This document shows, piece after piece, positions 1-64,000 of a stretch of DNA of 64,000 nucleotides. How positions within the stretch are numbered: position 1 is the first letter of the stretch; each line of letters opens with the position of its first letter. The notes under the pieces were generated by a model. The model made no database searches. It saw nothing but the letters and a program-made list of their open reading frames with translations, and was not told the DNA's origin. The position numbers were made by a program, and so were the translations under genes. The stretch is from a virus. The stretch is from IMG/VR virus record IMGVR_UViG_3300029112_000175, positions 1,552-65,551 of that record. The stretch is one strand, 5' to 3'.

Positions 1-587
1 ACCTTCAAATATATCTCAGCATAATACACACCATTTTGTAGTGCTTCCTTATGTGTTGCTACTGCCATATCTACTTTGTTACCTTTAATAGCACCACCAG
101 TATCTTCAGCAATGTATTCTACTCCGTTGATCATAACCGTACTTCCTAAAGGAATGATACGTGGGTCTACGCTTAAAGAACCAGGATGTACTTTTGTACC
201 AAGCTTGGTTAAACCTGTTCCTGTACCACAAATATGTTTATGTGGTTCAATACAATAGTGAGAAACTTTAAACCTTCCTAATGGAATATATTCAGTTTCT
301 GTATCGGACAAATATTCGGATTTTATGTAAGCGTAACCCGCCTCTGTTGTGATCTTGGACCAACCATCTACATCTTCTACTACTTGAAATTCTGTGTTTA
401 GCAGAGTCTTTCCTAAAATAGTAGAGTCTGTGTTCGGTTCCTCTCGAATATTGACGTTGGCAGATGTTGCGTATTTATAAGTGTAGTTTTCCTCGATTAG
501 TGTATTAAGTTCTTCTGCCTGCCCGAAGACAGGCGTACATAATGATAGGGATATCGCAAGCATCCCTGTGGTAAGTAATTTAACCAT
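1..587 (-). CDS. Secreted SH3b + 3D-domain cell-wall binding / lytic-transglycosylase-like protein (partial; C-terminus lies beyond window start)
   Basis: Not in ORF track because it runs off the edge. Manual minus-strand translation from ATG at 585-587 gives MVKLLTTGMLAISLSLCTPVFGQAEE (signal peptide). An SH3b-like block follows (ANVNIREEPNTDSTILGKTLLNTEFQVVEDVDGWSKI). Then a 3D-domain-like block (YCIEPHKHICGTGTG...DTGGAIKGNKVDMAV). No stop before position 1. Confidence 0.5.
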   Translation of the reverse strand, partial: MVKLLTTGMLAISLSLCTPVFGQAEELNTLIEENYTYKYATSANVNIREEPNTDSTILGKTLLNTEFQVVEDVDGWSKITTEAGYAYIKSEYLSDTETEYIPLGRFKVSHYCIEPHKHICGTGTGLTKLGTKVHPGSLSVDPRIIPLGSTVMINGVEYIAEDTGGAIKGNKVDMAVATHKEALQNGVYYAEIYLK

Positions 588-701
588 TTTTATAACTTCC
601 TTTCGTATGTGTATTAACCAGACTGGCTGTTATATATAAACGCTCGTCAGCGCAATTGCTATAAAACCTCTTACAGCCTTATAGCAAGTCGGATATCTAA
701 A

Positions 702-769
702 AGGAGCTGAATGGAATCGAACCACCGACTGTTCATCGAACACGGATACCATATCCTATCTCTCACTCC
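702..769 (-). tRNA. tRNA-like element with noncanonical anticodon hairpin
   Basis: Minus-strand sequence GGAGTGA-GA-GATA-GGATATGG-TATC-C-GTGTTCGATGAACAG-TC-GGTGG-TTCGATT-CCATT-CAGCTCC. The D-arm (GATA/TATC) is perfect, the T-loop TTCGATT is classic, and the acceptor pairs 5 of 7. The middle hairpin is TGTTC-GAT-GAACA, a 3-nt loop rather than a 7-nt anticodon loop. Confidence 0.35.
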
Positions 770-808
770 ACCATCCGACATATTTATATTCTCAGATTTA
801 TTTTATTT

Positions 809-1354
809 TTATCCTCTGAGTGCAGCTTCATGAATATCAGTGGTTGAACCGAAACCACCGTTACGAACTTCGGTTACATTGTCTGTCGTTGTCAAACCAT
901 ACGGCATAAAGATACCCTGAGAAAATCCCTGTCCCTGTGGAACACTGTATGTTTTATTGATGCAGGAATCGTTAGCAAGTTTAATCATGATGTGACCTTC
1001 GTTATCAGAATAAAAGTAATCCATATCTATGATGCCAACTCCATTTGTCAGCTTAATGCCATACTTAAATCCATGACCAGATCTTGGATAAATTGCTAAG
1101 TACCAACCATTTTTAATCTCGCAACGAATACCAGTAGGAATCTTCAAAGTTTCACCTGGTTCAATTGTGAAATCAAATGGTGCAAAGAAATCATGACCGG
1201 CACTGCCTGCAGTTGCTCTGACAGGAAGTTTGATGTGATTATAAAATTCTTCGATTTCTTCATCGAAATACTTATGCCCAAAAGTATCAACCATATCTTT
1301 CTTGAACTGCTCTAAGCTAACCTTTTTAAATTCTGCTACTCTCATGTTCTCCAT
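809..1354 (-). CDS. dut: dUTP diphosphatase (dUTPase) with ~30 aa N-terminal extension
   Basis: Five dUTPase motifs are present: AGSAGHD, PRSGHG, GIIDMDYFYSDNEG, QGFSQG, RNGGFGSTT. Confidence 0.8.
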   Translation of the reverse strand: MENMRVAEFKKVSLEQFKKDMVDTFGHKYFDEEIEEFYNHIKLPVRATAGSAGHDFFAPFDFTIEPGETLKIPTGIRCEIKNGWYLAIYPRSGHGFKYGIKLTNGVGIIDMDYFYSDNEGHIMIKLANDSCINKTYSVPQGQGFSQGIFMPYGLTTTDNVTEVRNGGFGSTTDIHEAALRG

Positions 1355-1357
1355 TTA

Positions 1358-1681
1358 TCATTCCTCCATATATAAAATTTTTCTGTTATCTAATTCAGTG
1401 ACAACCTCATTGAAATTCCTAATAACTTCTTCTCTTACGAGGTCTCTGCAGGTATTAGGTGTATAATAGAATGTCGTATATGAAATTCCTGTATTGGCAT
1501 CAAGTACATCCCATTCAATAGGAAACTCATCGTCTGCGAGATCAATTTTGATAGTTAGTGTAATGCTATCCTTATATAATCTTTCTCTAAAACGAAAAAT
1601 ATTCTTCAATGAATAGGATGGTTTGAAGCCAGCTTTGATAAGCATGTCAGGAGTTACATTTTTGTGTAATCTCAGCTCCAT
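1358..1681 (-). CDS. hypothetical protein
   Basis: ORF in compact minus-strand array; no recognisable motif. Confidence 0.4.
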   Translation of the reverse strand: MELRLHKNVTPDMLIKAGFKPSYSLKNIFRFRERLYKDSITLTIKIDLADDEFPIEWDVLDANTGISYTTFYYTPNTCRDLVREEVIRNFNEVVTELDNRKILYMEE

Positions 1682-2155
1682 TTACTTATTCTCCAAAATA
1701 TTTTTATTTAGATACGAAATGTACTTATCCCATTTACCGATAGAATGAATATATTCTTTACCTTTTAATCCTTTTAGTTTCATATCCGCACGAAGCTGCT
1801 CCCAAGTGAGCTTTTTAGTGACTAATGATTTTAAAAATGAATTGGTGCTATGTGTTAGCTCTATAAAGCGTTCACGAGGTAATTTAGCCACTATTTCTTT
1901 GTAGACAACTAAATCTTCGTCTGGGATAATATAAGTGCTGCGACATAAGTTTTTCGCACTATAAGGACTAATGCCAGCGCCACTTGTTCTAGGTTTTAAT
2001 AATGGGATAATTTTGTCAGAATCGACAAACTTGAATTCGAATGTTACTTCTGCATCAGTTTTCCTGATATTGAAAATCATGCTTGGATCAATCTCATTGA
2101 TTGCTTTGATAATGTTGTTTCCACGACCAATAGACGGGATATATGCTTGTAGCAC
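1682..2155 (-). CDS. hypothetical protein
   Basis: ORF in compact minus-strand array; abuts neighbouring ORF. Confidence 0.4.
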   Translation of the reverse strand: MLQAYIPSIGRGNNIIKAINEIDPSMIFNIRKTDAEVTFEFKFVDSDKIIPLLKPRTSGAGISPYSAKNLCRSTYIIPDEDLVVYKEIVAKLPRERFIELTHSTNSFLKSLVTKKLTWEQLRADMKLKGLKGKEYIHSIGKWDKYISYLNKNILENK

Positions 2156-2328
2156 ATTTCTTCCTTGATAAAAAATCTGAATGTTATTCTGGCAAGCAAT
2201 ATACAGGTCTATATCTTCATATGTTCCATTCAGTTTTCGTGGAAAGTCATTTTTGCTTAGGTCAATAGGAACCAGAATTCTGTAGACTCCTTTAAATTTA
2301 TCTATTAGAAAACTCGTAATCTCACTCC

Positions 2329-2604
2329 TTAATATTCTTCATAATATGTTTCGTGTTTCACCGTTGATTTATTCTTTTCTGCATTCTTTACTTTCTGCAA
2401 GGCTGTTTTCCTGTCCTGAAATACAATTTTATCTAAATCAGTATAATGTAGGAGGTAAGCGTGACGATCACGCTTATCACTCCCTACAAAATAATCATCT
2501 TCCACAGTACGGATAATTAGTTCACAGACTTCAAAAATTCCTGTCTGTGGAATTGCTCTTGCATAGTAAAGGATGTCTTTTTTATGAACATCTTCTTTAG
2601 TCAC
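2329..2604 (-). CDS. hypothetical protein
   Basis: ORF overlapping the nrdG start by 8 nt. Confidence 0.4.
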   Translation of the reverse strand: MTKEDVHKKDILYYARAIPQTGIFEVCELIIRTVEDDYFVGSDKRDRHAYLLHYTDLDKIVFQDRKTALQKVKNAEKNKSTVKHETYYEEY

Positions 2605-3220
2605 AATATAAGACCACCTTTTGTTGTTTTAATGTTTCTGGAATATTGATAACACGCTGATTTTTGCTACCTCGCCACTTCGTTGTTACATCTCTCTGTG
2701 CATCTACATATGGTCCATCTACAAGAACATCTACCATTTTTACAATGTCAATACGCTTTTCTTCCTCTTCTGTTGGAATTGTATTGATAAGCAATGGTTG
2801 TAAAATCTGTTCCAATGTATAACCGGTATATAGCCAGATTGTTTTTGCGGGATATAAAAGGCGGATTTGATCGAAATTTTGTGATGAAAAATCACCCATT
2901 TTACAATGAATTTCAGGGGTCAAATTTGGAGAAGCAGGATATTCAGTGCGAATTTCTTGCAAAAGATCTAAGATACCATCAAGATTTGAAGACGCTAATG
3001 GTTCACCTCCAAGAATTGATATTCTTTTTATATACGGTTTGTCAATTAAATCTAAAAAGTGTTTTTTTGTATCATTATTCCATTCTTTTCCACCATTAAA
3101 ATCCCATGCTGTTGAATTAAAACAGTTGTAACATTGAAAAGGACAGCCTTGGACGAACAAAGATACTCCTATGTTCTCTCCATTTGTAATGTCCATAGAT
3201 CTCATAGAAGCATATCTCAT
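2597..3220 (-). CDS. nrdG: Anaerobic ribonucleoside-triphosphate reductase activating protein (radical SAM)
   Basis: GCPFQCYNCFN cluster motif near the N-terminus. Size is ~207 aa. It sits immediately downstream of nrdD with a start/stop overlap. Confidence 0.8.
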   Translation of the reverse strand: MRYASMRSMDITNGENIGVSLFVQGCPFQCYNCFNSTAWDFNGGKEWNNDTKKHFLDLIDKPYIKRISILGGEPLASSNLDGILDLLQEIRTEYPASPNLTPEIHCKMGDFSSQNFDQIRLLYPAKTIWLYTGYTLEQILQPLLINTIPTEEEEKRIDIVKMVDVLVDGPYVDAQRDVTTKWRGSKNQRVINIPETLKQQKVVLYCD

Positions 3221-5467
3221 TTAAATCTCCTCATCTTCAACATCGTCAAGATGGTAAACACGGTCGTGGATATCTCCATATCTTCCTTGGTTTCCACCAT
3301 TTTTTGCAGTTCCAATATATCCGCATACTCTGAAAGCAATATCCATCGTAGTATTGTCAGTATTCCCACAATTAGGGCATTCCCACTTTAATTTGTTGTT
3401 TTCATCTGCAACTAACGGAATGTCACCATCATATCCACATTTCTCACAATAACAACTCTTAGTATTGATTTCGGCATACATAATATTGTTATAAATGAAC
3501 TTAATTACTTCCAATAAAGCTGGGATGTTATGATTCATACTCGGAACCTCGATGTAAGAAATTGCTCCTCCTGGACTTAATTTCTGGAATTTTGATTCAA
3601 TTCTTAATTTTTCAAATGCAGTAATAGGTTCAAATACAGGAATATGATATGAATTCGTGATATAGTTTCTGTCAAACCCATCTAATTTTACAAAGACATC
3701 ATTTCCAAAACGAGATTTTAAACATTTTGCAAATTTATACGTTGTGCTCTCAATTGGGGATCCATATAAACTATAATCAATATTCTCTTTTTCTTTCCAC
3801 TGGTTGCATTTATCATTTAATGCCTGCATAACTTTTAATCCGAATTCTTCCCCAATGCCTTCATCTGAATGGGAATGACCTGTCATATATTTTACACATT
3901 CATATAAACCAGCATAACCTAATGAGATTGTTGAATATCCATCATATAAAAGTCTGTCAATTTTTTCATGCTTTTTCAATCTTGCATATGCACCATGCTG
4001 CCATAAAATAGGCGCTACATCTGATAAAGTTCCTAACAAACGATCATGCCTTGCTCTTAATGCTTTGTGACATAATTCTGTTCTTTCTTCAAAAATCTCC
4101 CAGAATCTATCGAAATCGCCTTCAGAAGACAAAGCAATGTCCGGTAAACTAATTGTTACTACACCTTGATTGAATCTTCCATAATATTTATGTTTGGTTG
4201 GATCAAAATTTTTAGAATTGGAAATATTCCCACATGTTTTAGAAAAGCGATCTACGGTAAGAAAACTGCGACAACCCATGCAAGTGTAAACATCGCCTTT
4301 TAATTCAAGCATCATTTTTTCAGAGATATAATCAGGAACAAGACGTTTAGAAGAGCATTCGGCAGCTAACTGTGTTAAAGACCAATATGGTGAATCTTCC
4401 TGGATGTTATCATTTTCAAGAACATAGATTAATTTAGGAAATGCGGGTGCAACATATGCCCCGTCTTCATTTTTTACTCCTAAAATTCGCTGACGAAGCA
4501 TTTCTTCGATTAGTAAAGCTAAATCATATTTTTCCTGTTCATTTTTTGCTTCATTTAAGTACATAAAAATACTGATAAATGGGGCCTGTCCGTTGGTTGT
4601 CATAAGAGTTACCAATTGATACTGGATTGTCTGAATTCCTTTTTCAATCTCTTCTTTTAATCGTTTTTCGACAATATTATTAATTAACTGTTCTTTAGAT
4701 AATACATAGATATTTTCAACTAAGGTTAATTCTTCATCTACCTGTTTGCGAATTTTTTGTCTGCTGATATCTACAAATGGAGCCAGATGAGCTAAGGAAA
4801 TACTTTGTCCACCATACTGATTACTAGCAATCTGTGCAATTGCCTGTGTAGCAATATTGCAAGCAGTAGAAAATGCATGTGGTTTTTCAATTAACACTTC
4901 GCTAATTACAGTATTATTCTGAAGCATATCTTCAAGATTAACTAATCCGCAGTTATGCATATGCTGGATAAAGTAATCTGCATCATGAAAATGAATCTGT
5001 CCTTCCATATGAGCCTGAATAATTTCAGGTGAAAGTAAATATCTTTTGGTTGCATCTGTACTTACCGATCCAGCAATATAATCTCTTTTAGTTGGATTTA
5101 ACACGGGATTTTTATTGGCATTTTCGTCTTTCCAATATTCATCAAGGTCTTCTACTAATCTTAAAATTTCATCATCTGTCGTATTACTATTTTCACGCTG
5201 AAATTCTCTGATGCTTCTATAACCCTCATATGCTTTTGCAGTAAGACGCTGTTTTTTTGTGATTAGTTTATCGTAAACCATTGATTCAATTTCGGAAATA
5301 TTTACCTCGTCTTTATCCTTGCATTCTAGTTCAATTTCTGTCGCAATATCCTCTGCAATTTTAGGTTTTACAATGCCTGAGCCATTCTTCATTGCCTTTA
5401 AAATAGCAGAAGAAATTTTAGACTTGTCAAATGGTACTTCTGTACAATCTCTTTTAATAACCTGCAT
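3221..5467 (-). CDS. nrdD: Anaerobic ribonucleoside-triphosphate reductase (class III RNR)
   Basis: N-terminal ATP-cone (VIKRDCTEVPFDKSKI). C-terminal Zn ribbon (CEKCGYDG...CPNCG). Glycyl-radical motif FRVCGYIG. Strong SD AGGAGGATAAG before the ATG. Confidence 0.9.
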   Translation of the reverse strand: MQVIKRDCTEVPFDKSKISSAILKAMKNGSGIVKPKIAEDIATEIELECKDKDEVNISEIESMVYDKLITKKQRLTAKAYEGYRSIREFQRENSNTTDDEILRLVEDLDEYWKDENANKNPVLNPTKRDYIAGSVSTDATKRYLLSPEIIQAHMEGQIHFHDADYFIQHMHNCGLVNLEDMLQNNTVISEVLIEKPHAFSTACNIATQAIAQIASNQYGGQSISLAHLAPFVDISRQKIRKQVDEELTLVENIYVLSKEQLINNIVEKRLKEEIEKGIQTIQYQLVTLMTTNGQAPFISIFMYLNEAKNEQEKYDLALLIEEMLRQRILGVKNEDGAYVAPAFPKLIYVLENDNIQEDSPYWSLTQLAAECSSKRLVPDYISEKMMLELKGDVYTCMGCRSFLTVDRFSKTCGNISNSKNFDPTKHKYYGRFNQGVVTISLPDIALSSEGDFDRFWEIFEERTELCHKALRARHDRLLGTLSDVAPILWQHGAYARLKKHEKIDRLLYDGYSTISLGYAGLYECVKYMTGHSHSDEGIGEEFGLKVMQALNDKCNQWKEKENIDYSLYGSPIESTTYKFAKCLKSRFGNDVFVKLDGFDRNYITNSYHIPVFEPITAFEKLRIESKFQKLSPGGAISYIEVPSMNHNIPALLEVIKFIYNNIMYAEINTKSCYCEKCGYDGDIPLVADENNKLKWECPNCGNTDNTTMDIAFRVCGYIGTAKNGGNQGRYGDIHDRVYHLDDVEDEEI

Positions 5468-5478
5468 CTCTTATCCTC

Positions 5479-5670
5479 CTATTTCCTACATGCATCTACG
5501 ATTGTTCGCCAATCTTCGATGAAAAATTTATAATTATTATCTTCATTGCAGAAATTCGTTAAGTTACTCCAACTTTGGTGATAACTTGGAACTGCTGTAC
5601 ATCGATAACATTTATCTTTCTTTTTGCATTTTTCTGCTAGACACATGGTAATATCAGCCATATATACCAC
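5479..5670 (-). CDS. small Cys-rich hypothetical protein
   Basis: ORF-track start is GTG; an internal ATG (MADITMC...) has SD GAGGTGG. Confidence 0.4.
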   Translation of the reverse strand: MVYMADITMCLAEKCKKKDKCYRCTAVPSYHQSWSNLTNFCNEDNNYKFFIEDWRTIVDACRK

Positions 5671-5671
5671 C

Positions 5672-5812
5672 TCACATATCCTTAATTAGCACTTTAAGTT
5701 TTTCCAAATGCTTATATTTTTCTGACGAATACTTTGTATGATCCTTGGCAATCATCTTGGTCTGTTTTTCACAGATTAACTCAATAAGCAACTTCTTATC
5801 ATTCTTTGTCAT
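5672..5812 (-). CDS. small hypothetical protein (46 aa, not in ORF track)
   Basis: Manual translation gives MTKNDKKLLIELICEKQTKMIAKDHTKYSSEKYKHLEKLKVLIKDM. Its ATG overlaps the TGA of the upstream ORF as ATGA. Confidence 0.35.
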   Translation of the reverse strand: MTKNDKKLLIELICEKQTKMIAKDHTKYSSEKYKHLEKLKVLIKDM

Positions 5813-5994
5813 CTTAACAAACACCCACTTCCTGTTTCTCTAATTTTTAAACACCTATGAGAACTTGGTGTGTCACCACATCCAAATACCCTTCCGATGT
5901 TCTCAATAATATATTCTCTATTATTTAGCATTACAGTGATAAAATCATTTTCCTTAAGTAATTCCTTTGCAAGCATTTCTGAATTAGTGATCAA
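5809..5994 (-). CDS. hypothetical protein
   Basis: ORF in array. Confidence 0.35.
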   Translation of the reverse strand: MITNSEMLAKELLKENDFITVMLNNREYIIENIGRVFGCGDTPSSHRCLKIRETGSGCLLR

Positions 5995-6563
5995 AACTTA
6001 ATATCACCACCGATCAGCTTAAGATATACGTCTGTCCAGTTATATAATCTTTCTCCATACCAATCTTTGTTCCACTCATATAAATCACCAAAACAGAATT
6101 TATACTGAGCATTTGATGTTCTAAGATTGTTAGCATTATCATCGATAAAGATACCGCCATACATATCTACACACGATTTATCATTATGTTTATCTAAATC
6201 TACACCAATGAATTTAATATCAGGGAATTGTGCTTTGATCCAAGCTTCTTTGAGAAGTAAATTAGGTGAATACCCATGAGATACAACTGTTACATCATAG
6301 GCTTTACAGAGAATTGAGATAACTTCTTTTGCCCACGGCATAAAGTTTAGCCTGTCAAAAAATCGCTGCTGATTAAAATAGCAGTCAATATAATCTGGTG
6401 TAGCACATTTACACTCTTTAAAGCACCATGTCTCCACCCTCCACCAAGGGACATACTGAAAATCAGGATAAGCGGCAAAATCTTCATTATATAAAGAAAT
6501 GATTCCTTCAATAGTATTTGTGATCACACCATCAAAATCTAAAAATAATTTCTTTCTTATCAT
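5991..6563 (-). CDS. HAD-family 5'(3')-deoxyribonucleotidase
   Basis: N-terminal DFDGVI motif (DxDx[TV]). Size and pattern match NT5C-like phage nucleotidases. Confidence 0.7.
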   Translation of the reverse strand: MIRKKLFLDFDGVITNTIEGIISLYNEDFAAYPDFQYVPWWRVETWCFKECKCATPDYIDCYFNQQRFFDRLNFMPWAKEVISILCKAYDVTVVSHGYSPNLLLKEAWIKAQFPDIKFIGVDLDKHNDKSCVDMYGGIFIDDNANNLRTSNAQYKFCFGDLYEWNKDWYGERLYNWTDVYLKLIGGDIKF

Positions 6564-7111
6564 ACATGATCCTCCAGATATTCATTAATATAGTTTAATG
6601 TCTGGTCAAGATCGTCATTGTAGTTGTTATAGCAGATTCTATCTACTACAGTTTCAAAGCCTTTAAAATCATCATTATCAGTTTTTACCCTACGCTCTGC
6701 TTCCTTATCATCATCTCCACGATCCTTTAATCTTTTCTTAATGGTAGAATTATTAGCATAGATATAAAGTAACTTATGCTGCACAGAATAATTCTCGGTG
6801 ATGTCTTTGTATCCAGCCGGTGTTACAATCAGCAAATCTTTTGGACCAGCATTTACTACATCTTCTGTCGCTACACCATAATGGCATCTACCAAATTCTG
6901 CATCATATACCTTATATTCTGCAAAAAATCCTTCTTCTATCTTTTTTTCGAACTCTTCTTCGGAAATAAAATGGTAGTCAATTCCATCTACTTCCTTATT
7001 TCTAATAGGTCTTGTAGTGTATGTGACAATTTTCTTGTATCCGAACTTTTTGCAAAGCTCAGATACAATTCTTGTCTTTCCACTACAGGTCTTACCTGCA
7101 ATAAAAATCAT
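6560..7111 (-). CDS. Guanylate kinase-like (d)NMP kinase
   Basis: P-loop GKTCSGKT, then TYTTRPIR (the Gmk TTR..R motif) and an EYKVYD..YG block. Confidence 0.7.
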   Translation of the reverse strand: MIFIAGKTCSGKTRIVSELCKKFGYKKIVTYTTRPIRNKEVDGIDYHFISEEEFEKKIEEGFFAEYKVYDAEFGRCHYGVATEDVVNAGPKDLLIVTPAGYKDITENYSVQHKLLYIYANNSTIKKRLKDRGDDDKEAERRVKTDNDDFKGFETVVDRICYNNYNDDLDQTLNYINEYLEDHV

Positions 7112-7347
7112 ACGTTATCTCTCCACATCTTCATATCTTTATAGAATTTATCCAGGACAACAGGATTAGATGTATTAATAGAAACAATACACTTCTTATT
7201 AAAACCTGCTGAAATTACGCCTAATAATGATTTGGCATCGACAACATAATGGTCAAATCTATAGTCGATGCTCTCTGTATATTCATTACACTGAGCAACA
7301 AATAAACCTGCATCCTGAACATTGTTTAATTGGATTATCATCTCCAT
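7108..7347 (-). CDS. HPr/Crh-like phosphocarrier-fold protein lacking the catalytic His15
   Basis: Alignable to HPr over its full length. GLFVAQ occupies the GIHARPA position, so His15 is Phe and Arg17 is Ala. The Ser46 region KSLLGVISAGFNKKCIVSI matches KSIMGVMSLGIAKGAEITI. Confidence 0.6.
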   Translation of the reverse strand: MEMIIQLNNVQDAGLFVAQCNEYTESIDYRFDHYVVDAKSLLGVISAGFNKKCIVSINTSNPVVLDKFYKDMKMWRDNV

Positions 7348-7362
7348 TTATATATTCTCCTT

Positions 7363-9357
7363 TTACTGATGAATCATTGCCATTAGCTCTTCTTCTGTAA
7401 TGATCGGAATACCTAATGATTTTGCTTTCTTATTCTTCGAGCTGCTAGAATTAATATCATTATTTACGAGGTATGAAGTCTTGGCGCTCACAGTATCAGA
7501 TACCTTACCACCATATGCCAAGATCTCCGCTTTAGCAGCGTCTCGAATGGTATAGTGATTTAAACTACCAGTAATGACAAATGTCCTACCTTCCAACTTT
7601 TTAGAGTCTACGGCATTCATAGCTTCTTTTAGTGGAGATACTGGCAGTTCAAAGATAAACTCTGTAGAAAGATCCATTACATCATCTATATGTTTCTTGA
7701 AATAAGTATTCATAGAGCCAATAAGTGAATCACCTACACCTGGCAGATGTCTGAAATAATCTGCTCCTTCTACAGTCATTACATGAATGAATGTTCCGTA
7801 ATCACTATCTACTGCTTCAGCGATTGCAGCACTTGCTGTCTTACCCAAAAGTGGAATTGAAAGTGAATATAGGAAACGAGATAAAGTTGTATTACGACTT
7901 GCTTCGATAGAGCTAAGAAGTTTATCTACAGACTTTTTGCCAAAACCATCTAAGGTTTTCATTACTTTTTCATGGGAATGTAGATAATAAATATCTTTAA
8001 TGGAAGTGAGCCAACCAAGAGAAATGAATTTTTCGATTGTTGACTCTGACAGGCCATCAATATTTAATGCATTGCGGCTTACTGCGTGAGTAAGTTTTCC
8101 AAGGAGTTTACCTTTACAATCTGGATTAGTACAAAAAAGCTGTTTGGAGTCATTTTCTTTTATAATCTGAGTCTTACCACCACAAATAGGACAAGTATCA
8201 GGAATGTGGATAAATTGAATATTTGCACTACAGCTATCAGTTTTTTCTCCCCATGTCACCTGCGGTATAATTTGGTTTTTCTTGCATACGCCAATTTCCT
8301 GACCTTTGAATGGTTTATGTAAAAGATCAGCCATAATAGAAATGTTATGCAATGAAGCCCTTTCAACAATTGTCTGTTCTAGTTCCACGGGTTCAAAGAC
8401 CGCAACAGGAGTTAAAACGCCAGTCTTACCCATTCCCCATTCAATATCTTTTAATGTGGTTGTAACTTCCTCATCATAAAATTTAAATGCTAAGGAATGT
8501 CTCGGATGATGTCCTGTCATACCAAGAGATTTACCATATTCTACATCATTGTATGTAATAACGAGACCATCGATAGGATATGATTTTTCTTCTGCGACAG
8601 CTTTTAATTCATCAATGATCTTATTAATGTCATCTTTATCACTGTTATAAAGAATGTATGGAACAACTTCAAAACCTTGCTCTTTTGCATAATTAAATCC
8701 ATCAGTAAATCTTGTAAATCCATATGGCACTTTCCATGCAACAAATCTTATATGACGTTCTTTTGCAATCTTACTATCCAGCTGACGTACCGATCCAGAA
8801 GCAAGATTTCTTGGATTCTTATACTTATCGTCCTCTGCTAATTTACTATTGATCTTTTCAAAATCTTCTTTGGTGATAATTGCTTCGCCTTCGATTTCAA
8901 ACTTATGCGTATTTGAAACCTTTAGCGGTAAATTATCAAAGACTTTAGCATTATGAGTGATCAATTCACCAATCTCACCATTGCCACGAGTTTCACCCTG
9001 AATTAAGCTGCCATTCTCAAAAGTACATAGTGTTGTTAATCCGTCTAACTTTAAAGAAATAATACAATCTCTTCCATCAGAAAACTTAACTAGATCATCT
9101 GTTGCTTTGGTTTTGTCCAAAGATAACATTGGATGTGAGTGTGTTATCTTTTCCAGTTTTGACTTTACTTCATACCCTACTGTCTGGGTAGGTGAGTTAC
9201 CATAAATAATATTCGTTTCATGCTCTAACTGCTCTAACTCATCATACAGATTGTCGTATTCATAATCACTCATTGGACTATTTGAGTTATTATAATACTG
9301 ATTACGAGCATCATTTAGAACTGTAATAAGCTCTTTAATTCTCTGTACTTTGTCCAT
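7363..9357 (-). CDS. ligA: NAD-dependent DNA ligase
   Basis: KLDG adenylation motif (ISLKLDGLT). Zn finger CPICGGK...CTNPDC. C-terminal HhH/BRCT region. 664 aa. SD AAGGAGCG before the ATG. Confidence 0.9.
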   Translation of the reverse strand: MDKVQRIKELITVLNDARNQYYNNSNSPMSDYEYDNLYDELEQLEHETNIIYGNSPTQTVGYEVKSKLEKITHSHPMLSLDKTKATDDLVKFSDGRDCIISLKLDGLTTLCTFENGSLIQGETRGNGEIGELITHNAKVFDNLPLKVSNTHKFEIEGEAIITKEDFEKINSKLAEDDKYKNPRNLASGSVRQLDSKIAKERHIRFVAWKVPYGFTRFTDGFNYAKEQGFEVVPYILYNSDKDDINKIIDELKAVAEEKSYPIDGLVITYNDVEYGKSLGMTGHHPRHSLAFKFYDEEVTTTLKDIEWGMGKTGVLTPVAVFEPVELEQTIVERASLHNISIMADLLHKPFKGQEIGVCKKNQIIPQVTWGEKTDSCSANIQFIHIPDTCPICGGKTQIIKENDSKQLFCTNPDCKGKLLGKLTHAVSRNALNIDGLSESTIEKFISLGWLTSIKDIYYLHSHEKVMKTLDGFGKKSVDKLLSSIEASRNTTLSRFLYSLSIPLLGKTASAAIAEAVDSDYGTFIHVMTVEGADYFRHLPGVGDSLIGSMNTYFKKHIDDVMDLSTEFIFELPVSPLKEAMNAVDSKKLEGRTFVITGSLNHYTIRDAAKAEILAYGGKVSDTVSAKTSYLVNNDINSSSSKNKKAKSLGIPIITEEELMAMIHQ

Positions 9358-9550
9358 TTTCGCTCCTTTCTTTCTTATCTAATTGTTCTAACAGATTACT
9401 GCCAAAACAAATAACTCCGTCTATAAAACTTACATATTCCTTATTTTCTACATCATACGCCCATTCTAACGAATCTTTAATAGTGGTAAATAAGGCGTTG
9501 AAAACATCATTTCTTCCCATAGTTTTATTCTCCTTTTTCAACAAAAACAT
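9335..9550 (-). CDS. hypothetical protein
   Basis: ORF in array. Confidence 0.35.
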   Translation of the reverse strand: MFLLKKENKTMGRNDVFNALFTTIKDSLEWAYDVENKEYVSFIDGVICFGSNLLEQLDKKERSENGQSTEN

Positions 9551-9574
9551 CTGATTTTAAGATACAAAATGCCC

Positions 9575-9640
9575 GAACACAAGCGTGTGAACCACTGCGC
9601 CGGATGGTTCTTTGTTCTCTACCCACTTTTTCATAGTATC
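9575..9640 (-). terminator. GC-rich hairpin cluster, candidate intrinsic terminator downstream of 9698..10411
   Basis: GAACCACTGCGCCGGATGGTTC is an inverted repeat and CACAAGCGTGTG is a palindrome. Both sit in an otherwise AT-rich intergenic gap, flanked by T-rich runs. Confidence 0.35.
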
Positions 9641-9697
9641 CTCCACAAAATCTTAATTTTGCTTACCATTCATGCTGCCCTGCTTTAATTTCAAACT

Positions 9698-10411
9698 TCA
9701 ATTCGTCTCTTTATGTGTTTCATAGAAATATTCATTATACAGATCGTATCTCTTCTGGATATCCGCCCAATCTACATCACCATATTTATCTTTTGCCCAA
9801 TTTATAAACCTCTTAATATATCCACATGTTTTGAATTCAGGACAACCAAATCTGTATATGCAGTTTGGTGTGAGTACATCAGATTCTGCCGGATGTGTTT
9901 TATGTAATGTTATTTTAAAATCTTCTGCTAATTCTCTTGCGTCTTTAGTACAACAGAAACATAATCTCTTACGCCAAACATCAATTAAATTCTGCATGTT
10001 AGCGTATCCATCAAAATTTACAGGATTTTTCTGTGGAGCGTCATCTCTGGATAATGGATGATATTCAATATTCTGTTTTGTAGTTTCATCCCATACTGTA
10101 TAACCTTTTTCAGTATTAAGTTCTGAAAATCCTCTATCGTCTCTTGCTGTAGATATAAATTTTTCATATTTGTGACGGCTCATTTCAGTGCTCAACCAAT
10201 ATTTAATTGCTTTCCAAGTCCAATCAAATTCAAGCAATCTAATAGGACTATGCTCAGAAATAAGCAGTTTTTTCTTAAAAATATCTGTAGCATCTTTTTC
10301 TGTAAAATCTTTGTTATCTGTTGTACGGCAATGATTCTTTACTCTTCTCCAATCATCGCCAATCCAATTAAAAACCGTTTTCATTTTCTTCCTTCTCCTC
10401 CCATTTTTCAT
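9698..10411 (-). CDS. Possible flavin-dependent thymidylate synthase (ThyX)-like protein; true start probably the second Met (10384)
   Basis: Weak ThyX-like segments EHSPIRLLEF and SRHKYEKFISTARDDRG (RHR..S..R-like). A strong SD GGAGGAGAAGGAAG precedes the internal ATG (MKTVFNW). Confidence 0.3.
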   Translation of the reverse strand: MKNGRRRKKMKTVFNWIGDDWRRVKNHCRTTDNKDFTEKDATDIFKKKLLISEHSPIRLLEFDWTWKAIKYWLSTEMSRHKYEKFISTARDDRGFSELNTEKGYTVWDETTKQNIEYHPLSRDDAPQKNPVNFDGYANMQNLIDVWRKRLCFCCTKDARELAEDFKITLHKTHPAESDVLTPNCIYRFGCPEFKTCGYIKRFINWAKDKYGDVDWADIQKRYDLYNEYFYETHKETN

Positions 10412-10698
10412 TTAATCTCATTGCTGACCAAGCACTTAACGTACACGGAAGCGCAAGCATTCCAATTACTGTTATTACTAATAGAATACAAATTATTCCC
10501 ATCATGAAATCTAGCATTATATTCTTCACTAGGCACCTCCACCATATGGTATTGTTGTAATTTTATAAATCCAGTTGTTAATGTTGAAAACTAATCCTGT
10601 AGAGATATATTTTCCTGATTTAGTTAAATATCCTACATATTTCTTCTTTAATACTTTTGAATTCATATGTATTTATCCTTTCTGATGAAACTGAACTT

Positions 10699-10944
10699 TT
10701 AGCGCCAAGAAATATTCCAAAAAGATTCATTATACTGAGAATCACTTTTTACTTTATAGCCCATTTTTCGTAATTTTTCTATAATAGCAAAGCTTAACGC
10801 ATCATCTCCACTAATAGAAAATTCTCCTTTGTCTATAGCTGCTCGAATTTCTGAATTGATCTCTGCCATTTTCTGTGATGTTAAATTATCAATACTCTGC
10901 TCTGTCATAGCTTTTGCTTCAGCAGCAGATAATAACTTTTCCAT
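10699..10944 (-). CDS. hypothetical protein
   Basis: ORF in array. Confidence 0.35.
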   Translation of the reverse strand: MEKLLSAAEAKAMTEQSIDNLTSQKMAEINSEIRAAIDKGEFSISGDDALSFAIIEKLRKMGYKVKSDSQYNESFWNISWR

Positions 10945-10995
10945 TTATATGTTCTCCTTTTTAATTGTTTTCTTGGAAATCTAAGCTGAACTGCT

Positions 10996-11343
10996 CTAAG
11001 AATTTTTATTTAAGATACTTCCTTTACTGTCCAAAAAAAATACATAATCGCCATTTTCTTGTTTGTAGTTAGAAATATCATTACTTTTAATGGTGATTTT
11101 TGTTCCCATTTCTAAACAACAATATTCCATAAAGAATTTATTACAAGAAGAAGCTGGAATAATTCTAAATGCATTTTCTCCTGCAACTTTAATATCAAAC
11201 GGAACTTCGACCTTAAAACATGAATCAACAACCTCAAGCACTCTAATTGTATTTAAAATAATATTCTTTTTTCGTAAATCACAATAACTTCCATTAAACA
11301 TTTCGGTTTCGTAAACTTTTACTAATTCTTCATGTTTTTCCAT
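10996..11343 (-). CDS. hypothetical protein
   Basis: ORF in array. Confidence 0.35.
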   Translation of the reverse strand: MEKHEELVKVYETEMFNGSYCDLRKKNIILNTIRVLEVVDSCFKVEVPFDIKVAGENAFRIIPASSCNKFFMEYCCLEMGTKITIKSNDISNYKQENGDYVFFLDSKGSILNKNS

Positions 11344-11375
11344 ACTTTATATTTCCTTATATTTTTAATTTTTCA

Positions 11376-11606
11376 CTAATAATATTTATTGGTAATTCCA
11401 ACTCCATTATTTTTCTGAATATCACTTCTGCTTGCTAAAATTTGATATTTAACCTTACAACAATTATGAGGATTGCCACCGCATTTAGTGATATCGTATC
11501 CATGTTCGCACCAAAAATGTTCATTATATCCTTCATAATAACAGCATTTATCTCCTAATTTGTTCTGCCATTTGTTAGGATCATGCCTTGGTTTGTTCTT
11601 TCCCAC
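11376..11606 (-). CDS. Cys-rich small protein
   Basis: Multiple CC/CxxC pairs. Confidence 0.35.
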   Translation of the reverse strand: MGKNKPRHDPNKWQNKLGDKCCYYEGYNEHFWCEHGYDITKCGGNPHNCCKVKYQILASRSDIQKNNGVGITNKYY

Positions 11607-11609
11607 ACT

Positions 11610-11810
11610 CTACTCCTTTGTATTTAAGTGGCAAATATGCCCTAATGGATTTCCAGCACATTTAATCACACCGATAAAAATCAAATCATCATGTCCTTTT
11701 AATTCTTCTAAATCCTTGTATGCTTCTGCTGCCGTATCTTTTCCTGTACATGTTATACTGTTCCCATACATATCCTTGCAGCAAGCATAATACTTATACT
11801 GCTTTGCCAT
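11610..11810 (-). CDS. Cys-rich small protein
   Basis: ORF abutting neighbours. Confidence 0.35.
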   Translation of the reverse strand: MAKQYKYYACCKDMYGNSITCTGKDTAAEAYKDLEELKGHDDLIFIGVIKCAGNPLGHICHLNTKE

Positions 11811-12271
11811 TATCTCAACTCCATTTCGCCATACTTCAGATCATTATTACTGAATACCTTGCATCCTCTATATTCTCCTAAATAATCTACTCCTAATCCT
11901 GGACTATCCATTGGTGACGCCACTAAAAATGAATCGATCATCTTGCCGTTTACAAATATGTATGGAGATCTTTTCTGTGAATTTTCATATAACTGGATTT
12001 CGGTCATAATTTTCTCCGAGTCAAGAATCGTCTTTAGAATTGAAAACTTTGCCATTTTATCACCGTTCAATCTTGGATTCTTACCAATTGATTTACACAT
12101 CTCTATATAATCATCTACAGCTTTATGGAACTCATCTTCGATTGTAGAAATATTCTCAGAATGAAAACTAACGGAATCATCAATATTGATAATTTCGCCA
12201 CAATAGACATCATCTTCTTGACTGTAGACGATTCTGGTTTTATAACCTTTGTATTCTAAAATTTTATTCAT
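11810..12271 (-). CDS. hypothetical protein
   Basis: ORF in array. Confidence 0.4.
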   Translation of the reverse strand: MNKILEYKGYKTRIVYSQEDDVYCGEIINIDDSVSFHSENISTIEDEFHKAVDDYIEMCKSIGKNPRLNGDKMAKFSILKTILDSEKIMTEIQLYENSQKRSPYIFVNGKMIDSFLVASPMDSPGLGVDYLGEYRGCKVFSNNDLKYGEMELR

Positions 12272-12287
12272 AATTTATTGTGCTTTC

Positions 12288-12506
12288 TTATTTAAAATAT
12301 TTTCTTGGAACAATAGGAAATTTTGTATAAGTATTATTTTGATCTTTAATTAAACCTAATGCTGAAAAATCAGAGATTGGTCTTAAAATATTACACTCTT
12401 TTATATCGCAGTTTGCGCCATATTCACAGGTGTAACAGCTAAAATTCCATGTAGAAAACAGACAATCTTCTGGTTTTTCTGGCATCTTATCTACTATGAT
12501 TTTCAT
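12288..12506 (-). CDS. Cys-rich small protein
   Basis: ORF in array. Confidence 0.35.
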   Translation of the reverse strand: MKIIVDKMPEKPEDCLFSTWNFSCYTCEYGANCDIKECNILRPISDFSALGLIKDQNNTYTKFPIVPRKYFK

Positions 12507-12519
12507 TGTTCTTCACCTT

Positions 12520-12900
12520 CTAATTTAAAATAATCCAACCGTCACGATGTTCTCCATTTTTACTACCTTTATCATCTTCTTTATATGGCCAATGATATGG
12601 CGCATCTGTATAAAATTCTGTATCTTGTGTAAAATGGATTTCATTATAAATTGGATTCCACAAAACACCATCCATCTCTGTAGCACAGCATTCCCAGCCA
12701 CTATTGGACATCAAATGTACATCTTCTGGAACGTTATTTTTCTCAATAATATTTTTCAACTGTTCGTATGTCATAATTCTTCTCCTTCTGTAGTTACCCA
12801 TTTCTTCTCTTTTTTCTTCTCGATCTTTAGCTCTCTGTCGTTTTAGCACTTTGCAATTATTACAATTATTCTTATTTTTACAGAACCAGCAACCATCCAC
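12520..12900 (-). CDS. hypothetical protein with N-terminal Cys cluster
   Basis: N-terminal CWFCKNKNNCNNC cluster. Confidence 0.35.
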   Translation of the reverse strand: MDGCWFCKNKNNCNNCKVLKRQRAKDREEKREEMGNYRRRRIMTYEQLKNIIEKNNVPEDVHLMSNSGWECCATEMDGVLWNPIYNEIHFTQDTEFYTDAPYHWPYKEDDKGSKNGEHRDGWIILN

Positions 12901-12975
12901 ATCTAACCAGAAATAACCTGGTGGTTGTGGTCTTGGTTTTCTTTTTGGTTTTCCCCATTATTTCATTCTCCAAAA

Positions 12976-13323
12976 TTATTTCAAATCAATAATATTATGT
13001 TTCTCAGATCCATCATCATATTTCTTAATTTCTAATGTTCCAATTGTATATTCTCCAATTTGATTAGAATATTTGTTATATATTTCATAACCAGATATAT
13101 CATAATCAACATCTTCATATTCAACTGTAATTTGATAGACTGCAGGATGAGTAATCATTGTTGTCGTCTTACCATTAAAGACTGGTGTGATATACCTTGC
13201 TCTGTGATATTTATCGACTATTTTTACCTGAACGGTATAATTTGTTGTACTGATTAATTTTTTACATCCAGATAAAAGTAAACAGCTAAGACTTACCGCC
13301 AATAAAAATATTCTTAAAATCAT
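12976..13323 (-). CDS. putative lipoprotein
   Basis: Signal peptide with lipobox LLLSGC at the N-terminus. Confidence 0.5.
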   Translation of the reverse strand: MILRIFLLAVSLSCLLLSGCKKLISTTNYTVQVKIVDKYHRARYITPVFNGKTTTMITHPAVYQITVEYEDVDYDISGYEIYNKYSNQIGEYTIGTLEIKKYDDGSEKHNIIDLK

Positions 13324-13350
13324 CTATTAATCCTCCAATGAAAGTGCGAT

Positions 13351-13584
13351 TTAATCTTCTTTCAGATAATCTTTATAAATGAAATATGGTGTACATTGAC
13401 TGGCTAACATTGCCGCAATTGCCATCCCATGTATAATTGCAAGTTTACACTGTTCATCACCTTCAAACACAGTAGAAGCAACCATTTTATTTAACTCATC
13501 AGATGCTATGTAGTCTATGATTTTTCGCTGAAGTTCTACGGGGTCTACAACAATTTTATAATCTGATAAATTGATGTCGTTCAT
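13351..13584 (-). CDS. hypothetical protein
   Basis: ORF in array. Confidence 0.4.
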   Translation of the reverse strand: MNDINLSDYKIVVDPVELQRKIIDYIASDELNKMVASTVFEGDEQCKLAIIHGMAIAAMLASQCTPYFIYKDYLKED

Positions 13585-13764
13585 TTATTCACAACCTTTC
13601 ATATATTTCATGGCATCTACATATTGCATACCTTTTATTTCTTCATACAAACACCATGCATGGTATTTACTGCATAATTTTTCCCAATCCTTTTCGTCTA
13701 CTATGTAATCAGGACATCTGGCGTCACAAAAATCGCAAAATGCATTTCTAATACAATATCCCAT
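13585..13764 (-). CDS. small Cys-rich protein (59 aa, not in ORF track)
   Basis: Manual translation gives MGYCIRNAFCDFCDARCPDYIVDEKDWEKLCSKYHAWCLYEEIKGMQYVDAMKYMKGCE. SD AGGAGAT sits 5 nt upstream. Its stop abuts the ATG of the next gene. Confidence 0.5.
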   Translation of the reverse strand: MGYCIRNAFCDFCDARCPDYIVDEKDWEKLCSKYHAWCLYEEIKGMQYVDAMKYMKGCE

Positions 13765-13774
13765 AATTTATCTC

Positions 13775-13936
13775 CTAAAACCCATGTTTGATCTCCGCAT
13801 AAACTAATACAATATAAATAATCACACAAACTAAAGTTGTAAAAAAGTTATATTTCCCAGTCATTCCATGATTTGCTAGTGCTATACCTAAATTCAGCAT
13901 CATTATGCAGCAGAAAATAATAAAATAAATATTCAT
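13775..13936 (-). CDS. small membrane protein (53 aa, not in ORF track)
   Basis: MNIYFIIFCCIMMLNLGIALANHG...VCVIIYIVLVYAEIKHGF has two hydrophobic segments. SD AAAGGA precedes the ATG. Confidence 0.45.
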   Translation of the reverse strand: MNIYFIIFCCIMMLNLGIALANHGMTGKYNFFTTLVCVIIYIVLVYAEIKHGF

Positions 13937-13947
13937 CTTTGATCCTT

Positions 13948-14118
13948 TCAATGATTGTATTTCATCTCTTTTTCAAAAATAGCCATAGCATCCCTCAATC
14001 CTTGATTATATGCTTGTGCAATTTTATACTCTTCGGATTCTTTAATACCTTTCATAGATGTATCCAAAATCTTCATGGATGTAAAAATTTCTTTTCTGAT
14101 TTGATCTATTTTATCCAT
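13948..14118 (-). CDS. small hypothetical protein (56 aa, not in ORF track)
   Basis: MDKIDQIRKEIFTSMKILDTSMKGIKESEEYKIAQAYNQGLRDAMAIFEKEMKYNH. SD GGAGACGG precedes the ATG. Confidence 0.45.
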   Translation of the reverse strand: MDKIDQIRKEIFTSMKILDTSMKGIKESEEYKIAQAYNQGLRDAMAIFEKEMKYNH

Positions 14119-14130
14119 ATCTGCCGTCTC

Positions 14131-14268
14131 CTATTGCACTTTTGAATATCTACAAGATAATGTATCCGCAACTGTTACATATCCATACCCTGTAGTTGAA
14201 CACTTTTTAAGCTGGCAAGTACCATTGTTTTTATGATAATAAATACATTCTTTACATTTGTTTCCCAT
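14131..14268 (-). CDS. small Cys-rich protein (45 aa, not in ORF track)
   Basis: MGNKCKECIYYHKNNGTCQLKKCSTTGYGYVTVADTLSCRYSKVQ. SD AAAGGTG precedes the ATG. Confidence 0.4.
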   Translation of the reverse strand: MGNKCKECIYYHKNNGTCQLKKCSTTGYGYVTVADTLSCRYSKVQ

Positions 14269-14293
14269 AGAACACCTTTCTCAGAAGCGCAGT

Positions 14294-14440
14294 TTATTCT
14301 TCTTCTAGTACCAAAATTGCTTTATAATATTTGCTATTGCAAGAACTTGCTTCTACTTTGTACCCTTCTGATAAATACTCGTTCATTTTATTTTCAAATT
14401 CTACTCTACTTTCAATTTCTAAAACTACACATTTTTTCAT
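14294..14440 (-). CDS. small hypothetical protein (48 aa, not in ORF track)
   Basis: MKKCVVLEIESRVEFENKMNEYLSEGYKVEASSCNSKYYKAILVLEEE. Strong SD AAGAGGAGAAAAC precedes the ATG. Confidence 0.45.
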   Translation of the reverse strand: MKKCVVLEIESRVEFENKMNEYLSEGYKVEASSCNSKYYKAILVLEEE

Positions 14441-14477
14441 ATTGTTTTCTCCTCTTGGAACTCACATTTCATGTTAA

Positions 14478-15086
14478 CTACAACCATCTTACTACCGGTT
14501 CAGATGTACTTCCTTTCTCCCAAACAAACCAAGCATGACACATAGTTGTCGCCCAACGTTTTCCTGTCTTTGGGTCTTTCTCTAATCCACTATTCCAAGT
14601 CGCCATTCTGTTTCTGAAAACATAAATGTACTTCGGCGGATATTTGTCAAATAACTCCTTCCTCTTAGCACCTTCCAAGAACTGGATTTTGAGAAACATA
14701 GCCATTTGACCATCATCTTCCAGTAACTCCATACCCTTTTCTACAAATTCCTTTGCGAGCGAGTACGGTGGATTTGTGATAATTCCTTCATATTTTTTAT
14801 CAGTTTTATATGTAAGGAAATCAGCAACAATTGTTCCAGGATATCCTCGATCTACTAAGTCCATCCCTGTAATTTCTCTCTTGGTTGTATAAAAATCATT
14901 GATTGCATTAGCGATATGCCCACCACCAACACAAGGCTCCAAAATTGTATGTGCATCAAATGTATATTTAGTCAGCAACATTTTTACTGCTTCTGGATTA
15001 GTTGCATAGTAATCATCTTCAACCCTTCCATTTTCTGGATTGCCGCCTGCAAGCTTTGCACCCGCTAATACTTTCTTGTTGTTCAT
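14478..15086 (-). CDS. DNA N6-adenine methyltransferase (orphan, small)
   Basis: Motif I EPCVGGGH followed by motif IV IITNPPYS. Confidence 0.65.
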   Translation of the reverse strand: MNNKKVLAGAKLAGGNPENGRVEDDYYATNPEAVKMLLTKYTFDAHTILEPCVGGGHIANAINDFYTTKREITGMDLVDRGYPGTIVADFLTYKTDKKYEGIITNPPYSLAKEFVEKGMELLEDDGQMAMFLKIQFLEGAKRKELFDKYPPKYIYVFRNRMATWNSGLEKDPKTGKRWATTMCHAWFVWEKGSTSEPVVRWL

Positions 15087-15169
15087 TTCTTCACCAGAAA
15101 GGTGACATGTCCTTAGTAGCTACCCTAACTTTTTCCTTTCTGATTTGTTATTCTCTTATTTATTAGATG

Positions 15170-15910
15170 TTAATTGCTATATTCTGTTACTCTTTTACTT
15201 CCTATTTCAAAAATGTCTTTATCCTTTTCGAAACAAATATAATTTCTTCCTGTGTTCATAGCTGCAATTGCTGTTGTACAACTACCGGCACAAGAATCCA
15301 AAATCAAATCGCCAGGATTAGAATATGTTTTAATAAGTTCCTCGATCAGAGCAACAGGTTTTTGTGTGCCATGATAGGCTGCTTTTTGAGTATCTTTAGC
15401 AAATGTCCATACTGACTTCGGATATCGTTTTGTAGAGTCATAATCCTGCCATTCGCTCTTACCATAATCCGTTGATTCTTTTGCATTTACATGATGTGCC
15501 GCCTTTAATACTTTTCTTTCATGACCGTCTGTCATTTGAGGATTATATGTAGGTGGTTTCTTGTAGAAAATACAGATATCTTCATGAGAACGTAACGGCA
15601 TTTTCTTGGCATTTAGAAATCCGGTTGGCTGTGTTTTCTGCCAGATAAGATTATATTTCCAAAGCTTACGATTACTCTCCATTAAATCAGCAGTGAACAT
15701 GCCACTCCCAAATAGAATAATTGCACCGTTATCTTTGATAATTCTTTCATACTGTTCCCATAATGACTCAAACGGAATAACCGAATCCCATTTATTGCGA
15801 CTGGTAATTCCGAAAGGAAGATCTGTGATGATTGCATCTATTGATTTATCATCAATTTTCTTCATACCTTCAAGGCAATCTTCATTGTAGATTTTATTGA
15901 TTTCTAACAT
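15170..15910 (-). CDS. DNA methyltransferase (beta-class N6A/N4C, orphan)
   Basis: Motif IV-like ITDLPFG near the N-terminus. Motif I LILDSCAGSCTTAIAA near the C-terminus. This is beta-class MTase architecture. Confidence 0.65.
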   Translation of the reverse strand: MLEINKIYNEDCLEGMKKIDDKSIDAIITDLPFGITSRNKWDSVIPFESLWEQYERIIKDNGAIILFGSGMFTADLMESNRKLWKYNLIWQKTQPTGFLNAKKMPLRSHEDICIFYKKPPTYNPQMTDGHERKVLKAAHHVNAKESTDYGKSEWQDYDSTKRYPKSVWTFAKDTQKAAYHGTQKPVALIEELIKTYSNPGDLILDSCAGSCTTAIAAMNTGRNYICFEKDKDIFEIGSKRVTEYSN

Positions 15911-15984
15911 CTAATACTTAGAGCAAATCATGATTTTACGCTGCAGCAAATCTCTTGCTCCTTTCGTATTGTTATTCTTTTAGT

Positions 15985-16263
15985 TTATTCTGGAATTTTT
16001 GAACAGAAACGCTCATTGATAGATACGACTTCTAATTTGATATGATTTTTGATAAGGTTATCAACTGCTTTATCTAAATTACCATTGACCGCTTTTATTT
16101 CATTTATTACTTTATATATGGCATCTTTCGTATACACTGTCGCATCATCTACAAATTCTTTTGCATCCTTCTCTAAAATAACTTTCACAGGTTTATCGTC
16201 TGCCGTAGGAAGAATGTAAATCTTATGATTTTCAACATCTCTGACTGCTATAATTTCCGTCAT
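15985..16263 (-). CDS. hypothetical protein
   Basis: ORF in array. Confidence 0.4.
   Translation of the reverse strand: MTEIIAVRDVENHKIYILPTADDKPVKVILEKDAKEFVDDATVYTKDAIYKVINEIKAVNGNLDKAVDNLIKNHIKLEVVSINERFCSKIPE
15989..16022 (-). promoter_or_regulatory. Copy 1 of a ~33-nt conserved motif (GGAATTTTTGAACAGAAACGCTCATTGATAGAT), upstream of the methyltransferase gene
   Basis: About 29/33 identity with copy 2 at 47557-47590. It overlaps the C-terminal codons of ORF 15985..16263. Confidence 0.35.
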
Positions 16264-16765
16264 GTTCTAACACCTCTTTAGGGCAAAAAACAATTTCCTT
16301 ACCAGCCTTTTGAGCTTTGCGAATCGTAGACCAAACACCGCCAGATTTGTTTCCGTCCCAAATTGCTAATAATACATCACAATGATCAACCATGTATTGA
16401 TCTCTTACATTATCACAGCCTTTATAGAATTCATCTGATAATTCTACCCATTCATCTGCATACTTCTTCATGTCTTTATAAAATGGATGCGATGAATTAT
16501 AATTTTTACATGGCAGAACACAATGTAACACTAATGGAATAATTCTATTTACTTTTGCTAATGCGGCTACAGTTCCAAATACAAAATCGCTTCCAGAAGC
16601 CATACCACAATAAACTTCCAAATTTTTTCCATTTAAATAAGAAACTTCATTCATTTTAAAAAGCTGTTCTATAATCCATTCTTCAATTTTCTTCCAGGCG
16701 ATATCTGATTCATCTTCTGGCAGTCCTAATCTTTGTGGTCTATGACCTGTTAATGCTACTCTCAT
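16232..16765 (-). CDS. SLOG-superfamily YpsA/DUF1273-like Rossmann protein
   Basis: ALTGHRP resembles the YpsA AITGYKP motif. CGMASGSDFVFGT and DVLLAIWDGNKSGG are also similar to YpsA blocks. Confidence 0.5.
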   Translation of the reverse strand: MRVALTGHRPQRLGLPEDESDIAWKKIEEWIIEQLFKMNEVSYLNGKNLEVYCGMASGSDFVFGTVAALAKVNRIIPLVLHCVLPCKNYNSSHPFYKDMKKYADEWVELSDEFYKGCDNVRDQYMVDHCDVLLAIWDGNKSGGVWSTIRKAQKAGKEIVFCPKEVLEHDGNYSSQRC

Positions 16766-16773
16766 ATATCCTC

Positions 16774-17079
16774 CTATAACAGTACCGCCTTCACATCACC
16801 ACAAGTAATATTGGGTTCATACGATGGTTTTTCTAAAGTGGCTGGTGTTGGCGTTCCTGTGATCTCCTGTCTAGTGGTAGGCAGTGGCGTATTGGTAATA
16901 GTCCAAAGTGGTTTTGGAATAGTCTGTGAGTTCTTACCATCATCATATCCTGCCTGGTAAACCTCATCTAAAATTTCTTTTAATCGTTTCTTATCAATAG
17001 AAACCTGATCGTTTCCAATATCTTCAAAATCAAAATATACTGCTGGCTTCATAAGTACATTCTCCTTCCATATCATCAT
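16774..17079 (-). CDS. hypothetical protein
   Basis: ORF in array. Confidence 0.35.
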   Translation of the reverse strand: MMIWKENVLMKPAVYFDFEDIGNDQVSIDKKRLKEILDEVYQAGYDDGKNSQTIPKPLWTITNTPLPTTRQEITGTPTPATLEKPSYEPNITCGDVKAVLL

Positions 17080-17105
17080 TTTTTAAATTCTTTGCTTCTA
17101 CAAAA

Positions 17106-17396
17106 CTATTGAACAAACCCCTCATTACATTTATCCAATAAACATTTGTTAACAACATCGTCTACTATCTCAAAAAGTTCATGACTCATTCTAAAACAAC
17201 GAAACTTTTTGTTCCTGTCTTTATTGTAATCACTTCTTAATGTACAAAATCCAGCTCTTTTTCTTTTGTTGTTATCCCAATGCTTAGGATCTGCATAAAA
17301 TACCTGTTTATCAGCTTTATATTTTTCCTTGTCGTGTCGTAATTGTTTCTCAATCCTTATTTTTCCATCTTCTAGGGATTTATTATATGGCGTCAT
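17106..17396 (-). CDS. hypothetical protein
   Basis: ORF in array. Confidence 0.35.
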   Translation of the reverse strand: MTPYNKSLEDGKIRIEKQLRHDKEKYKADKQVFYADPKHWDNNKRKRAGFCTLRSDYNKDRNKKFRCFRMSHELFEIVDDVVNKCLLDKCNEGFVQ

Positions 17397-17438
17397 TTAG
17401 CTCCTTCTGCACTCATGAAATTTCTCTTTTGTCTTATT

Positions 17439-17669
17439 CTATTTTCCTCTCATTTTCTTGTTCCATGCTTTTAAGGCATTTTCAGGTGTTTTGCATAATC
17501 CTGTTTTATTGTTATTAAGATCTCCATCTGTCCATTTGCATTCCCAACAAATAATTCTATATCCTCTAGTGTTAGTATTTGGGATAATATCTTTTTCCAC
17601 CACAATTCTTGGAATACAGCCGCATTTCCTACATTTTAATACATGGCTTTCAAAATACTCTTCTGTCAT
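17439..17669 (-). CDS. zinc-ribbon small protein
   Basis: CRKCGC...CWECKW four-Cys pattern. Confidence 0.4.
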   Translation of the reverse strand: MTEEYFESHVLKCRKCGCIPRIVVEKDIIPNTNTRGYRIICWECKWTDGDLNNNKTGLCKTPENALKAWNKKMRGK

Positions 17670-17732
17670 TTATTATCTTCTCCTTTTTTATTTTTTTAAA
17701 TAAAAATAAATTCAAACATCACTTTATCTTTT

Positions 17733-17951
17733 CTATGAAAAAACTTTTCTATTTTCATGAACACTAATCCCAATTGTAGAAACAGCTAATCCATAATATT
17801 TTGAAGCATCAGTCATCGAATCAAAACATTTACCGTCATTTAAACATTTAACTTTCTTTGAAAGAACCTCTTTTGTTCTTTCTATGGCTCTTTCCCAATT
17901 TTTTTCATTACCTAATCTAGTATATGGTAACATGTTATCCCTTCTCTTCAT
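17733..17951 (-). CDS. small protein translationally coupled to the radical-SAM gene
   Basis: Its ATG overlaps the radical-SAM TGA as ATGA, inside the repeated 14-mer TCATTCTGAAACGG. Confidence 0.45.
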   Translation of the reverse strand: MKRRDNMLPYTRLGNEKNWERAIERTKEVLSKKVKCLNDGKCFDSMTDASKYYGLAVSTIGISVHENRKVFS

Positions 17952-18859
17952 TCTGAAACGGCATCATATATCTTACCTACTTCATATTTGTAGTCCTCAA
18001 TCTTAGTTCTTCGGTAATAATCACAATAACAATGTCCATCAGTATCAATTACGTATTCAATACCTTTTGTAAGAATAGATGTATCCGATACTCCATGTAA
18101 GAAAAATACCCTCATGCCATCCTTTCTACGAAGCCTGCACCAATGAGAATCTGTTGTTTCTTCATAATTTATTGTATCAAATTGCCATCTTTCATTTTTA
18201 CTTTCAATAAGGTATTCATCAAATATCTTAAATTCTTTCCAAAAAACATCACATCTAAATCTAACAGAAATAAACCCGCATAATTTAGCCCAAGCAATAA
18301 ACATATCCCTCCATTGCCGAAAATTTTCAATTGGTCTAAATATAACCGCACACGCCGACACTGTAATTCCAATATTGTTTAAAGCTTTAATTATATATGT
18401 ATATTCTCCGATACCGATACAAAATCCTAATATTTCGTTTCTTCTATATGGACTCCAATCATGTACTGAAATATTTACATAATTTACAACATCTTTCATA
18501 TACGGGATAACTGCTTTAAGATTCGATCCATTGGATGTCAATGTCACTCTTAGAACTTTAGATTTAATATCATATTCTTTTAGTTTTATCAGCACATCCT
18601 TTAATAATTCAATATCTAATGTAGGCTCGCCACCAGTTATATCAAGAGAAACTGGATTTTTGTTACCAATCAGAGTAATGATATTGTCAAGCGAGGCCAT
18701 AAAGTTATATAAAAATTGTTCCTTGTCATATGATACTTGTTTATCTTTATTGTAACAAAACGGGCATTTGGCATTGCATCCGCTAGGTATCACTAATTTT
18801 ACAGTAATTACCTTATTGTAGTCTTTTCTTTCTATGTATTTCACATTAATCACCATCAT
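17948..18859 (-). CDS. Radical SAM enzyme of unknown function
   Basis: CNAKCPFC (CxxxCxxC) at residues ~28-35. GGEPT glycine-rich SAM motif. C-terminal Cys residues (HCYCDYY). Confidence 0.7.
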   Translation of the reverse strand: MMVINVKYIERKDYNKVITVKLVIPSGCNAKCPFCYNKDKQVSYDKEQFLYNFMASLDNIITLIGNKNPVSLDITGGEPTLDIELLKDVLIKLKEYDIKSKVLRVTLTSNGSNLKAVIPYMKDVVNYVNISVHDWSPYRRNEILGFCIGIGEYTYIIKALNNIGITVSACAVIFRPIENFRQWRDMFIAWAKLCGFISVRFRCDVFWKEFKIFDEYLIESKNERWQFDTINYEETTDSHWCRLRRKDGMRVFFLHGVSDTSILTKGIEYVIDTDGHCYCDYYRRTKIEDYKYEVGKIYDAVSE

Positions 18860-18976
18860 TCTGAAACGGACGTTTCATTAGTCTTCTGTGAATAACATAT
18901 CGGTAACCGAATCAACATCCCAATTGATCTCACCCATATATTCTCCATTTTCTGTCCATAATTTAGCATTCAACAT
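18856..18976 (-). CDS. small peptide gene(s) immediately upstream of the radical-SAM gene (two overlapping candidate frames)
   Basis: Frame A (18878..18976) gives MLNAKLWTENGEYMGEINWDVDSVTDMLFTED, 32 aa and acidic. Frame B (18856..18969) gives MLNYGQKMENIWVRSIGMLIRLPICYSQKTNETSVSE, 37 aa. Frame B has SD GGAG 9 nt upstream, and its TGA overlaps the radical-SAM ATG. Confidence 0.35.
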
Positions 18977-19037
18977 ATCTCCATTTTCTTCTAATGTTAA
19001 ACGTTTCCCACTCTCTAAAATAAAATCTAATATAATT

Positions 19038-19685
19038 TTACACCTCTATTTTATCGCTAATTGTTTTTAAACTATCCAGAAATTGTTTCATCCAAAGATT
19101 CTTCATTTCAGCATCTTTGATAGCTTCCTGCCAACGTTGATACGCACTTTTTACATTATCTTTTTCGTATTGCTTTTTATCATCTAAATACTCTTGTACT
19201 TCTTCATCTGTCCAAAATAATCCTGCATTATCCATATCTGCACTGCGTTTGTACCTTTGTAGGTCTCTGTCTGAAACAATGCAATAATCAATTTGATCTA
19301 AAGCAAATTTTTTTATTTCTTCATGATCAGCTGTGAGAGGAATCCACTTTAAGATTTCTTCTTTAATTTTTAAGTATTTTTTGTTGTTTTCAACACATTC
19401 TTTATAATACCTTCTGGAAGACTCTGCTTCTCTTTTATAAGCCTCAATTATATCCTGTTTTGCTTCTTCATAAGTCCTCAGCTGAATTTCATTATACCCT
19501 CTTACGGCTTTTTCATATTGCTGTTTATAATACGGATTAACTTCAAAATGAGTAGGTGTAGGAACCGATAATGGTTCATCTCTTAAATCCGAAGCAATTC
19601 CAAAATTTCTTGTACAGAGCTTTAGAAAATCTGCTCCATTTGTAATTGTTCCATCTTTTATAAATTCTGTATAAAGTGTTGGCAT
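19038..19685 (-). CDS. hypothetical protein
   Basis: ORF in array. Confidence 0.4.
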   Translation of the reverse strand: MPTLYTEFIKDGTITNGADFLKLCTRNFGIASDLRDEPLSVPTPTHFEVNPYYKQQYEKAVRGYNEIQLRTYEEAKQDIIEAYKREAESSRRYYKECVENNKKYLKIKEEILKWIPLTADHEEIKKFALDQIDYCIVSDRDLQRYKRSADMDNAGLFWTDEEVQEYLDDKKQYEKDNVKSAYQRWQEAIKDAEMKNLWMKQFLDSLKTISDKIEV

Positions 19686-19697
19686 AAACGTACCTCC

Positions 19698-20246
19698 CTA
19701 CAAAATTTCATCTACAATTCCATATTTGAACGCATCGCATGAATGAATATAAAAATCTTTTTTCTTTTCACGAATATCATCGATATCCTCTTTGGTAAGT
19801 TTGGTTCTTTCGATTACATATTCTTCAATTTCTTTGTTCATTAAATCTTTTTCGGTTCTGTCTTCAACATGATCTTGATATTTTCCACTACTATAATAAT
19901 GCATTTGATGATACATAAATGTAGAATGTTTATAACAATATCTTTTATGCCCAGCAAGAAAAATCTTAAAAGCTGCACTCATTGCGTATCCAGTGCAATA
20001 TGTATAAACAGGAGTCTTACTATTCTGGATTACATCAATTAAACCCCACATATCATAAACAGCACCGCCATATGAATTGATATAGAGTTTAATCGGTTCT
20101 CTCTTATAATCCTTTTCTTTCTTATCTTTTTCATCATCTTCTGCAATTTGATATAAAATACTCCACGTAAGTTGTCCAATAGAAGAATTATCTACATCGT
20201 CTGATAAAAAATATAATCGCTTTTCAATGTTTGTGTATGTATTCAT
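19698..20246 (-). CDS. ClpP-family serine peptidase-like protein
   Basis: YINSYGGAVYDMWGLID...YCTGYAMSAAFKIFLAG gives the Ser site. MYHQMH gives the His site. Spacing is ClpP-like. Confidence 0.55.
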   Translation of the reverse strand: MNTYTNIEKRLYFLSDDVDNSSIGQLTWSILYQIAEDDEKDKKEKDYKREPIKLYINSYGGAVYDMWGLIDVIQNSKTPVYTYCTGYAMSAAFKIFLAGHKRYCYKHSTFMYHQMHYYSSGKYQDHVEDRTEKDLMNKEIEEYVIERTKLTKEDIDDIREKKKDFYIHSCDAFKYGIVDEIL

Positions 20247-20256
20247 TTATACTCCT

Positions 20257-20526
20257 TTAAATACCATTAATTTCCTTAATTAAATCCAATCGCTCATTAC
20301 ATACTCTGTTTATATATGACAGACAAGCATTCTTTAATCTGTAAATTTTTTGGAACTCCCGTTCTATTTCAGCTTCATACTTTTTCTTCTCTTCATCGGT
20401 AAGAGATTCCCACCATTTATTCCGAAGATATTGCCTGTACCATACAATAGCATCCCATCCACGGATTAAATGCCAGTTATTCCTTTTCGTTTCTGCGTAC
20501 CACATCATGTCAAACACCTTCTCCAT
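20257..20526 (-). CDS. hypothetical protein
   Basis: ORF in array. Confidence 0.35.
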   Translation of the reverse strand: MEKVFDMMWYAETKRNNWHLIRGWDAIVWYRQYLRNKWWESLTDEEKKKYEAEIEREFQKIYRLKNACLSYINRVCNERLDLIKEINGI

Positions 20527-21034
20527 ACTCTAACATGTACTGATTAACCATATCTAACCAATCACAAAATTGTGAAACTTCGTCTTTCTTAAGCCAGAAT
20601 CTAAATCCTTGATTCGTCCAATTGTTGAATACCTCAAATTTATAAATATTATGTTTTTTATTATCAAAATCATAACATTTTTTTCTTTCAATTTTCCAAT
20701 CACCAGCAGGTTGTCCCATAGTTGGATAATCAAAAGTTTTACCAGTATTCACAACATCTTTGATTATTGTTGATAAATCTGGTAACATACTGCATTCATC
20801 CATTGACATATCAAAAAGTTTTTTGGTGCTTCTAGGTTGGATACTATTTTGGTCATTGCTTTTATAATATTGTCGAATTATAACCCAAGAATAATATACT
20901 TTATATACCTTTTCCCAATTCGTTGGTGGATCATCATTAAAACTGTGTACATGTGAACTTCTAGGATAGAAACGAATAACGTCCCTATAAAGACACTTAT
21001 CATCATAAATTGTAAAATCAAATTTACGCTTCAT
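20510..21034 (-). CDS. hypothetical protein
   Basis: ORF in array. Confidence 0.4.
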   Translation of the reverse strand: MKRKFDFTIYDDKCLYRDVIRFYPRSSHVHSFNDDPPTNWEKVYKVYYSWVIIRQYYKSNDQNSIQPRSTKKLFDMSMDECSMLPDLSTIIKDVVNTGKTFDYPTMGQPAGDWKIERKKCYDFDNKKHNIYKFEVFNNWTNQGFRFWLKKDEVSQFCDWLDMVNQYMLEYGEGV

Positions 21035-21046
21035 ACACTTATTCTC

Positions 21047-21289
21047 CTACACCATCTCAGGATATTCACTAAACATCTCAAAGAATTTACTCTCATCGTT
21101 CTTATCAGAACACCATAACTCTAATTCTTCACCGTACTCTCCTAGCAGTTTTGCAATAGCAATGTACTGCGTTAGCTTAGATTTGAGATTAAGTTTGTCT
21201 CCATATACCGATGTCAAGATCACATCTCCACTACACTTATCTACTGTTGCCAGAAAGGCTTCTACATCTTTAATATTTTTGATTTTCAT
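21047..21289 (-). CDS. hypothetical protein
   Basis: ORF in array. Confidence 0.35.
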   Translation of the reverse strand: MKIKNIKDVEAFLATVDKCSGDVILTSVYGDKLNLKSKLTQYIAIAKLLGEYGEELELWCSDKNDESKFFEMFSEYPEMV

Positions 21290-21468
21290 TTATTTATTCT
21301 CCTGTTTTTGCAATTTACACTTCCGCCAGCATCAATATCTCCCGTAACATTTCCACATGATACAGAACCTCCGGCATTAATATCACCAACACATCCTGAT
21401 ACATTGCAAGAACCTCCACAACTAATCATTTCTGCATCACCATTAACCGTAACTGATCTATTCTCCAT
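21286..21468 (-). CDS. bactofilin-like beta-helical repeat mini-protein
   Basis: Tandem repeats SGCVGDINAGGSVSC and GNVTGDIDAGGSVNC. Confidence 0.35.
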   Translation of the reverse strand: MENRSVTVNGDAEMISCGGSCNVSGCVGDINAGGSVSCGNVTGDIDAGGSVNCKNRRINK

Positions 21469-21877
21469 CTTTTATAAACTCAACTTCTCCATTACAGTTG
21501 CTACGCATTTCCCAGCCTTTCATAGTAACATAAGTCTGTTTGTATCCATATTTCTTTCTCCACTTTTTGTTTATTCTCTTCTTTTTATGTCTTCTACACT
21601 GAACAACTTTAGAAACCTGAATATCATACTTATCTGGCATTTTTGCTTCATCAAGGCCAAGTATTTTACAAAGTTCATCTGTATCTAACGGTTTTTCGAA
21701 ATTAAGAGCACATGTCCCTCTTTTCCCTCGATTCATAAGTTCACCTTTAAAATTCACAGTATCTTTTTGATTGATTGTAAGATCTATACTCTTAACATCG
21801 TTAGCTTCTCCAAGCTTTTCATTAGTTTCAGCGTTGAACATGCAAAATAAATTTCTACCTTCTGTTTTAACTGGCAT
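21458..21877 (-). CDS. hypothetical basic protein
   Basis: ORF with a Lys/Arg-rich segment. Confidence 0.4.
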   Translation of the reverse strand: MPVKTEGRNLFCMFNAETNEKLGEANDVKSIDLTINQKDTVNFKGELMNRGKRGTCALNFEKPLDTDELCKILGLDEAKMPDKYDIQVSKVVQCRRHKKKRINKKWRKKYGYKQTYVTMKGWEMRSNCNGEVEFIKDGE

Positions 21878-22082
21878 TATTGTCCTCCAAATATTTCTTC
21901 ATAATCTCACATGCGAGTACACATGCTTCATTGATTTTGCTCATAACTTCGTTATCTGATAATCCGTCTTCTCTCATCTGATAAATCACACCTGCAGATG
22001 TTTTAGGGTATAAAATCCAAATCGCTTCTTCTACTGTCATACAATCTTCTCCATATCGTAGTTCTCTCGAATATAGTCGCAT
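21867..22082 (-). CDS. hypothetical protein
   Basis: ORF in array. Confidence 0.3.
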   Translation of the reverse strand: MRLYSRELRYGEDCMTVEEAIWILYPKTSAGVIYQMREDGLSDNEVMSKINEACVLACEIMKKYLEDNNAS

Positions 22083-22252
22083 AATTCATTCATAGTCGTG
22101 ATAATATGCTGATCATCCTTTAATTCAGGATGTAGTTTACAATAACAGGAATTTTCAGGACCATCCTGGCGGAACTTCTGTAGATTAAAACCAATCCACA
22201 ATAATGGGATCTTTGTGAAATTACGAGTTAATAATTTTGAAATGAATTTCAT
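22037..22252 (-). CDS. hypothetical protein
   Basis: ORF in array. Confidence 0.3.
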   Translation of the reverse strand: MKFISKLLTRNFTKIPLLWIGFNLQKFRQDGPENSCYCKLHPELKDDQHIITTMNELCDYIRENYDMEKIV

Positions 22253-22280
22253 TGGTTCGCACCTCCTATAGTATTATTCT

Positions 22281-22820
22281 CTAATGTAAATAATTTTTTA
22301 GATAATATTCAAAGTACCCTCGAATGAATAATCCTGAATACTGATTATTCGGCATAAACATAACTGGAATATTATATTTGAACCAAAAACTATGAATCGA
22401 AGCCCAAAATGACTTCTTATTATATTGTGTGTTATAATTACCAGTTGCTATATCTGAATAATTGGCATTCTCAATCAATAACACTTTTATAGGTGGAGCA
22501 AGGCATAATTCTTTTTCAAATCGATCCCTACCCTGTGTTAAATTGCCGCTGATTTCTTCCAAACTGGCTTTTCGTTCCACTACTACCTGTTTATCAAAGT
22601 ATAAAGCTCTTGGGATAGATAGCTTTTCATTAGCTGGCAGCATGAAGCTATAGTCTCCATAATTAAGTGCTTTCTTTTTATATTTGATTTCTTTTCTGTC
22701 GAAATAATCTGTGATATGATTCGCTTGCTTTTCGCGTGTATCGATAAGGATAGTGATGGAAGAGATTAACTCTTCCATCTCCTTATCTGTATATTTGAAA
22801 TTATTAATCATCTTCCTCAC
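22281..22820 (-). CDS. ERCC4/XPF-type (Hef/Mus81-like) nuclease
   Basis: ILIDTREK, GDYSF and VVVERKASLEEISGNLTQGRDRFEKE fit the GDY...ERK...GR..Q nuclease signature. Confidence 0.45.
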   Translation of the reverse strand: MRKMINNFKYTDKEMEELISSITILIDTREKQANHITDYFDRKEIKYKKKALNYGDYSFMLPANEKLSIPRALYFDKQVVVERKASLEEISGNLTQGRDRFEKELCLAPPIKVLLIENANYSDIATGNYNTQYNKKSFWASIHSFWFKYNIPVMFMPNNQYSGLFIRGYFEYYLKNYLH

Positions 22821-25800
22821 CGTCCTCTACGTCATTTTTAACTACAAATTTTCCAAGCCAATATTCGAATTTATCTGGAACTTCCTTATAAATCTTCTTG
22901 CCAGTTTTAGGATTAACCTCGCCTGTTGGTTCTTTTTTATTTTTCTTTTCAAGGGATGTTATATAAAGAATCGAACCTTCGCTGAATGGATCACGGTTAT
23001 ATGCGCTTGTCCACATCTTGACTGTACGTGTTTTACCGCTATAGATTTCATAGAGGGAAATATTTACAATTGATTTTTTTACATCCAGTTCGGAAACATA
23101 ATAAATTCTTTTGTTCATAGTTGGAACTACAATATTGACAATTCCAAGAATCTCTCTTTGATTATCTAACGTTTCTTTTAATGTCAGCTCTTTGAATGGA
23201 ATTTGAGAAATTAAATAATTTAAAAGTCCTATAGAATCAACTTTATTAAACTGTTTTTCTGTTTCATGACCGTACTCTTTCAGAACTGCTAAAGATATAT
23301 TGTTTTTCTCTGCCTTTTCTTTTGAAATTTGCTTAATTCCATACAATAAATCATAATATGACATAATAGATAAAAGTGTATTAATATCTCCATATTTCTT
23401 GAAATAATTTATTCGAATCAATTTATCTACAATTGTCTTACTAATAGAATTGGATAACAAAGCTGTAATAACATCGACAAATGTACTATATTTTTCATTG
23501 CCTAACTGATACAGAGTTTCTGCAACACCTTCTCCAAAACCTTTTACACTGGATAAATTAGGATATATAATCTTATTCTCTTCATTGATGTTTACTTTTC
23601 TATTATCTGTTCCAAACTCATAGTCACCTAATTTATATCCCCAAAATTTAATTGCTTCTTTTACTAATGCGTCAATCTTATCTTTTTTATTTTTTAACTG
23701 ATAATGTCGGATTGCTTCTTCATAAAAGGTTTTTGTATGATGTGCCTTAAACCATGCTTGATATGCAGAGTCACCGCCCATCGAATAAGCATGGGGGGAA
23801 TTAAATGCATATCGAGAAGAATCCTCTATTACATTCCATACATTTTTAAAATTATTGGTATTATTGAATTCTTCTGCCCAAGAATGATTTAATTCTGTTA
23901 AAAGATGTTCTTTCTTTTCACCTTTTAATTTCTTTTTGGAGATAGATTTAATTACCCCATAAGTTTCACCCATTTTAAGGTGTAGAAAAGATAAAACCTT
24001 CATAATTGATTCCTGGTAAATCATAAAATGTGCGGTATCAGATAATAATTCATCAATCTTTTTTTCACCTGTAGTATATGGCTCTCGATTTAAAAATGTA
24101 TTAAGTAATGAAGCAAATCCTGGACGAATTGCAGCAATAAAACTACTTAACTCTGCAAGATTTTGGGGCTTGTATTTTTTTACACGATTCGTAGTCGCTT
24201 CTTTTTCACATTGATTTATACAACAAGTGATACCCTTTTCATAAATATCCCAAGTTTTTTTATCTCCATCTATCATATGTCTTAATTCATCAAAAGTAGG
24301 AACTTCCATTCCAATTGCATGAAAAAATTTATATGTTAAATAAACGCTATCTACGATAAGAAAATCCTCTTTAACATACCCAAATTCATCTAAATATCCG
24401 CCCTCAATAGCAGCGCAAATTGTTCTCTTTCCAGTAGTTTCAGAAACTGCACTGATTAGACCTACTTCTCTACGGATATCTCCATCAAAAATAAAGTGAC
24501 CACATGCATGAACTTTCAAATTAATAGTGATTCCTTGATATTCATTACTTTGTCGGAATAAATTGATATACTCAGAAGGAATATAATCTTCTACATTAAT
24601 ATTCTCTTTTTCTTCATCGTCTGCATATTTTAATGCTTTATTATATTCATCCAGATATTTTGAAATTTTATTCGCATCTTCTGGTTTTACATCATTTGCA
24701 CCAGCATATAGCTGCCATGCAGCTTTTTCTTTTAATTTTTCAATTGCCATTAATGGATAACAGCCATATTCACCAAGAAGTTTCCTAGATGCTTTTACAA
24801 ATGGTTCTTGGGTCGCAACGTTCAGGTCAATATCCGGCATTTGGCCTGCCAATACACGTTCTTTTGTCAAGAAACGTTCAGGATAAATAGGGATATCTGC
24901 ATTAAATCGATCCACAGTAGTAAGACCCAATAGTTTATTTGTAATAAATGAAGCAGCACTACCTCTGGATGTAGTTGTTAAAATACCTCCTTCATTATTT
25001 ACAGCATCATCAACGATAGCTTTACTTGTTAAGAAATAATCGACAACACCTGCTTCCATTACTTGTTTTGCTTCATATCTGGCACCATCGGCTTTTTCTT
25101 TTGACTTCTCTTTTTCTTTAGAATAAGCTTTATTTAAAATATTTTTATAGATATTACATTTTTCATCATATGTTTTATCCTTGTGGACGCTTGGTATTTT
25201 GAACTTTTTATCAAAAATAATATCCTCACACTCAGATACAAAAACATTTGTATTCATAATTGCAATCAGAATTTCCTCATCCGTCAAAATTCCTTGTTTT
25301 TTAAATCTTTTAATTACTGTCTTTGTATCAGGATAATCCATGTACCAACCTGTTTCTTCTGGATATGTAATATTTTTATATTTAAGAATCTGATCACGTT
25401 TTACTGAATTTTCTTCTGAAATATAATGACTATCAAGACCACAAATAATTTGAATATCATTTTCTTTTGCAATTCTAATAATTTTTTTGTTTAATTCCTT
25501 CTGTATATCAGTGTCATGATATTGGAGTTCTAAAAAGAAATTATCTCCAAAATACTGATGAACTTTTAACCAAATTTTTTCTGCATCACCATAATTCCAA
25601 CCTGCGATACATGCAGATGTGACGATTACATTATCTTTTGGAATATTAAATAATAACTCTAAATCTATCCTGGGTTTATAATAATAACCATCGATGTTTG
25701 CCATAGATAAAGCAAAATTAATATCCTCACGACCTTCCGCATTTTTCGCAGCTATAATCATATGGCAATTCGCACGATCTTTTTCTTTTCTATCTTTTAC

Positions 25801-26127
25801 CCAATAAGCTTCAGTTGAATGAATATATTTTAAATGTTCTGCTTCTGCTACTTTATATACTTGGAATTGGTTGCCCTGAGACCCGTGTTCTCCTGAATAC
25901 AGACATTTTGTATTAAATTCTTTTATTCTCTTTGCATAATTCTCAATAAATTCAGCACAATCTGGTGTTGACGTATTGCTAAAATCTTTATGGCAATGAT
26001 AATTCTCAAGATATAAATTCTTTGCATAATCTTCTGCTGAATATGGAAACTTAAATTTTAATGTTGGAATGATTTTTTTTACTAAATCAAGATCAAAAAT
26101 ACTAATCAGCCTCCCCAATCTCATCAC
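22804..26127 (-). CDS. DnaE-type (Pol III alpha-like, PHP domain) replicative DNA polymerase
   Basis: N-terminal PHP motif NYHCHKDFS...SGEHG. Palm motif LAGQMPDIDLNV corresponds to the MPDFDVDF catalytic aspartates. 1107 aa. Confidence 0.7.
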   Translation of the reverse strand: MMRLGRLISIFDLDLVKKIIPTLKFKFPYSAEDYAKNLYLENYHCHKDFSNTSTPDCAEFIENYAKRIKEFNTKCLYSGEHGSQGNQFQVYKVAEAEHLKYIHSTEAYWVKDRKEKDRANCHMIIAAKNAEGREDINFALSMANIDGYYYKPRIDLELLFNIPKDNVIVTSACIAGWNYGDAEKIWLKVHQYFGDNFFLELQYHDTDIQKELNKKIIRIAKENDIQIICGLDSHYISEENSVKRDQILKYKNITYPEETGWYMDYPDTKTVIKRFKKQGILTDEEILIAIMNTNVFVSECEDIIFDKKFKIPSVHKDKTYDEKCNIYKNILNKAYSKEKEKSKEKADGARYEAKQVMEAGVVDYFLTSKAIVDDAVNNEGGILTTTSRGSAASFITNKLLGLTTVDRFNADIPIYPERFLTKERVLAGQMPDIDLNVATQEPFVKASRKLLGEYGCYPLMAIEKLKEKAAWQLYAGANDVKPEDANKISKYLDEYNKALKYADDEEKENINVEDYIPSEYINLFRQSNEYQGITINLKVHACGHFIFDGDIRREVGLISAVSETTGKRTICAAIEGGYLDEFGYVKEDFLIVDSVYLTYKFFHAIGMEVPTFDELRHMIDGDKKTWDIYEKGITCCINQCEKEATTNRVKKYKPQNLAELSSFIAAIRPGFASLLNTFLNREPYTTGEKKIDELLSDTAHFMIYQESIMKVLSFLHLKMGETYGVIKSISKKKLKGEKKEHLLTELNHSWAEEFNNTNNFKNVWNVIEDSSRYAFNSPHAYSMGGDSAYQAWFKAHHTKTFYEEAIRHYQLKNKKDKIDALVKEAIKFWGYKLGDYEFGTDNRKVNINEENKIIYPNLSSVKGFGEGVAETLYQLGNEKYSTFVDVITALLSNSISKTIVDKLIRINYFKKYGDINTLLSIMSYYDLLYGIKQISKEKAEKNNISLAVLKEYGHETEKQFNKVDSIGLLNYLISQIPFKELTLKETLDNQREILGIVNIVVPTMNKRIYYVSELDVKKSIVNISLYEIYSGKTRTVKMWTSAYNRDPFSEGSILYITSLEKKNKKEPTGEVNPKTGKKIYKEVPDKFEYWLGKFVVKNDVEDGEEDD

Positions 26128-27700
26128 AAACTGCTTTTAACACAAACTTCCTACCCAAAAATCCACTATCAAGTCCACATACCACTTCCAACTTATCATT
26201 CATCATCGCATGATCGTCCATCTCATCAAATGATCCATCAAAATTCCATTTAATAATCAGAAGATAGTCATTCGGCTTAATAGTCAGATGCTTATGGTCG
26301 CTCATATTTCCGATTTCATACTCATTAATGCCATCAATAAATGCACGTATAGGCTTAAAATTTGTACCAGAAATATAATCTATCTTCTTAATATTCTCTA
26401 CTAAACGCCTGGTAACATCGGTTACGTCTAACTGAATATCTACATTAATAACTGGTTCTTTAAATTCTGGAAGATGTGTCTCGATATAAGACAAGAATTT
26501 TTCAAGATTTTCTTTTTTAATTTGGATACCAGCGGCAAGTTCATGACCATCTACTTGTGCCAGTCCACTTTCATTACAAATCGCTCTAAAATCATCGACT
26601 CCTACTGCCCGCATAGAACCGGCATAAATACTTCCAGCATCCTTTAAAACCAAGATAGGACGTTGATACTTTTCAAGAAGTTTATTGCCTAATAATCCTG
26701 AGATTCCATATGGAGTATCAATAAAAACTGTAATTATTTTATTATTTGACTGTTTCTCACATTGCTCTAATACATCTGGTAGTAGTCTCTTTACTTCTTC
26801 ATCCTGATCAGTTTTACATTGCTTTAGCTGTTTCACATAAGCTAATGCTTCTTTATTATCATCCGTCAGAAATGCAGCCATAGCAATTTCATTTCTACCC
26901 ATACGGTTTGCTGCATTGATTAATGGTGCAATACTAAAAGCAATAGCTGTGGAATTAAATTCAAAACTGCCAACAATCTTCTTAATTGCAATAGTTCGAA
27001 TCTTCTCAAGACCTTTCGATACAATATATCGATTTTCCATAACAGTCATATCCATCATATCGCCTACGAGACCTACAGCTCCAAGATCTACTAATTCATC
27101 TGCATAAGATGTATGATTGAAAAAGTCTAAGTATTTACAGAACTTCCATACTACGCCTGCTCCTGATAACTGTGGGTTTCCATAATGCCTCTGAGATGAT
27201 ATCAGAATAACATACTCATCATATGGCTCGGTTTCTTTGATTGCATGGTGATCCAGAATAATGATATCAACACCAACTTCTTTTAATTTCCTGTATTGTG
27301 ATACATCTTTGTCCAAACTATCTACAATAATAAGTAAATCCAATTTCATAAATTGCTGTAGATCCTGACCTATAAGACCATGCTGCTTCCCCTGATCAAT
27401 AAACGTCTGGATATTATTCGTATAATTCCTTGAATAACGTGTCATAATTGCACCAGATCCCACACCATCAGTGTCTGTATCGAACAATATTCCAATCAGT
27501 TCATTATCACGGAATGCTTTAATTACTCTTTGCGCTGCCTCTTCAATTCGATACATCGAATCTAACGGCAATAGATCATCTTCTGTAGGATTAAAGAAAT
27601 GATCAGGATCTGTAATACATCTCTGCTCAAGAATTGTCTCAAGTACCTCTTCTTCATCCATTCCTCTACAATCATTTAAAATATTATAGTTCTTCTTCAT
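26102..27700 (-). CDS. DHH/DHHA1 phosphoesterase (RecJ-like exonuclease)
   Basis: DTDTDGVGSG, IIILDHHAI (DHH) and DGHELAAGI (the GGGH-type DHHA1 motif). Confidence 0.55.
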   Translation of the reverse strand: MKKNYNILNDCRGMDEEEVLETILEQRCITDPDHFFNPTEDDLLPLDSMYRIEEAAQRVIKAFRDNELIGILFDTDTDGVGSGAIMTRYSRNYTNNIQTFIDQGKQHGLIGQDLQQFMKLDLLIIVDSLDKDVSQYRKLKEVGVDIIILDHHAIKETEPYDEYVILISSQRHYGNPQLSGAGVVWKFCKYLDFFNHTSYADELVDLGAVGLVGDMMDMTVMENRYIVSKGLEKIRTIAIKKIVGSFEFNSTAIAFSIAPLINAANRMGRNEIAMAAFLTDDNKEALAYVKQLKQCKTDQDEEVKRLLPDVLEQCEKQSNNKIITVFIDTPYGISGLLGNKLLEKYQRPILVLKDAGSIYAGSMRAVGVDDFRAICNESGLAQVDGHELAAGIQIKKENLEKFLSYIETHLPEFKEPVINVDIQLDVTDVTRRLVENIKKIDYISGTNFKPIRAFIDGINEYEIGNMSDHKHLTIKPNDYLLIIKWNFDGSFDEMDDHAMMNDKLEVVCGLDSGFLGRKFVLKAVCDEIGEAD

Positions 27701-28709
27701 CCATATCTCCTGTCACTGTAATTTCATTTTCTAATATGTACTCAAATTTTTCTATTCCCATATCCGTGGGAGAAACTTTTGGAGCATAATATGATTTTGT
27801 CCAATCCCAATATCCAATTTCAAATTCTGAAAATCTGGAATAATGACGTAAAATGTCTAAATTCTTTTTAATGTTCTCATATTCATATCCCTGGTCGTGC
27901 ATAAAAATAACTTTCTTAGGATGTGCCTCAATTATCAGCTTCGCCTGTTGAGAACTTAAACTGCCACTCATTAGTGCTACTGCATTTCTATATCCATACG
28001 AATGACATTGAAGGACGAACTTTTCGGCTTCTCCAACTAGAATTGTGTTCCCCACAAGATGAGGATAATTCTGGCAATATCCAAATAAAGTGGTGCTGCA
28101 TCTGCCAGGATGAGAATAGAAATATTTCATCTCTCCATCTGGAATATCATAATTAAAGCGTTCCTTGGTCCCGATTAGTTCTCCATACTCATTTCTAATA
28201 GGAATAACAATTCCCTGTGACTCAATATCATATCTAATGCCAAAATACCGTTGGGACGCTAATGAAATGTGATCTTTTAGAAACCTTAGATTACCATTGA
28301 AGGCAAAAGAATTTAGAATATCTTCATCATAAACTTTAGATTTACTTATAATTCGTTTTCGTATCTTCTCATAAAATCCGCCAAAAATTCCTCTTTTATC
28401 AAAATACTCTGAATAATCAGTGATATTAAGAACTTTCTTTACTTCATTTAAAACATCAATGAATTCCACATGACGTTGATTGGTGATATATGAGAAGATA
28501 TCTGTCTGAATATTTCTGGCATAATCATGAACATAAAGCCAGTTATTGTTTTCCAGCTTTATAGTAATACTCTTTTTAGAAGATTGTTCATCTCTTCCGA
28601 ATTGCATATATGTAGGTCTTATTACTATGTTACAGTATCCATAATGCTCTAAAACGTCCTTTATTTTTTCTGGATCTTTTAACAGTTCTTTTTTAATATC
28701 TTCTAACAT
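27684..28709 (-). CDS. putative primase (Toprim-like C-terminal domain)
   Basis: TILVGEAEKFVL...KVIFMHDQGYE resembles the Toprim E...DxD arrangement. Located between exonuclease and helicase. Confidence 0.35.
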   Translation of the reverse strand: MLEDIKKELLKDPEKIKDVLEHYGYCNIVIRPTYMQFGRDEQSSKKSITIKLENNNWLYVHDYARNIQTDIFSYITNQRHVEFIDVLNEVKKVLNITDYSEYFDKRGIFGGFYEKIRKRIISKSKVYDEDILNSFAFNGNLRFLKDHISLASQRYFGIRYDIESQGIVIPIRNEYGELIGTKERFNYDIPDGEMKYFYSHPGRCSTTLFGYCQNYPHLVGNTILVGEAEKFVLQCHSYGYRNAVALMSGSLSSQQAKLIIEAHPKKVIFMHDQGYEYENIKKNLDILRHYSRFSEFEIGYWDWTKSYYAPKVSPTDMGIEKFEYILENEITVTGDMDEEEL

Positions 28710-28737
28710 ATATCACCACCAAGTTGTTATTTTATTT

Positions 28738-29673
28738 CTAATTACTATATACGCTATATTCACCGTACATTTGTTTTTCAGTTTCTTCTTCTATCCTACA
28801 AGCTTCTTCAAATGACTCAAAGCGACCAATATATTTTTTCTTAATAACAACATACCATTTATCTCCCTTTTTCTGAACATTCTTATGACCAGATGTATTA
28901 TGAGAAGGAGTCATTTTATTTAATGCATTTTCCTGTAATTTACAAATTCGAAGTTCAGATTTTCTATTATCATCAACTACATGATGGATATGATCTACTT
29001 CGTACCCATCTGGACAATTCATCACTACTCTATGAAGCCAAACAGTTTTTCTAGTATATGGATCATAGGCTACTACATACCCGTTAGTGTCTTTTCTCCA
29101 ACAATATTCTTTTACTTTGTCATAATCCTCAGTATCAAAAATGAATTTTGAATTATCATAACAAATACCTATCATATACCCATTCCCTATTTGATACTTG
29201 TTATACTTTTTTCGTTGTTTTGACAGACGTTCTGCTGATAATCTATCATGAAGACATCCGCATGATTTAGTTGTCCCATTTTTCAACGCACTATATTGGA
29301 TGTTTTTTGCAATTTTCCCGCATTTGCAAAGACAGTTACAGTAAATTAATGATTTATTCGTCTTTCTACAAGCATCTATAATTGTTAAGTCTCCATATTC
29401 CTCGCCAATCAAGTCATCTAAATCATATTTTGTCATCAAGCCTCTAACAATTTCTTTTTGAAGACATCCACATGACCTTGTAGATCCATCTTTTAAGGCT
29501 GAATATCTTATATGAGATTTGTGACCGCCACATACGCAGTCACAATCACACATAATATGTTTTCCTTCGCGATATGTTTTTACAATTTTTAATCGATCAT
29601 AAACCTCTCCGATTAATTTTGTTTCATCTATTCTTGCTCCCATTATCTTATTTCTCCATGTTTTGGATAACAT
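28738..29673 (-). CDS. HNH endonuclease with duplicated N-terminal Cys-rich repeats
   Basis: GYEVDHIHHVVDDN...N matches the HNH motif. Two repeats CxCxCxCG...YSALK.G.T.SCGCL. Inserted between primase and helicase genes. Confidence 0.65.
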   Translation of the reverse strand: MLSKTWRNKIMGARIDETKLIGEVYDRLKIVKTYREGKHIMCDCDCVCGGHKSHIRYSALKDGSTRSCGCLQKEIVRGLMTKYDLDDLIGEEYGDLTIIDACRKTNKSLIYCNCLCKCGKIAKNIQYSALKNGTTKSCGCLHDRLSAERLSKQRKKYNKYQIGNGYMIGICYDNSKFIFDTEDYDKVKEYCWRKDTNGYVVAYDPYTRKTVWLHRVVMNCPDGYEVDHIHHVVDDNRKSELRICKLQENALNKMTPSHNTSGHKNVQKKGDKWYVVIKKKYIGRFESFEEACRIEEETEKQMYGEYSVYSN

Positions 29674-31205
29674 TGCGCAATTTCTCTAAAAATAGAGTGA
29701 TCACCGTCATATTTTAAAATATATGCTTTTCCGTTATCCTGAGAGTTTGCACCGTTTCGTGCTTTCTCAACAAAAAGACATCTGTATACTCCATTTGGAT
29801 CAACTTTATATTCTTCTTCAATCCACTTATCATTAATCTTCTTTAGTCTAAATGGACGGCAATAATATTTACTTTTTTCATCAAATTCTTCTGGATACAT
29901 ATTTCTCATCAAGAAATAATTCTCCAAAATTTCTTTTAATTGACGGGAGTTCGAAGTGTTCATAGATGAAAGAAATAATTGACCTCTAGTAGATTCAGAA
30001 AGTTGCACGGATGCAAGCATAATCAAATTATATTTCTTTGCCAATTTATGTAAATCTCTACTGTCCCGAATTAAAGCTAAGTCTTGTCTTGCATTTGACA
30101 TGTCTGCTTCTTGCATTTTAAAAGTATCATATAGTACAGTATCATAACCATACCTAAGAACATTTTCTCTAATCTTCTTTTTTACGACACTCATATTCGC
30201 ATCATCAATTGCGATAAATTTAACTTTACCTTTATAATTTTCTCGCCAAAACTTTTGAACAGAGGAAAGCTGCTCTCGATCTTCTTTCGAAATATTTCCA
30301 GCAGTCATTTTCTTTTTAGTAAGCTTAAAATATCTATTATGTTTTCCAAGGAGCCAAACCATGAATTTGATTTTAAATTTTTTTACATTTTCCTCATTAG
30401 AGATGATTAAAATTTTTCTATCATAATGAAGAAGTGCCATAATGATTGTGACATACCAGCTACTCTTTCCACAGCTACTATATCCCCCCATCATACTAAA
30501 TGTACCTTCCAACAGCCCCATTGTCTGCCCAGACAAAAACGGGAAACAGTTGATCTCTTCACCATTCACATCATAGCCAGCAATATCAAATGGGACACCA
30601 TTCTCCTCACCTTCTGCACATGACTCAATAAACTCGTCATCAAAGTCGATTTCTTCTTCTTCAAGAATCTTGCTGGAATATCCTGTGCCGTAAGAATTAA
30701 TTCTTGCATCGTACCAGTCCGTTACCTCTTCTGCTGTCATCTTCCGAAATAGCTTTAGCGGCACCACCGGCTTGTCATTTACCATGATCTCTTTAAGAAG
30801 ATTAAATCCATCATCATGCATATGTAGGAGTATATTCTCTCTATAGAGGATATCTATGTATGTATCGAAATTTTGGACATTTATGATATCTATTTGGTGT
30901 TGAATGGCTTCCCAGCCTCCACAGTCCTCATAACGCCCAATAACGTCCTCATTCATATTGGATAAAATCGTGATTTCATCCAGAGAATAAAAGCCCTTTT
31001 TACGCAGATTTTTGAGCATAGAAAAATAGAAAAGTCCGTCTGCTGTGATAAAATCCTTTTGTTCGAAGGTCGTATCGTCCAAAAGCAGCATATCTTTGAA
31101 GAAACAACTGATAACATTGCCTTCTGCCTCAATTCTTCCTTTTAGAAGTGCCGCTGGATATTTTTCTTTTACACCTGTAATAAACTCAGCCATATTAGTC
31201 TCCAA
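29643..31205 (-). CDS. DnaB-family replicative helicase
   Basis: RecA-fold Walker A GGYSSCGKSS. 520 aa. Adjacent to primase-like gene. Confidence 0.5.
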   Translation of the reverse strand: METNMAEFITGVKEKYPAALLKGRIEAEGNVISCFFKDMLLLDDTTFEQKDFITADGLFYFSMLKNLRKKGFYSLDEITILSNMNEDVIGRYEDCGGWEAIQHQIDIINVQNFDTYIDILYRENILLHMHDDGFNLLKEIMVNDKPVVPLKLFRKMTAEEVTDWYDARINSYGTGYSSKILEEEEIDFDDEFIESCAEGEENGVPFDIAGYDVNGEEINCFPFLSGQTMGLLEGTFSMMGGYSSCGKSSWYVTIIMALLHYDRKILIISNEENVKKFKIKFMVWLLGKHNRYFKLTKKKMTAGNISKEDREQLSSVQKFWRENYKGKVKFIAIDDANMSVVKKKIRENVLRYGYDTVLYDTFKMQEADMSNARQDLALIRDSRDLHKLAKKYNLIMLASVQLSESTRGQLFLSSMNTSNSRQLKEILENYFLMRNMYPEEFDEKSKYYCRPFRLKKINDKWIEEEYKVDPNGVYRCLFVEKARNGANSQDNGKAYILKYDGDHSIFREIAQCYPKHGEIR

Positions 31206-31695
31206 TTTCCTGTTCTATCTGTTCCAGGCTACGTTTTTTCTTCTTTCTTCTGTAACGAACTTCTTCTATATCAACAGATACTTCTACGAGCTTCTTAGGT
31301 TCTTCCACTACAACATTCTCTGAATAGTCATGAAGTTTATTACGCAGAATAGTTGAGAAATATCTGATCTTTCCATATTCTTTACTGGTAAGGCGATGGA
31401 TTACATCATAGAGATAATCGAAATTTTCTTTTAGATATGAAGAAATCATTGTATAGCCGTATGTCTCTATCAATGGATTAATTTCTTTGTATAATGCTGT
31501 ATTTACAATCGTATAACCAAAAATCTGATTAATCAGGTCATACATCATTTTCTTGTCTCCACGTTCTTTCAAAATAGCCAGGTATTCTTCTTCATTGCAG
31601 TAGTAGGCGTTTTTACCGCCCACTACCACTTTGAATGCATCATTCCTGTCAATCTTTTGCCCACAGGCTCTGCACTTGACTAGCAAGATGATCAT
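31195..31695 (-). CDS. hypothetical protein with N-terminal Zn-ribbon
   Basis: CRACGQK...YYCNEEE. Confidence 0.4.
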   Translation of the reverse strand: MIILLVKCRACGQKIDRNDAFKVVVGGKNAYYCNEEEYLAILKERGDKKMMYDLINQIFGYTIVNTALYKEINPLIETYGYTMISSYLKENFDYLYDVIHRLTSKEYGKIRYFSTILRNKLHDYSENVVVEEPKKLVEVSVDIEEVRYRRKKKKRSLEQIEQEIGD

Positions 31696-32849
31696 CCTTT
31701 CATCATGTCATAAATTTTCTTAAGTCCTTCTTCGTCTACGTCATTTAACTTACCGTATTCAGTAATTACTTTCTTAACGTCAGCCTTTATGTCCTTATCA
31801 GTACATTCTTTAAACATAGTACGAATTGTATCTGCAAGGTCTTCTGGATAATCTCTTGTTTCGTCTACAGTATCATCAATATCTTCCTTCTCTTCCTCAT
31901 CGAATGGAAGTTCTTCGTCCATATAATCTGGTTCTGGAATTGCCGTTGGAGTTTCTTTTACTGGGGCGGATGGGTTAGAATTTTTAGATGTGAATTCATT
32001 TTTCTTAGAATTCTTAATGGCATCTTTTAATGCTGTACGAAGAGCATCTGCATCAAGAGGAATTTCATTAACAATGCCAGCAAATCTGGACTTACTATCT
32101 ACACTATATGAATCGTCTCTAAATACAATCTTCCTCTTCTCGTCTTTTACCTTATTTACAGTAATTTCTTTGTGGTTAATGATATTTGTTCTGCCAGTAC
32201 CTTCAGCCTCAATAGATCTGTCTACACAAGCAACACCAACAACATGAACTTTTGTCTTAAAATCGTTGAAGTATCTCTGAGCCATATTAGATGTCAGTGT
32301 TGTATATGCTGCGCTTGTTACAGGATCAATAATGTCTTTTGTTTTTGAGTGACAGGTGTACCAAACTTTCACACCAACCTTACCTAATGCCCTTACTTTG
32401 TCATAAATCATATCAAATACGACATCATAACCTGCGCCAAATCCACCCTGAACACTATTTAAAGTCTTTGCGGGTTTAAAATTCTTATTGCCAAGATTTT
32501 CTTTGTTCCAATCTGCAATCGCTTGAGTTTCCGTACAAGCAATGAGCTGATCAAGTGTATCTACAATAACTACTCTTAAATCTGGATATTCGGTGTTTTT
32601 ATTTTTTACAATGTCATTGCAAATCTCAACGAACTTCTTATATGTTGGGACATCTTCGTATGTAACACCATCAATAGCAGAAACACCTTCTTCATCGCCT
32701 GTATTCAGTAATAAATATCCATCAGGGCCAAATTCTTTTTCACAAAGTTCACTGATTACGGTTGTCTTACCAACACCAGATTCACCACAAATCATGATAG
32801 AATAATCGTATAAGTTGTCACTGATCTTACTTCTCTTTCCAAATGCCAT
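31692..32849 (-). CDS. RecA-like AAA ATPase (Sak4-like) with acidic C-terminal region
   Basis: Walker A ICGESGVGKTT. Walker B VVIVDTLD. Confidence 0.5.
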   Translation of the reverse strand: MAFGKRSKISDNLYDYSIMICGESGVGKTTVISELCEKEFGPDGYLLLNTGDEEGVSAIDGVTYEDVPTYKKFVEICNDIVKNKNTEYPDLRVVIVDTLDQLIACTETQAIADWNKENLGNKNFKPAKTLNSVQGGFGAGYDVVFDMIYDKVRALGKVGVKVWYTCHSKTKDIIDPVTSAAYTTLTSNMAQRYFNDFKTKVHVVGVACVDRSIEAEGTGRTNIINHKEITVNKVKDEKRKIVFRDDSYSVDSKSRFAGIVNEIPLDADALRTALKDAIKNSKKNEFTSKNSNPSAPVKETPTAIPEPDYMDEELPFDEEEKEDIDDTVDETRDYPEDLADTIRTMFKECTDKDIKADVKKVITEYGKLNDVDEEGLKKIYDMMKG

Positions 32850-32915
32850 ATGTATATTCTCCTTTAAATTCGTATTTATTTTGTTTTATAAAAGAAAGGG
32901 CTTAAGCCCAGCCTC

Positions 32916-34133
32916 TTACAGCTCATCATCGTCAGTTGCACTTTCTTCTTCAAATAAGTTCTCATCATCAGAAGATTCTGTTTCAATTGGCTTAATTACC
33001 ATATCATCAGAAGTATAGATTGTATCCTGACGCCCTTTGGTAAATCCTCTGGCTGGTTTTAAAAACTGATATTCTTTAACTCTGTCACCATATACACTTC
33101 CGCCTAATTCAGCTCGAATATCATCCATAGTAATCAGCCCGCAATCTAAGTCTTCTCGCTGATCCTCAGTCAGCATGTCCTCTGTAATCTCTACCTTCTG
33201 AGCACCGTTCAGCATATTGACGATTACTCCGTACTCCTTATATGTATCGTCATCTACCATGAATTTGTGCTTAAGAGACTCAATTCTTCTCTTACCCTTG
33301 TCATCAGCATTTGGATCAACAGGAATAGTAATTGTAACTGGCACTGGGATATTCGCCTTACGGTTGTTCTCATACTCCATCATGAAACCACTCACATAAT
33401 ACTTACCCTTTTCTTCAACGCTCATCTCATCAAGAGCATCTGCACCATAGATAATATTAAATGTTGCTGTTGAACACTCTTCTGCATCATCTGCTGCTAA
33501 ATAAATACGATTTGGGATATAAGACTCATAGACCTGCTGCTTAGAATCAGAATACTGATATTCACCATTGCCACGAATAAAGAACTTCTTATCTGTATAC
33601 TTACCACTGTCAATTACTTTTTTGATGAATTCTGCAAAATCCCATTCAGAGATAAACTCATGTCTCTTCTTAATACTCTTCTTTAAAGCTTCATCCGCTT
33701 CTTCTTTAGAAGTGAGACCAACTTCTTTAAGCTGTTCATCGGTAACTTCCTTACCCTCACGGATACCATCTACCATGTTCTGAAGCTTATATCTTCTACC
33801 AGGTAATTCCAGATCTACGATAAACTTTTTGAACTCTGCAATCTCAGCAAGTTTCGGAGAAGTAAGTCTTTCCTTAAATGGGATTCTAATTGATTCACCT
33901 TTTACTTTCTTACCGTTCTCATCTACACTGCCCTTAGTAAAACTAAACACATCACCGTGTCCATCTTCAAAAGCACCGGCGGTTACAGTAAGCATGTGAC
34001 GATTATCACCACAAGTTACATTAAACATAAGCTGTCTGCGAACCCAACCAGACGGATATGTTTTTTCGCTCCATGGATGAAACTTCTCTGTCTCCTTAGA
34101 AATACTCAGTTTTCCTGTCATTTCGAAATTCAT
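32916..34133 (-). CDS. hypothetical protein with acidic C-terminal tail (possible ssDNA-binding); start corrected
   Basis: The ORF track extends to 34385, but the first 84 codons read like translated AT-rich spacer. Internal ATG at 34131-34133 (MNFEMTGK...) is preceded by a perfect SD TAGGAGGA 8 nt upstream. C-terminus is DDENLFEEESATDDDEL. Confidence 0.45.
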   Translation of the reverse strand: MNFEMTGKLSISKETEKFHPWSEKTYPSGWVRRQLMFNVTCGDNRHMLTVTAGAFEDGHGDVFSFTKGSVDENGKKVKGESIRIPFKERLTSPKLAEIAEFKKFIVDLELPGRRYKLQNMVDGIREGKEVTDEQLKEVGLTSKEEADEALKKSIKKRHEFISEWDFAEFIKKVIDSGKYTDKKFFIRGNGEYQYSDSKQQVYESYIPNRIYLAADDAEECSTATFNIIYGADALDEMSVEEKGKYYVSGFMMEYENNRKANIPVPVTITIPVDPNADDKGKRRIESLKHKFMVDDDTYKEYGVIVNMLNGAQKVEITEDMLTEDQREDLDCGLITMDDIRAELGGSVYGDRVKEYQFLKPARGFTKGRQDTIYTSDDMVIKPIETESSDDENLFEEESATDDDEL

Positions 34134-34136
34134 AAA

Positions 34137-34404
34137 ATGAATCCTCCTAATATAATAATTTTTATTAATAACCAATTTATCTAAACGCCTTCTCAGGCGG
34201 AACACAGAAGGTAAATCTATAAGATAAACATCTATGTTAAACAGTGGTTTTTGAGTATAAGAACCCAAGGGTATGCTGTTCTTCCACCCATACAAATGTT
34301 TTCCGTATTTATTCTCTTGTTCTGTCTCGATTTTTATATAATTTTTGTGACATTTTGTTTTGGAATTTTGAACTGATTTGTTCAAGACTGATTAGATATT
34401 TTAA
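34137..34404 (-). terminator. intergenic region with GC hairpin (CGCCTTCTCAGGCGG), likely terminator after 34405..34713
   Basis: Inverted repeat CCTTCT...AGAAGG / CGCC..GGCG followed by TTTAG on the minus strand. Confidence 0.3.
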
Positions 34405-34713
34405 TTACTTTTTACTTGCTTCCCATAAACATTCCAATATATTAGTTTTGTTTTTATCTTGAAATTTATAGTCCATTTCATAATCTGTAAAACTAATTGT
34501 TACCTTTTTCTTATGCTCAATTTTCCCAGTTATAGGATTCCATTCATCCCAACAAGTAATTTCTATCTTTGCATTATTTAAATTTGAAATATCAATTCCA
34601 ATATTTATACTTTCTGATTTGTCTTTAATAGTGCCTTTCGCATCTATATGCATGTTCTCTAATTTATCAAGAATAATATCTGATAAGTTTATAAGATCCT
34701 CTATCTTTCTCAC
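34405..34713 (-). CDS. hypothetical protein
   Basis: ORF in array. Confidence 0.4.
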   Translation of the reverse strand: MRKIEDLINLSDIILDKLENMHIDAKGTIKDKSESINIGIDISNLNNAKIEITCWDEWNPITGKIEHKKKVTISFTDYEMDYKFQDKNKTNILECLWEASKK

Positions 34714-34788
34714 CTCCTCAAAATCCGAATGAAACAGTGATTTACTGTGACTGCTTCACTTACTTATTCTCCCGTTTTATAAATTTAT

Positions 34789-35019
34789 TTAAGATAAACT
34801 TTCTTCAACCAATATATTTAATTTTTTCCAACAAGAAATACATATATGGAATGGCTGACTTTGTAATCTGAACGATTTTAGATATATGATTTTTTCATTA
34901 CTTAATTCTTTATCACAAATTTTACATCTACATTTTTTAGTATTTCTTACTTCAAATTCGTTAAATTCATGTATAAAACTTTTATCCATTTTCCCCCTCC
35001 ATATATGTTTATTCTCCAT
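34789..35019 (-). CDS. zinc-ribbon small protein
   Basis: CRCKIC...CISCW. Confidence 0.4.
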   Translation of the reverse strand: MENKHIWRGKMDKSFIHEFNEFEVRNTKKCRCKICDKELSNEKIIYLKSFRLQSQPFHICISCWKKLNILVEESLS

Positions 35020-35067
35020 TCGATTTTCATTTATATTGGAAATTGTTAGCTGAATCGCTAAGATTAA

Positions 35068-35571
35068 TTATTCAAGATTTTTCATCTTGCAAATAACATT
35101 CTTATTCCTGATTGTTTCTGCTAAATTATTCAAACCAAGCTGAGTATCTATGTGATATGTATCAACAAATCTTGGTTGACTCTTATCATCATGAATTGCA
35201 TCTTTATATGTTTTAATAAATTTTTCTATCCCAACTTCATCACGATATTGACTCATTTCTTTCTCATAGATCGGATTATAAGATTGAGTAATTGGAGGTT
35301 CGTTTCCACAATGACCACCTGCTCTAATATTTAGCTCTTTATATTTCTCATATATTTTGTTTGCTATATCCAACGGCATATCTCCATCGCAAACCCAATA
35401 TGTCCAAGCTCTATAAAATACAAAGCCATTTAAGATACCAATATATCTTGTTTTTACTTCTGTATTCATATAATACGGTAATCTAAATACTGGAATATTT
35501 GCTAACCGAAGTTCTTCTTTTACTTTGTCATCAATTGTTCCATCATATTCATGTCTTGCAAAATTATCCAT
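35068..35571 (-). CDS. hypothetical protein
   Basis: ORF in array. Confidence 0.4.
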   Translation of the reverse strand: MDNFARHEYDGTIDDKVKEELRLANIPVFRLPYYMNTEVKTRYIGILNGFVFYRAWTYWVCDGDMPLDIANKIYEKYKELNIRAGGHCGNEPPITQSYNPIYEKEMSQYRDEVGIEKFIKTYKDAIHDDKSQPRFVDTYHIDTQLGLNNLAETIRNKNVICKMKNLE

Positions 35572-35597
35572 TTTCTCACCTCCAACTATACATTCTC

Positions 35598-35921
35598 TTA
35601 TTTTCTTCGCTCTTTTCTATCAACTACATGCTTATGACCTTTAGGACAAACACTATATAAAATATCAGCATATCCATCTACATAATCGTTACCACCTGAA
35701 TTAATAGGATCTTCATACACGCAAATCTTTGTAGGAATAGTTTCTTTCTCTGAAAAGAAAGATTTTGTAAGATAATAGTCCTTGCACTCCTCACAATATG
35801 TAAGTTTACCATTGATGATGTTTTTCGCTGTTTTGATATCATCTTCATATTGTTTTAAAGCATCTAATTTTTCACTATCTCTTGCTCTTGAAATAATGAT
35901 GTCTTCGATATTTTTTAACAT
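35598..35921 (-). CDS. hypothetical protein
   Basis: ORF in array. Confidence 0.4.
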   Translation of the reverse strand: MLKNIEDIIISRARDSEKLDALKQYEDDIKTAKNIINGKLTYCEECKDYYLTKSFFSEKETIPTKICVYEDPINSGGNDYVDGYADILYSVCPKGHKHVVDRKERRK

Positions 35922-35963
35922 TTTTCTTACCTCCCATAGCCAAGAAATGTCCGTTTCATTCGA

Positions 35964-36209
35964 TTATAAATCAACATCTTCCATGACTGCTCTTGCTTCA
36001 AGAATCGCAATATAATCAGTCATAGCCTTAATTTGCATATTATATGTACTTCTTGGGCAAGTTGGCTCAAAACTTAATGTCCCCTCATCCCATTTTGTAA
36101 GCATTGATTTAAGACCTCTATATCTTGTAACCAGCTGATAATACTCAGCTTTAAACCTTTCCTTATAGTCGTTGCTATTCATCATTTCTACTGTATCTTT
36201 TAATGTCAT
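35964..36209 (-). CDS. hypothetical protein
   Basis: ORF in array. Confidence 0.35.
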   Translation of the reverse strand: MTLKDTVEMMNSNDYKERFKAEYYQLVTRYRGLKSMLTKWDEGTLSFEPTCPRSTYNMQIKAMTDYIAILEARAVMEDVDL

Positions 36210-36229
36210 AATTATATTCTCCTTTATTT

Positions 36230-37108
36230 TTACTCTTCACCAACAAAAACTAATCTATCAATATATTCTCTACCTTCGCCCTTGAAAATAGGGATATCTA
36301 TATCAATAATCCACTCATTTTCAGACTTAGAAGTATCTCTTAACTGCGCAGTTGTCATGACACTATCAGTTTCAATAACAATCTTATTTCTTACACAACA
36401 GCTTCCTCTCTTCTGATAAGTCGGTAAATCGTTCCAGTTAATACCTTTCTGAGTAATAAGCATATCCTGAATATCATTGCATGATTTATTCTGTAATTCT
36501 TTATGTGAGAAATTAGCTTGACCTACCATCTGAATTGAGTTATGAGAAGCGTCTAATTGCCTCCAATATACGAGATTTGTTACTTCTTCTTTTGGAATAT
36601 TGAAACAACGAGCATCGAACATTGCACCTTTGTCAACTGCTTTTGTGTAAATTTGACACATTTCATATTCTGGTGTACCTTTCCCATACCACCCATTGAT
36701 TTCATGTTCTGTTGCATAACACTGTTCAAAATCCTCTACATTCTTGGAAAAAGCTTTATTAAAAGCCATCGTAGCCATACTTGCCGCAATACTACAAATC
36801 TTCTGTACTTCATAATCAAACCATGCTGAAGATGTGAGCTTCTTATAATCAACAAGAATCAATGTAATCTCATCTGACTGCGTGTAACCAAGAACACAGC
36901 CCTGAATATTCTCGCATAAGTATTTCATTGTTTCCTGCATTGACTTAATTAACACTTCATCAAACGGCTTATGGAATCCTCTTGTGAATGTATGGAACGC
37001 CTTTCCATCAATTCTGATAGCAACTGGACACCTTCTCATTAATTTTGTCTTAGGAATCTGCTCATAAAATGTCTTCATGCGACAGCCTAAATCATCATGT
37101 ACTGGCAT
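36230..37108 (-). CDS. Thg1-like protein (tRNA-His guanylyltransferase family, 3'-5' nucleotidyltransferase)
   Basis: N-terminal block FYEQ...RCPVAIRIDGKAFHTFTRGFHKPFDEVLIKSMQETMKYL...GYTQSDEITLIL aligns closely with eukaryotic Thg1 (YVVVRLDGRNFHRFA..KPND..AYGQSDEYSF). SD AGAGAGGT precedes the ATG. Confidence 0.75.
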   Translation of the reverse strand: MPVHDDLGCRMKTFYEQIPKTKLMRRCPVAIRIDGKAFHTFTRGFHKPFDEVLIKSMQETMKYLCENIQGCVLGYTQSDEITLILVDYKKLTSSAWFDYEVQKICSIAASMATMAFNKAFSKNVEDFEQCYATEHEINGWYGKGTPEYEMCQIYTKAVDKGAMFDARCFNIPKEEVTNLVYWRQLDASHNSIQMVGQANFSHKELQNKSCNDIQDMLITQKGINWNDLPTYQKRGSCCVRNKIVIETDSVMTTAQLRDTSKSENEWIIDIDIPIFKGEGREYIDRLVFVGEE

Positions 37109-37147
37109 ATATGTACCTCTCTTTCAATATTTTATTCTCCTTTATAA

Positions 37148-37561
37148 CTACCATCTGCTCGTATATCTACTATCTATAAACAGCTCTTCTTTTGGTCTTG
37201 GATCTTTCAAATCACGACTATCTAATCTAAGACTATTACCATAATATCCATTCCACGAACCACAACCTCTTACATTTACCCTTCCATCAAAAAAGATACT
37301 AGTAATTTGATAAGCAGGTTTATCACAACATTGCCAATAACTGATTTTGAAGCAGTTATCCTTATTTACATTCTCTAAATGTTCTGGCACAGATCCCCAA
37401 ATTTCACACTCGTCATTGATTTGCTTTAACGTATATCCTTCATTAAGCATATCATTAGCTTTTTCAATTCTTTTGTGTCTTGTTTCACAAGCTAAAGCAT
37501 CATCAGGTGTGTCAAATAATTTTCCACATTCAGAACATTTATATTTAATTACTTTCTCCAA
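37148..37561 (-). CDS. hypothetical protein with N-terminal Zn-ribbon
   Basis: CSECGK...CETRH. Confidence 0.4.
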   Translation of the reverse strand: MEKVIKYKCSECGKLFDTPDDALACETRHKRIEKANDMLNEGYTLKQINDECEIWGSVPEHLENVNKDNCFKISYWQCCDKPAYQITSIFFDGRVNVRGCGSWNGYYGNSLRLDSRDLKDPRPKEELFIDSRYTSRW

Positions 37562-37590
37562 GATTTTACCTCTTCATAAGAAATCAAATT

Positions 37591-38097
37591 TTACTGCGAG
37601 TTTTTACTTTCTAAGTAATCTTCTCTTAATATCTCATACGATTTCTTATCATAATATTCTCCGTCATAGCACTTAAATTCCTTACGCCAGGTTCCAATAA
37701 TTCTTCCATTGTATTTTTTAATCATTTTGTCATACGACTTTTCAATTGGATTTCCAATTACAACACAAAACGTAAGTTTGCGAAATTTAAACTTGTCGAA
37801 GATATCCTGTAATGCACGACCAAGATCCATCCCGAATGTCGTCTTGTTATCTGAAAAATTGTAAATGCACAATCCATTACAACTATTATCTTGACGAGAC
37901 ACATTATATCTTATATAGCCAATTACATTTCCGTCTTTATCAACAGATACAAACTGATGTTTATTCCATGTATTACCTTCAATTTTTTCTTCTTCACAAT
38001 ATGTATTTGCATGTACAAATTTATACTTATCTGTAAACCATGTATCTACAAGCTTTTTCTGCAACTCTTCTTTATGTTTAATTGCTAAATCTAACAC
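37591..38097 (-). CDS. hypothetical protein (possible GNAT-like fold)
   Basis: Weak resemblance only. Confidence 0.3.
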   Translation of the reverse strand: MLDLAIKHKEELQKKLVDTWFTDKYKFVHANTYCEEEKIEGNTWNKHQFVSVDKDGNVIGYIRYNVSRQDNSCNGLCIYNFSDNKTTFGMDLGRALQDIFDKFKFRKLTFCVVIGNPIEKSYDKMIKKYNGRIIGTWRKEFKCYDGEYYDKKSYEILREDYLESKNSQ

Positions 38098-38143
38098 CTT
38101 TTCATCTCCTCGTATGAAACCGATATTTCTTGTTTAATTTGTT

Positions 38144-38182
38144 ACTGTATATAGTAGTTTTATCTGACTACTATATACAGTA
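38144..38182 (-). promoter_or_regulatory. perfect 16-bp inverted repeat TACTGTATATAGTAGT-N7-ACTACTATATACAGTA
   Basis: Sits in the 128-bp gap between 38226..38633 and 37591..38097. T-run on the plus side. Confidence 0.45.
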
Positions 38183-38225
38183 TACGTTTTTATTAAATAT
38201 ACTACTTATAGTATTATTCTCTCTT

Positions 38226-38633
38226 TTACTTCAATAAAGCAGCAATCTCATCAATTTCCAGCTCTGTTTTCTTATCATCAGAAAGCAACTTGTCCAACTT
38301 GCTCTCCATTTTCTTCAAATCAGACTCTTCTTTCTTCAGACCAGATACCTCCAACTTACTCTTAATATCTTTAATCCATGCTGTCACACTATATCCTGAA
38401 ATTTCAAAATCAGCCATATTAAGATCCTTTGCAGACATTAAATATGAATTCAATCTAATCAAAAGTAATAATAATGCATCATCTGAACACACATTTAGAT
38501 TAATTGTTATTCCATCCATATTAAGAACGCAATTTGTTTCAGGAATAAATCTGATCTTCTTCTCAGAAATTGATTTCTTCTTGACTTCAATCTGTTTCTT
38601 TAATTCTAAAATTCTGTCATCGTTTTTACTCAT
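38226..38633 (-). CDS. hypothetical protein
   Basis: ORF in array. Confidence 0.4.
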   Translation of the reverse strand: MSKNDDRILELKKQIEVKKKSISEKKIRFIPETNCVLNMDGITINLNVCSDDALLLLLIRLNSYLMSAKDLNMADFEISGYSVTAWIKDIKSKLEVSGLKKEESDLKKMESKLDKLLSDDKKTELEIDEIAALLK

Positions 38634-39793
38634 TTAATTTCGTACTCCTTTTTATATTCTCTACCATTTGCTAAATATTTTTGAATATACATCGGCTTCA
38701 TCACTTCAAAAATCTTTTTTATCGTAACTGGAATCATATGCTTTTCTTCAATATCTTTGTATGGATAACGGTTTGATTTAACCATTTTAAATGTAGTCGG
38801 GAAAATATTGGTTACTTCATGCCTACTCGTATTATCTTTCATACGAACAATAAATAAGTTATTATTTTTGTCTTCTGGATAAATCTCAAACTCATATTTA
38901 TTTCTACCGTAATATTCACTTATAAATTGTCTTTCGCTCCAACGACCAGAAGATGATCTTTTCTCAAACTCTTCAAAAGTGAGATATTTGTATTCATTTT
39001 TTGAACTGTCGTATGGAGAATACTCACAGTTTCTTTCTAAATTATTGTAAATATTTGCATATTTTTCACTGCATTTGTTATCAATACATTTGATAAATTT
39101 ATTCTTTGGTAAAGATTTATAATGTTCAAAAATACCATTATGCCAAAACCAAAAATGCTTACCTTTACTTGTTCCTTCCCAATAGTCAAAAGCTTCAAAT
39201 TTACCCATATAAATCCAGTTCTCATTATCTTTTGTAAGATATGTAGCACCGATAATTAAATCTTTTGCTTTAATGGTTTCATTGTTATGGATAATTTTAT
39301 TAAACTCACTAATTTGCTTATAGTCAGGTGACTCAACTGGCATAAGAACTAAATCCTTACCATCCCATCCATATATAAATTCTCCTTCAAGCCCCTTACC
39401 CTTGATACAATTCGCATTTTCAAGAATGTACAATAAATTTTCAATGGTAATTTCAAACTCAAATCCTCTTGGATCATATACTCTACAATAAGCATGTCGG
39501 TAATCCCATCCTGTAGAGTAATCACCAGCTTTCTTATTTAGTACAAATCCTTCTGTTGGGACATTATCAAATTCATCATTCGGAATTTTATCGTCACGCC
39601 AACTATTCCATGATGCTTCTTTTCGCAGTTTGCCTTTTTCATCATAGTAAATAACATAGGCAAGTTTTCCTGTATAAGTTCCTGAACGATTTTGATATCC
39701 AACATTTATCGTTTTAGGAACAAAAATGCTACTGTTCAATCTATTATCTTCTCCTTGCTTTGCGTAAACCTTATGTATACAATCTATTAACAT
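38630..39793 (-). CDS. hypothetical protein
   Basis: 387 aa ORF; no motif recognised. Confidence 0.45.
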   Translation of the reverse strand: MLIDCIHKVYAKQGEDNRLNSSIFVPKTINVGYQNRSGTYTGKLAYVIYYDEKGKLRKEASWNSWRDDKIPNDEFDNVPTEGFVLNKKAGDYSTGWDYRHAYCRVYDPRGFEFEITIENLLYILENANCIKGKGLEGEFIYGWDGKDLVLMPVESPDYKQISEFNKIIHNNETIKAKDLIIGATYLTKDNENWIYMGKFEAFDYWEGTSKGKHFWFWHNGIFEHYKSLPKNKFIKCIDNKCSEKYANIYNNLERNCEYSPYDSSKNEYKYLTFEEFEKRSSSGRWSERQFISEYYGRNKYEFEIYPEDKNNNLFIVRMKDNTSRHEVTNIFPTTFKMVKSNRYPYKDIEEKHMIPVTIKKIFEVMKPMYIQKYLANGREYKKEYEIK

Positions 39794-39842
39794 ATAGTAA
39801 CTATCTGATTGATTACTCTTTCAAAATACTTTCTATATACTA

Positions 39843-40109
39843 TTATTTTCTTCCACGAATAAGATTAAATTGAATTGTGTATTTGTCATTTTCTGTACTC
39901 AAAGCTGCTAAATAACCATCTACAAACACATTCAATAAACGAGAGCATCTTGGACACAACTCCCTTTTTACTGGTTCAACAGTTTCTCCGAATGGCATTA
40001 TTTTATTACCAGCCTTGTCTGTCGCATATCTTTGCACTCGCTTTGGTAACATATATTCTGTTACCGAATTTGTTTCTTTGTTACATACATCACAATATGT
40101 TCTTGTCAT
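39843..40109 (-). CDS. zinc-ribbon small protein
   Basis: CDVCNK...CPRCS. Confidence 0.4.
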   Translation of the reverse strand: MTRTYCDVCNKETNSVTEYMLPKRVQRYATDKAGNKIMPFGETVEPVKRELCPRCSRLLNVFVDGYLAALSTENDKYTIQFNLIRGRK

Positions 40110-40247
40110 AAAATTCCTCCGCTTTATCCTTATATCGCCTTTGCAATCGACTTAACCTAATTATCAAAATATTTTACAATTAATCTTTTCTTGACTAGGC
40201 TCAATCCTTTATTAAATTCAAAAGTATCATCCTTATAGCATGTGGTT

Positions 40248-40439
40248 TCAATTTTCAAACAATTCATCATAAAGGTCATTTAATTTATTCTCTTTTTGCG
40301 AAAACAAATAATAAACTTTTCCAATATATGTAGAAATTCGTAGTGCCAAATAGAAAACTCCAAATAAAACTATAAGAGCTATTGCGACACCAATACAAAA
40401 TACAATAATTGCACCTAAACCAAATAACAATGTCAACAC
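40248..40439 (-). CDS. small membrane protein
   Basis: Two hydrophobic helices. Confidence 0.4.
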   Translation of the reverse strand: MLTLLFGLGAIIVFCIGVAIALIVLFGVFYLALRISTYIGKVYYLFSQKENKLNDLYDELFEN

Positions 40440-40446
40440 CTCACTA

Positions 40447-41433
40447 CTACTGCATATTTACGATTGGAGTAGCACTACCCTGAACCTGTGGGACTTCACC
40501 TTTCCACTTCTCGATTTTCTGCTTTTCAATCAGTTCAGGAGTAAGAGATGCTGCAATCTTAGCATTAGCAGTTGCTTCTGCCTCAGATTTAATTCTCATA
40601 GCTTCAGCTTCACCTTCTGCCTGAATCTTTTTCTGCTCTGCAACAATAGAAGCCTTTTCTTTTTCCTGTTCTGCTGCAATAAGAGCAACTTCCTTATCCT
40701 TATCAGCCTGAACCTTCGCAGTTTTTGCCTCAATATTAGCGAGTTCTAATTCCTGCTGTGCAGTTACTTTCTTCTGAATTGCAGCAGATGTTTCAGAATC
40801 TGTGGAAATATTGGTAAAGTTTACTGTGTCAATGATAATTCCATATGGCTCGAATTTCTGTTTTAAATATACATCAAGTGCTTCGTTCAGTTCCTGACGC
40901 TTATCACCGAATACATCAGTTACAGGATACTTAGCAGTTACTTCCTGCGTCCATGCTCTCATCTTTGGTTTAATAAATGTATCTTTAATAGACTTTCCAG
41001 GCTGTCCTTTAAACATAATAAATGTATCTGCAATCTTTGTCTGATCAAACTTATATGAAAATTCAAGATCAACTTTTAACGACTTACCATCAGATGTTGG
41101 AGTGGAAAAACTTTCGTCTGCTGGGGAATCCCCTTTTTCTTCTGATGTAAGATAAGACTGTTCAATACCAATAGAATATGTAGTTACTTTTTTTGTTGGA
41201 GCCACAAAATGCCATCCCTGTGTGATAACTTCTCCATCAACTCCTCCATTCATACTGTTGTATACGATTCCCACATATCCAGCTGGAATTTTCTCTGTAC
41301 ACTTAATTCCTACAAACAGACCACCAGCAATTAATACTGCTAAACCTACTCCACCAATTAAACCTTTACTCATTCTCTTTATTCTCCTCTTTCTTTTCTT
41401 TTTCGTTACCTTTAAGTGCTTTTTTAACATCAT
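40447..41433 (-). CDS. SPFH/Band-7 (stomatin/prohibitin/HflK-like) membrane protein
   Basis: Basic N-terminus then a TM helix (LIGGVGLAVLIAGGLFVGI). SPFH core (AGYVGIV...). Long Ala/Glu/Lys-rich coiled coil. Confidence 0.6.
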   Translation of the reverse strand: MMLKKHLKVTKKKRKRRIKRMSKGLIGGVGLAVLIAGGLFVGIKCTEKIPAGYVGIVYNSMNGGVDGEVITQGWHFVAPTKKVTTYSIGIEQSYLTSEEKGDSPADESFSTPTSDGKSLKVDLEFSYKFDQTKIADTFIMFKGQPGKSIKDTFIKPKMRAWTQEVTAKYPVTDVFGDKRQELNEALDVYLKQKFEPYGIIIDTVNFTNISTDSETSAAIQKKVTAQQELELANIEAKTAKVQADKDKEVALIAAEQEKEKASIVAEQKKIQAEGEAEAMRIKSEAEATANAKIAASLTPELIEKQKIEKWKGEVPQVQGSATPIVNMQ

Positions 41434-41539
41434 TCCAAAGAAGTTCTAAAATTGCACCTACAGGTTTAAAAATTGCTGCCAACAGAAACCATAATATGAT
41501 TGCTGCCACAATAACTAAAGGAAACATAATTGGATTCAT

Positions 41540-41857
41540 TTATTTCTTCTCCTTCTTTACAAAACTACTCTTATTACCAATTCTCTTAACATTGTCCATT
41601 AGTTTCAGATTGTCATTAATCATAAGAGCCAGCGCCTGATCCTCAGTAAATCCAACATTCAGATAGGCATCATACATATTCTTCTTAACCTTTGCTACAA
41701 TTGCAGGATACTCAGTATTTTCAGAATAATCCTTATATACATTGACAAATTCCTGTGCTACTCCATAAGCCACTGGTTTGTACTTCTCGACATACATCTT
41801 CGCTGCTTCTAACAGTACATCAGGATTTTCTAATAACTTTGCTAATAACTCTTCCAT
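41540..41857 (-). CDS. hypothetical protein
   Basis: ORF in array. Confidence 0.4.
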   Translation of the reverse strand: MEELLAKLLENPDVLLEAAKMYVEKYKPVAYGVAQEFVNVYKDYSENTEYPAIVAKVKKNMYDAYLNVGFTEDQALALMINDNLKLMDNVKRIGNKSSFVKKEKK

Positions 41858-42017
41858 TTACTTATTCTCCTTCTTCTCATTCTTTTTTGTTTCTTTCTTA
41901 GCTGCCATTTTCTCCTTAGCAAGTTCATTATTAAGCTTTGCCATAATGCTTCCCATCTTACCAATTGACTTACATGTGATTCCCATACTGTTTTCCTCTT
42001 TTCTTTTTTTTAATTAT

Positions 42018-42788
42018 TTACAATACCTGTACGATCTGCTCATACAGGATCATATCCTTATCATTGATTGCTCTATTGACATGCATATGTCCCATGAACC
42101 AATACTTATATTCGGTTTCTGCTCTAATATTCTCCAAATACTTCGTAAGAATATCCTGTTCATACAAACCTTGTCCTAACAATGCAATAACTGATGCAGG
42201 CGGACTATGAGTGATAATATAATCTACTACATTATTATTCTCTTTTAATTTGTCCAATCCATATTGCATTTCCTGATCAGTTGGAAGTTCTTCTTCCCAC
42301 CAAGTCAGATCTTTTACACGGTACATCCATTTACCGTTTACTTCCAATTCCTTGGCTTGTTCTCGCCAATCCTCATCGTTATAATCAAGAATACCATCTG
42401 AAATATCGTGCGAACTTGCACCACCGAATGTAAAGAATTTTTTACCCTGAATATTGAAAACCTCACCACGCATCATATGTAGAACATGTGGTCTAATTTC
42501 ATGAATCATACCACCATGCCATTCTTTTACAGGATATGTAGCCATTCTTTTATGGTTCTCATGGTTCCCATCTACAAATAGTGTTGTGAATGGTTTATCT
42601 TCTAACCAGTCTAACCAATAATGCTCTGATTTTCTTTCACAATCACGCTGCCATACAAGACCAAAATCACCACAGATGATTACAAAATTTTCATCCTTGT
42701 TTCCGCTAAAATCTTTTTGTTCATAGAAACAATCTTTACTGAACCTGCTTACATCCGCATGGCAATCGCCTGTTACAAATACACTCAA
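42018..42788 (-). CDS. calcineurin-like metallophosphoesterase
   Basis: VFVTGDCHAD, IICGDFG, FVDGNHENH and a GGASSHD..THSPP motif series. Confidence 0.65.
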   Translation of the reverse strand: MSVFVTGDCHADVSRFSKDCFYEQKDFSGNKDENFVIICGDFGLVWQRDCERKSEHYWLDWLEDKPFTTLFVDGNHENHKRMATYPVKEWHGGMIHEIRPHVLHMMRGEVFNIQGKKFFTFGGASSHDISDGILDYNDEDWREQAKELEVNGKWMYRVKDLTWWEEELPTDQEMQYGLDKLKENNNVVDYIITHSPPASVIALLGQGLYEQDILTKYLENIRAETEYKYWFMGHMHVNRAINDKDMILYEQIVQVL

Positions 42789-42817
42789 TATTTATCACTC
42801 CTTTTTATTTTTATTAC

Positions 42818-42886
42818 TTCCTCATCTTGGACTCGAACCAAGTTTTGCAGAGTGAGCTGCCGTGCTTCCTATTACACCAATGAGAA
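42818..42886 (-). tRNA. tRNA-like gene; anticodon loop noncanonical (6-nt loop CUCACU), identity undetermined
   Basis: Minus-strand sequence TTCTCAT-TG-GTGT-AATAGGAA-GCAC-G-GCAG-CTCACT-CTGC-AAAA-CTTGG-TTCGAGT-CCAAG-ATGAGGA-A. Acceptor stem is perfect at 7 bp. T-arm is CTTGG/CCAAG with loop TTCGAGT. D-arm has a GG loop. No encoded CCA. Confidence 0.5.
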
Positions 42887-43034
42887 ACCATAAACGTTTT
42901 ATTAAGTGGCTCTGTTGCTTAAGTCTGCGCATCAACCAAGCAATAACAATCCGATGGGAAATTTGTTTTTAAAGTTTTACATCCTCTTGCCACCGTTCTG
43001 CGACTTTCCACATCACAGATGAATCAGAGCCAAC

Positions 43035-43106
43035 GGCGAATACCGGATTTGAACCGATACTTCTGAGATCAAACCTCAGTGTACTACCTGATTATACTAA
43101 TTCGCT
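43035..43106 (-). tRNA. tRNA-Gln (anticodon UUG)
   Basis: Anticodon stem CTGAG/CTCAG with loop GTTTGAT, giving U33, UUG and A37. T-arm ATCGG/CCGGT with loop TTCAAAT. D-arm GTAT/GTAC with GG loop. Acceptor GCGAAT/ATTCGC. No encoded CCA. Confidence 0.7.
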
Positions 43107-43142
43107 AGATGTGACTGATTTCTCAGCCACTTATTTATTCTC

Positions 43143-43409
43143 TTATTCCTTCTGAAGATTTACTAATGCTTCATTATAATATCCAATCTGATCCATCATT
43201 TCACGTAAATGTTCAATAAACATTTCATAAGACTTTGCATAAGCAGGATATGTCTCGATCCACTGTAAAGACTCTTTGATACTTTCGCATTCCTGAATTT
43301 TTAACAGCGTATCTTTATCATCTTTATAGATATTCTCTAGTTCTTTCATAATCTCATCTGCACTTAATCCTTTTAACATTTCTACTTCATTTTCAGTCAA
43401 CTTTCTCAT
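43143..43409 (-). CDS. hypothetical protein
   Basis: ORF in array. Confidence 0.4.
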   Translation of the reverse strand: MRKLTENEVEMLKGLSADEIMKELENIYKDDKDTLLKIQECESIKESLQWIETYPAYAKSYEMFIEHLREMMDQIGYYNEALVNLQKE

Positions 43410-43424
43410 ATTGTCTTTCCTCTC

Positions 43425-43685
43425 TTATTCTTTATTTTTATTCCATTTAACTACAACCAGTCTTACAATTGCGCCACCCCATGCAATAAACCAAATCACT
43501 GGACCAGCAAAACAGAACTTCAAGAAATTCCATCCGATTATTCCCCATGTTAATGCTCCTGATCCGTATGCAGCATAGCAGTCAAGAATTGGTTTAATTA
43601 ACATCAGCCATCCACCTACATACAAACCAATAAGAAATCCTAAAACTAAAATTACATCTCCAATTTTATTTCTCATCTTTATCAT
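43425..43685 (-). CDS. small membrane protein
   Basis: Hydrophobic helices. Confidence 0.4.
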   Translation of the reverse strand: MIKMRNKIGDVILVLGFLIGLYVGGWLMLIKPILDCYAAYGSGALTWGIIGWNFLKFCFAGPVIWFIAWGGAIVRLVVVKWNKNKE

Positions 43686-43896
43686 CTTCTCCTAATTTTT
43701 CTACTTTCTTATACAGAAAGTGCCATGTATATAATAGTACATCACTTATAATAATAGACGTCAGAAACACTGTCATATTATCATCAATGCAAATCATATA
43801 ATATTCTGCAAAGAAAATAATAATCATTATTGTAGCCTGTACTACACCAGCAGCAATAATATACAATAGCTGTTTAGTTTTATTATTTAATTCCAT
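43666..43896 (-). CDS. small membrane protein
   Basis: Hydrophobic helices. Confidence 0.4.
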   Translation of the reverse strand: MELNNKTKQLLYIIAAGVVQATIMIIIFFAEYYMICIDDNMTVFLTSIIISDVLLYTWHFLYKKVEKLGEDDKDEK

Positions 43897-44146
43897 CTAA
43901 ACTTACTCTCCTATTCCATGCCTCAATTGCCTTACCGGCAGTAAAAGCCTCCTCTATTGGATCACCATTTGCTAATGAATTATATAATATTGACTTATAA
44001 GTAGTTCTTTCGCATCCACATGTGCCACCTCTTGCATGGCAACTATTACATCTCACAGAATATATACTTCTGCCATTTCTTGATTTCTTGTCAACTTTCA
44101 ATTTATTACTGCCGCAAAACGGACAAGGTTTTAATGTCTGTTCCAT
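43883..44146 (-). CDS. Lar-family restriction-alleviation-like Zn-ribbon protein
   Basis: N-terminal KPCPFCGS...C.SC pattern typical of the Lar family. Confidence 0.45.
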   Translation of the reverse strand: MEQTLKPCPFCGSNKLKVDKKSRNGRSIYSVRCNSCHARGGTCGCERTTYKSILYNSLANGDPIEEAFTAGKAIEAWNRRVSLDGIK

Positions 44147-44273
44147 ATATTTATTCTCCTTTAGTAAACTTTTTGGTAAGGAAATATATGTCCCTACCAG
44201 AAATATTCTCTAAATTATTTTCCACCAATAGTCATAAACTTTTTTATAAAAACGACCTCTATGTATTATGGTT

Positions 44274-44696
44274 TTATCTTTCCTCACAGCACGATTTGCC
44301 ATCTTTTTGTAATATCCGGCTAAATTTCCATGTCCTTTTTTTAGAAAGCCAGCATCTCTTATATCGTGCGATTTCGCCTAATGTATATGAGCCATTTTGG
44401 AAATTCCATTTTTCTAAAGGTTTACCATTTCGATCAACTGGATATACAGGCGAAGGATACCTTTTAAGATTATCAGAAAGAAATTTTAGATGTGTCTTAT
44501 ATTTATTCTCTGAATTTTTCCAATCACGGGATTTTTTCTTCTTATAATCGGTGGCTGTAAGTCTAATTTTTCTGGATGAAAGATGAGTTTCATCGGAAAT
44601 TTTTTCTATATATTGTGGTAATTCATCTTCAAATATACAATATATAGTATTGCATTTTTGATAAACACCAAAATATGGACAGCTATCACACAACAT
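44274..44696 (-). CDS. hypothetical protein
   Basis: ORF in array. Confidence 0.4.
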   Translation of the reverse strand: MLCDSCPYFGVYQKCNTIYCIFEDELPQYIEKISDETHLSSRKIRLTATDYKKKKSRDWKNSENKYKTHLKFLSDNLKRYPSPVYPVDRNGKPLEKWNFQNGSYTLGEIARYKRCWLSKKRTWKFSRILQKDGKSCCEER

Positions 44697-44703
44697 ATAT
44701 TTT

Positions 44704-45144
44704 TCACCACCACAAATGTCTAAAATATTTAGAAAACAGCTCTAGTCCTTCTTTAATTGCTTCATTCCGTCTATCCTGCTCTGTATCTCGATTATTTTCA
44801 ATCTCTTTGGCCCAATCGTCTATACGAAAATGAAATAATGTTTTTTTATCTTTATCTATTTCTATATGAATGCCATCCGAATAATCATATCTCGGATCAT
44901 CAACCCACCAATCATCATCCGTAACGATATACTCAAAAGCAGTAATCATCTTCTGTAAAATATCTTGCCACTTATTCATAGTATCTGCTTCATCATAACC
45001 AGGAAAACCTAAACTATTTTCTTTGAATTTAATTAGCCTTGGCAGTACAAACTTCGCCACAGTATAATCCAAATTCCATAATTCTTTCGGAGCAATATAT
45101 TGGCCATGTTTCTTAAGCCATTTCTTTCTTGTTCTCTGTCTCAT
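44704..45144 (-). CDS. hypothetical protein
   Basis: Its ATG overlaps the upstream reading frame's TGA as ATGA. Confidence 0.4.
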   Translation of the reverse strand: MRQRTRKKWLKKHGQYIAPKELWNLDYTVAKFVLPRLIKFKENSLGFPGYDEADTMNKWQDILQKMITAFEYIVTDDDWWVDDPRYDYSDGIHIEIDKDKKTLFHFRIDDWAKEIENNRDTEQDRRNEAIKEGLELFSKYFRHLWW

Positions 45145-45421
45145 TCTTTATATTCCTCCAATTCATACAATCCATTGATCTTATTATCCAACTCAGCCAC
45201 TTCTTGTCTTAATTTATTTGCTTTTTTCTTACTATCTGTTTTAATATATTCAGTCCATTTTTTCTTACGTAAGTTTGTCACTTCCTTGTACAACTCATCG
45301 CAGTCTTTTTCATCTACAACTGCCAGCTCAATCTTCTCTCCACAATTGCCAGCTTCTGAGCGATAGTGGATTTACCACTACCACTCAGCCCAACAAGTAA
45401 CATCAATTTAGGTTTATTCAT
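45141..45421 (-). pseudogene. P-loop nucleotide/polynucleotide-kinase-like gene remnant, frameshifted
   Basis: ATG at 45419-45421 gives MNKPKLMLLVGLSGSGKSTIAQKLAIVERRLSWQL, then TAG. The -1 frame continues ...EKIELAVVDEKDCDELYKEVTNLRKKKWTEYIK...EYKE and ends in a TGA overlapping the next ATG. No intact ORF of 60 aa or more. Confidence 0.45.
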
Positions 45422-46733
45422 TAACCGTCTCCTTATATAATTCTTCTGCTTCTTCCATATCAGGTGCATCAGATGTGTCCTTAATTAAACCCTCACATAC
45501 TTTAAATTCAAACACTTTGTCCTTAAAAGCAGTAAATGTAGGTCTATTATCAATACGAATAACTACACCCTCTGCAATATGTGTTTTGCCAATCTCATCT
45601 GCTGGCATTCCATCAATATATTTATGTACTCTTTCCTGGAGATCTTCTGGTGTTGTAAAAATAAACTTTTCTAAGTCAGGTACATGCTTAACTCCAAGCT
45701 TATCGCACCATACTTTAACAGTTTCCCAAGGAACTTCAAACACAGTTCCATCTGCTGTTGTTGCGGTCATTCGATATACATACATTTCATTTTCGCCAGG
45801 TTTACAACCATAAGAGAATGTTGTAGTATCTCCGAATTTCTTAGTGAATTCTTTTTCTTTTACACCTCTATTAGAAACAGACCCCATAATTGGAGTAGAT
45901 TCATTTACCCATCCTACAATCTCATAAAAAACCGATAATCCTTCTGGAAGTCTGTCTTTTAATAAATCATGATATTTTTTTCTAAAACTATTATCAGAAT
46001 AATATCCATCATTCTTAGTCATATCCTTTAGCACAACTCTTCTGCTACCAGATACCACAGAAACTTCTTTAAAGATTTTCGGCGGCATATGTAATAATTT
46101 TCTCAGCCGATTAGTTTTCTTTGTAACCTTGACTGTTTTCATTGTCCTGGCTGAAGTACCGTGGAGTTTGCGAGTAATATAAATAGTATCTCCTGGTTTA
46201 AAAGCAGACATATTGTATGCAAGCTGTGCAGTATCTTTATGCTCTTCAAAGAATGGATAAGATACAGTTTCTTTAGAATTTTTATGACTCTTTTTGGAAC
46301 TTCCAGTATTATTTCTTACTCGATTTTTACCTTTGGGAATATATTTACGACAAATCTCATGACCATCCAGAACAGTGATCTGATCACCATCTTTTAATTT
46401 AGAAATGTTAGTGTATTTAGAAAGTGTTTCAATTGGTAATACAAGACCTTCAGATTTTTCTCCTCGAAGTCTGATGGCTGTTACATTTCTTTTATCAGGG
46501 TCCATATAGCCACCAGTATTATTACCATTTTCATCTTTTACTCTTATCAAATTGTTCTCTGTTGCATATTCTAATGAAAGCTGTCCATCAGAAGGAAAGA
46601 AAATAACTTTCTGACCTTCTTTATAACTTAAATCTACAATTACATTCTGCCCAAATACTTCTACACACTGCAGCCTATCTGCATTACTGTGTTTTCTCAA
46701 ACCTTTTAACGTTGTTACATAAGCACAATACAT
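45414..46733 (-). CDS. ATP-dependent RNA ligase (Rnl2-like nucleotidyltransferase) with N-terminal Myf/EMAP-type tRNA-binding OB domain
   Basis: N-terminal YVTTLKGLRKHSNADRLQCVEVFGQNVIVD...IRLRGEKSEGLVLPIETL matches the tRNA_bind (HPNADKL...LRGVxSEGM) pattern. Ligase motifs: I ITRKLHGTSAR, III FYEIVGW, IV IAEGVVIRID, V FKDKVFEFK. Confidence 0.6.
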   Translation of the reverse strand: MYCAYVTTLKGLRKHSNADRLQCVEVFGQNVIVDLSYKEGQKVIFFPSDGQLSLEYATENNLIRVKDENGNNTGGYMDPDKRNVTAIRLRGEKSEGLVLPIETLSKYTNISKLKDGDQITVLDGHEICRKYIPKGKNRVRNNTGSSKKSHKNSKETVSYPFFEEHKDTAQLAYNMSAFKPGDTIYITRKLHGTSARTMKTVKVTKKTNRLRKLLHMPPKIFKEVSVVSGSRRVVLKDMTKNDGYYSDNSFRKKYHDLLKDRLPEGLSVFYEIVGWVNESTPIMGSVSNRGVKEKEFTKKFGDTTTFSYGCKPGENEMYVYRMTATTADGTVFEVPWETVKVWCDKLGVKHVPDLEKFIFTTPEDLQERVHKYIDGMPADEIGKTHIAEGVVIRIDNRPTFTAFKDKVFEFKVCEGLIKDTSDAPDMEEAEELYKETVNE

Positions 46734-46803
46734 AAGTTCCTCTTACCTTAGTAAGTAGTGCGCACTTTATCCTATAGGAACTTTTCTATTTTTTCCTTTC
46801 TTC

Positions 46804-47505
46804 TTAATTTTCTAATTTGTTACCTTTAGCTTCATTACAAGGCTTACACATTGTTTGATAGTTACTAATATCATCAATACCACCTTTTGAGCGTGGTAAA
46901 ATATGATCTTTTGTCATTAAAATTTCTGTACCATTATCATCAACTGCATATAAATTCAGATGATATGCTTTATCTTGTAAATGTCTTTCTTTTGCAAAAT
47001 ATTTTCCTTCAATTCCACAAATTGCGCATTTACAACCTTTTGTGAAAAAAGTCTGATATCTTTGACTGTTACCCTTAATCAAATCTCCATCGAAATCAAT
47101 CTTTACATTTCTCTTATCTTTTTCAAATAGAATGTCTTTTACTTTTTCTCTAACTTCATCAATGGAATATACTTCTTTGCGAATCAAGTCCTCGTGTTTT
47201 TGTTTTTGCTTTAGTTTTGATTTGCAAAATTGCTTAGTTAATAAAGTATTACAAATATCTTCATTACTCAAAATAATTAACAAATCTTTTACTGTTTTAA
47301 TCTGGTTAGGAATATAATCAGAAAGTAAATGTCTATTCCAAACAATCTTAAAAATTTCTGTATCCAAATTTGGTGATAATGGATTATTGTTCTTGGGAAA
47401 ACTCGTATTTAAGAAATCTTCAATAGTTTTATATTTGTCTAATAACTCCTTATCATTAAAACGATAATGAAATTTAAGACCTTTAAAAAAATTCTTTTTG
47501 CTCAT
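46804..47505 (-). CDS. HNH endonuclease
   Basis: C-terminal DHILPRSKGGIDDISNYQTMCKPCNEAKGN. Confidence 0.65.
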   Translation of the reverse strand: MSKKNFFKGLKFHYRFNDKELLDKYKTIEDFLNTSFPKNNNPLSPNLDTEIFKIVWNRHLLSDYIPNQIKTVKDLLIILSNEDICNTLLTKQFCKSKLKQKQKHEDLIRKEVYSIDEVREKVKDILFEKDKRNVKIDFDGDLIKGNSQRYQTFFTKGCKCAICGIEGKYFAKERHLQDKAYHLNLYAVDDNGTEILMTKDHILPRSKGGIDDISNYQTMCKPCNEAKGNKLEN

Positions 47506-47556
47506 AGTGACATCTCCTTTAAAATTTTATTGTCACTTATATATTCTCTCTTTTAT

Positions 47557-47590
47557 TTGGAAATTGTGAACAGAAACGCTCTTAGATAAA
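47557..47590 (-). promoter_or_regulatory. Copy 2 of the ~33-nt conserved motif (GGAAATTGTGAACAGAAACGCTCTTAGATAAAA), in the leader of the HNH gene
   Basis: See copy 1 at 15989-16022. Confidence 0.35.
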
Positions 47591-47618
47591 ATCAACAAGA
47601 AATGCTTCTTTATTAAGA

Positions 47619-47891
47619 TTATTTATTAGTAGCCTTTTTCAAAAATTCTTCCATACTATCAGCATTTTTATCAGTGATACTTTTTAATTTTTCATAACAT
47701 TTTTCAGTCATCATAAGTGTATTATTAACCAAAATTATTTTAGTGTTATCTGGTACAATTTTCATACCGTATTTTTTCAACCACTTTTTATTAACACGCT
47801 TTTTCTTATTGATTCTTTTTTGAATATTTTTAGTGATATACTCAGTTATGAGAATTTTATAACCTAAATCTTCGATTGTTTGTATGTTCAT
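47619..47891 (-). CDS. hypothetical protein
   Basis: ORF in array. Confidence 0.35.
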   Translation of the reverse strand: MNIQTIEDLGYKILITEYITKNIQKRINKKKRVNKKWLKKYGMKIVPDNTKIILVNNTLMMTEKCYEKLKSITDKNADSMEEFLKKATNK

Positions 47892-48327
47892 TTATTCTTC
47901 CATCCGATCTACGATACTCTATAACTAATTCTTCGTCCTTAATGATACACGTTTCTTTCATTATCCAATCTTCATATCTATTATCTTGAAGTAGCTGTTG
48001 ATATAAATTTATCCAACCCTGTGCAGAAAATTTATATCTCCACTTATAATTTATCCATTTTTCATTATTGAACGGTTTAAGTGCAACTAATTCTATACAT
48101 TTGCGACATTTCTTATAAAGGTTAATTGCGTACCAATCTGACCATTTTTTGTTATAAACATTTATAAATGCTTCAGTCGGATCATACCTACTTCTCATAT
48201 CAGTAAGAGTTCTGTCATACAGCTCAGTTTTTGCGTTGTATAAAACATGAAGTAAAAAATAAATATCCTCATAGTCACTATTTAATTTTTTGACACTATT
48301 TTCTAAATCCCAATATATTTTTCTCAC
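47857..48327 (-). CDS. hypothetical protein
   Basis: ORF in array. Confidence 0.4.
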   Translation of the reverse strand: MRKIYWDLENSVKKLNSDYEDIYFLLHVLYNAKTELYDRTLTDMRSRYDPTEAFINVYNKKWSDWYAINLYKKCRKCIELVALKPFNNEKWINYKWRYKFSAQGWINLYQQLLQDNRYEDWIMKETCIIKDEELVIEYRRSDGRINEHTNNRRFRL

Positions 48328-48373
48328 CTACTTCCATAGCCAAATGAAATGTGCGTTTCTTTCTAATGCAATT

Positions 48374-48427
48374 TATATACCATATATAGCATATATTATA
48401 TTTTGCAATTACTATATATGGTATATT
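48374..48427 (-). promoter_or_regulatory. 15-bp inverted repeat TATATACCATATATAG-N22-CTATATATGGTATATT
   Basis: Sits in the 240-bp gap upstream of 47857..48327. Shares a TATATAG/CTATATA core with the 38144-38182 palindrome. Confidence 0.4.
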
Positions 48428-48567
48428 GATAGAGTTAGTAGGCTATGACACCTACCAACTCTTGAATTATTTATTCTTCTTACGTTTTCCTACGATAAAA
48501 CCTACTCCAAAGCATACACCAAGACAGATTAAGAAAACACCAATATTTAGTACAATCATTTATTCTC

Positions 48568-50178
48568 CTATTCGATACACTTAAAAGATACATCTGTTCT
48601 ACGATTCATAGCCTTATGTTCATCTGTATCATTATCTACTATAGGTTTACTAGATCCATTACCTACAGTAATAATTCTATCAGCAGAAATTCCATTTAAT
48701 ACAAAATACTGTTTTACAGTTTCTGCTCTCTGCTGAGATAACATCTTATTGGCAGTATCTTCAGGATCAGAATATGGATTAGGGTCAGTATTACCAGCAA
48801 TCTCAATAATTGTTCCATCCAGAACTTTCGCAATACTGATAAAGTCATCTAATTTCTGAGTAGCTTCAGCGGAGTCAGTAAACTTTGCGGTATTAATAAT
48901 AAAGTTTACCGTTGCAGATTTCTGTAATAATGCAGTAGTATCAAGTACCTCCTGTTTATTCTCTTCTGTGACAGTTACATTTACATCAGTCTTTGTAATA
49001 TCCTGTGCATCGTACTTAGTTTCCAGTTTAGAAACATAAGTATTATCAAAAATAGTATTTAATAAATCCCTATTTACAGTTTCACCAATAGATTCCCAAA
49101 CTCCACACATATCAGAAAAAATTGTCTTTGCAGTTCCATTAAGTAAACTCATGTTATCAGCATATGTGCATAATTTTGCAGATTCACAATTTCCTAAAAT
49201 ATCCTCATCAGAGGCAGTAGAAAACATCGGCATGACAGACTTAATAGTAGTTAAATCAGTAGTGTATAAATCAGCCGCCTGAAAAGCGCCATCAATAAAT
49301 GCAGTTACAGTATCTGGATATTTCTTTGCAAAATCATCATTAAATAAAATTCCATCCATAATTAAACTGGAAGAACTTGCAGTGCTAAATAGGATATGTG
49401 CATCAGACATATTCTGTGCCTGAGTTAAATATGGTTCCCATGTTGCAGCTACATCAATCTGGCCTGCAAAGAAAGCTTTTGCTGCTTCATCTGGTGTTTC
49501 AAAATATACAAGATTATTAATAATAGAATCTTTTTCTTCCTGGGTTAAATCAGACTGGTTTACAAACCAAACCACTAAAGAATGAGCCTCTGAGAACTGT
49601 GGAACGCCAATTTTTGCATTTACTAAATCAGATACAGAATTAATAGAAGATTTTGTGATAATGCCATCTCCACCATTAGAGAAATTGCTGATGTATGGCA
49701 TAATTACATTTAGGCCTGCGTCCTGAAACTTTTTAGATAAGAAAGCGGTTCTGTTAATGGTATAGCCTGCTGCATCTAATTTCCCACTAATTAAAGCGTT
49801 GCTAGACTGGGTTGCATCATTGATGATGCTAATATTTACTTTTATTCCAAGTTTGTCATAGATGGAACCTGGTTGTGTGGTAAGCCCGTTGTTGGCGTCA
49901 ATAATTGGTTTCCAACCGATCCACTCATCAAGAGACACATTGATTGTTTTATCATCTACCTTATCAGTGTTAATTACGTTACCATCATCATCCGCTGCTA
50001 CAGGAGCTGCCATCTCTGGCTGTTTAGAGGTGTTTTCTGTCTTTGTAGTTTCTTTTTTACTGTGTTTAATAAATCCTGTTTTTAATCCTAAAACTACACC
50101 GCCACCAATTAATGCCATGATAAGAATCATGATCAATACTTTTGCTGCTTTAGTCAGCCGAAATCTTCTTGTACTCAT
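48568..50178 (-). CDS. Membrane-anchored NMT1/SsuA-like substrate-binding domain fused to C-terminal OmpA/MotB peptidoglycan-binding domain
   Basis: N-terminal TM helix (VLIMILIMALIGGGVVLGL). Central periplasmic-binding-protein-like region. C-terminal OmpA signature NTDPN...AMNRRTDVSF. Confidence 0.5.
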   Translation of the reverse strand: MSTRRFRLTKAAKVLIMILIMALIGGGVVLGLKTGFIKHSKKETTKTENTSKQPEMAAPVAADDDGNVINTDKVDDKTINVSLDEWIGWKPIIDANNGLTTQPGSIYDKLGIKVNISIINDATQSSNALISGKLDAAGYTINRTAFLSKKFQDAGLNVIMPYISNFSNGGDGIITKSSINSVSDLVNAKIGVPQFSEAHSLVVWFVNQSDLTQEEKDSIINNLVYFETPDEAAKAFFAGQIDVAATWEPYLTQAQNMSDAHILFSTASSSSLIMDGILFNDDFAKKYPDTVTAFIDGAFQAADLYTTDLTTIKSVMPMFSTASDEDILGNCESAKLCTYADNMSLLNGTAKTIFSDMCGVWESIGETVNRDLLNTIFDNTYVSKLETKYDAQDITKTDVNVTVTEENKQEVLDTTALLQKSATVNFIINTAKFTDSAEATQKLDDFISIAKVLDGTIIEIAGNTDPNPYSDPEDTANKMLSQQRAETVKQYFVLNGISADRIITVGNGSSKPIVDNDTDEHKAMNRRTDVSFKCIE

Positions 50179-50190
50179 ATATGTTCTCTC

Positions 50191-50928
50191 CTACTTATTA
50201 TATTTTTTCTTTAAAGAATCCAGATAATCATTACTACTATTTTTTCTCGCTTCAACTTCTGCTTTTGCTAATTTGGTAGACATTTTATTTTCATGAACTA
50301 CCCTAGAACCTTCTACAATAGCATTAAGATCTTTATTTTTTTCTCTTACAGAATCAAGCATTTTATCAGTAGCAGTGACATTTTTCAATTCGTCCATGTC
50401 ATCATAGACTTCCTGCAACTGTTTCTTTACTTTCATATTCTCTACAACTTCTTTACTCTCACGCTTCAATTTTCTGAGATTCTGTTCGCAGCGTTCTTGA
50501 GTTTCTTTCGCAGCAGCTGTTGCTTTTTCATACGCAGCCACAAGCTCCGTACAACGATTAATATCGGCAATAACTTCTTCTCTTTCTTCTGCTTTCAACT
50601 GTGCCAGATCCATCTTGCCCGCTTTTACTAAAGACTCACAATCAGTTTCCGTCTTCTTTAACTTATTTTTAAGAACTTCCATGTCCTTTTTAGCATTGCT
50701 TAGTTTACCAGCAGCAAGCTTATAAGCATTATCAGCTTTGTTGTAGGAATCTTGTGCCTGACTAATTTTCTCACCATAGATAGCTTCTGCTCCTTCTGGT
50801 GTAGTAGCCATATCTTTAATGAATAGTCTTGTCCATCCCATTAAAAGTGTTCTTGCTTCTGGGAACATAATTAGAATTACAACAAAAAGAAAAATAACCA
50901 CGCCAACAACAATAGTTTTCAGATCCAT
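50191..50928 (-). CDS. PspA/IM30-like coiled-coil membrane-stress protein
   Basis: N-terminal TM helix, then a PspA-like helical pattern (...EGAEAIYGEKISQAQDSYNKADNAYKLAAGKLSNAKKDMEVLKNKL...). Confidence 0.4.
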   Translation of the reverse strand: MDLKTIVVGVVIFLFVVILIMFPEARTLLMGWTRLFIKDMATTPEGAEAIYGEKISQAQDSYNKADNAYKLAAGKLSNAKKDMEVLKNKLKKTETDCESLVKAGKMDLAQLKAEEREEVIADINRCTELVAAYEKATAAAKETQERCEQNLRKLKRESKEVVENMKVKKQLQEVYDDMDELKNVTATDKMLDSVREKNKDLNAIVEGSRVVHENKMSTKLAKAEVEARKNSSNDYLDSLKKKYNK

Positions 50929-51464
50929 TAGACCTCACCTCCTACAAATGAAATCAACTTATTAATTCTATTTGCTTCAACAACAATAGTTTCAGTAGAA
51001 GCTTTTAACTCGGCCTGTTCCTGTGCAATATTTTTTTCTAATTCTGCAATTGTTTCTTTAGCTGCTTCAATTCTTTCCTGATAATCAGCAATCAAACTGT
51101 CTTTTTCAGAAGTAATTTTATTTAAAGCAGCGTTTAAAACTTCTACTCTTTTATTGCCATCTGCGACAACTTCTTCTGATGTAAGACCAAATACTCCAAG
51201 GGCAGATAACACACTGTTCTTTTTTGTTTCAGTAACCATTTCTTTTGGCAGAGCATTCATCAAATCTTCAATCTTAAAGATGGATTTAGACTGATCGTAT
51301 AATTCATTCTGTGCGTAAATATCAGATACAAGCGTTTCTGTATTTACCACATCAAGATTGATATTCGCGTCTTCTTCATAAATTGAGTCGCTTGTTTCTA
51401 ATCTCTGTTCCATTAGAGTGTCATCAACTTCTTCAACTAATCCAAGTTTTTTTAATAATCCCAT
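50928..51464 (-). CDS. coiled-coil hypothetical protein
   Basis: ORF abutting neighbours. Confidence 0.4.
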   Translation of the reverse strand: MGLLKKLGLVEEVDDTLMEQRLETSDSIYEEDANINLDVVNTETLVSDIYAQNELYDQSKSIFKIEDLMNALPKEMVTETKKNSVLSALGVFGLTSEEVVADGNKRVEVLNAALNKITSEKDSLIADYQERIEAAKETIAELEKNIAQEQAELKASTETIVVEANRINKLISFVGGEV

Positions 51465-51479
51465 ATTGTCTCTCCTCTT

Positions 51480-52091
51480 TTATAAATTTATAATCACATC
51501 ACACATTTTCTTTGCTTCTTCATTACTGTGTGTAACTATGATCACTGTATTATTCTCTACTTTATGTTGTTTTAACACGAGATTCTGCATTGTAGTTCTA
51601 GTTTGCGGATCAAGTGCAGATAACGGTTCATCCATTAATATAATTGCCGGTTTTGTAAATAATGTTCTGGCTAAAGCTAATCGTTGTCGCTGCCCTCCAG
51701 ATAATTGTTTCGGAAACTTTTTTTCGTAATTTTCAAGACCGACCTGTTTTAAAAAATCTTTTGCCAATTTAACATCTTCTTTTGTAACAGATCTTTTTAT
51801 TTTAACTGGCAATAAAATATTCTCTAAACAGTTCATCCAATCAAATGAAGTATAATTTTGGTGCATCATGAAAATATTGTTCTTTGAAGCTTTGGTTATT
51901 TTTTCTCCATCTACAATTATTTCACCATTTAATGGCTTCATTAATCCGGCAATTGTTCTAAGCAACGTTGTTTTTCCACAGCCAGATTCTCCTAAAATTC
52001 CATAAATTTTTTTATCGAATTTCATTGAATAATTTTTTAGTAATGGCTTATCTCTACTATAGCCAGTGGTTAGATCTTTTAATTTAATCAT
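51480..52091 (-). CDS. ABC transporter ATP-binding protein (NitT/TauT-type)
   Basis: Walker A GESGCGKTT. Signature LSGGQRQRLALAR. Walker B IILMDEPLSALD. Confidence 0.75.
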   Translation of the reverse strand: MIKLKDLTTGYSRDKPLLKNYSMKFDKKIYGILGESGCGKTTLLRTIAGLMKPLNGEIIVDGEKITKASKNNIFMMHQNYTSFDWMNCLENILLPVKIKRSVTKEDVKLAKDFLKQVGLENYEKKFPKQLSGGQRQRLALARTLFTKPAIILMDEPLSALDPQTRTTMQNLVLKQHKVENNTVIIVTHSNEEAKKMCDVIINL

Positions 52092-52830
52092 CTAAATACC
52101 TCCATTTAAATGCCCATTTAATTATTCTCTTACTAGCCCAATCAAATATGACGCTGATAATCATAATTACCATAATTGCCATAAAAACCATATCCGTTCT
52201 TCCTCTTGAGGAGCTTTGCTGAATAATCCATCCCAATCCGTAATGTGCATTAATTGTTTCTGCCACGGCAATGTATGTAAAACCGATACCGTACATCATT
52301 ACGAAGCTATTTAATATACTTGGCAGTGAAGCAGGAAGCTGAATTTTATATACAGTTTGTAGTTTATTCATTCCTATAGTCAAACCCGTATCAATCAAAT
52401 CCTGATTCACTTCTTCCAAACAGAGAATTACAGATGGCATCATATATACGAATGTTGCGATAAATAAGAACACAATCTTCATAAGTTCATCAATCCCAAA
52501 CCACATAATAAGTAAAGGATAAAATGCTGTAACTGGGATATATCTTAATGCACTGATAATTGGATTTAAAAAATCTTTTATTAATGGAATATTGAAAATT
52601 AATAGAGCTATTGGTAAAGAAATTATTGATGAAAGAATTGCTGCTATAGTCACTCTAAAAAAAGAATATTTAATCGCAATAAATATTTCTCCATTACATA
52701 TCAATACATATAAATTCCTAAATACGCTTTTAGGACTTGGTACAAAAATAGGATTATAATATCGTGCAGTAGTTGACCAGATCAAAAAAATACACAGAAT
52801 CAATAAAAATCTTTTTAATATATTTTTCAT
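52084..52830 (-). CDS. ABC transporter permease (TauC/SsuC-like)
   Basis: Six predicted TM segments. EAA-like loop IAVAETINAHYGLGW. Confidence 0.55.
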   Translation of the reverse strand: MKNILKRFLLILCIFLIWSTTARYYNPIFVPSPKSVFRNLYVLICNGEIFIAIKYSFFRVTIAAILSSIISLPIALLIFNIPLIKDFLNPIISALRYIPVTAFYPLLIMWFGIDELMKIVFLFIATFVYMMPSVILCLEEVNQDLIDTGLTIGMNKLQTVYKIQLPASLPSILNSFVMMYGIGFTYIAVAETINAHYGLGWIIQQSSSRGRTDMVFMAIMVIMIISVIFDWASKRIIKWAFKWRYLDD

Positions 52831-52933
52831 TTTGTTTTCTTTCTATAAATTTATGCCCAATGAAACGATCATTTCAACATAATTTTTGTTTCCAAAAACC
52901 CTTTATTTAAGCCATTTTTTAGATGTTAATTTT

Positions 52934-53203
52934 TTATTTTTCAATAACCTCAAACTCATATACGGAATTTCGTGTTTCTACCACTATCTTTCCATCTTCA
53001 AAAATAAAATCTTCCACTGCTGATGTAACAAGACATCTATCTGTCTGATCATCCCATAATAAGAAAAATGATCCATGAACTTTAACAGAGTGTTGATAGA
53101 TCCATTCGCCAGACATAGAAGGATGATTCTGTCTTAATTCTTCCATAAATTCTGTTTTCTCATTACCATCTTTATCTTTAACTGAAATGATTTTTAACTT
53201 CAT
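52934..53203 (-). CDS. hypothetical protein (start corrected to internal Met)
   Basis: The ORF track starts at 53254, overlapping the upstream gene by 47 nt. Internal ATG at 53201-53203 (MKLKIISVKD...) has SD GGAGAA 8 nt upstream. Confidence 0.4.
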   Translation of the reverse strand: MKLKIISVKDKDGNEKTEFMEELRQNHPSMSGEWIYQHSVKVHGSFFLLWDDQTDRCLVTSAVEDFIFEDGKIVVETRNSVYEFEVIEK

Positions 53204-53207
53204 ATAT

Positions 53208-53606
53208 TTATTCTCCATTTCCAACAACATTCTCAATGTTATGCAACATTTCAAGAATCTCTACTGCATTTCCACTAAACATATTGCCAGTGGTTTTAAT
53301 CTCATACTGCCACTTGTTTTTATCAGAAATGGTGATAACTGGAATGCTGCCGTACAAAACTGTTCCTGCCGGTATGCTCCATGCTGGTGTATACCATGAT
53401 CCTTTGCAGTGCCATTCATTTTTAAGAACCTTTAATTGCTGCTGACAATTCTTGTTATATGATCTCATGCCAGCTCTATTGACTGGATATACTCTCGGAT
53501 ACTCCACGCCTTCGATGTACAATGGTTCAAACTTGTTTACAACAAGTAAAACTCCATCTGTAATTCTGTAAATATCCTGATATTCTGTCTGTACTACTGC
53601 CTTCAT
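53208..53606 (-). CDS. hypothetical protein
   Basis: ORF in array. Confidence 0.4.
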   Translation of the reverse strand: MKAVVQTEYQDIYRITDGVLLVVNKFEPLYIEGVEYPRVYPVNRAGMRSYNKNCQQQLKVLKNEWHCKGSWYTPAWSIPAGTVLYGSIPVITISDKNKWQYEIKTTGNMFSGNAVEILEMLHNIENVVGNGE

Positions 53607-53610
53607 ATGC

Positions 53611-54825
53611 TCACCTCAATTCAATCAGATACTTAATAGTACATTGCTCTTCTTTGTAAACAATAATCTCATCATTACGCAGCATATCTCCCGCATGAGC
53701 GTGTAAACAATTCGCACCAGGACAAACGGATTGAAGTTTACTGTAATCAAAGCTGTAATATTTACTATCGAAGGAATACACATCATATGGTTTACCATAA
53801 GCTACATCCATTAATGCCATAAAACCAAAATTGGAATCACCTCTAACCCAATAGCTTCCACTCAAACTGGTATAACCAAGAGATTTTCTAGCTTTTGGTG
53901 CATAATAAATACCATACCCAAACATCTTACCCGTGATGACAGCATTAGTTGGTTTTAAGACAAGACCACTATTGATGATGAACCACCAATTTTCATTCCT
54001 GCTACCATGGAACAATAACTTTGTCTCCGTAATATTATTCTCTTTTACAAAATCATCAAAACGTTTCTGCGTCTTAAGGTTTTTGACTTTCCATGCCTTA
54101 TGGAATTTATCAGAGCATGATCCAAGTGCATCTTTAATAATAGCGATATCCTTTTTATCACATTCTTCGAATACCAGTCCCAACTGCTCAAGAATTGTAT
54201 TCTTGATTTTTACATCATTTTCCGCTTTTGTTTCTTCAATGACCTGTTTCTGTACGACCTGTCCTTTCATAACATCGAGCAGATCCTGTTCTTTTTGAAT
54301 AATCTCAGAGAAATTATTGCTAGACTTAGCAAGATAATCTGAAACGTATCCCATTTTTCTAGGAATAACAGTAAAGAGTTTTAACAGAATATTATTAAAT
54401 TCTTCAACTTCTTTAATATCAAGTAAACTTGTCAAAACATCTTGTGCTTCATCCACCATTGCCTGAGTTACTTTGTTAGAAGAAATCGTATAATTGTCGC
54501 TGATAGCTTTTCGTGCCATTGCTTGTAATCGTTCTACAATCTCAGCAATAACTTTATTTTCAATTTCTTTATATTCTGAGTTTTTAGGTTTTTCAACCTG
54601 AATTAAGTCTTCTACAAGTTCACTCTGATCAACATAGCCTTTGCGAAGTTTTTCTTTATATTTTGATTCCCACTGACTCATAGAATACTCTCTATGTTGT
54701 GGACTGCTTCCTACCCTTCCGTATTCAGCAGTCCAACTATCTCCATGAGGAATCTGTTTATAATATTTATTATTATTCGCAGAAGCAGTGACCATCACTA
54801 AATATCTTGGTTTGATCTCTGCCAT
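53611..54825 (-). CDS. PARP-like ADP-ribosyltransferase (WGR domain + helical domain + H-Y-E catalytic domain)
   Basis: N-terminal WGR-like HGDSWTAEYGRVGSS. C-terminal LLFHGSRNENWWFIINSGL...TGKMFGYGIYYAPKARKS...DEIIVYKEE aligns with PARP1 LLWHGSR...TGYMFGKGIYFAD...NEYIVY. His, Tyr and the catalytic Glu are all present. Confidence 0.75.
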   Translation of the reverse strand: MAEIKPRYLVMVTASANNNKYYKQIPHGDSWTAEYGRVGSSPQHREYSMSQWESKYKEKLRKGYVDQSELVEDLIQVEKPKNSEYKEIENKVIAEIVERLQAMARKAISDNYTISSNKVTQAMVDEAQDVLTSLLDIKEVEEFNNILLKLFTVIPRKMGYVSDYLAKSSNNFSEIIQKEQDLLDVMKGQVVQKQVIEETKAENDVKIKNTILEQLGLVFEECDKKDIAIIKDALGSCSDKFHKAWKVKNLKTQKRFDDFVKENNITETKLLFHGSRNENWWFIINSGLVLKPTNAVITGKMFGYGIYYAPKARKSLGYTSLSGSYWVRGDSNFGFMALMDVAYGKPYDVYSFDSKYYSFDYSKLQSVCPGANCLHAHAGDMLRNDEIIVYKEEQCTIKYLIELR

Positions 54826-54834
54826 ATATTCTCC

Positions 54835-55272
54835 TTATAATGTACAAACTAAAATCTCAATATCAGTATCAAAAAATACATCCTCTAACATTTCATATAC
54901 TCGATCCCATTCAAGCTGATCGAGGCCACACCCAATACGTGGCATTGCGATTTTAGTGATGTCATATTCTTCACAATAATCACGCATATCCACTAAAGTA
55001 TCATATAATGTTTCATATATAGGTTTGTGATAGCAACGAGGCTTTGTAACCAGATTAAATACGTTGTCAATGAGTAATGCTTTTCCTACATTATCGTATT
55101 TTTCTCCTTCTGGAATTGGATACTGACTATGTAATTTATATCTCATGTTATATACATCTACAAACTGCTTTGCAATACCAGCACCTAACGCATAATCACC
55201 ACTGATACAATGGGCCAAATAATAACCCTGTGGTACTGTAAATAAATCTCTCTGTTCTTCTTTAATATTCAT
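54835..55272 (-). CDS. macro-domain-like protein (ADP-ribose binding/hydrolase)
   Basis: LAHCISGDYALGAGIAKQF and IAMPRIGCGLDQLEW resemble macro-domain Gly-rich loops. Immediately upstream of, and co-directional with, the PARP gene. Confidence 0.5.
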   Translation of the reverse strand: MNIKEEQRDLFTVPQGYYLAHCISGDYALGAGIAKQFVDVYNMRYKLHSQYPIPEGEKYDNVGKALLIDNVFNLVTKPRCYHKPIYETLYDTLVDMRDYCEEYDITKIAMPRIGCGLDQLEWDRVYEMLEDVFFDTDIEILVCTL

Positions 55273-55315
55273 ATTATTTTCCTCCTATGAAATAAAACTT
55301 TCAGTTGGTTATTCT

Positions 55316-55612
55316 CTAAACAATAATTATTTCATTATATCTACGCAAAAGCTCTTCTCTATTTTCTATAACATATCTTTTTGCGTAATTATATCTTGAT
55401 TTTTTTATATTTCCTTTAAGAACACTACCATCAATTAGACTAATAACAGCCTCTTTGTCTTGATATTGAATATGAACATGCGGGAGATTATGACCGTTTT
55501 CTTTTGTGTGCATAATTATTTTGATGCCAAAATCGCTATATAATATGTTATAATAACGTTCATCTTCAAATATATATATTGCAAATTTTAGTCCATACTC
55601 TCCCATATTCAT
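55316..55612 (-). CDS. DUF4160-like small protein
   Basis: NGHNLPHVHIQY motif. Confidence 0.4.
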   Translation of the reverse strand: MNMGEYGLKFAIYIFEDERYYNILYSDFGIKIIMHTKENGHNLPHVHIQYQDKEAVISLIDGSVLKGNIKKSRYNYAKRYVIENREELLRRYNEIIIV

Positions 55613-55635
55613 TTCTCCTTTTTGTATCTATTCTA

Positions 55636-56361
55636 TTACTCTAAATTCTCTCTTGAAAATAACTGACATGCGATTCCGCAATCTTCCATTACTTCAAGAT
55701 CCATACGTCCACGTTTAGGATCAAGTTCATCCAGGAATACACCTTTGATACAGCTATGACCAATTTCTCTTTCCTCCTTGGCTCTGCGTTCAAAAACTTC
55801 GGGGAAATCTACTCGAATTTTATTCCAGTAGCCCATGCCACCTTTTACGCATCCAACGCAATTGTTGTTAGGATAACCTAACTCATACATCATTGGTCTC
55901 TTTAATCCAAGTTTCTTCGCCAATGCATGACAATCTTCTTTCGTAAATTTATTCTCGATTAATGGAAATTCATGATCATAATCTGTCATGGTATTTACTA
56001 AACGATCAGCTCTACGCTGCTCATTCATATCATATCCCCATACATAAATATGGTGATCTGGATGTTCTTTCTCCCATTGTTTTCGCACTTCTTTCTTTAA
56101 AAACTTAGTACAAGGCGCACCATATGGTGTATTAATACAACGAGTCTTCATAATCACATCATCAACATCTTTAAATCTGGTAGATTGCAATATTGTGATC
56201 TTTCTACCAAGAAGTTTCTCGCAATCATGCAGAAATCTCAGACTATCAGGATGCTGATTAGGAACGTGAGTATAAATAATCTCATCTACGTCCTTTGCTA
56301 AATAACATGCTACAAAACTACTAATTCCTGTACTAAACCAACAAACTTTCACACCAGCCAC
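55636..56361 (-). CDS. PAPS-reductase-family (PP-loop ATP pyrophosphatase, CysH-like) protein
   Basis: N-terminal VKVCWFSTGISSFVACYL (PP-loop-like). C-terminal Cys pair NNCVGCVKGG. Confidence 0.5.
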   Translation of the reverse strand: MAGVKVCWFSTGISSFVACYLAKDVDEIIYTHVPNQHPDSLRFLHDCEKLLGRKITILQSTRFKDVDDVIMKTRCINTPYGAPCTKFLKKEVRKQWEKEHPDHHIYVWGYDMNEQRRADRLVNTMTDYDHEFPLIENKFTKEDCHALAKKLGLKRPMMYELGYPNNNCVGCVKGGMGYWNKIRVDFPEVFERRAKEEREIGHSCIKGVFLDELDPKRGRMDLEVMEDCGIACQLFSRENLE

Positions 56362-56548
56362 AAACCAAAATCCTTGGTACGCGGCAATATAACAATCGGC
56401 TTGGATGCATTATTAAGTGCTTAGTGAGGCACAGCCACTCCGTTCTACTTTACGCTATCATTCACCAGACTAATCTGATAGCAACCTAGTTTCACTAGGA
56501 TAAGGTGTTCTCCTCTCTCGTTATATTATTTTTCATTATTTAATTTCC
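56362..56548 (-). ncRNA. 187-nt structured leader / candidate cis-regulatory RNA upstream of the PAPS-reductase-like gene
   Basis: Unusually long non-coding gap for this genome. Several hairpins on the minus strand (CCTAGTGAAACTAGG, CTATCAGA...TGATAG, AGTGGCTGTGCCTCACT). No ORF. Confidence 0.25.
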
Positions 56549-56917
56549 TTAATACAATTCTCTCTCACACCCACAGTCAGGAAAGAAACCTTCACAGTCT
56601 TTTACATATTCTCTATAGTCGACAACGCCATGTTCCAAATCATTCATCCAGTTAATGATTTCATGTAAAACCTCTGTAAATCGATCCTGACCAGGATAAT
56701 AAGCACATCCAACAAAATAATCATCATAGTCCAAAACTGACACCTGGATAACATATTGCTTCTCTGAAAAATACTTATCTTTCCAAACAATTAGATACAT
56801 AAATGGTTTTCTGCAGAAACATCCGTTCCAGTCAAAATGGACGCTACTTTCTACGCAAAGCCATTCGTACTCTTTCTTCTGACTGCGAGTAGATATTGCT
56901 TCTATTTTCATATTCAC
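56549..56917 (-). CDS. Cys-rich hypothetical protein
   Basis: ORF in array. Confidence 0.4.
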   Translation of the reverse strand: MNMKIEAISTRSQKKEYEWLCVESSVHFDWNGCFCRKPFMYLIVWKDKYFSEKQYVIQVSVLDYDDYFVGCAYYPGQDRFTEVLHEIINWMNDLEHGVVDYREYVKDCEGFFPDCGCERELY

Positions 56918-57161
56918 CCTCTATTTAATTGTTTTATATTGGATTTCTGAGCGAAATACTCATGATATTCTATAGAATTATTCTCTACTCAACTATGTAT
57001 TTGAATGATAATGGACAACCAAATTCTAATTCACCACCAAAACAATCTTTGTTATCTAACAAACACTCATATTCACTATAACCAGTATCATATTCATAAT
57101 ATGAACATTTACAATATTCACAGTCTTCCCAATCGTTTTCAAAAACTTCTTTTTCCATATC

Positions 57162-57749
57162 TTACGCCTGTTTATCTGCGATGCATTTAATATTGTTCTC
57201 AATCTGTCTATATGTATCATTTGCGCTGAGAATACTTAAAACAGCATTAGACAACATGGACTTGGTAGAATTATCAAAAGTTTCTTTCATTGTTGTATTT
57301 ACCTGTTTACGAATATCATCCATAAATGTATCTAATTCTTTTTTAATTTCTTCAGAAGGATCAAACTGACGAGAAATATATGTCTCAAAGCTTACTTCTT
57401 CGTAATTATTTGTATAACGACCGTAACTATCCTGCTTCTTTAATTTTAGTTTTTTCGAATCTAACTTTTCCTTCAGCTGCTGCTTAATATACTGCTCTAC
57501 TGTATATTCCTGCTCAGGTTCATTATCCCAATAAGATCCGCCTATCTTAATTTTCTTTGTTGTAATATACTCGTCAACAAAGTGCTGGAAATTCTCAGAA
57601 ACCTGTGCATTGATAGTATCTTTCATTAAATTATCAGCAGTCTTTTTTACAATATCAGCAATCTGTTCTTTTACAACATTTTCAAGATTTTTTTCTAATG
57701 TTGTCTGTACTATATTCTCAAGATTATCCAACTCAAGTGTTACTTTCAT
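57162..57749 (-). CDS. hypothetical protein
   Basis: ORF in array. Confidence 0.4.
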   Translation of the reverse strand: MKVTLELDNLENIVQTTLEKNLENVVKEQIADIVKKTADNLMKDTINAQVSENFQHFVDEYITTKKIKIGGSYWDNEPEQEYTVEQYIKQQLKEKLDSKKLKLKKQDSYGRYTNNYEEVSFETYISRQFDPSEEIKKELDTFMDDIRKQVNTTMKETFDNSTKSMLSNAVLSILSANDTYRQIENNIKCIADKQA

Positions 57750-57961
57750 ATCGTTATTCTCCTTTCGTATGAAAACAAAATTTCAAATTTCTTTCAATTT
57801 TTGATCTACTATAATATCAAAATCGCGACTTATTTCTTTTATGAATTGTTCTTTGCAATTTTGTATATTATTCGCTTCAAATTTAATAATGATTCCATTA
57901 TTAGGCTGCATATCTATCCTGTAGATTCCAAGACCTTCGTATTTTATATCTTTTATCCACA

Positions 57962-58186
57962 TTATTCTTCCTCGACTTCTTCGATTTTAAACGGCTGTCC
58001 ATCATAGTCTGCATCCTCTAAACTATAATCATCCAGCACAAAATCAAGATAATCTGTATAACTGTCATTTCTTAACTTATCTAAAGTGTCTTCTTTTGAT
58101 TCTGCTTCGATAATCCCTTCTCTGTGTCCATACCTCAGATAACCCTGTACATAATTTGCATCCTGTGTGACTCTAAATTTCTTCAT
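57962..58186 (-). CDS. hypothetical acidic protein
   Basis: ORF in array. Confidence 0.35.
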   Translation of the reverse strand: MKKFRVTQDANYVQGYLRYGHREGIIEAESKEDTLDKLRNDSYTDYLDFVLDDYSLEDADYDGQPFKIEEVEEE

Positions 58187-58436
58187 CTTTATTCTCCTTT
58201 CATTTTAAATCGCCACTAATGCAGCCTATAATTGCGCAAACAACGTAAAAATGATTTGTATTTAATGGAATATTAGGCAAAAATGATTTTAAAGCATCAA
58301 TAAAAATCTCATCTACATCAAACCATGTTAAAATCCATGCAGTTATTAAACCGTAAATTATTCCTTCTAACATTAGATCTCTCCTTTTACAACTCTCTCA
58401 TTAACACTTGCCATAAATTCATTTACTGCATTATAA

Positions 58437-59399
58437 TCAGGATTCTCTGGTAAAGAAGTATTTTTTCTTATCATAAGCTAATCTTTTATCCAACTCATCC
58501 ACCAACTCATAAAATTCAGGAATCGGCTGATCGTTACCGTCCAGATATTTACCATTGCGAATATCCATCAATAAGTCATGTTCTTTTCCTCTGTATGTAA
58601 CAATTTTTTCATTCTCTAAAATGTCAAAACACATATAATAAAGACGAACTAAATGCATCATGTGTTTTCCTAGTTTTCCATGTTCGATAGCATTCTGATT
58701 ACGCTTCCCAATCTTCGCATAATCTTTTACTACACAGTTCATTTCAGACCACATTGCTTTATAATCTCTCAATGGATAATGTTTAAAATTCATATCCATG
58801 AAAATTTCTGTATTATAATCTTCTTTATCTGACTTATCAATATAGAGCTTAAGTGAATCTTCTGGATAATAAGCATATTTGCTAGGAAATGTATATACGG
58901 CATTCATAATACTATTGAGAATATGTTGTTCTCTTTCTTCTTGCCCTACTACTCTTGCCGCCTTATTACTTAAACGCCGAAGCTGCTGGTTCGCATAACC
59001 ACCAAAAGAATACACAGCTTTCCTGGATAAAAATAAATGGGCATTATCTAATAATTCCTGACCAATCGGTGTTACGTATAAATAATGCTCAGGCTTTAAT
59101 CCTAACAACTCAATAGTATTAGGATTTACATTCAGTAATAACGAAACTAACTTATTGAACGAATATATTGTTGTATCAGTCTGTTCATTTACGAACTGTT
59201 CAAAATTCTGATTAGTCAAAATATCCATCTTGCTATTTAAGGCACAGCCGCGGCAATCCAAGTCCGAATTCTCTACATTAGTGCCATAGGCATAACTACC
59301 ACCCAAACCAAGAAGAATAATATTCTTTCCAAGATGCTCATTGGTTCTTAGAAAATCATATTCTCCACTACTGACTTTTTTCTTAATCTCATCAATCAT
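58437..59399 (-). CDS. Pol-beta-superfamily nucleotidyltransferase
   Basis: LLGLGGSYAYGTNVENSDLDCRG matches the GS-x(9-13)-DxD minimal NTase motif. A helical C-terminal domain follows. Confidence 0.5.
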   Translation of the reverse strand: MIDEIKKKVSSGEYDFLRTNEHLGKNIILLGLGGSYAYGTNVENSDLDCRGCALNSKMDILTNQNFEQFVNEQTDTTIYSFNKLVSLLLNVNPNTIELLGLKPEHYLYVTPIGQELLDNAHLFLSRKAVYSFGGYANQQLRRLSNKAARVVGQEEREQHILNSIMNAVYTFPSKYAYYPEDSLKLYIDKSDKEDYNTEIFMDMNFKHYPLRDYKAMWSEMNCVVKDYAKIGKRNQNAIEHGKLGKHMMHLVRLYYMCFDILENEKIVTYRGKEHDLLMDIRNGKYLDGNDQPIPEFYELVDELDKRLAYDKKKYFFTRES

Positions 59400-59668
59400 A
59401 TATTCACCTATTTATTCTCTTATTTATGGAAATTTTAAGCGATCTGCTTCAAGAAATTTTATTTAACTGCATAACAATCAGACTTTTTATCATAGATACC
59501 AATTATATCATCTACATTGGCAAATCGTATTTTTGCTCTTTTACCTCTAATCATACAAAGGCCAGAATCGTCTACCTTTCTAACTTTACCATGCAATACA
59601 GGTCTCATGCCTTTCTGACGAAATGCCACCCATTTATCAACAAAGTAAGAGTTTGTGCGAATCTTCTC

Positions 59669-60340
59669 CTAAAATCCTGTCTGGTGTGTTTCAAAATTAA
59701 TATTTCCTTTACCAATTACACTAACTTCGTCATCAATAATTTCAAAGTTTACTTCTCCATCAAAATCCTTGATCAATGTGGTTGTCCATGGTTTGGTAAT
59801 ATAATCATCATAGTCTGGATTATACTTCAGAACTTCATCCAGAAGAAATACTGCCACCCCACCTACATCGGCGCAAAATTCTCCAAGTTTCTCTTTGGTA
59901 TCAGAGTTATAAGTTGTACAACTCCAATCACCATATAAAGTATCACGACTAATATATGTATGAATTCCAAGGACTTCCATATTTTCACCTAAATTAGACT
60001 TTTCCCAATCATCCTTATTTAGCTCATAATACTTATTCAATGCTTCTTTGTATTTCTTATTGCATTCCTCATATATCTTAGATACATAATGTGTTCTTGG
60101 ATGTTTCTTACGATATTCAGGATCTGTATAGCCCAAAACTTTATCTATCTGTTCTAGCACCTTTATCATTTCTGGACATTCTTTGCTAATATCAATTACT
60201 TCTCTCACTGCATCAGGATACTTTTCAATATCTGTCCCATAGGTAAAATAATCATCTCTTTTCGGATATTCTCCAACTTGCTCTTTTTCCTTACAGATAT
60301 AACACGGATCTGTGATGATAATATCTCCTTTAAATCTCAT
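59669..60340 (-). CDS. hypothetical protein
   Basis: ORF in array. Confidence 0.4.
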   Translation of the reverse strand: MRFKGDIIITDPCYICKEKEQVGEYPKRDDYFTYGTDIEKYPDAVREVIDISKECPEMIKVLEQIDKVLGYTDPEYRKKHPRTHYVSKIYEECNKKYKEALNKYYELNKDDWEKSNLGENMEVLGIHTYISRDTLYGDWSCTTYNSDTKEKLGEFCADVGGVAVFLLDEVLKYNPDYDDYITKPWTTTLIKDFDGEVNFEIIDDEVSVIGKGNINFETHQTGF

Positions 60341-60505
60341 CTACCCACCTTCAATATATTTAAAACATCTTTATCAGTTAATGGTCTTACTGTACCATCA
60401 GATTCTTTTATCATTGGTTTGTCGTATTTATCCGATAACTCTAAACCATATTTCTCGCATAGGCGATAGAATAGATCTCTGTCAAATGATTTACTATCTA
60501 CCATT

Positions 60506-60694
60506 TTAATTCCCACCTGTTATTAACCATGCGGCGATAATTAACATTGACATTAAAATTGCTTCGCCTAAGCATATTTGAACTTTTTCTTTGAAATCAA
60601 AATCGTAGCCACATATTATTACAATAAAAATTGTTACGACTAACATCATTAACCAATATCCTACAAGTTCCATAATACTATTCTCCAATCGCAA
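60506..60694 (-). CDS. small membrane protein
   Basis: Two hydrophobic helices. Confidence 0.4.
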   Translation of the reverse strand: MRLENSIMELVGYWLMMLVVTIFIVIICGYDFDFKEKVQICLGEAILMSMLIIAAWLITGGN

Positions 60695-60955
60695 TCCATA
60701 ATTTTCGTTTTTTACTTACCTTTAATCCATCAATAAAATCTAAATGGTCCAAAGTGACTACCAACTGTGGCTTATTCCTACGGATCTCACTGATAGACGG
60801 ATAAATACCAATATCCACAAGAATTCTTGGCAAGAAACGCTCTTCTGTATAATAAGTTTCTCTTTTTCTATTCTATTCCAGTCATCTTCGTCTAAAGCAA
60901 ATAAATGCTGTGGCTCTACAACCGGCTTTCCTATTACAATATTCTCTACATACAT
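60678..60955 (-). pseudogene. small gene split by a -1 frameshift at an A-run (GAAAAAG)
   Basis: Frame 1 gives MYVENIVIGKPVVEPQHLFALDEDDWNRIEKEK. The -1 frame then reads a protein-like sequence RETYYTEERFLPRILVDIGIYPSISEIRRNKPQLVVTLDHLDFIDGLKVSKKRKLWIAIGE to TAG at 60678. Confidence 0.4.
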
Positions 60956-60966
60956 TGCTTTTCACC

Positions 60967-61320
60967 TCAAAATTGCTTTCCTTCTGAATTGTATTTCTCT
61001 TGTACCTTTGCAAAATTAGAGACACAATTTTCGAAAGACTCTCTTGGTGTATCGCCATAGCCAAGGATACTAGAGCAACCAAAATCACGACTCATTACCC
61101 TATAACATGTTTCCCATAGATGTTCTTCACCCCAAATGATGTTTGTACGTCTTGTAACGTATTTCTCACCTTTTTCTCTCCAAGGGCTATTCAGAAACAT
61201 AGCCCATTCTTTTAATTCTTCCTCTGGTATTTTATTCTTATTTTTATCATAGAAATCGACAAAATTATTTGTATAATAATAAACTTCGTCTTCAACATCA
61301 TACATACCTGCAATCATCAT
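60967..61320 (-). CDS. hypothetical protein
   Basis: ORF in array. Confidence 0.4.
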   Translation of the reverse strand: MMIAGMYDVEDEVYYYTNNFVDFYDKNKNKIPEEELKEWAMFLNSPWREKGEKYVTRRTNIIWGEEHLWETCYRVMSRDFGCSSILGYGDTPRESFENCVSNFAKVQEKYNSEGKQF

Positions 61321-61330
61321 AATTTATCAC

Positions 61331-61471
61331 CTACCATTCTCCTAACCATCGTCCAAATAAGATTAAAAATGTAAGCCAACAAATATAATAAACAATTAAT
61401 GTTGGCATCATCGTATAATCCTTTCCAGTTTTAAGACAATAGTTCTTCCATTTGTTCCATAATCTTCTCAT
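61331..61471 (-). CDS. small membrane protein (start corrected)
   Basis: Internal ATG at 61469-61471 (MRRLWNKW...) has SD GGAGAAAT. This removes the overlap with the upstream ORF. Confidence 0.35.
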   Translation of the reverse strand: MRRLWNKWKNYCLKTGKDYTMMPTLIVYYICWLTFLILFGRWLGEW

Positions 61472-61496
61472 TATATTTCTCCATGAAACACGTATT

Positions 61497-62174
61497 TCAA
61501 CAATCAAAATTGAAAATAATTCGTACATCTTCCTCTGTACCACCATCAGGAACAAGTTCTTCTAACGCTGGAATTGTGTCCTTTAAAAAATTGTAACAAC
61601 ACTCTCTATATGTAATTGGTTTGAAATCCACTTGTACATAATATTTAAGTCGATCATTTCTACTGATAGTTTTATTTAAAATCTTGTCCATAGTATCCGC
61701 CGATACTACAACAATATCCCACCCAGAAGTATCTCCACTCCAGCTATCTGGATTCTTTCCTATTCTTTTCATTTCTATATACTGAGCTTCACTAATAACA
61801 CCTACATGAATGACTTTCTGATCCCAATCATAATCTTTCAATTCCTTTAATGTATAATATGAGTTTGCATATCCATCATTCCATAAAAGTTCTTTTACTT
61901 CGTCTGTAATATCTTCTGGCAGTCCTTTAGGTGTACTAATTGGATTAAACCCATAAGAAGTCCTACATCCAGCGAAACCAGTTCCATTTCTTACATCTGC
62001 AAGAATTGCAAATAAATCATAATTTCGACCATCATAAGGTCGATCAGTATATGGCCGATTCCATTCGTCAATTACTCTATCTTCGCGATACCAAGGATTT
62101 TTAAATACACTTTCTACCTTTGTCCATTTCTTATTTTTACGAACTTCTGCAAACATAGTAATATCTGTTCCCAT
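61497..62174 (-). CDS. hypothetical protein
   Basis: ORF in array. Confidence 0.45.
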   Translation of the reverse strand: MGTDITMFAEVRKNKKWTKVESVFKNPWYREDRVIDEWNRPYTDRPYDGRNYDLFAILADVRNGTGFAGCRTSYGFNPISTPKGLPEDITDEVKELLWNDGYANSYYTLKELKDYDWDQKVIHVGVISEAQYIEMKRIGKNPDSWSGDTSGWDIVVVSADTMDKILNKTISRNDRLKYYVQVDFKPITYRECCYNFLKDTIPALEELVPDGGTEEDVRIIFNFDC

Positions 62175-62189
62175 ATTTATTCCTTTCTC

Positions 62190-62519
62190 TTAATCAACAA
62201 ATTCAATCTTCTCACCTACAAAATGTGCCAACTTTTCATTTATATCTACTGGATATTTTTTAATAACATAATAATCAGTATATATAAATATCTTTGTGAT
62301 AATATTCTCATCATTAATCCAAATTCCACCCACAGTACCTCCAGGAATTCTAATTGCAAGACACTTGTCCTTTATCATTGAATCATTGGCCAGAATATAA
62401 TGCTTCCAGTATTGATCTAGTGATAATCCAAGAAACTGATCTATTTCTCGTGTTAGATCACAATAGTATTCTTGAAGACCTGAGCGATTTTCGTTTGGAA
62501 ATCTATTTGTTAATAACAT
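62190..62519 (-). CDS. hypothetical protein
   Basis: ORF in array. Confidence 0.4.
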   Translation of the reverse strand: MLLTNRFPNENRSGLQEYYCDLTREIDQFLGLSLDQYWKHYILANDSMIKDKCLAIRIPGGTVGGIWINDENIITKIFIYTDYYVIKKYPVDINEKLAHFVGEKIEFVD

Positions 62520-62544
62520 AATCTGCCCCTTATAAAACCAACAT

Positions 62545-63012
62545 TTAATCGGCTTCTGTTTTCATATTCTTTTCATACCATGCATCTAAAGTAACCAATA
62601 GCATTTCACCTTTTTCGGTAAGCCAACAACCTGTGATACTACTACCATGCTCTATGAATTCATGTTCATCTAAAATATACATCATGAACTGAAGCAATCC
62701 AAATTGATTGTTGTCATTGTAATCAACATGTAAATCTCTTTTATACCTATTAAGAACTTCGGTATATTCAAGTTTATTTTCTCTCCAATCCTGACGAATA
62801 TATAAAAATTTTCTGATTACTTCATATGTATATTCAGGGCGTCCACAACCACATAAGTCTAAATCTTCATACATCCAATAGCTCATAAGTGGTTCGATTA
62901 ATGATTCCTCATACCAATCTTCTCTACAGCCATTAACAACAGTATAATTTGGCACCATACAACAGTCTGGATTATTTTTTACTATCCATTCTGCAATTTC
63001 ACTTAATCTCAT
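62545..63012 (-). CDS. hypothetical protein
   Basis: ORF in array. Confidence 0.4.
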   Translation of the reverse strand: MRLSEIAEWIVKNNPDCCMVPNYTVVNGCREDWYEESLIEPLMSYWMYEDLDLCGCGRPEYTYEVIRKFLYIRQDWRENKLEYTEVLNRYKRDLHVDYNDNNQFGLLQFMMYILDEHEFIEHGSSITGCWLTEKGEMLLVTLDAWYEKNMKTEAD

Positions 63013-63016
63013 GTTT

Positions 63017-64000
63017 TTACCTCAATCTAATATCTTCTCTTGTTTCTCCATCAGAATAATATATATTCCAACCTTTAAATAGGCTAATCAATTCTTCGTC
63101 GTCCCAGTCACATTCATTGCAATGCATAAGTGCTAATGATTTCTTATTTCCAAAATCTCCTACATCCTTACTGCATCTGTTATACAATTCTTTTAAATCT
63201 AATGTTCCATATCTCAATGTATCCTGGAATGGATTTGGTATATTAGTTTTATCAAAAATATATTTGTTGATCTGATTTTTATCACACTCTGATGGAAATT
63301 TTCCTGTACCATGCCGTGTAAGATATGTACGAGACACATAACAAGTTTCAATGTTTATCTCTTCATTCCATTCACCATTTTCAATTATTCTCTTGGGATT
63401 TTTAATACCTGTATTAGATGGTGTTAGATGTGGAAAATATTCTGTGTTATTCTGATCAAGCAATAAACCTTGTGCAGCTTCAAATACAATATTATCAAAC
63501 TGATTTAAGAAATAATTATCTGATATAGCCAATGAGTGATTATTCATAAAATCCCAATCATCTAAAAAGTGTTCAAATATACCATTATCAAGGAATATTC
63601 TTGACCATTCATCTGTTAATATAATATTCTCTCTTTCAAATTGTTCTAAGTAATATTCCCTGATATGATCATCTACATCAGTTATACCAGCTTTATATCT
63701 TTTGATAGTTTCAAAAATTCCCAAGCCACAACTACCATGTTTATTTTTTCCACGATTTTCCTCTATAATCTGATTTGCCATCATATCAAAAGGTGTAGTC
63801 AACATACAATCTTGATTGATATAAACATTTGGGATATATCCTAATTTCATCAACTCATCATATTCCTGCTTAAAAATAATTGGATTAACAATAAAATCCT
63901 CAGATAAATATGTACTTGCATGAGTGAATGTTCCAGATCCAAAATGATGAAAGACATGTCTGATTCCATCAGGCGTTGTTACGGTATGTCCTCTCTGAGC
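63017..64000 (-). CDS. Adenylosuccinate-synthetase (PurA)-family protein, divergent (partial; N-terminus beyond window end)
   Basis: The ORF stays open in frame to the window edge; the ORF track begins at a TTG. The upstream translation AQRGHTVTTPDGIRHVFHHFGSG matches PurA GGHNAGHTLV..LHLIPSG. ENRGKNKHGSCGLGIFETIKR matches GTTGRGIGPAYEDK. FEAAQGLLLDQNNTEYFPHLTPSNT matches [24 protein letters not shown]. Confidence 0.6.
   Translation of the reverse strand, partial: AQRGHTVTTPDGIRHVFHHFGSGTFTHASTYLSEDFIVNPIIFKQEYDELMKLGYIPNVYINQDCMLTTPFDMMANQIIEENRGKNKHGSCGLGIFETIKRYKAGITDVDDHIREYYLEQFERENIILTDEWSRIFLDNGIFEHFLDDWDFMNNHSLAISDNYFLNQFDNIVFEAAQGLLLDQNNTEYFPHLTPSNTGIKNPKRIIENGEWNEEINIETCYVSRTYLTRHGTGKFPSECDKNQINKYIFDKTNIPNPFQDTLRYGTLDLKELYNRCSKDVGDFGNKKSLALMHCNECDWDDEELISLFKGWNIYYSDGETREDIRLR

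Follow-up and report, generated by a model that had tools for sequence, protein, structure and literature searches.

Positions 42018 to 46733 of a 64,000-nucleotide stretch of viral DNA (referred to here as the window) hold genes for an RNA ligase, a P-loop peptide, a metallophosphoesterase and tRNAs, all on the minus strand (Table 1), and the question they raise is whether these form a single pathway of tRNA repair. The phage, from gut-type metagenomes, has a genome of ~150 kb, and the window is its arm for replication and nucleotide metabolism. The original prediction was of a tRNA-centred healing-and-sealing cluster with its modules split into separate genes. The genes it listed are indeed present, but what the locus holds is no new system: it is a known phage cassette for RNA repair in damaged form, with its Rnl5 ligase intact and its kinase–phosphatase deleted.

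Table 1. Features of the ligase locus and other relevant genes in the window
Feature	Position	Strand	Evidence
Rnl5-family ATP-dependent RNA ligase, 439 aa, intact	45414..46733	-	Pfam, PHROGs, profile vs PDB, AF2 + Foldseek
Polynucleotide kinase-HD remnant, codons 1-25, P-loop GLSGSGKST	45347..45421	-	tblastn with intact 295-aa relative (L007)
Deletion junction, 2,297 bp missing vs L005/L006/L007	45346..45347	.	blastn blocks and boundary sequences
C-terminal remnant of truncated 151-aa Cys-rich ORF	45141..45346	-	Alignment to L007 9685-9890
146-aa protein, phrog_11543, no assigned function	44704..45144	-	PHROGs E 3.5e-15
140-aa protein, no assigned function	44274..44696	-	ORF; no family match
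Lar-like restriction-alleviation protein	43883..44146	-	PF14354 E 1.3e-8, phrog_599 E 1.8e-14
tRNA-Gln(UUG), canonical	43033..43107	-	ARAGORN; Rfam RF00005 54.2 bits, E 6.5e-10
tRNA-like gene	42817..42887	-	ARAGORN 'tRNA-???'; MFE cloverleaf
Calcineurin-like metallophosphoesterase, 256 aa, TTG start	42018..42788	-	PF00149 E 4.5e-10
Free-standing HNH endonuclease	46804..47505	-	PF14279 E 2.9e-11, PF01844 E 9.6e-10
Thg1-like protein	36230..37108	-	PF04446 E 1.4e-30; PDB 4kgk E 8.8e-61
RlaP	58437..59399	-	PF10127 E 5.7e-13
NAD-dependent DNA ligase	7363-9357		

The ligase ORF contains every motif that had been quoted for it (HSNADRLQCVEV, LRGEKSEGLVL, KLHGTS, FYEIVGW, EGVVIR and FKDKVFEFK), and is laid out as an OB domain (residues ~1-135, nt 46733-46329), a Lys/Ser-rich disordered linker (136-155) and a nucleotidyltransferase domain running from residue 156 to the C-terminus, with K189 in motif I (nt 46169-46167), E271 in motif III, E388-G389 in motif IV and K404/K406 in motif V. 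It matches the Pfam RNA_ligase family (E 9e-11) and phrog_968 (E 1e-71), together with the PHA02142 OB-fold at an E of 6e-4, below the curated cutoff. The proposed combination of an OB domain with an Rnl2-like core was borne out both by a profile built from 47 homologs, for which the best match in the PDB was NgrRnl (5cot, E 1.8e-10, over an alignment that spans the OB domain up to and including motif I), and by an AF2 model (pLDDT 91.9), for which the top 13 Foldseek matches were all NgrRnl (E ~1e-17, TM 0.70 across both domains), with T4 Rnl2 next but well behind (E 4e-8). The protein thus belongs to the Rnl5 family, and is a divergent branch of it, since it falls below the PHA02142 cutoff, scores 49.9 bits against the curated cutoff of 151 for its best NCBIfam match, the DraRnl model TIGR02306, and is ~100 aa longer than NgrRnl. 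Among the homologs K189, E388, G389, K404 and K406 are invariant, E271 is conserved, and so are D49 and K130, which correspond in the alignment to D53 and K121 of NgrRnl, residues that touch the ATP gamma-phosphate and its metal (PMC7261155).

The N-terminal domain had also been taken as the ligase's own means of recognising tRNA. It is indeed an OB domain, akin to the tRNA_bind/PheRS-B2 fold and fused to an Rnl2-like nucleotidyltransferase, and has distant profile similarity to the B2 domain of PheRS-beta, to YgjH and to the C-terminal tRNA-binding domain of MetRS (E 0.027-0.63; PMC1807946). This fusion is, however, the defining and previously described architecture of Rnl5 (PMC7261155, PMC1807946), and the sole role demonstrated for the domain is in lysine adenylylation, via the gamma-phosphate contact in NgrRnl (PMC7261155). 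Characterised Rnl5 enzymes seal duplex nicks, and their physiological role has been called uncharted, with DNA repair a possibility (PMC5397189). Anticodon-loop breaks are not obvious substrates for this family; tRNA is a plausible substrate of the ligase here. The ligase has a pN/pS of 0.08 when compared with an 86%-identical relative.

Immediately after the ligase gene lies the P-loop peptide, starting at 45421, where the kinase start codon overlaps the ligase stop codon. It had been described as the N-terminus of a frameshifted kinase, and of this the kinase remnant stands but the frameshift does not. Only residues 1-25 of the intact 295-aa protein of a relative (L007) find a match here, at 100% identity by tblastn, and the ORF then continues to 45314 as a 35-aa chimera of these kinase codons and the tail of the unrelated 151-aa ORF. 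Comparison with three 99%-identical relatives (L005, L006 and L007) reveals a clean deletion of the segment corresponding to L007 positions 7388-9684, which holds codons 26-295 of the polynucleotide kinase-HD (Pnk-HD) gene, small ORFs of 75, 199 and 71 aa, and two thirds of the 151-aa Zn-ribbon ORF, counted from its start; the boundary sequences share no microhomology beyond chance. The 25-codon stub, which lacks the catalytic Asp, is what remains of a polynucleotide kinase, and no other Pnk-HD copy was found in the window, the 64 kb of the ~150-kb genome that the search for a substitute kinase or phosphatase covered. The deletion is a real circulating variant, because the same scar is read on many contigs from independent metagenomes, in mosaic backgrounds of 92-100% identity, and 168 blocks of the collection contain the chimeric product. 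It is also recent, as four contigs of the deletion lineage have ligase genes with 0 nucleotide differences, and for want of such variation the retention of the ligase after the loss of its partner says nothing about selection.

What was lost is evident from the relatives, in which the intact kinase sought at this position was found: of 87 loci in related phages, 80 have a full-length 295-aa gene for a polynucleotide kinase-HD phosphoesterase directly after the ligase, and in 63 of those 80 the tblastn match begins 4 nt before the ligase match ends, meaning that the genes overlap. Ancestrally, therefore, the locus was a heal-and-seal cassette, and the modules here are those of a broken cassette, its kinase and fused HD phosphoesterase deleted, rather than ones split into separate genes. 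Loci further afield have the pair too, as does Bacillus phage Kirov, in which it is annotated as an RNA ligase followed by a polynucleotide kinase; in Kirov and Thrax, the nearest cultured phages, it has been interpreted in print as a system against anticodon nucleases, namely anti-PrrC repair (PMC9703825). The intact kinase-HD protein matches the CthPnkp kinase domain (PDB 4gp7, E 1.7e-11), Pnkp1 (4xrp) and, weakly, T4 Pnk, and in NCBIfam TIGR04075 (bacter_Pnkp), the HD region of the CCA-adding enzyme model TIGR02692, and HDIG. An N-terminal kinase of the CthPnkp/T4 Pnk type with a C-terminal HD phosphoesterase is the architecture reported for the Pnkp of phage RM378, and HD-like phosphatases are covered, with RlaP and Thg1, in a catalogue of phage RNA-repair genes (PMC7824862). 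From these family matches, the healer of 3' ends in the relatives would be the HD domain and not, as had been proposed, the metallophosphoesterase.

We consider it likely, taking these results together, that the locus is an intact Rnl5 ligase from what was ancestrally a two-gene heal-and-seal cassette, that its healing gene has been deleted, and that the other genes are mosaic neighbours. By family, Lys189 would be adenylylated by ATP, the leaving pyrophosphate being positioned by the OB domain, AMP would be transferred to a 5'-phosphate end, and attack by a 3'-OH RNA end would seal the break, preferably at a duplex-held nick. In the ancestral arrangement the overlapping second gene would supply both a 5'-kinase and an HD 2',3'-phosphoesterase, and the cassette may have mended breaks ending in 5'-OH and 2',3'-cyclic-phosphate groups, made by host ribonuclease defences in tRNA or some other structured RNA. 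The deletion, which took three and a half downstream genes along with all but 25 codons of the healing gene, would leave a ligase still able to seal 3'-OH/5'-phosphate ends in a phage with no dedicated enzyme of its own for ribotoxin-type ends.

An alternative is that the ligase serves DNA replication or repair, sealing nicks in which the 3'-OH strand ends in ribonucleotides, such as RNA-primed or ribonucleotide-containing junctions, which would explain its survival without the kinase–phosphatase. At a duplex nick, Rnl5 enzymes need the 3'-OH side to be RNA but tolerate DNA in every other position, and Deinococcus becomes more sensitive to ionising radiation when DraRnl is lost, a role in DNA or RNA repair being left open by the authors (PMC5397189). 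The gene also sits in the replication arm, as do genes for DNA polymerase, DnaB-like helicase, RecJ, Sak4 and NrdD, and a second, independent lineage (L053/L083) has likewise lost Pnk-HD and kept a full-length ligase. Against this, the phage has an NAD-dependent DNA ligase, the deletion in the window is too recent to show that selection keeps the RNA ligase, and the overlapping pairing with Pnk-HD argues for joint action on ends with 5'-OH and 3'-phosphate groups, the typical products of ribonuclease cleavage. Two further genes from this part of the genome are markers of RNA repair, so that the phage evidently invests in RNA repair: a Thg1-like 3'-5' polymerase, of the type that repairs tRNA 5' ends, and RlaP, an RNA-ligase-associated Pol-beta nucleotidyltransferase. 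The former, whose PDB match is titled 'Thg1-like uncharacterized protein', is near the ligase in L069, L080, L087 and L100; the latter, of a described family (PMC7824862, PMC12776372), lies within 10 kb of it in L058, L061, L064, L080, L086 and L158. We therefore regard a DNA role as unlikely.

Slightly less likely again is the working split cluster first envisaged, in which the metallophosphoesterase would open 2',3'-cyclic phosphates, the kinase phosphorylate 5'-OH ends and the OB domain recognise cleaved tRNA, with the tRNA genes marking the cluster. The distant resemblance of the OB domain to tRNA-binding domains agrees with it, as do the Thg1-like and RlaP genes, which point to tRNA repair, and there are precedents for the use of phosphatases of the calcineurin-like type in bacterial Pnkp and a few jumbo phages (PMC2190708, PMC7824862). 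The metallophosphoesterase, identified as such from GDCHAD, GDFG and GNHE, moreover has all seven metal ligands and a complete active site, in a fold of the Dbr1/CWF19L1/MPPED2 branch that resembles Dbr1/CWF19 and not lambda phosphatase. Its gene, however, comes within 10 kb of the ligase gene in no relatives but the nearest, L005-L007 (beyond which L055 shows a partial match at its edge and L101 a distant homolog), and its close homologs sit in unrelated phage contexts; the two are not conserved partners. Nor do the tRNAs regularly accompany the ligase, being found near it at 7 of 90 loci (counted in the fetched flanks, 5-10 kb around it) and missing from 99%-identical relatives: L005 and L006, elsewhere 83-99% identical to the window, lack tRNA-Gln(UUG). 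Against the cluster too are the loss of the kinase and the OB domain's demonstrated role, which is confined to adenylylation.

That the ligase is a functionless leftover, not yet decayed in an idle locus, is very improbable: the identical ligase genes do mark the event as recent and the partner that made ligatable ends is gone, but the deletion allele has persisted through recombination in many samples, in backgrounds 3-8% different with mosaic replacements and with the ligase ORF intact, the L053/L083 lineage also keeps its full-length ligase, and end healing could come from host or other phage enzymes.

The Lar gene and the small ORFs are, like the metallophosphoesterase and the tRNA genes, ordinary mosaic neighbours and not parts of the cassette. 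The Lar-like assignment was upheld, and the gene is near the ligase only in L005-L007; between it and the tRNAs lie three more small ORFs, two of them hydrophobic, which the original list of small genes had omitted. The 140-aa protein, with no family match in Pfam or PHROGs, is missing from some deletion-lineage contigs (L091 and L093), and the 146-aa protein, a neighbour of the ligase, has a 48%-identical copy upstream of the ligase in L001-L004. ARAGORN calls both of the predicted tRNA-type genes, but only tRNA-Gln(UUG) is canonical. The other has canonical acceptor, D and T arms and no Rfam match at E<=1, and in its present form is no decoding tRNA, because its anticodon stem is of 4 bp and its loop of 6 nt; its counterparts in six relatives keep the three stems via compensatory changes, with both partners altered in 11 of 17 pairs and with pairing in 93% of cells, vs 30-51% in slid controls. 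Immediately upstream of the ligase, and in the same position in most of the 87 loci by tblastn, is the HNH endonuclease, which is probably a homing endonuclease.

The 439-residue protein of this region can be assigned, by profile and by modelled fold, to a divergent phage branch of the Rnl5 family of RNA ligases. This family is defined in the literature by an OB module joined to a nucleotidyltransferase domain, with an N-terminal module that resembles the B2 OB fold of PheRS, and it has already been recorded in bacteriophages (PMC1807946, PMC7261155). Pfam places RNA_ligase at residues 183-397 of the phage protein and, below threshold, the PHA02142 OB-fold at residues 6-101, while PHROGs assigns it to phrog_968 "RNA ligase" (E 1e-71). 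A single-sequence phmmer search against the PDB returned no match. A profile made from an alignment of 47 homologs (A1, 32-82% identity) matched the Naegleria gruberi RNA ligase NgrRnl (5COT, E 1.8e-10) from the OB domain through motif I, placing K189 opposite the NgrRnl nucleophile K170, with weak matches to the PheRS-beta B2 domain, YgjH, the MetRS C-terminal domain and T4 Rnl2. When the AlphaFold (AF2) model (pLDDT 91.9) was compared with the PDB by Foldseek, the top 13 matches were all NgrRnl and covered both domains (~425 alignment columns, E ~1e-17, TM 0.70 on the target); T4 Rnl2 and REL1 ranked behind these and aligned with the nucleotidyltransferase domain only.

The AF2 model and the 5COT profile match bear out the Rnl5 domain order, in which an N-terminal OB module precedes the C-terminal nucleotidyltransferase and a further C-terminal specificity domain is lacking. 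As a family member the enzyme would be expected to seal 3'-OH/5'-phosphate nicks in an Mn-dependent manner, with RNA needed on the 3'-OH side. The motif I KxxG lysine, motif III Glu, motif IV EG and motif V lysines are all present; K189 (KLHGTS), E388-G389 and K404/K406 are invariant across the 47 homologs and E271 is kept in at least 90% of them. In the OB domain the HMM alignment sets D49 opposite NgrRnl Asp53 and the nearly invariant K130 opposite Lys121. A counterpart of NgrRnl Arg4 is not evident at the N-terminus, and the OB-domain contacts of NgrRnl are reported to be redundant (PMC7261155). The phage ligase differs from NgrRnl in being only ~16% identical to it and ~100 aa longer, the additional length lying in a disordered Lys/Ser linker, longer I-III and III-IV spacings and an extra C-terminal helix. 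Its best NCBIfam match is the model of Deinococcus radiodurans DraRnl, TIGR02306 (RNA_lig_DRB0094), which aligns with residues 12-195 only and scores 49.9 bits against a cutoff of 151.15; as this model is an equivalog for DraRnl, the score marks a divergent branch and is no sign of a different fold.

The domain reading of the original prediction, an OB domain joined to a ligase core, was therefore right, with NgrRnl the best match by both profile and fold. The tRNA-recognition domain of its own that the prediction had treated as an unusual trait of the ligase is nevertheless the hallmark of the family, since the same fusion is what defines Rnl5. What has been shown for the Rnl5 OB domain is contact with the ATP gamma-phosphate and a requirement in lysine adenylylation, with no tRNA binding reported (PMC1807946, PMC7261155), and the physiological role of the family has been described as uncharted (PMC5397189). 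Action of the ligase at RNA-ended nicks in DNA is one alternative role, which we consider quite unlikely. Another reading, that the gene is a decaying leftover in this window, is very improbable. The phage branch is large (2,345 cluster representatives at E<=1e-3), and across the family the ligase is under strong purifying selection (pN/pS 0.08 against an 86%-identical relative, L008).

Eight ligase homologs (P0123, P0131, P0134, P0150, P0153, P0190, P0208 and P0259) are ~790-810 aa long, about double the usual size. Each aligns with the query in two segments that part near residue 200, at motif I, which suggests intein-type insertions at the active-site motif. A DNA methylase with an intein was also seen in one related locus (L004).

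In related phages the ligase is accompanied by a gene for a 295-aa polynucleotide kinase with an HD phosphoesterase domain, which we refer to as Pnk-HD. A Pnk-HD match adjoins the ligase in 87 of 87 related loci and is full length in 80 of these, so the expectation that related phages would carry an intact kinase at this position was borne out. The two genes overlap in 63 loci, where the tblastn match to Pnk-HD begins 4 nt before the ligase match ends. At 45-50% ligase identity a Pnk-type kinase lies within 5 kb in several loci, though not in all. For the N-terminal half of Pnk-HD the closest match is the Clostridium thermocellum Pnkp kinase domain (4gp7, E 1.7e-11), with further matches to Pnkp1 and, at low significance, to T4 Pnk (1ltq, E 0.13); the SSD catalytic aspartate is included. 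The C-terminal half carries the HD motif CHDLGK and matches the HD region of CCA-adding enzymes and HDIG, with a weak match to Pfam HD. Scans of IMG/VR for distant loci with two representative proteins (P0165 and P0235) found nothing.

In the window this healing gene is reduced to codons 1-25 (45347-45421). The original prediction had noted a kinase N-terminus that was now frameshifted; the P-loop N-terminus is indeed present, but translation and blastn against three intact relatives with 99%-identical ligases (L005-L007), in which the 295-aa gene starts in overlap with the ligase stop codon, show a clean deletion with no indel. Window positions 47358-45347 align with L007 5376-7387 at 99.5% identity and positions 45346-41650 with L007 9685-13320, leaving 2,297 bp of L007 absent from the window. 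The lost segment comprises Pnk-HD codons 26-295, three small ORFs and the greater part of a 151-aa Cys-rich ORF, of which a tail remains at 45141-45346. A second kinase-HD copy in the window was ruled out, as only the 25-residue remnant matches. The ligase is thus encoded here with neither a complete 5'-OH kinase nor a 2',3'-cyclic phosphodiesterase or 3'-phosphatase, the HD domain of the relatives having gone with the deletion.

The deletion is real and is circulating. The exact 26-nt junction sequence is absent from IMG/VR and JGI metagenome contigs. The chimeric 35-aa product that it creates is nevertheless indexed in 168 blocks of a larger assembly collection and could be read on contigs from several independent runs and samples, which rules out an assembly artefact. 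One deletion-bearing contig matches the window at 100% identity across 8,087 bp; the others are 92-97% identical and carry mosaic replacements downstream. The deletion is recent, because the ligase genes of four deletion-lineage contigs are nucleotide-identical and the window ligase has the family consensus at all three residues that differ from the intact-lineage ligase (P0001). Being recent, it says nothing for or against selection on the orphaned ligase. A second internal Pnk-HD deletion is found in L053 and L083 (~11320-11520), where the gene keeps its P-loop N-terminus, joined directly to its final ~40 codons, beside an intact ligase; this event is independent of that in the window, and loss of the healing gene looks recurrent.

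Genes and RNA features of the ligase neighbourhood and of the wider window, with counterparts of the tRNA-like gene in related loci
Feature	Position	Strand	Remarks
Anaerobic ribonucleotide reductase NrdD	3221-5467	-	
Activase-like radical-SAM protein	2597-3220	-	
Second radical-SAM gene	17948-18859	-	
Thg1-like protein (3'-5' nucleotidyltransferase, tRNA 5'-end repair type)	36230-37108	-	PF04446 E 1.4e-30; PDB 4kgk E 8.8e-61
Calcineurin-like metallophosphoesterase, 256 aa, TTG start	3' of tRNA calls	-	PF00149, E 4.5e-10
tRNA-like gene	42817-42887	-	ARAGORN; anticodon stem 4 bp, loop 6 nt
tRNA-Gln(UUG)	43033-43107	-	ARAGORN; Rfam 54 bits; sole canonical tRNA of the two calls
Three small ORFs (two hydrophobic)	between Lar gene and tRNA calls	-	
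Lar-like protein	3' of 140-aa ORF	-	PF14354, E 1.3e-8
50-aa, 146-aa and 140-aa ORFs	3' of P-loop ORF	-	146 and 140 aa: no known function
Walker-A ORF (GLSGSGKST)	ATG at 45421, overlaps ligase stop codon	-	
RNA ligase, 439 aa	45414-46733	-	contains all motifs quoted in the original prediction
HNH endonuclease, free-standing	46804-47505	-	directly upstream of ligase; likewise in most relatives
NMT1-type substrate-binding protein fused to OmpA-like domain (ABC-transporter set)	48568-50178	-	
ATPase (ABC-transporter set)	51480-52091	-	
Permease (ABC-transporter set)	52084-52830	-	
RlaP, RNA-ligase-associated Pol-beta nucleotidyltransferase	58437-59399	-	PF10127 E 5.7e-13; ~12 kb from ligase
tRNA-like counterpart	L007 12073-12143		
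tRNA-like counterpart	L055 16978-17048		
tRNA-like counterpart	L077 17334-17404		
tRNA-like counterpart	L083 18355-18425		
tRNA-like counterpart	L057 18625-18695		
tRNA-like counterpart	L059 18306-18376		

The metallophosphoesterase conserves 7/7 canonical metal ligands. Sequence searches of it against the PDB gave nothing significant, and in a fold comparison aq_1956, PptH and MPPED2 were among the matches, below the leading ones; it looks like an active phosphodiesterase of Dbr1-like type. As a partner of the kind found in Pnkp it fails, as it lies outside the lambda-phosphatase branch and is unlinked to kinase and ligase in relatives. A copy within 10 kb of the ligase is confined to L005-L007, apart from a match at the edge of L055 and a distant homolog in L101, and its homologs at 68-71% identity sit in phage loci that have neither ligase nor kinase. 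Nothing ties it to the ligase. The proposed three-enzyme cluster accordingly resolves into a known cassette of two genes, with the healing half lost, among unrelated mosaic genes. The free-standing HNH gene probably encodes a homing endonuclease linked to the conserved ligase gene. A scan for promoters and terminators performed at chance level and offers no guide to operon structure.

Both tRNA-type genes of the original prediction are called by ARAGORN, but only the tRNA-Gln(UUG) is canonical. It has an A1-C72 mismatch atop the acceptor stem. The tRNA-like gene lacks the 5-bp anticodon stem and 7-nt loop of a tRNA, does not reach the Rfam gathering threshold and gave no match to RF00005 at E<=1. 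tRNA genes fall within the fetched flanks (5-10 kb) of the ligase in 7 of 90 loci, and the 294-bp segment with both tRNA-type genes is present in L007 and absent from L005 and L006, which are otherwise near-identical genomes. Divergent relatives also have the tRNA-like gene, next to genes for tRNA-Gln, tRNA-Ile and tRNA-Leu. Covariation preserves the acceptor, D and T stems, with 11 of 17 pairs changing on both sides and 93% of cells pairing, against 30-51% in slid controls. None of the versions has an anticodon arm fit for decoding, the arm being too short or irregular throughout (3-5 bp stem, 3-6 nt loop). The gene may serve as a decoy or a processing signal, or may be a pseudogene.

The observation behind the original prediction is therefore largely correct and its interpretation partly supported: the ligase is a divergent representative of an established family, and the cassette that it belongs to is also a known one, here partly deleted. 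The nearest ligases of cultured phages are 51% identical over their full length and belong to Bacillus phages Kirov, vB_BcoS-136, PBC2 and Thrax1/3 and Lysinibacillus phage LC76P1; a megablast of the region against cultured phages gave no match. In Kirov, which resembles Thrax and PBC2 in being ~165 kb with the pair in its replication arm, the annotated "RNA ligase" is directly followed by a "polynucleotide kinase", and the Thrax pair has been explicitly read as T4-like anti-PrrC RNA repair (PMC9703825). A phmmer search with the HD half of the relatives' Pnk-HD gave no sign of such a domain in the kinase of Kirov. The phage described here differs in being metagenomic and distantly related, with its kinase deleted.

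Three further systems invite comparison. T4 Pnkp and Rnl1, which repair tRNA-Lys as a counter to PrrC, share with the intact relatives the principle that a phage 5'-kinase/3'-phosphatase heals and an ATP-dependent ligase seals, but here the ligase is of the nick-sealing Rnl5 type with an OB domain, not Rnl1, the relatives' phosphatase is HD, not DxDxT/HAD, and the healing enzyme is gone from the window. By its described architecture, an N-terminal P-loop kinase and a C-terminal HD domain related to CCA-adding enzymes, Pnk-HD can be likened to phage RM378 Pnkp, the only enzyme of the proposed kinase-then-HD subfamily with demonstrated HD-borne 3'-phosphatase activity (PMC1997131), whereas Deinococcus PNKP and Runella HD-Pnk have the reverse domain order. 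In bacterial Pnkp/Hen1 systems the C. thermocellum enzyme, to whose kinase that of the relatives is closest, combines kinase, metallophosphoesterase and Rnl4 ligase; a calcineurin-like phosphoesterase lies in this neighbourhood too, but the ligase is Rnl5, not Rnl4, and no Hen1 gene was seen among the window ORFs examined.

In intact relatives the kinase would phosphorylate 5'-OH ends, the HD domain would take off 2',3'-cyclic or 3'-phosphates and the Rnl5 ligase would then seal via lysyl-AMP and RNA-adenylate intermediates, the probable purpose being to reverse damage from host ribonuclease defences. The window phage could presumably seal only ready-made 3'-OH/5'-phosphate ends, unless host or other phage enzymes heal them.

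RNA repair is a genuine theme of this phage because of its RlaP and Thg1-like genes, though not through the cluster originally proposed, and it is probably tRNA repair. Together with the tRNA genes of the window, these two genes are indirect evidence that the cassette may repair tRNA cleaved by a host anticodon nuclease. The best PDB match of the Thg1-like protein, 4kgk, was deposited as a "Thg1-like uncharacterized protein". Both types of protein are catalogued as phage RNA-repair components, along with HD-like and calcineurin-like phosphatases (PMC7824862), and recent work has demonstrated that RlaP repairs RNA with damaged 3' ends (PMC12776372). In some relatives the two genes show a loose linkage to the ligase, RlaP lying within 10 kb of it in several. 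Thg1-like enzymes are reported as only sporadic in phages.

A broader reading, which we regard as unlikely, is that this gut-phage family maintains a dispersed tRNA-repair toolkit in which the tRNA_bind-like Rnl5 OB domain directs the ligase to broken tRNAs and the healing gene is recurrently lost under selection. Its parts may be the Rnl5 ligase with its overlapping Pnk-HD, RlaP, the Thg1-like 3'-5' polymerase, the tRNA genes and the tRNA-like RNA with its crippled anticodon arm. Loss of the healing gene at least twice (in the window and in L053/L083) with the ligase kept would then reflect selection and not neutral decay, such as evasion of a host defence able to sense or exploit the kinase-phosphatase. 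If true, the physiological substrate that has long been missing for the Rnl5 family would be broken tRNA.

For annotation, the analysis corrects the over-reading of a "tRNA-recognition" ligase and a three-enzyme cluster. For biology, it brings out a phage family, large and abundant, whose Rnl5 gene is closely coupled to that of a kinase-HD enzyme. Its lineages with and without the healing gene co-circulate, and this natural comparison bears on the target of Rnl5 repair and on a possible role of the cassette against host ribonuclease defences. Two smaller leads are the Dbr1-like metallophosphoesterase and the conserved tRNA-like gene.

An identical contig of 150,943 bp indicates a phage of ~150 kb, of which the window is the replication and nucleotide-metabolism arm, encoding a large DNA polymerase, RecJ, a DnaB-like helicase, Sak4 and an NAD-dependent DNA ligase together with NrdD/NrdG (anaerobic), dUTPase, guanylate kinase, a Clp protease and an ABC transporter. 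The NrdD and radical-SAM genes are consistent with a strictly anaerobic (gut) host. The ABC-transporter set is an unusual auxiliary module for a phage, and in some relatives a block of TerD, vWA and P-type ATPase genes stands upstream of the ligase in its place.

Follow-up and report, generated by a model that had tools for sequence, protein, structure and literature searches.

The locus described here raises the question of which of its genes belong together, since an initial annotation had assigned an ABC importer, a PspA/IM30-like protein, an SPFH protein and a PAPS-reductase-like protein to one module for sulfur acquisition and membrane stress. The window, i.e. the whole 64,000-nucleotide stretch that was analysed (IMG/VR virus record IMGVR_UViG_3300029112_000175, positions 1,552 to 65,551), originates from a giant gut phage. 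On its minus strand, 52830..48467 constitutes a single compact operon of six genes that overlap or are separated by gaps of at most 15 nt. The encoded products are a TauC-like permease, a minimal ABC ATPase, two coiled-coil proteins (ccA and the PspA-like ccB), a substrate-binding protein (SBP) with a transmembrane (TM) anchor and an OmpA-like domain, and a TM peptide of 30 amino acids. The genes were found where the initial annotation had placed them, and its assignments of the ATPase, the permease, the 536-aa binding protein and the SPFH protein were borne out by Pfam.

The first gene of the operon (52084..52830) codes for a TauC/SsuC-like permease of 248 amino acids (Pfam BPD_transp_1, E = 9.5e-19) with several hydrophobic segments and the EAA coupling loop DTGLTIGMNKLQTVYKIQLP at residues 147-166. 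Its top NCBIfam matches are TauC (3e-30), SaoP (4e-29) and SsuC (9e-22), the NCBIfam equivalog cutoffs all being missed by a wide margin, those of these three models included. The gene shares 8 nt with that of the ATPase (51480..52091, 203 aa; Pfam ABC_tran, E = 5.8e-32), a minimal nucleotide-binding domain that carries neither a regulatory extension nor an osmosensing CBS domain. Walker A (GESGCGKT at 34), LSGGQ (at 130), Walker B (IILMDE at 150), the D-loop (SALD at 158) and the H-loop (VTH at 186) are all intact, and judged by these motifs the ATPase is predicted to be catalytically competent. Together with the domains of the binding protein, these matches confirm that the phage encodes a complete type-I importer of the NitT/TauT type that depends on a binding protein.

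The binding protein (48568..50178, 536 aa) is bitopic. It has a single N-terminal hydrophobic segment (aa 6-37; TM anchor at about aa 10-33) and a short cytoplasmic tail with the conserved motif [RK]-L-T-x-x-[GS]-K. A disordered linker, a TauA-like class-F SBP domain (aa ~76-390), a further linker and an OmpA-like domain (aa ~436-536) follow, a layout that is backed by an AF2 model. The OmpA domain (Pfam E = 3.4e-16) retains D465 and R484, the conserved Asp/Arg pair which presumably contacts the diaminopimelate of peptidoglycan. The SBP domain exceeded the Pfam GA cutoffs for NMT1 (31.5 bits, cutoff 20.5) and NMT1_2 (25.5 bits, cutoff 24.7), and the whole protein matches phrog_25518 over its full length (E = 7e-226). 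Thus, the proposed SsuA/NMT1-like binding domain with N-terminal anchor and C-terminal OmpA domain held up in profile searches. The fusion is, however, not unusual as had been thought, as it has about 1,270 close relatives of the phage type and about 2,970 relatives of the bacterial type; it is neither rare nor phage-specific, because the five-gene set is also present on chromosomes or contigs of Saprospiria. Such relatives have already been named by NCBI and JGI.

The nearest solved relative of the binding protein is TauA (sequence E = 5e-12; Foldseek 6ssy, E = 3e-15, TM-score 0.71), at an identity of only about 16%; folds that Foldseek places as close to the SBP as TauA bind nitrate, bicarbonate, HMP/FAMP, thiamin or PQQ. 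Residues N96, G98, D121, T140, S167, G169, D171, D242, P249, T266 and D275 are invariant among phage and bacterial members, and they map onto the ligand positions of TauA as checked in PMC6906117. D171, D275, T140 and D121 align to TauA Glu106, Asp205, Gly79 and Ser60, respectively; for Gln30 of TauA no counterpart could be aligned. As both amine-binding acidic residues of TauA (Glu106 and Asp205) and the anion-binding positions have invariant counterparts, the most likely ligand would be an amino-alkyl anion or zwitterion of the taurine/2-aminoethylphosphonate type, a tentative assignment that draws on the alignment of the pocket.

Between the transporter genes and that of the binding protein lie the genes of the two coiled-coil proteins, the ccB start overlapping the ccA stop by 1 nt. 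The soluble ccA (50928..51464, 178 aa) gave no significant match in Pfam or PDB and forms a family of its own with 368 clusters at 50% identity, every one of about 170-200 aa. Its N-terminal MGLLKKLGLVEE motif and acidic linker precede a conserved LPKEM.TE.KK.SVL core, and the C-terminal part forms a coiled coil. In hhalign, ccA matched its positional counterpart in Lak phages and bacteria with a probability of 57% (E = 1e-4) as compared to 0.3-2.5% for non-cognate controls; cognate versus non-cognate controls spoke for ccB as well. The ccB protein (50191..50928, 245 aa) resembles PspA/IM30, the bacterial ESCRT-III proteins, and is the most highly conserved of the module members (median identity 78%). 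With 21 bits it stays under the GA threshold of PspA_IM30 (33.9), yet the match covers positions 14-217 of the 220 in the profile, and 7 of 14 family members match the profile (best E = 7.8e-11). The AF2 model comprises a TM helix (3-21) and a hairpin (44-102/106-243) whose alpha1-alpha2 turn lies at a conserved AGK. Vipp1 (6zvr) is the top Foldseek match, and PspA (4whe) superposes with an rmsd of 1.7 A over 114 residues. Thus, the PspA/IM30-like neighbour of the initial annotation stands at the level of family and fold and belongs to the same operon, although the individual protein lies below the Pfam threshold. For the Bacteroidota ccB proteins, which when tested individually have no recorded Pfam match, the link to PspA consists of an hhalign match of 70% probability and of gene position. 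In the supplement of Al-Shayeb et al. (2020), a canonical PspA is annotated in another huge phage beside an OmpA/MotB-domain gene, with an ABC permease a few genes off.

Eight nt past the stop codon of the binding protein gene and preceded by an AGGAG ribosome-binding site, a previously unannotated micro-ORF starts (48467..48559), which encodes the 30-aa single-TM protein MIVLNIGVFLICLGVCFGVGFIVGKRKKNK. In 72 of 78 viral loci, a hydrophobic ORF of 22-45 aa occupies the equivalent position; with many substitutions, these ORFs retain the pattern M[IV]xLN[IV]..F...G[FY][IL]VGK[RK]. Directly past the stop codon of the window's micro-ORF, a 13-bp RNA hairpin lacking a U-tract can form on the same strand (48431..48462; -20.2 kcal/mol, z = -4.5, none of 200 shuffles equally stable); it is likely the 3' end or a stabiliser of the operon transcript. 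This micro-ORF and the ccA gene are the module members that the initial annotation had overlooked.

The complete cassette occurs in the order of the window in 64 of 72 IMG/VR contigs, its members being 47-83% identical, and ccA is syntenic in the same number of loci. This order recurs in phage-G-like giant phages of Bacillota, e.g. in gp243–250 of Bacillus phage G (JN638751). Synteny was seen in phage G, MT835556, Lak-B1 and LR756501; Lak megaphages and a 735-kb phage, all of Bacteroidota, have the rearranged order ccA-ccB-SBP.OmpA-permease-ATPase, the Lak proteins being about 25% identical to those of the window. The phage carriers found are giant genomes or fragments thereof. MT835556 has no ATPase and ccA is missing in L012 and in 6 of 72 viral loci, and therefore not every part appears indispensable; the SBP gene is duplicated in some loci. 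Among Saprospiria (Bacteroidota), the same five genes lie among housekeeping genes in six of six sampled loci, with heterogeneous neighbours. Despite an overall identity of about 25%, the ATPase motifs, the EAA loop and the TauA-like pocket are strictly conserved. When eight related loci were compared with the window, the five cassette genes were all that they had in common with it. Conservation thus acts on the cassette as a unit, and the flanking genes are not part of it.

We therefore consider it probable (about 0.6) that the operon encodes a wall- and membrane-tethered NitT/TauT importer with PspA-like and coiled-coil partners. The phage would equip the host membrane with an importer of its own, the binding domain of which would be tied to the membrane by the N-terminal anchor and to the wall by the OmpA domain. 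Tethered on both sides, the SBP could presumably not diffuse away and would need no host lipoprotein processing. It would capture a small solute and dock on the permease, and uptake would be driven by ATP hydrolysis. The PspA-like protein and ccA, for which the conserved adjacency of the genes suggests a physical association with the transporter, may assemble in the cytoplasm at the inner membrane face beside it and preserve membrane integrity and proton-motive force through a long infection cycle. A role in osmolyte or envelope homeostasis seems a likelier pay-off than a supply of sulfur or nitrogen.

That sulfur from imported sulfonate or taurine is instead assimilated via a phage CysH, alongside membrane-stress management, is very improbable. 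The SBP is indeed TauA/SsuA-like, phrog_424, the family of the PAPS-reductase-like protein (55636..56361, 241 aa), is labelled 'phosphoadenosine phosphosulfate reductase', and all genes concerned lie on one strand within 16 kb. However, this protein matched neither Pfam PAPS_reduct nor NCBIfam CysH even at E <= 10; its affinities are to a solved protein named PptA (E = 2.3e-52) and, in PADLOC, to the PP-loop DNA-modification enzyme SspD (E = 2e-9), contrary to the original CysH assignment and in line with the DNA-modification affinity that had been named as counting against it. Beyond the TauA-like pocket, the proposed sulfur-acquisition purpose is therefore unsupported. The family occurs mostly in small siphophages, which lack a transporter, and release of sulfur from taurine would require TauD-, Xsc- or IslA-type enzymes, none of which turned up among the genes examined. 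Between the PAPS-like gene and the transporter lie PARP, Macro and DUF4160 genes, which had been overlooked. The SPFH protein (40447..41433) was correctly recognised (Pfam Band_7, E = 2.2e-24); its homologs occur in 665 phage records, most of them without such a transporter, and it is a common phage gene that stands on its own. In none of the eight relatives is either the SPFH or the PAPS-like gene located within 8-10 kb of the cassette. These genes and the PARP/Macro/DUF4160 genes are thus independent of the cassette, and the joint sulfur/membrane-stress module is largely refuted by the failed CysH model and the lack of shared synteny.

In a specific physiological variant of the tethered-importer reading, import of a taurine-like osmolyte, combined with PspA-mediated membrane stabilisation, could keep turgor and crowding in check during the synthesis and packaging of hundreds of kilobases of DNA per virion. 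The amine ligands of the pocket, the PspA-like partner, the linkage of wall and membrane through peptidoglycan tethering and the giant genomes of the carriers are consistent with this role, but the ATPase has no osmosensing or regulatory domain, taurine is not a general bacterial osmolyte and the bacterial neighbour genes are heterogeneous, so that in this specific form it is unlikely. Somewhat more doubtful is a conflict device in which the wall-anchored protein and a PspA-like lattice exclude superinfecting phages or blunt membrane-permeabilising abortive-infection effectors, the ABC part being an energised anchor or sensor. Proteins of the PspA family are known to counteract damage to the membrane, no component of the cassette is as highly conserved as ccB, and the loss of the ATPase or duplication of the SBP in some loci would be compatible with such a device. 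Al-Shayeb et al. found Psp proteins to be widespread in huge phages and suggest that membrane and surface proteins of these phages may alter susceptibility to other phages. On the other hand, the bacterial operon lies among housekeeping genes and not in defence islands, the PADLOC matches of the cassette are only generic (OmpA/MotB and coiled-coil), and the strict conservation of motifs and pocket speaks for genuine binding and transport of a solute. That the genes are inert passengers, recently captured from a host or contaminating the assembly, is hardly credible: some close homologs are labelled as bacterial (Clostridium sp. 12(A), Enterocloster, Eisenbergiella), but nearby genes for DnaB, primase, Pol III alpha, Sak and RNA ligase mark these loci, too, as phage-like, and a cassette kept intact at the divergence observed among viral contigs, and shared with phage G (at about 50% identity) and Lak, argues for long-term purifying selection within phages.

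Regarded as a tethered importer, the system shares with E. coli TauABC and SsuABC (TC 3.A.1.17) the class-F SBP, the type of permease and the single ATPase, including the invariant counterparts of the four TauA residues in the SBP family of the phage cassette. It differs in its TM-anchored and OmpA-fused rather than soluble periplasmic SBP, in the additional PspA-like, coiled-coil and micro-proteins, and in having neither a TauD/SsuDE partner nor any sign of sulfur regulation. Gram-positive lipoprotein SBPs and OpuA/GlnPQ, where the SBP is fused to the permease, likewise keep the binding protein at the membrane, and Pal, MotB and YiaD carry the same Asp/Arg pair, but in the window protein the SBP shares a single polypeptide with a signal-anchor TM helix and a peptidoglycan anchor. 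To our knowledge, no characterised ABC system uses a wall-anchored SBP. As compared to PspA, Vipp1 (IM30) and LiaH, ccB matches the profile nearly end to end and has the long hairpin, but a single TM helix, or a pair of them in the Bacteroidota type, replaces the N-terminal amphipathic helix, and synteny with an ABC importer and ccA takes the place of PspBC, PspF or LiaI partners. Cyanophage PstS, which is expressed during infection, is also a phage-encoded component of ABC uptake, but cyanophages provide the host transporter with an SBP only, whereas the phage of the window encodes the whole importer and accessory membrane proteins.

The Saprospiria operon has the same five protein types, the invariant SBP residues and the N-terminal juxtamembrane motif, but its transporter genes come last, its SBP is about 25% identical to that of the window, and its permease (354-385 aa), ATPase (267-269 aa), ccA and ccB are longer. 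In phage G, the permease (gp243), ATPase (gp245), ccA (gp246), ccB (gp247) and SBP-OmpA protein (gp249) are 32-52% identical to those of the window, from which it differs by two tandem SBP-OmpA genes (gp249 and gp250), both with a substituted Asp in the OmpA domain, by small inserted ORFs (gp244 and gp248) and by lacking a micro-ORF of the MIVLNIG type. The phage G record annotates the cassette genes merely as 'ABC transporter' and 'OmpA/MotB domain'.

The transporter genes of the window form a compact minus-strand cassette in which five genes, running from 52830 to 48568, overlap or lie no more than 15 nt apart. All of the genes named in the initial annotation were recovered at the positions it had assigned to them. 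Its proposal of a NitT/TauT-type importer was borne out as well: ATPase, permease and a class-F substrate-binding protein (SBP) were all detected, with the catalytic motifs and the EAA loop intact. In the ATPase (51480..52091; Pfam ABC_tran, E = 5.8e-32) these motifs are Walker A at residue 34, the HQ of the Q-loop at about 77-78, LSGGQ at 130, Walker B at 150, the D-loop at 158 and the H-loop at 186. The permease (52084..52830; Pfam BPD_transp_1, E = 9.5e-19) carries the EAA-type coupling loop at residues 147-166 and has its best NCBIfam matches in TauC, SaoP, SsuC and ntrB, the first three being closest. By sequence, the cassette is assigned to the type I binding-protein-dependent ABC importers of the NitT/TauT family, and ATP-driven uptake is predicted for it. 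The equivalog cutoffs of NCBIfam were missed for TauA (TIGR01729, 40 bits vs 304), TauC (NF007545, 105 bits vs 342) and TauB (NF008421, 146 bits vs 357). Directly 3' of the SBP stop codon, an unannotated micro-ORF of 30 codons, ending at 48467 and preceded by an AGGAG site, encodes a single TM helix with a basic tail. It is followed on the minus strand by a 13-bp hairpin (48431-48462; -20.2 kcal/mol, z = -4.5). A consensus scan for promoters and terminators was uninformative, since promoter-like sites were fewer than in shuffled sequence.

The SBP (536 aa, 48568..50178) has one N-terminal hydrophobic helix. Its binding domain matches Pfam NMT1 with 31.5 bits (gathering threshold, GA, 20.5) and NMT1_2 with 25.5 bits (GA 24.7), and the SsuA_fam subfamily of NCBIfam with E = 1.5e-21. 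The OmpA domain is detected at E = 3.4e-16 (Pfam PF00691, 59.8 bits vs GA 27.2), and profile matches in the PDB include PA0833-PD, YiaD and the C-domain of Rv0899 (E = 1e-16 to 1e-18). Residues D465 and R484 of this domain correspond to the Asp/Arg pair of the GNTD...LSxxRA motifs, which we take to bind diaminopimelate. A short cytoplasmic juxtamembrane motif, [RK]-L-T-x-x-[GS]-K, lies ahead of the TM anchor (residues 1-13, window 50140-50178). It is kept from phage G to Saprospiria at an overall identity of only ~25% and may serve to contact a partner in the cytoplasm. A twin-arginine signal at the N-terminus (STRRFRL) was considered and rejected because the RR pair is not kept in relatives. 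Variants of the SBP occur elsewhere: in phage G the SBP-OmpA gene is duplicated in tandem (gp249 and gp250, 8815-12020 of locus L001), both copies being without the Asp of the OmpA domain, and in two Lak-like contigs from Bacteroidales MAGs an extra SBP of 378 aa without OmpA domain lies just upstream of SBP-OmpA (L015, 6697-7833; L016, 3474-4610).

By sequence profile as well as by fold, the nearest solved protein to the SBP is E. coli TauA (Foldseek E = 3e-15), at an identity of only ~16%; binders of sulfonates, nitrate, bicarbonate, HMP/FAMP, thiamin and PQQ score nearly equally. In TauA, the sulfonate of taurine is bound by Gln30, Gly61, Gly79 and Thr132 and the ethylamine moiety by Glu106, Thr132 and Asp205; Asp205 is the taurine-selectivity residue and is lacking in SsuA (PMC6906117). 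Eleven residues of the SBP domain are invariant across phage and bacterial members. The profile alignment places D171, D275, T140 and D121 of the SBP on E85, D184, G58 and S39 of the TauA chain. With the chain-to-paper numbering offset of +21, which was checked by three residue identities, these become Glu106, Asp205, Gly79 and Ser60, the last adjoining Gly61; as the identity is ~16%, the register could be one residue off. S196 and E197 align with Ser131 and Thr132, and the Gln30 region falls outside the alignment. Except for 197, the TauA-aligned positions are invariant or conservative throughout the family. With invariant residues placed by this alignment on Glu106, Asp205 and Gly79, a small anion bearing an amine is a reasonable guess for the substrate. 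In two of the six bacterial loci described below, the gene directly upstream of the module belongs to the guanidino-modifying DDAH/arginine-deiminase family (Saprospiria chromosome or contig loci L102, 1759-2661, and L104, 1460-2713), which weakly suggests a guanidino or amino compound as a possible ligand.

Between the ATPase and the SBP genes lie those for two coiled-coil proteins, ccA (178 aa, 50928..51464) and ccB (245 aa, 50191..50928). The PspA-like neighbour claimed for the SBP is ccB. The window protein itself stays below the threshold of Pfam PF04012 (PspA_IM30; 21 bits vs GA 33.9, profile positions 14-217 of 220) and matched no PspA or Vipp1 chain of the PDB in phmmer and hmmsearch, but the assignment is backed by its family and its fold. 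Seven of the 14 members of the ccB family match PspA_IM30 (best E = 7.8e-11). The AF2 model of ccB consists of a TM helix and a long hairpin of helices 44-102 and 106-243 with a pLDDT of ~90. Its top Foldseek match is Vipp1 (6zvr, E = 7e-3), such weak fold-search E-values being usual for coiled coils, and PspA (4whe) superposes on it with an rmsd of 1.7 Å over 114 residues and a TM-score of 0.76. The N-terminal amphipathic helix (alpha0) of PspA/IM30 is absent in ccB, which has a hydrophobic TM segment at residues 1-32 instead; an amphipathic N-terminus of the MGLLKKLG type is carried by ccA rather than ccB. The most conserved protein of the cassette, ccB is PspA/IM30-like, of the bacterial ESCRT-III type, and polymer assembly and membrane protection are predicted for it. 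For ccA no relatives were detected beyond its own family of 368 clusters, and the ccA and ccB profiles gave only chance coiled-coil matches among PDB sequences. BLAST is blind to the relation between the coiled-coil proteins of Lak-type and window-type cassettes, their divergence being too great. Profile-profile comparison gave a probability of 70% for ccB1 and ccB2 (E = 4e-5, 190 in-register columns) and of 57% for ccA1 and ccA2 (E = 1e-4), as against 0.3-2.5% in four non-cognate coiled-coil comparisons. Matches to ZorA/ZorB, JetC and DruC (PADLOC, NCBIfam) were discarded as indications of a defence system, being generic coiled-coil or OmpA matches.

The cassette resides in a part of a very large phage genome that is devoted to replication and nucleotide metabolism. 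The window is AT-rich (~33% GC) with a steady GC skew and nearly all genes on the minus strand, and encodes NrdD, an NAD-dependent DNA ligase, Pol III alpha, a DHH nuclease, DnaB, an RNA ligase, an HNH nuclease and tRNAs. Two tRNA genes were called by ARAGORN on the minus strand 3' of a metallophosphoesterase gene (42817-42887 and 43033-43107); one of them is tRNA-Gln(TTG), and the other, with anticodon 'ca', was given no amino acid. At the DNA level no match to the region was found among 50,697 phage records (megablast); protein-level searches alone were informative. These gave Bacillus phage G as the closest cultured relative and near-identical proteins on gut-metagenome contigs of up to 487-774 kb.

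In phage G the same gene series is found as gp243 to gp250; the window adds a further member to this cassette, which has been present in phage G since 2011. Among IMG/VR viral contigs, 64 of the 72 with enough upstream sequence have permease, ATPase, ccA, ccB and SBP in exactly the order of the window, and an equivalent hydrophobic micro-ORF is present in 72 of the 78 with room downstream. Full-length SBP-OmpA homologs of ~25% identity occur in Lak megaphages and in the 735-kb phage LR756501, where, as in the Bacteroidales MAG contigs, the gene order is ccA-ccB-SBP.OmpA-permease-ATPase. The GenBank records supplied with Al-Shayeb et al. 2020 have the same neighbourhood in further huge phages: a gene annotated "OmpA/MotB domain protein" directly adjoins "PspA", and one annotated "nitrate ABC transporter permease" lies at a distance of a few genes. 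A description of the module was not found in the literature, the sole remark being that Psp proteins are widespread in huge phages (Al-Shayeb et al. 2020, supplementary text). Two deviating layouts were observed: the human gut phage contig MT835556 (1469-5528) has permease, ccA, ccB and SBP-OmpA without an ATPase gene, the gap between permease and ccA being just 217 bp, and locus L012 has no ccA gene, its ATPase being longer, at 242 aa.

The module also has clear cellular counterparts. On a Saprospiraceae contig the complete module lies between genes for polyphosphate kinase, PyrF, Mrp/ApbC, MarR and a SpoU methylase. A search seeded with the SBP of this contig returned ~2,970 relatives, which go by the names "NitT/TauT family ... 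substrate-binding protein" or "OmpA family protein" and lie on contigs with lengths up to 8 Mb. All five further bacterial loci inspected, on contigs of 8.07, 3.72 and 3.20 Mb, 452 kb and 232 kb, show ccB-SBP.OmpA-permease-ATPase amid varied housekeeping genes; a ccA gene was called in four of them and on the Saprospiraceae contig. These operons in housekeeping contexts show that the architecture is neither rare nor phage-specific, and the SBP-OmpA fusion, previously regarded as unusual, can no longer be so described. A GTDB scan with only 11 loci had suggested a phage-specific fusion; this pattern-based scan had missed the bacterial loci, and the suggestion was rejected in view of the housekeeping contexts of L017 and five more loci on Saprospiria chromosomes or contigs. 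Versions of this bacterial operon are present in giant phages whose hosts belong to two phyla.

The genes around the cassette do not travel with it. Within 8-10 kb of the cassette, none of the window's flanking genes (PARP, Macro, DUF4160, PAPS-like gene, SPFH, HNH, RNA ligase) was found in eight related loci, and thus the cassette alone is the conserved entity. The 241-aa protein encoded at 55636..56361, previously taken for a CysH/PAPS reductase, has no match to Pfam PAPS_reduct (PF01507) or NCBIfam CysH even at E <= 10. Its only PDB match is PptA (21fy chain C, E = 2.3e-52), a protein for which the literature searched gave no function (the phage clade is not covered in PMC10853773). Further matches of the 241-aa protein are SspD, a PP-loop enzyme of phosphorothioation (PADLOC, E = 2.1e-9), and phrog_424 (E = 5.6e-46), for which PAPS reductase is an annotation label only. 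The 241-aa protein shows a PP-loop-like STGISS, a CVGC pair and a C-terminal DCGIAC. The lack of a CysH match together with the affinity to SspD and PptA refutes the CysH reading on the initial annotation's own terms. Homologs occur mostly in siphophages of 40-110 kb without transporters, mainly mycobacteriophages and other small phages; the gene is syntenic with the transporter in none of the eight related loci, and the genomic test for a coupling to sulfate or sulfonate assimilation was negative.

The SPFH gene (40447-41433, minus strand) is real (Band_7, 86.9 bits vs GA 23.6). It belongs to phrog_200 ('lipoprotein'), and homologs are present in 665 phage records, above all those of Staphylococcus and Bacillus myoviruses. 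It lies 7 kb from the cassette and is absent near it in the eight relatives; the gene is widespread among phages independently of the transporter and stands outside the module. Between the transporter and the PAPS-like gene, on the minus strand, sit a WGR and PARP-catalytic protein (53611-54825) with an intact H-Y-E triad (HGS 273, YGIY 304, DEIIVY 385), a DarG-like macrodomain protein (54835-55272) and a small DUF4160/DhiT-like protein (55316-55612). This trio, missing at the equivalent position in the eight relatives, looks like a phage ADP-ribosyl writer/eraser set, a theme unrelated to transport. Of the original interpretation, the TauA-like importer with its PspA partner is supported, whereas the grouping of sulfur, CysH and SPFH functions with the transporter is not, as neither the PAPS-like nor the SPFH gene is near the cassette in the eight relatives.

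We propose that the phage makes an importer of its own, with the binding domain of the SBP suspended between membrane and wall. There it would capture a taurine-like solute and hand it to the permease, while the PspA-like protein and ccA on the cytoplasmic face would keep the membrane tight. A role of the cassette in superinfection exclusion or against abortive infection fits less well, both with the housekeeping context of the bacterial operons and with the conserved ligand pocket. Going beyond uptake with membrane maintenance, the five or six proteins might form one envelope-spanning machine, in which an ESCRT-III-type polymer of the PspA-like protein is coupled, via the cytoplasmic [RK]LTxx[GS]K tail of the SBP and ccA, to an importer that the SBP pins to peptidoglycan. 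We regard this as unlikely, at roughly one chance in five. If true, it would constitute an undescribed class of wall-anchored, scaffolded transporter, conserved from Saprospiria up to the largest phages known, with which giant phages would hold host envelope and energetics together through a prolonged infection.

Overall, a wall-anchored ABC importer in fixed linkage with an ESCRT-III-type protein, common to giant phages and Saprospiria, appears to be an undescribed system. With it, a phage would for the first time be seen to bring all parts of an ABC importer and a substrate-binding protein to be anchored in the wall, and an ABC transporter would have a PspA/ESCRT-III-type protein as its fixed partner. 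Giant phages carry hundreds of genes of unclear purpose, into which shared modules offer the best route, and the cassette is among the few multi-gene units common to disparate lineages, namely phage G, gut Lachnospiraceae megaphages, Lak and the 735-kb record holder. Its clear cellular counterpart makes it accessible to work in culture, for instance with phage G on B. megaterium or with Saprospiria such as Haliscomenobacter.

The results also call for caution with annotations. The labels "phosphate ABC transporter substrate-binding/OmpA" and "PAPS reductase" are unsupported here, as are auxiliary-sulfur-gene readings built on them, and the bacterial taxon labels on the closest homologs probably reflect giant-phage DNA in bacterial assemblies or bins. 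Contigs with the phage-type cassette are binned in MAGs labelled Blautia, Faecalimonas, Lachnospiraceae, Clostridia and Bacteroidales that serve as GTDB species representatives (L009-L011, L013, L015, L016); these contigs are probably giant-phage DNA co-binned with host genomes, which would give phage proteins bacterial names. Close homologs in Clostridium sp. 12(A) and Enterocloster have surroundings of phage character, which include DnaB, primase, Pol III alpha and Sak. In Clostridium sp. 12(A) (JAGI01000002.1) the cassette lies at 384-406 kb of a 3.5-Mb contig, in a stretch with Sak, DnaB, primase, PDDEXK, Pol III alpha and ERCC4, pointing either to a giant prophage integrated there or to an assembly chimera. 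A 241-aa gene upstream of this cassette was considered as a counterpart of the window's PAPS-like gene of the same length, and homology was rejected in the locus comparison. Just upstream of the cassette stretch, genes for a PncA-like isochorismatase, Pribosyltran, NAPRTase and NAD synthase may represent a phage NAD+ salvage or reconstitution set.

Follow-up and report, generated by a model that had tools for sequence, protein, structure and literature searches.

Eukaryotic DNA repair relies centrally on PARPs, which are also major drug targets. In eukaryotic single-strand-break repair (PARP, XRCC1 and DNA ligase III), a PARP that senses nicks acts in association with a DNA ligase, and BRCT is the domain type that reads PAR in XRCC1. 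PARP1, PARP2 and PARP3 can also ADP-ribosylate DNA ends in vitro. TARG1-type enzymes cut the ester bond at the acceptor, which takes off either mono-ADP-ribose or the entire chain in a single step, whereas PARG cuts ribose-ribose bonds. Bacterial PARP and PARG systems (with MacroD in addition) likewise place a PARP writer and a macrodomain-fold hydrolase in one genome; the bacterial PARPs assayed, those of Herpetosiphon aurantiacus and Clostridioides difficile, belong to clade 2 only, the PAR that they make is reversed by their own PARGs, and activity of the H. aurantiacus enzyme requires DNA (PMC8120803). A bacterial TARG1 strips both mono-ADP-ribose and PAR, and FmTARG1 of Fusobacterium mortiferum is encoded in a polymorphic-toxin-like operon of a genome without a PARP (PMC6397177). 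A writer/eraser logic, with an ART-fold enzyme and a TARG1-related macrodomain, also underlies DarT-DarG and AdfM, the latter showing that a phage macrodomain on its own can act on ADP-ribose linked to DNA (PMC13309987). Reports of phage PARPs whose H-Y-E triad is intact go back to 2014 (PMC4245714, PMC7824862, PMC9503650, PMC11662467), and the PARPs of gut jumbo phages co-occur with LigA (PMC11662467). The literature searched yielded neither an experimental study on any phage PARP nor an earlier report of a TARG1-PARP(-ligase) cassette.

Here we describe such a PARP, coupled to a TARG1-like gene, in a stretch of 64,000 nucleotides (hereafter the window) from a large gut phage whose host is probably a member of the Clostridia. 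Both reading frames given in a preliminary description of this DNA, encoding 404 and 145 amino acids on the minus strand, were found at their coordinates (Table 1). That description had the start and stop codons of the two genes overlapping; instead, the stop codon TAA of the macrodomain gene (54835–54837) is followed by a 9-nt spacer and then by the ATG of the PARP gene at 54825. A GGAG ribosome-binding site lies inside this spacer and an AGGAGG site precedes the macrodomain gene, so that the two genes are tightly coupled without overlap. Because a promoter and terminator scan of the locus gave sites no more frequent than in shuffled sequence, the operon status of the pair rests on spacing and conservation. 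The direct neighbours of the pair in the window are a DUF4160 gene (DhiT-toxin-like) just upstream, a PAPS-reductase/SspD-like gene and two genes for proteins without a recognisable domain; the NAD-dependent LigA, correctly noted earlier as present in the genome, is 45 kb away. A megablast search with the locus as query gave no match among 50,697 phage records, and relatives therefore had to be sought at the protein level.

Table 1. Features of the locus and the ligase gene of the same window, with position in the window, strand and basis of assignment.
Macrodomain gene, 145 aa, putative 'eraser'	54835..55272	(-)	TARG1/OARD1-like ADP-ribosyl hydrolase (predicted)
Spacer, 9 nt, GGAGAATAT on the coding strand, with PARP ribosome-binding site	54826..54834	(-)	Direct sequence reading
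PARP-type ADP-ribosyltransferase gene, 404 aa, predicted 'writer': WGR + helical regulatory + ART	53611..54825	(-)	Pfam, PHROG, PDB, model
WGR domain, aa 7-68	54622..54807	(-)	Pfam WGR; NNNKYY, Y35-G36-R37, K59..K62-G63-Y64
Helical regulatory (HD/PARP_reg-like) domain, about aa 91-214	54184..54555	(-)	PARP2 alignment, AlphaFold2 helices
ART catalytic domain, aa 217-404	53614..54177	(-)	H273, Y307, E386
LigA, NAD-dependent DNA ligase	7363..9357	(-)	phrog_3869, E=1e-179

The longer protein had been described as a PARP-like enzyme with a WGR-like N-terminus and an H-Y-E catalytic domain, and our searches bore this out. The catalytic domain matched Pfam PF00644 (E=1.5e-22) and the N-terminus matched Pfam WGR, PF05406 (E=4.4e-6), both above the curated cut-offs; the full length matched phrog_23333 (E=1.8e-58), and phmmer against the PDB found human PARP2 (E=3.8e-13) and PARP1 (about 2e-11). 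Such matches lie well beyond chance and establish the domain identities. The motifs quoted previously (LLFHGSRN, TGKMFGYGIYYA, DEIIVYKEE and EYGRVG) are all in the protein. Alignment of the catalytic residues, proposed earlier as a check, placed H273, Y307 and E386 (codons verified at 54007–54009, 53905–53907 and 53668–53670) at the motif positions that human PARP2 occupies with its catalytic His, Tyr and Glu, together with the nicotinamide-site residues G274, which follows the His, and S315 and Y318, the Ser and Tyr of K-S-x-x-Y. Catalytic-residue conservation is complete across the family, with H273, G274, S275, Y307, K314, S315, Y318 and E386 invariant in 82/82 PARP homologues. An intact triad is no guarantee of polymer formation, since human PARP3 has it and yet adds single ADP-ribose units.

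The presumed DNA-sensing parts of the protein are equally well preserved. WGR residues N19, K20, G36, R37, K59, K62, G63 and Y64 are invariant across the 82 family members, and the WGR DNA-contact motifs NNNKYY, Y-G-R and K..KGY show little or no variation among homologues; the same three WGR regions have been tied to DNA-dependent activity in bacterial PARPs (PMC5966428). A helical regulatory domain, unmentioned in the preliminary description, was assigned from the PDB alignment and a structure model, the Pfam PARP_reg model giving no match to the 404-aa protein, as is also the case for clade-1 bacterial PARPs (PMC5966428). PARP residues 99–230 align to the PARP2 helical domain, and the AlphaFold2 model (pLDDT 82.6) has predicted helices at residues 91–111, 121–134, 140–153 and 169–202. 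The best Foldseek matches of this model were PARP1 (4dqy_C, TM 0.68) and PARP2 (6x0l_P), across WGR-HD-CAT, and the predicted fold can be superposed on chains of PARP1 and PARP2 in complex with DNA breaks. By alignment and model, then, the 404-aa protein is a predicted PARP in which a WGR domain, a helical regulatory domain and a catalytic domain follow one another and the H-Y-E triad is intact, and its relatives assign it to the Clostridiales/Cytophagales 'clade 1'. With human PARP2 and PARP1 and the H. aurantiacus and C. difficile CD160 PARPs it has in common the three-domain core, the H-Y-E triad, the NAD-site Gly, Ser and Tyr, and the WGR G-R and NNNK(Y/F)Y motifs. It is, however, about 18–20% identical overall to the human and assayed bacterial enzymes, it is phage-encoded, it has no zinc fingers, BRCT domain or N-terminal tail, and its first WGR residue is a Tyr, which is common in bacteria (PMC5966428).

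The 145-aa protein, previously called macro-like and a putative eraser, matched Pfam Macro above the curated cut-off (E=4.9e-5) and, in a phmmer search of the PDB, human TARG1/OARD1 (4j5r) over its full length (query residues 7–145, E=1.4e-26), with 42% identity over 139 aa. Human K84 and D125 correspond to K77 (codon 55042–55044) and D118 (codon 54919–54921) of the phage protein. As for the ADP-ribose pocket, which the preliminary description had singled out for checking, the Gly-rich loops LGAGIA (GAGIA) and PRIGCGLD align with the ADP-ribose-binding loops of human TARG1. Size, catalytic Lys and Asp, and both loops are matched in human TARG1/OARD1 and FmTARG1; the phage protein differs from both in being phage-encoded and coupled to a PARP gene. 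A TARG1-like eraser with an intact catalytic Lys/Asp pair is thus a plausible reading of this gene. The catalytic Lys is retained in 78/81 partner macrodomains of related phages and the Asp in about 60%, being replaced by Asn, Gly or Ala in about 40%, and the chemistry of these latter partners may therefore differ from that of TARG1. As for other hydrolase classes, the QEE motif of the PARG signature GGG-X6-8-QEE is absent from the 145-aa macrodomain, and PARG as the partner of the PARP was rejected because no PARG family occurred among the scanned neighbours or the other scanned window proteins.

The close pairing of the two genes extends to their relatives, as the preliminary description had suggested checking. 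The macrodomain gene lies just upstream of the PARP gene, on the same strand, in 77/80 IMG/VR contigs with a PARP 59–98% identical to that of the window, and the gap between the two is between -16 and +13 nt in 74/80; many of these 80 loci are closely related, and the counts overstate the number of independent events. The same adjacency recurs in genomes and MAGs of Clostridia as well as in additional metagenome contigs, making conserved gene linkage a firm result of this analysis. The outer flanks are highly diverse, with 28 gene families on the upstream side and 36 on the downstream side, indicating that the pair moves as a unit. Identity matrices of the PARPs and macrodomains are correlated (Mantel r=0.80, with 0/999 permutations reaching that value), and the macrodomain diverges about twice as fast as the PARP. 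In three loci (L074, L077 and L079) a macrodomain of a different class fills the upstream slot, and in L070 one lies just downstream of the PARP.

The pairing has limits. Five loci with PARPs 54–64% identical have no macrodomain within 6 kb (L086, L098, L102, L103 and L105, of which L086, L102 and L105 are Paenibacillus-type), and Cytophagales PARPs also have none nearby. The annotated phage PARPs, namely Cellulophaga phi4:1 gp031, Xanthomonas XacN1 ORF414, Klebsiella FBKp34 gp111 and those of gut 'NAD-jumbo phages', share the full-length phrog_23333 architecture and the H-Y-E triad but are 25–40% identical to the window PARP, and none has an adjacent TARG1-like gene. Searches of the PARP neighbours in the Cellulophaga and Xanthomonas phages and in LR756500 with Pfam and a custom TARG1-family HMM revealed no hidden macrodomain; the sole macrodomain found in that neighbour scan, in FBKp34, is of a different kind and lies 2.4 kb upstream of the PARP, and the other annotated phage PARPs have none within 4–5 kb. 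Because more distant phage PARPs, at about 26–40% identity, have no macrodomain beside them, an eraser is not universally required.

A second recurrent neighbour is DNA ligase. The gene most often lying directly upstream of the macrodomain-PARP pair is a LigA that carries a BRCT domain (24/90 loci); the same place is taken in other loci by an ATP-dependent ligase (9), by DNA pol III alpha (8) or by ERCC4 (3). Overall, a DNA ligase of the NAD- or ATP-dependent type lies within 6 kb, on either side, in 44/83 loci. Loci without a macrodomain gene have the order PARP, small protein, ATP-dependent ligase; in Cellulophaga phage phi4:1 the ligase is two genes from the PARP, and in one relative (L133) Sak, DnaB and DnaG are neighbours. 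The link to ligase comes from these relatives and not from the window locus, given the distance to its LigA, and we infer that LigA is a functional partner of the pair even though it lies outside the window's cassette. Taken together, the gene neighbourhoods (ligases, DNA pol III alpha, ERCC4, Sak, DnaB/DnaG) point to the handling of DNA nicks and breaks in phage replication. The likeness to eukaryotic single-strand-break repair is one of gene neighbourhood only.

We hypothesized that the pair forms a DNA-break-activated, reversible ADP-ribosylation module for phage DNA replication and repair, a reading to which we assign an even chance; enzymatic activity, DNA activation, targets and biological role are all inferred here. 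Judging from PARP2 and the two bacterial PARPs assayed, the compact PARP1/2/3-type writer would probably be held inactive by its helical domain, and binding of a nick or break by the WGR domain would probably release it from this inhibition. The activated enzyme would then use NAD+ to place ADP-ribose on itself and on nearby proteins (at Glu or Asp) and possibly on DNA ends. To our knowledge, HPF1, the cofactor by which eukaryotic PARPs are redirected towards serine, is absent from bacteria. The co-transcribed TARG1-type hydrolase would remove mono-ADP-ribose or the whole chain and so reset the system. The recurrent ligase and replication/recombination neighbours suggest that such a module would mark or manage nicks and breaks in replicating phage DNA, comparable to PARP-dependent single-strand-break repair in eukaryotes. 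A variant in which the PARP mainly modifies replicating phage DNA rather than protein (5' or 3' phosphates at nicks and ends, or bases) and the TARG1-like enzyme unmarks it before the neighbouring ligase seals seems to us improbable. If it were true, the module would be a viral system of reversible DNA capping or nick marking that protects or times phage DNA-end processing, and one from which the eukaryotic PARP-TARG1 DNA-ADP-ribosylation axis may have evolved.

The preliminary description had suggested manipulation of host NAD+/ADP-ribose signalling or counter-defence, for which we found no specific support, although counter-defence is a possible role. In its host-takeover form, this explanation has the PARP (poly-)ADP-ribosylating host RNA polymerase, translation factors or defence proteins, with the macrodomain limiting collateral modification of phage proteins or recycling automodified PARP. 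T4 Alt, ModA and ModB modify host proteins with mono-ADP-ribose. Comparative genomics has proposed that phage PARPs act on host targets like other phage ARTs (PMC7824862, PMC9503650), and the faster evolution of the macrodomain would fit a conflict interface. We nevertheless consider host takeover rather unlikely: the WGR and helical-domain apparatus is fully conserved, which a constitutive host-modifying toxin would not need, and the neighbours are replication, repair and ligase genes, unlike the head-packaging context of many injected phage ARTs (PMC9503650). Counter-defence could also reside in the macrodomain by itself, as an AdfM-like protein or DarG mimic that strips DarT2-type ADP-ribose from phage DNA or degrades ADP-ribose-derived molecules, its adjacency to the PARP reflecting co-regulation only. 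The macrodomain does match DarG profiles (PADLOC, E=2.2e-12; NCBIfam, E=4.3e-10), in the macrodomain part of the profile only (profile positions 27–142 of 329, with an NCBIfam score of 39 against a cut-off of 250), and weakly the Thermus DarG structure (5m31, E=0.005). AdfM, a stand-alone macrodomain like the phage protein, clears DarT2 adducts from DNA (PMC13309987); human TARG1 is reported to reverse DarT-type DNA ADP-ribosylation as well (PMC8501950); and TARG1-like macrodomains occur in phages without a PARP match (Lactobacillus LP65 and LpeD, Fusobacterium Fnu1 and Bacillus phage G). The phage protein, which does retain the catalytic Lys, is however much nearer in sequence to TARG1 (E=1e-26) than to DarG, the 145-aa protein has no DarG-type C-terminal DarT-binding domain, and the adjoining writer is a WGR-HD PARP rather than DarT. 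The near-universal, translationally tight adjacency across very different genomic contexts, the correlated divergence of the two proteins and the substitution of another macrodomain class at the same slot would be difficult to account for if nothing tied the macrodomain functionally to the PARP, and we regard a PARP-independent role as quite unlikely.

Bacterial transferase/hydrolase pairs that share an operon are usually toxin-antitoxin pairs (PMC8120803), and the order of small eraser and then enzyme resembles many toxin-antitoxin operons; the DhiT-toxin-like gene just upstream would also fit such a setting. The pair could be a toxin-antitoxin-like or NAD+-depleting module, with the PARP as a toxin that acts by consuming NAD+ or by toxic modification and the macrodomain as its antidote, serving superinfection exclusion, addiction or host shut-off. 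An obligate toxin-antitoxin pair is ruled out by the PARPs that occur without a macrodomain, in the five loci above, in Cytophagales and in distant phages, which, unlike DarT-DarG, indicates that the PARP is not obligatorily toxic. The 145-aa protein also lacks a toxin-binding domain such as that of DarG, the phage's own LigA needs NAD+, and a hydrolase would not stop NAD+ consumption, all of which leave this a very improbable explanation.

The break-activated module would offer a concrete alternative to the default view of phage macrodomains as counter-defence. In an abundant lineage of gut phages, a PARP has a TARG1-type eraser fixed at its side and often a DNA ligase as a further neighbour, a compact three-protein system with which break-triggered, reversible ADP-ribosylation could be reconstituted without the complexity of a eukaryotic cell. 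The 42% identity to human TARG1 is also relevant to the question of how the eukaryotic PARP/TARG1 pair arose.

We also considered a three-gene unit of macrodomain gene, PARP gene and the 132-aa gene that follows in the window (53208–53606). This was rejected, as the 132-aa ORFs after the PARP in relatives are unrelated by tblastn, the window gene recurring only in its closest relatives (L008, L009 and partly L036). Lastly, H-Y-E PARPs of bacteria and phages had been called rare, which holds for reference genomes only. Annotations of phage PARPs exist already, and such proteins are abundant in metagenomes: with clustering at 50%, 672 clusters matched at E<=1e-30, at least 150 of them full-length at about 400 aa.

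The PARP gene and the macrodomain gene lie on the minus strand where the preliminary description had placed them, and all the motifs that it quoted are found in the sequence. The overlap of start and stop codons that it reported is absent: the macrodomain gene ends in TAA, followed by a 9-nt spacer (GGAGAATAT) with a GGAG ribosome-binding site and then the PARP ATG. An AGGAGG site lies upstream of the macrodomain gene. Because the minus strand carries every substantial ORF of the 64-kb window (GC ~33%, GC skew negative throughout), "operon" here means tight coupling within a long co-directional gene array. A scan for consensus promoters and terminators found sites no more numerous than in shuffled sequence.

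Features of the window and of the PARP loci compared with it (L-numbers and P0151 denote individual loci)
Feature	Position	Strand	Remark
NAD-dependent LigA	7363-9357		
RNA-repair/nucleotide gene set	16232-16765, 36230-37108, 42018-42788, 45414-46733, 58437-59399	-	all on this strand
tRNA "(ca)"	42817-42887	-	ARAGORN
tRNA-Gln(ttg)	43033-43107		normal; adjoins "(ca)" tRNA
ABC import cassette	48568-52830	-	
NMT1/THI5-like substrate-binding protein	48568-50178	-	fused to OmpA-like C-terminal domain
PspA/IM30-like protein	50191-50928	-	weak
Coiled-coil-like protein, 178 aa	within 48568-52830	-	
ABC ATPase	51480-52091	-	
Permease of ABC cassette	52084-52830	-	
PARP gene, 404 aa	53611-54825	-	ORF
TARG1-like macrodomain gene, 145 aa	54835-55272	-	ORF
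DUF4160 protein	55316-55612	-	directly upstream of macrodomain gene
PAPS-reductase-like protein	55636-56361	-	phrog_424; PADLOC SspD E=2e-9
278-aa ORF	63017-63853	-	
PAPS-reductase-like gene, other loci	L040 7700-8620; L056-L078 ~12-13 kb		near PARP cassette
Second macrodomain class	L070 7698-8177; L002 1052-1567		
P-loop/TARG1-like fusion	L032 4986-5990; also L033		
DGSKGVAKC-motif small protein	L070 7202-7675; L086 7202-7507; L098 7222-7692; L102 7206-7514; L074 5759-6061		
TTTL-motif protein	L108-L129 ~7145-7480		
TTTL-related segment	L112 5398-5937; L111 7200-7574		adjoins PARP
DUF7487 protein, ~330 aa	L130 5327-6328; also P0151		

Pfam identified a PARP catalytic domain (residues 240-403, E=1.5e-22) and a WGR domain (residues 7-68, E=4.4e-6), both above the curated cut-offs, and the protein matches phrog_23333 of PHROGs along its full length (E=1.8e-58). 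Using phmmer against the PDB, we recovered human PARP2 (E=3.8e-13) and also PARP1, with alignments that run from the WGR domain through the helical regulatory domain (residues 99-230 of the query) into the ART domain. Phage LLFHGSR, GKMFGYGIYYA and NDEIIVY align with human LLWHGSR, GYMFGKGIYFA and YNEYIVY, respectively. This places the H-Y-E triad proposed earlier at H273-Y307-E386, with G274, S315 and Y318 alongside it. We modelled the protein with AlphaFold2 from 58 sequences (pLDDT 82.6, pTM 0.71); the best Foldseek PDB matches of the model were the WGR-HD-CAT chains of PARP1 on a DNA break (4dqy_C and 4opx_C, TM 0.68), with PARP2 on a DNA break (6x0l_P) also among the best. When 82 family members were aligned, the triad and the NAD-site residues proved invariant or almost so, as did the WGR motifs NNNKYY, Y-G-R and K..KGY. 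The same three WGR regions have been tied to DNA-dependent activity in bacterial PARPs, among which Tyr for the Trp of "WGR" is common (PMC5966428).

The 145-aa protein, previously called macro-like, is indeed a macrodomain protein and, more specifically, is homologous to human TARG1/OARD1 along its entire length (E=1.4e-26), with 42% identity across 139 residues. The TARG1 catalytic pair, Lys84 and Asp125 (PMC8120803), is kept as K77 and D118, and the LGAGIA and PRIGCGLD loops are likewise conserved. Profiles for DarG, the antitoxin of DarT, match the protein in their macrodomain part as well, but it lacks the second domain of DarG and is far nearer to TARG1. A bacterial TARG1 takes off both mono-ADP-ribose and PAR (PMC6397177).

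The pairing recurs widely, a positive outcome of the co-occurrence check that the preliminary description had suggested: a TARG1-like gene lies upstream on the same strand in 77 of 80 IMG/VR loci whose PARPs are 59-98% identical to ours. The gap is -16 to +13 nt in 74 of the 80 loci in which both ORFs could be delimited, and one gene is inserted between them in the remaining six. Clostridia genomes and MAGs, as well as additional metagenome contigs, show the arrangement too. The flanks are very diverse (28 upstream and 36 downstream families in 90 loci), so the pair moves as a unit. Pairwise-identity matrices of PARP and macrodomain are correlated (Mantel r=0.80, reached by 0 of 999 permutations), the macrodomain having diverged roughly twice as quickly. 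At three loci (L074, L077 and L079), the upstream slot is filled by another class of macrodomain, IICHxxNCxGVMGGGIA (Pfam Macro E=2.7e-9), and at L070 this class lies ~500 nt downstream of PARP. That an unrelated macrodomain lineage can take this place argues that PARP needs such a function close by. PARP does not always have such a partner: no adjacent macrodomain was found in Paenibacillus-type loci, with Cytophagales PARPs, or with distant phage PARPs (Cellulophaga, Xanthomonas, LR756500 and environmental huge phages).

DNA ligases are a second recurrent neighbour. Immediately upstream of the cassette, the gene seen most often is NAD-dependent LigA, with a BRCT domain (24 loci); ATP-dependent DNA ligase (9), DNA pol III alpha (8), NT5C (5) and ERCC4 nuclease (3) also occur there. 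A ligase lies within 6 kb of PARP in 44 of 83 close-clade loci; both types are represented, upstream as well as downstream, and at least eight different layouts can be told apart. Since 13 kb makes up only a small percentage of a genome of 200-500 kb, the enrichment is strong. The counts are inflated by the many closely related loci. Variants without a macrodomain have the order PARP, small protein, ATP-dependent ligase, and in Cellulophaga phage phi4:1 the ligase is two genes away from PARP. LigA, noted previously, is present in our window, 45 kb from the pair.

Domain identities, conserved residues and gene linkage are what the sequences show directly. As to enzyme activity, dependence on DNA, targets and function in the phage, we infer as the most economical reading that a DNA nick or break would activate the transferase and that the TARG1-type hydrolase would reset the modification, the two working alongside phage replication, recombination and ligation. 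Without HPF1, a PARP would modify Glu and Asp, which TARG1-type chemistry would suit, stripping the whole adduct at the acceptor. In an attractive variant that rivals this reading, the substrate would be DNA itself, at phosphate ends or bases; in human cells, DNA ADP-ribosylation is reported to be written by PARP1 and erased by TARG1 (PMC11102865).

One rival reading is modification of host proteins for takeover or counter-defence, which has been proposed for phage PARPs (PMC7824862, PMC9503650). Another makes the macrodomain an anti-DarT2 enzyme like the phage protein AdfM (PMC13309987), and the TARG1-like genes of phages without PARP support it. Two points weaken the case for a toxin-antitoxin or NAD-depletion module: some PARPs have no macrodomain, and the phage itself requires NAD+ for LigA.

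The source is best read as a large phage of gut Clostridia. The window encodes NrdD, LigA, DNA pol III alpha, RecJ, DnaB, a Sak4-like annealing protein, RNA ligase, RlaP, Thg1 and two tRNAs; no structural genes were identified within its 64 kb. Its PARP shares 97-98% identity with genes on 131-kb and 206-kb IMG/VR viral contigs and 84% with one on a 506-kb contig, and its polymerase is nearest to those of human faecal phage contigs and Clostridioides and Clostridium phages. Clostridia isolates and MAGs carry PARP homologues at 59-80% identity, and a Clostridium sp. AM45-5 assembly has a 77% identical macrodomain on a 366-kb contig.

Such PARPs, earlier described as rare, are not so in metagenomes, where 672 clusters formed at 50% identity give matches at E<=1e-30. 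Lists of phage PARPs that retain the triad go back to 2014 (PMC4245714); such enzymes are also treated in surveys of jumbo phages (PMC7824862, PMC9503650) and, together with LigA, in gut "NAD-jumbo phages" (PMC11662467); known bacterial PARPs are reportedly accompanied by PARG plus MacroD (PMC8120803). In the literature searched, we found no description of a conserved TARG1-PARP cassette or its ligase association, and no report of an experiment on a phage PARP.

Several further features were seen around these genes. The second macrodomain class (IICHxxNCxGVMGGGIA...NLFGQ) looks unrelated to the TARG1-like gene and includes a "putative phosphatase" of Klebsiella phage FBKp34, 2.4 kb from PARP. 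In two related phages, the TARG1-like domain carries a fused P-loop domain (Pfam AAA_28, E=3e-6) at its N terminus; AAA_28 includes NadR-type ribosylnicotinamide kinases, and the fusion may hint at a tie to NAD+ salvage. At L023-L026, the first possible in-frame start would add an N-terminal extension of ~80-95 aa to the macrodomain ORF, without a Pfam match. A small protein with a conserved DGSKGVAKC...TG.KIAY.RA motif and a weak DUF7291 match often directly follows PARP, and sits between PARP and ATP-dependent ligase in macrodomain-less variants. Cytophagales PARPs (37-39% identical, N-terminal extension of 40-60 aa) are followed by a conserved ~101-104-aa protein (TTTL..VKN.LR..GY) that may be a different partner, and a DUF7487 protein follows PARP on two independent contigs of a distant environmental huge-phage clade.

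Within the window, the DUF4160 protein resembles the NCBIfam type II toxin DhiT model below cut-off (E=2.9e-12), with no partner antitoxin identified. The PAPS-reductase-like gene recurs near the PARP cassette elsewhere, in copies 87-100% identical to ours at loci whose PARPs are just 63-67% identical, indicating mosaic recombination. RNA-repair/nucleotide genes (YpsA/SLOG, Thg1, calcineurin-like phosphoesterase, RNA ligase and RlaP) are scattered here; at L005-L007 (PARP 84% identical), Band_7, Thg1, RlaP, PTH2, Sequestin and YpsA lie no more than a few kb from the pair, showing extensive rearrangement about an intact pair. The ABC import cassette is apparently complete and unusual phage cargo, and one tRNA has no assigned identity and an odd two-base anticodon. 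The 278-aa ORF matches only the middle of adenylosuccinate synthetase (positions 93-284 of the 416 in the Pfam model) and could be a gene of purine metabolism that is truncated or has diverged.
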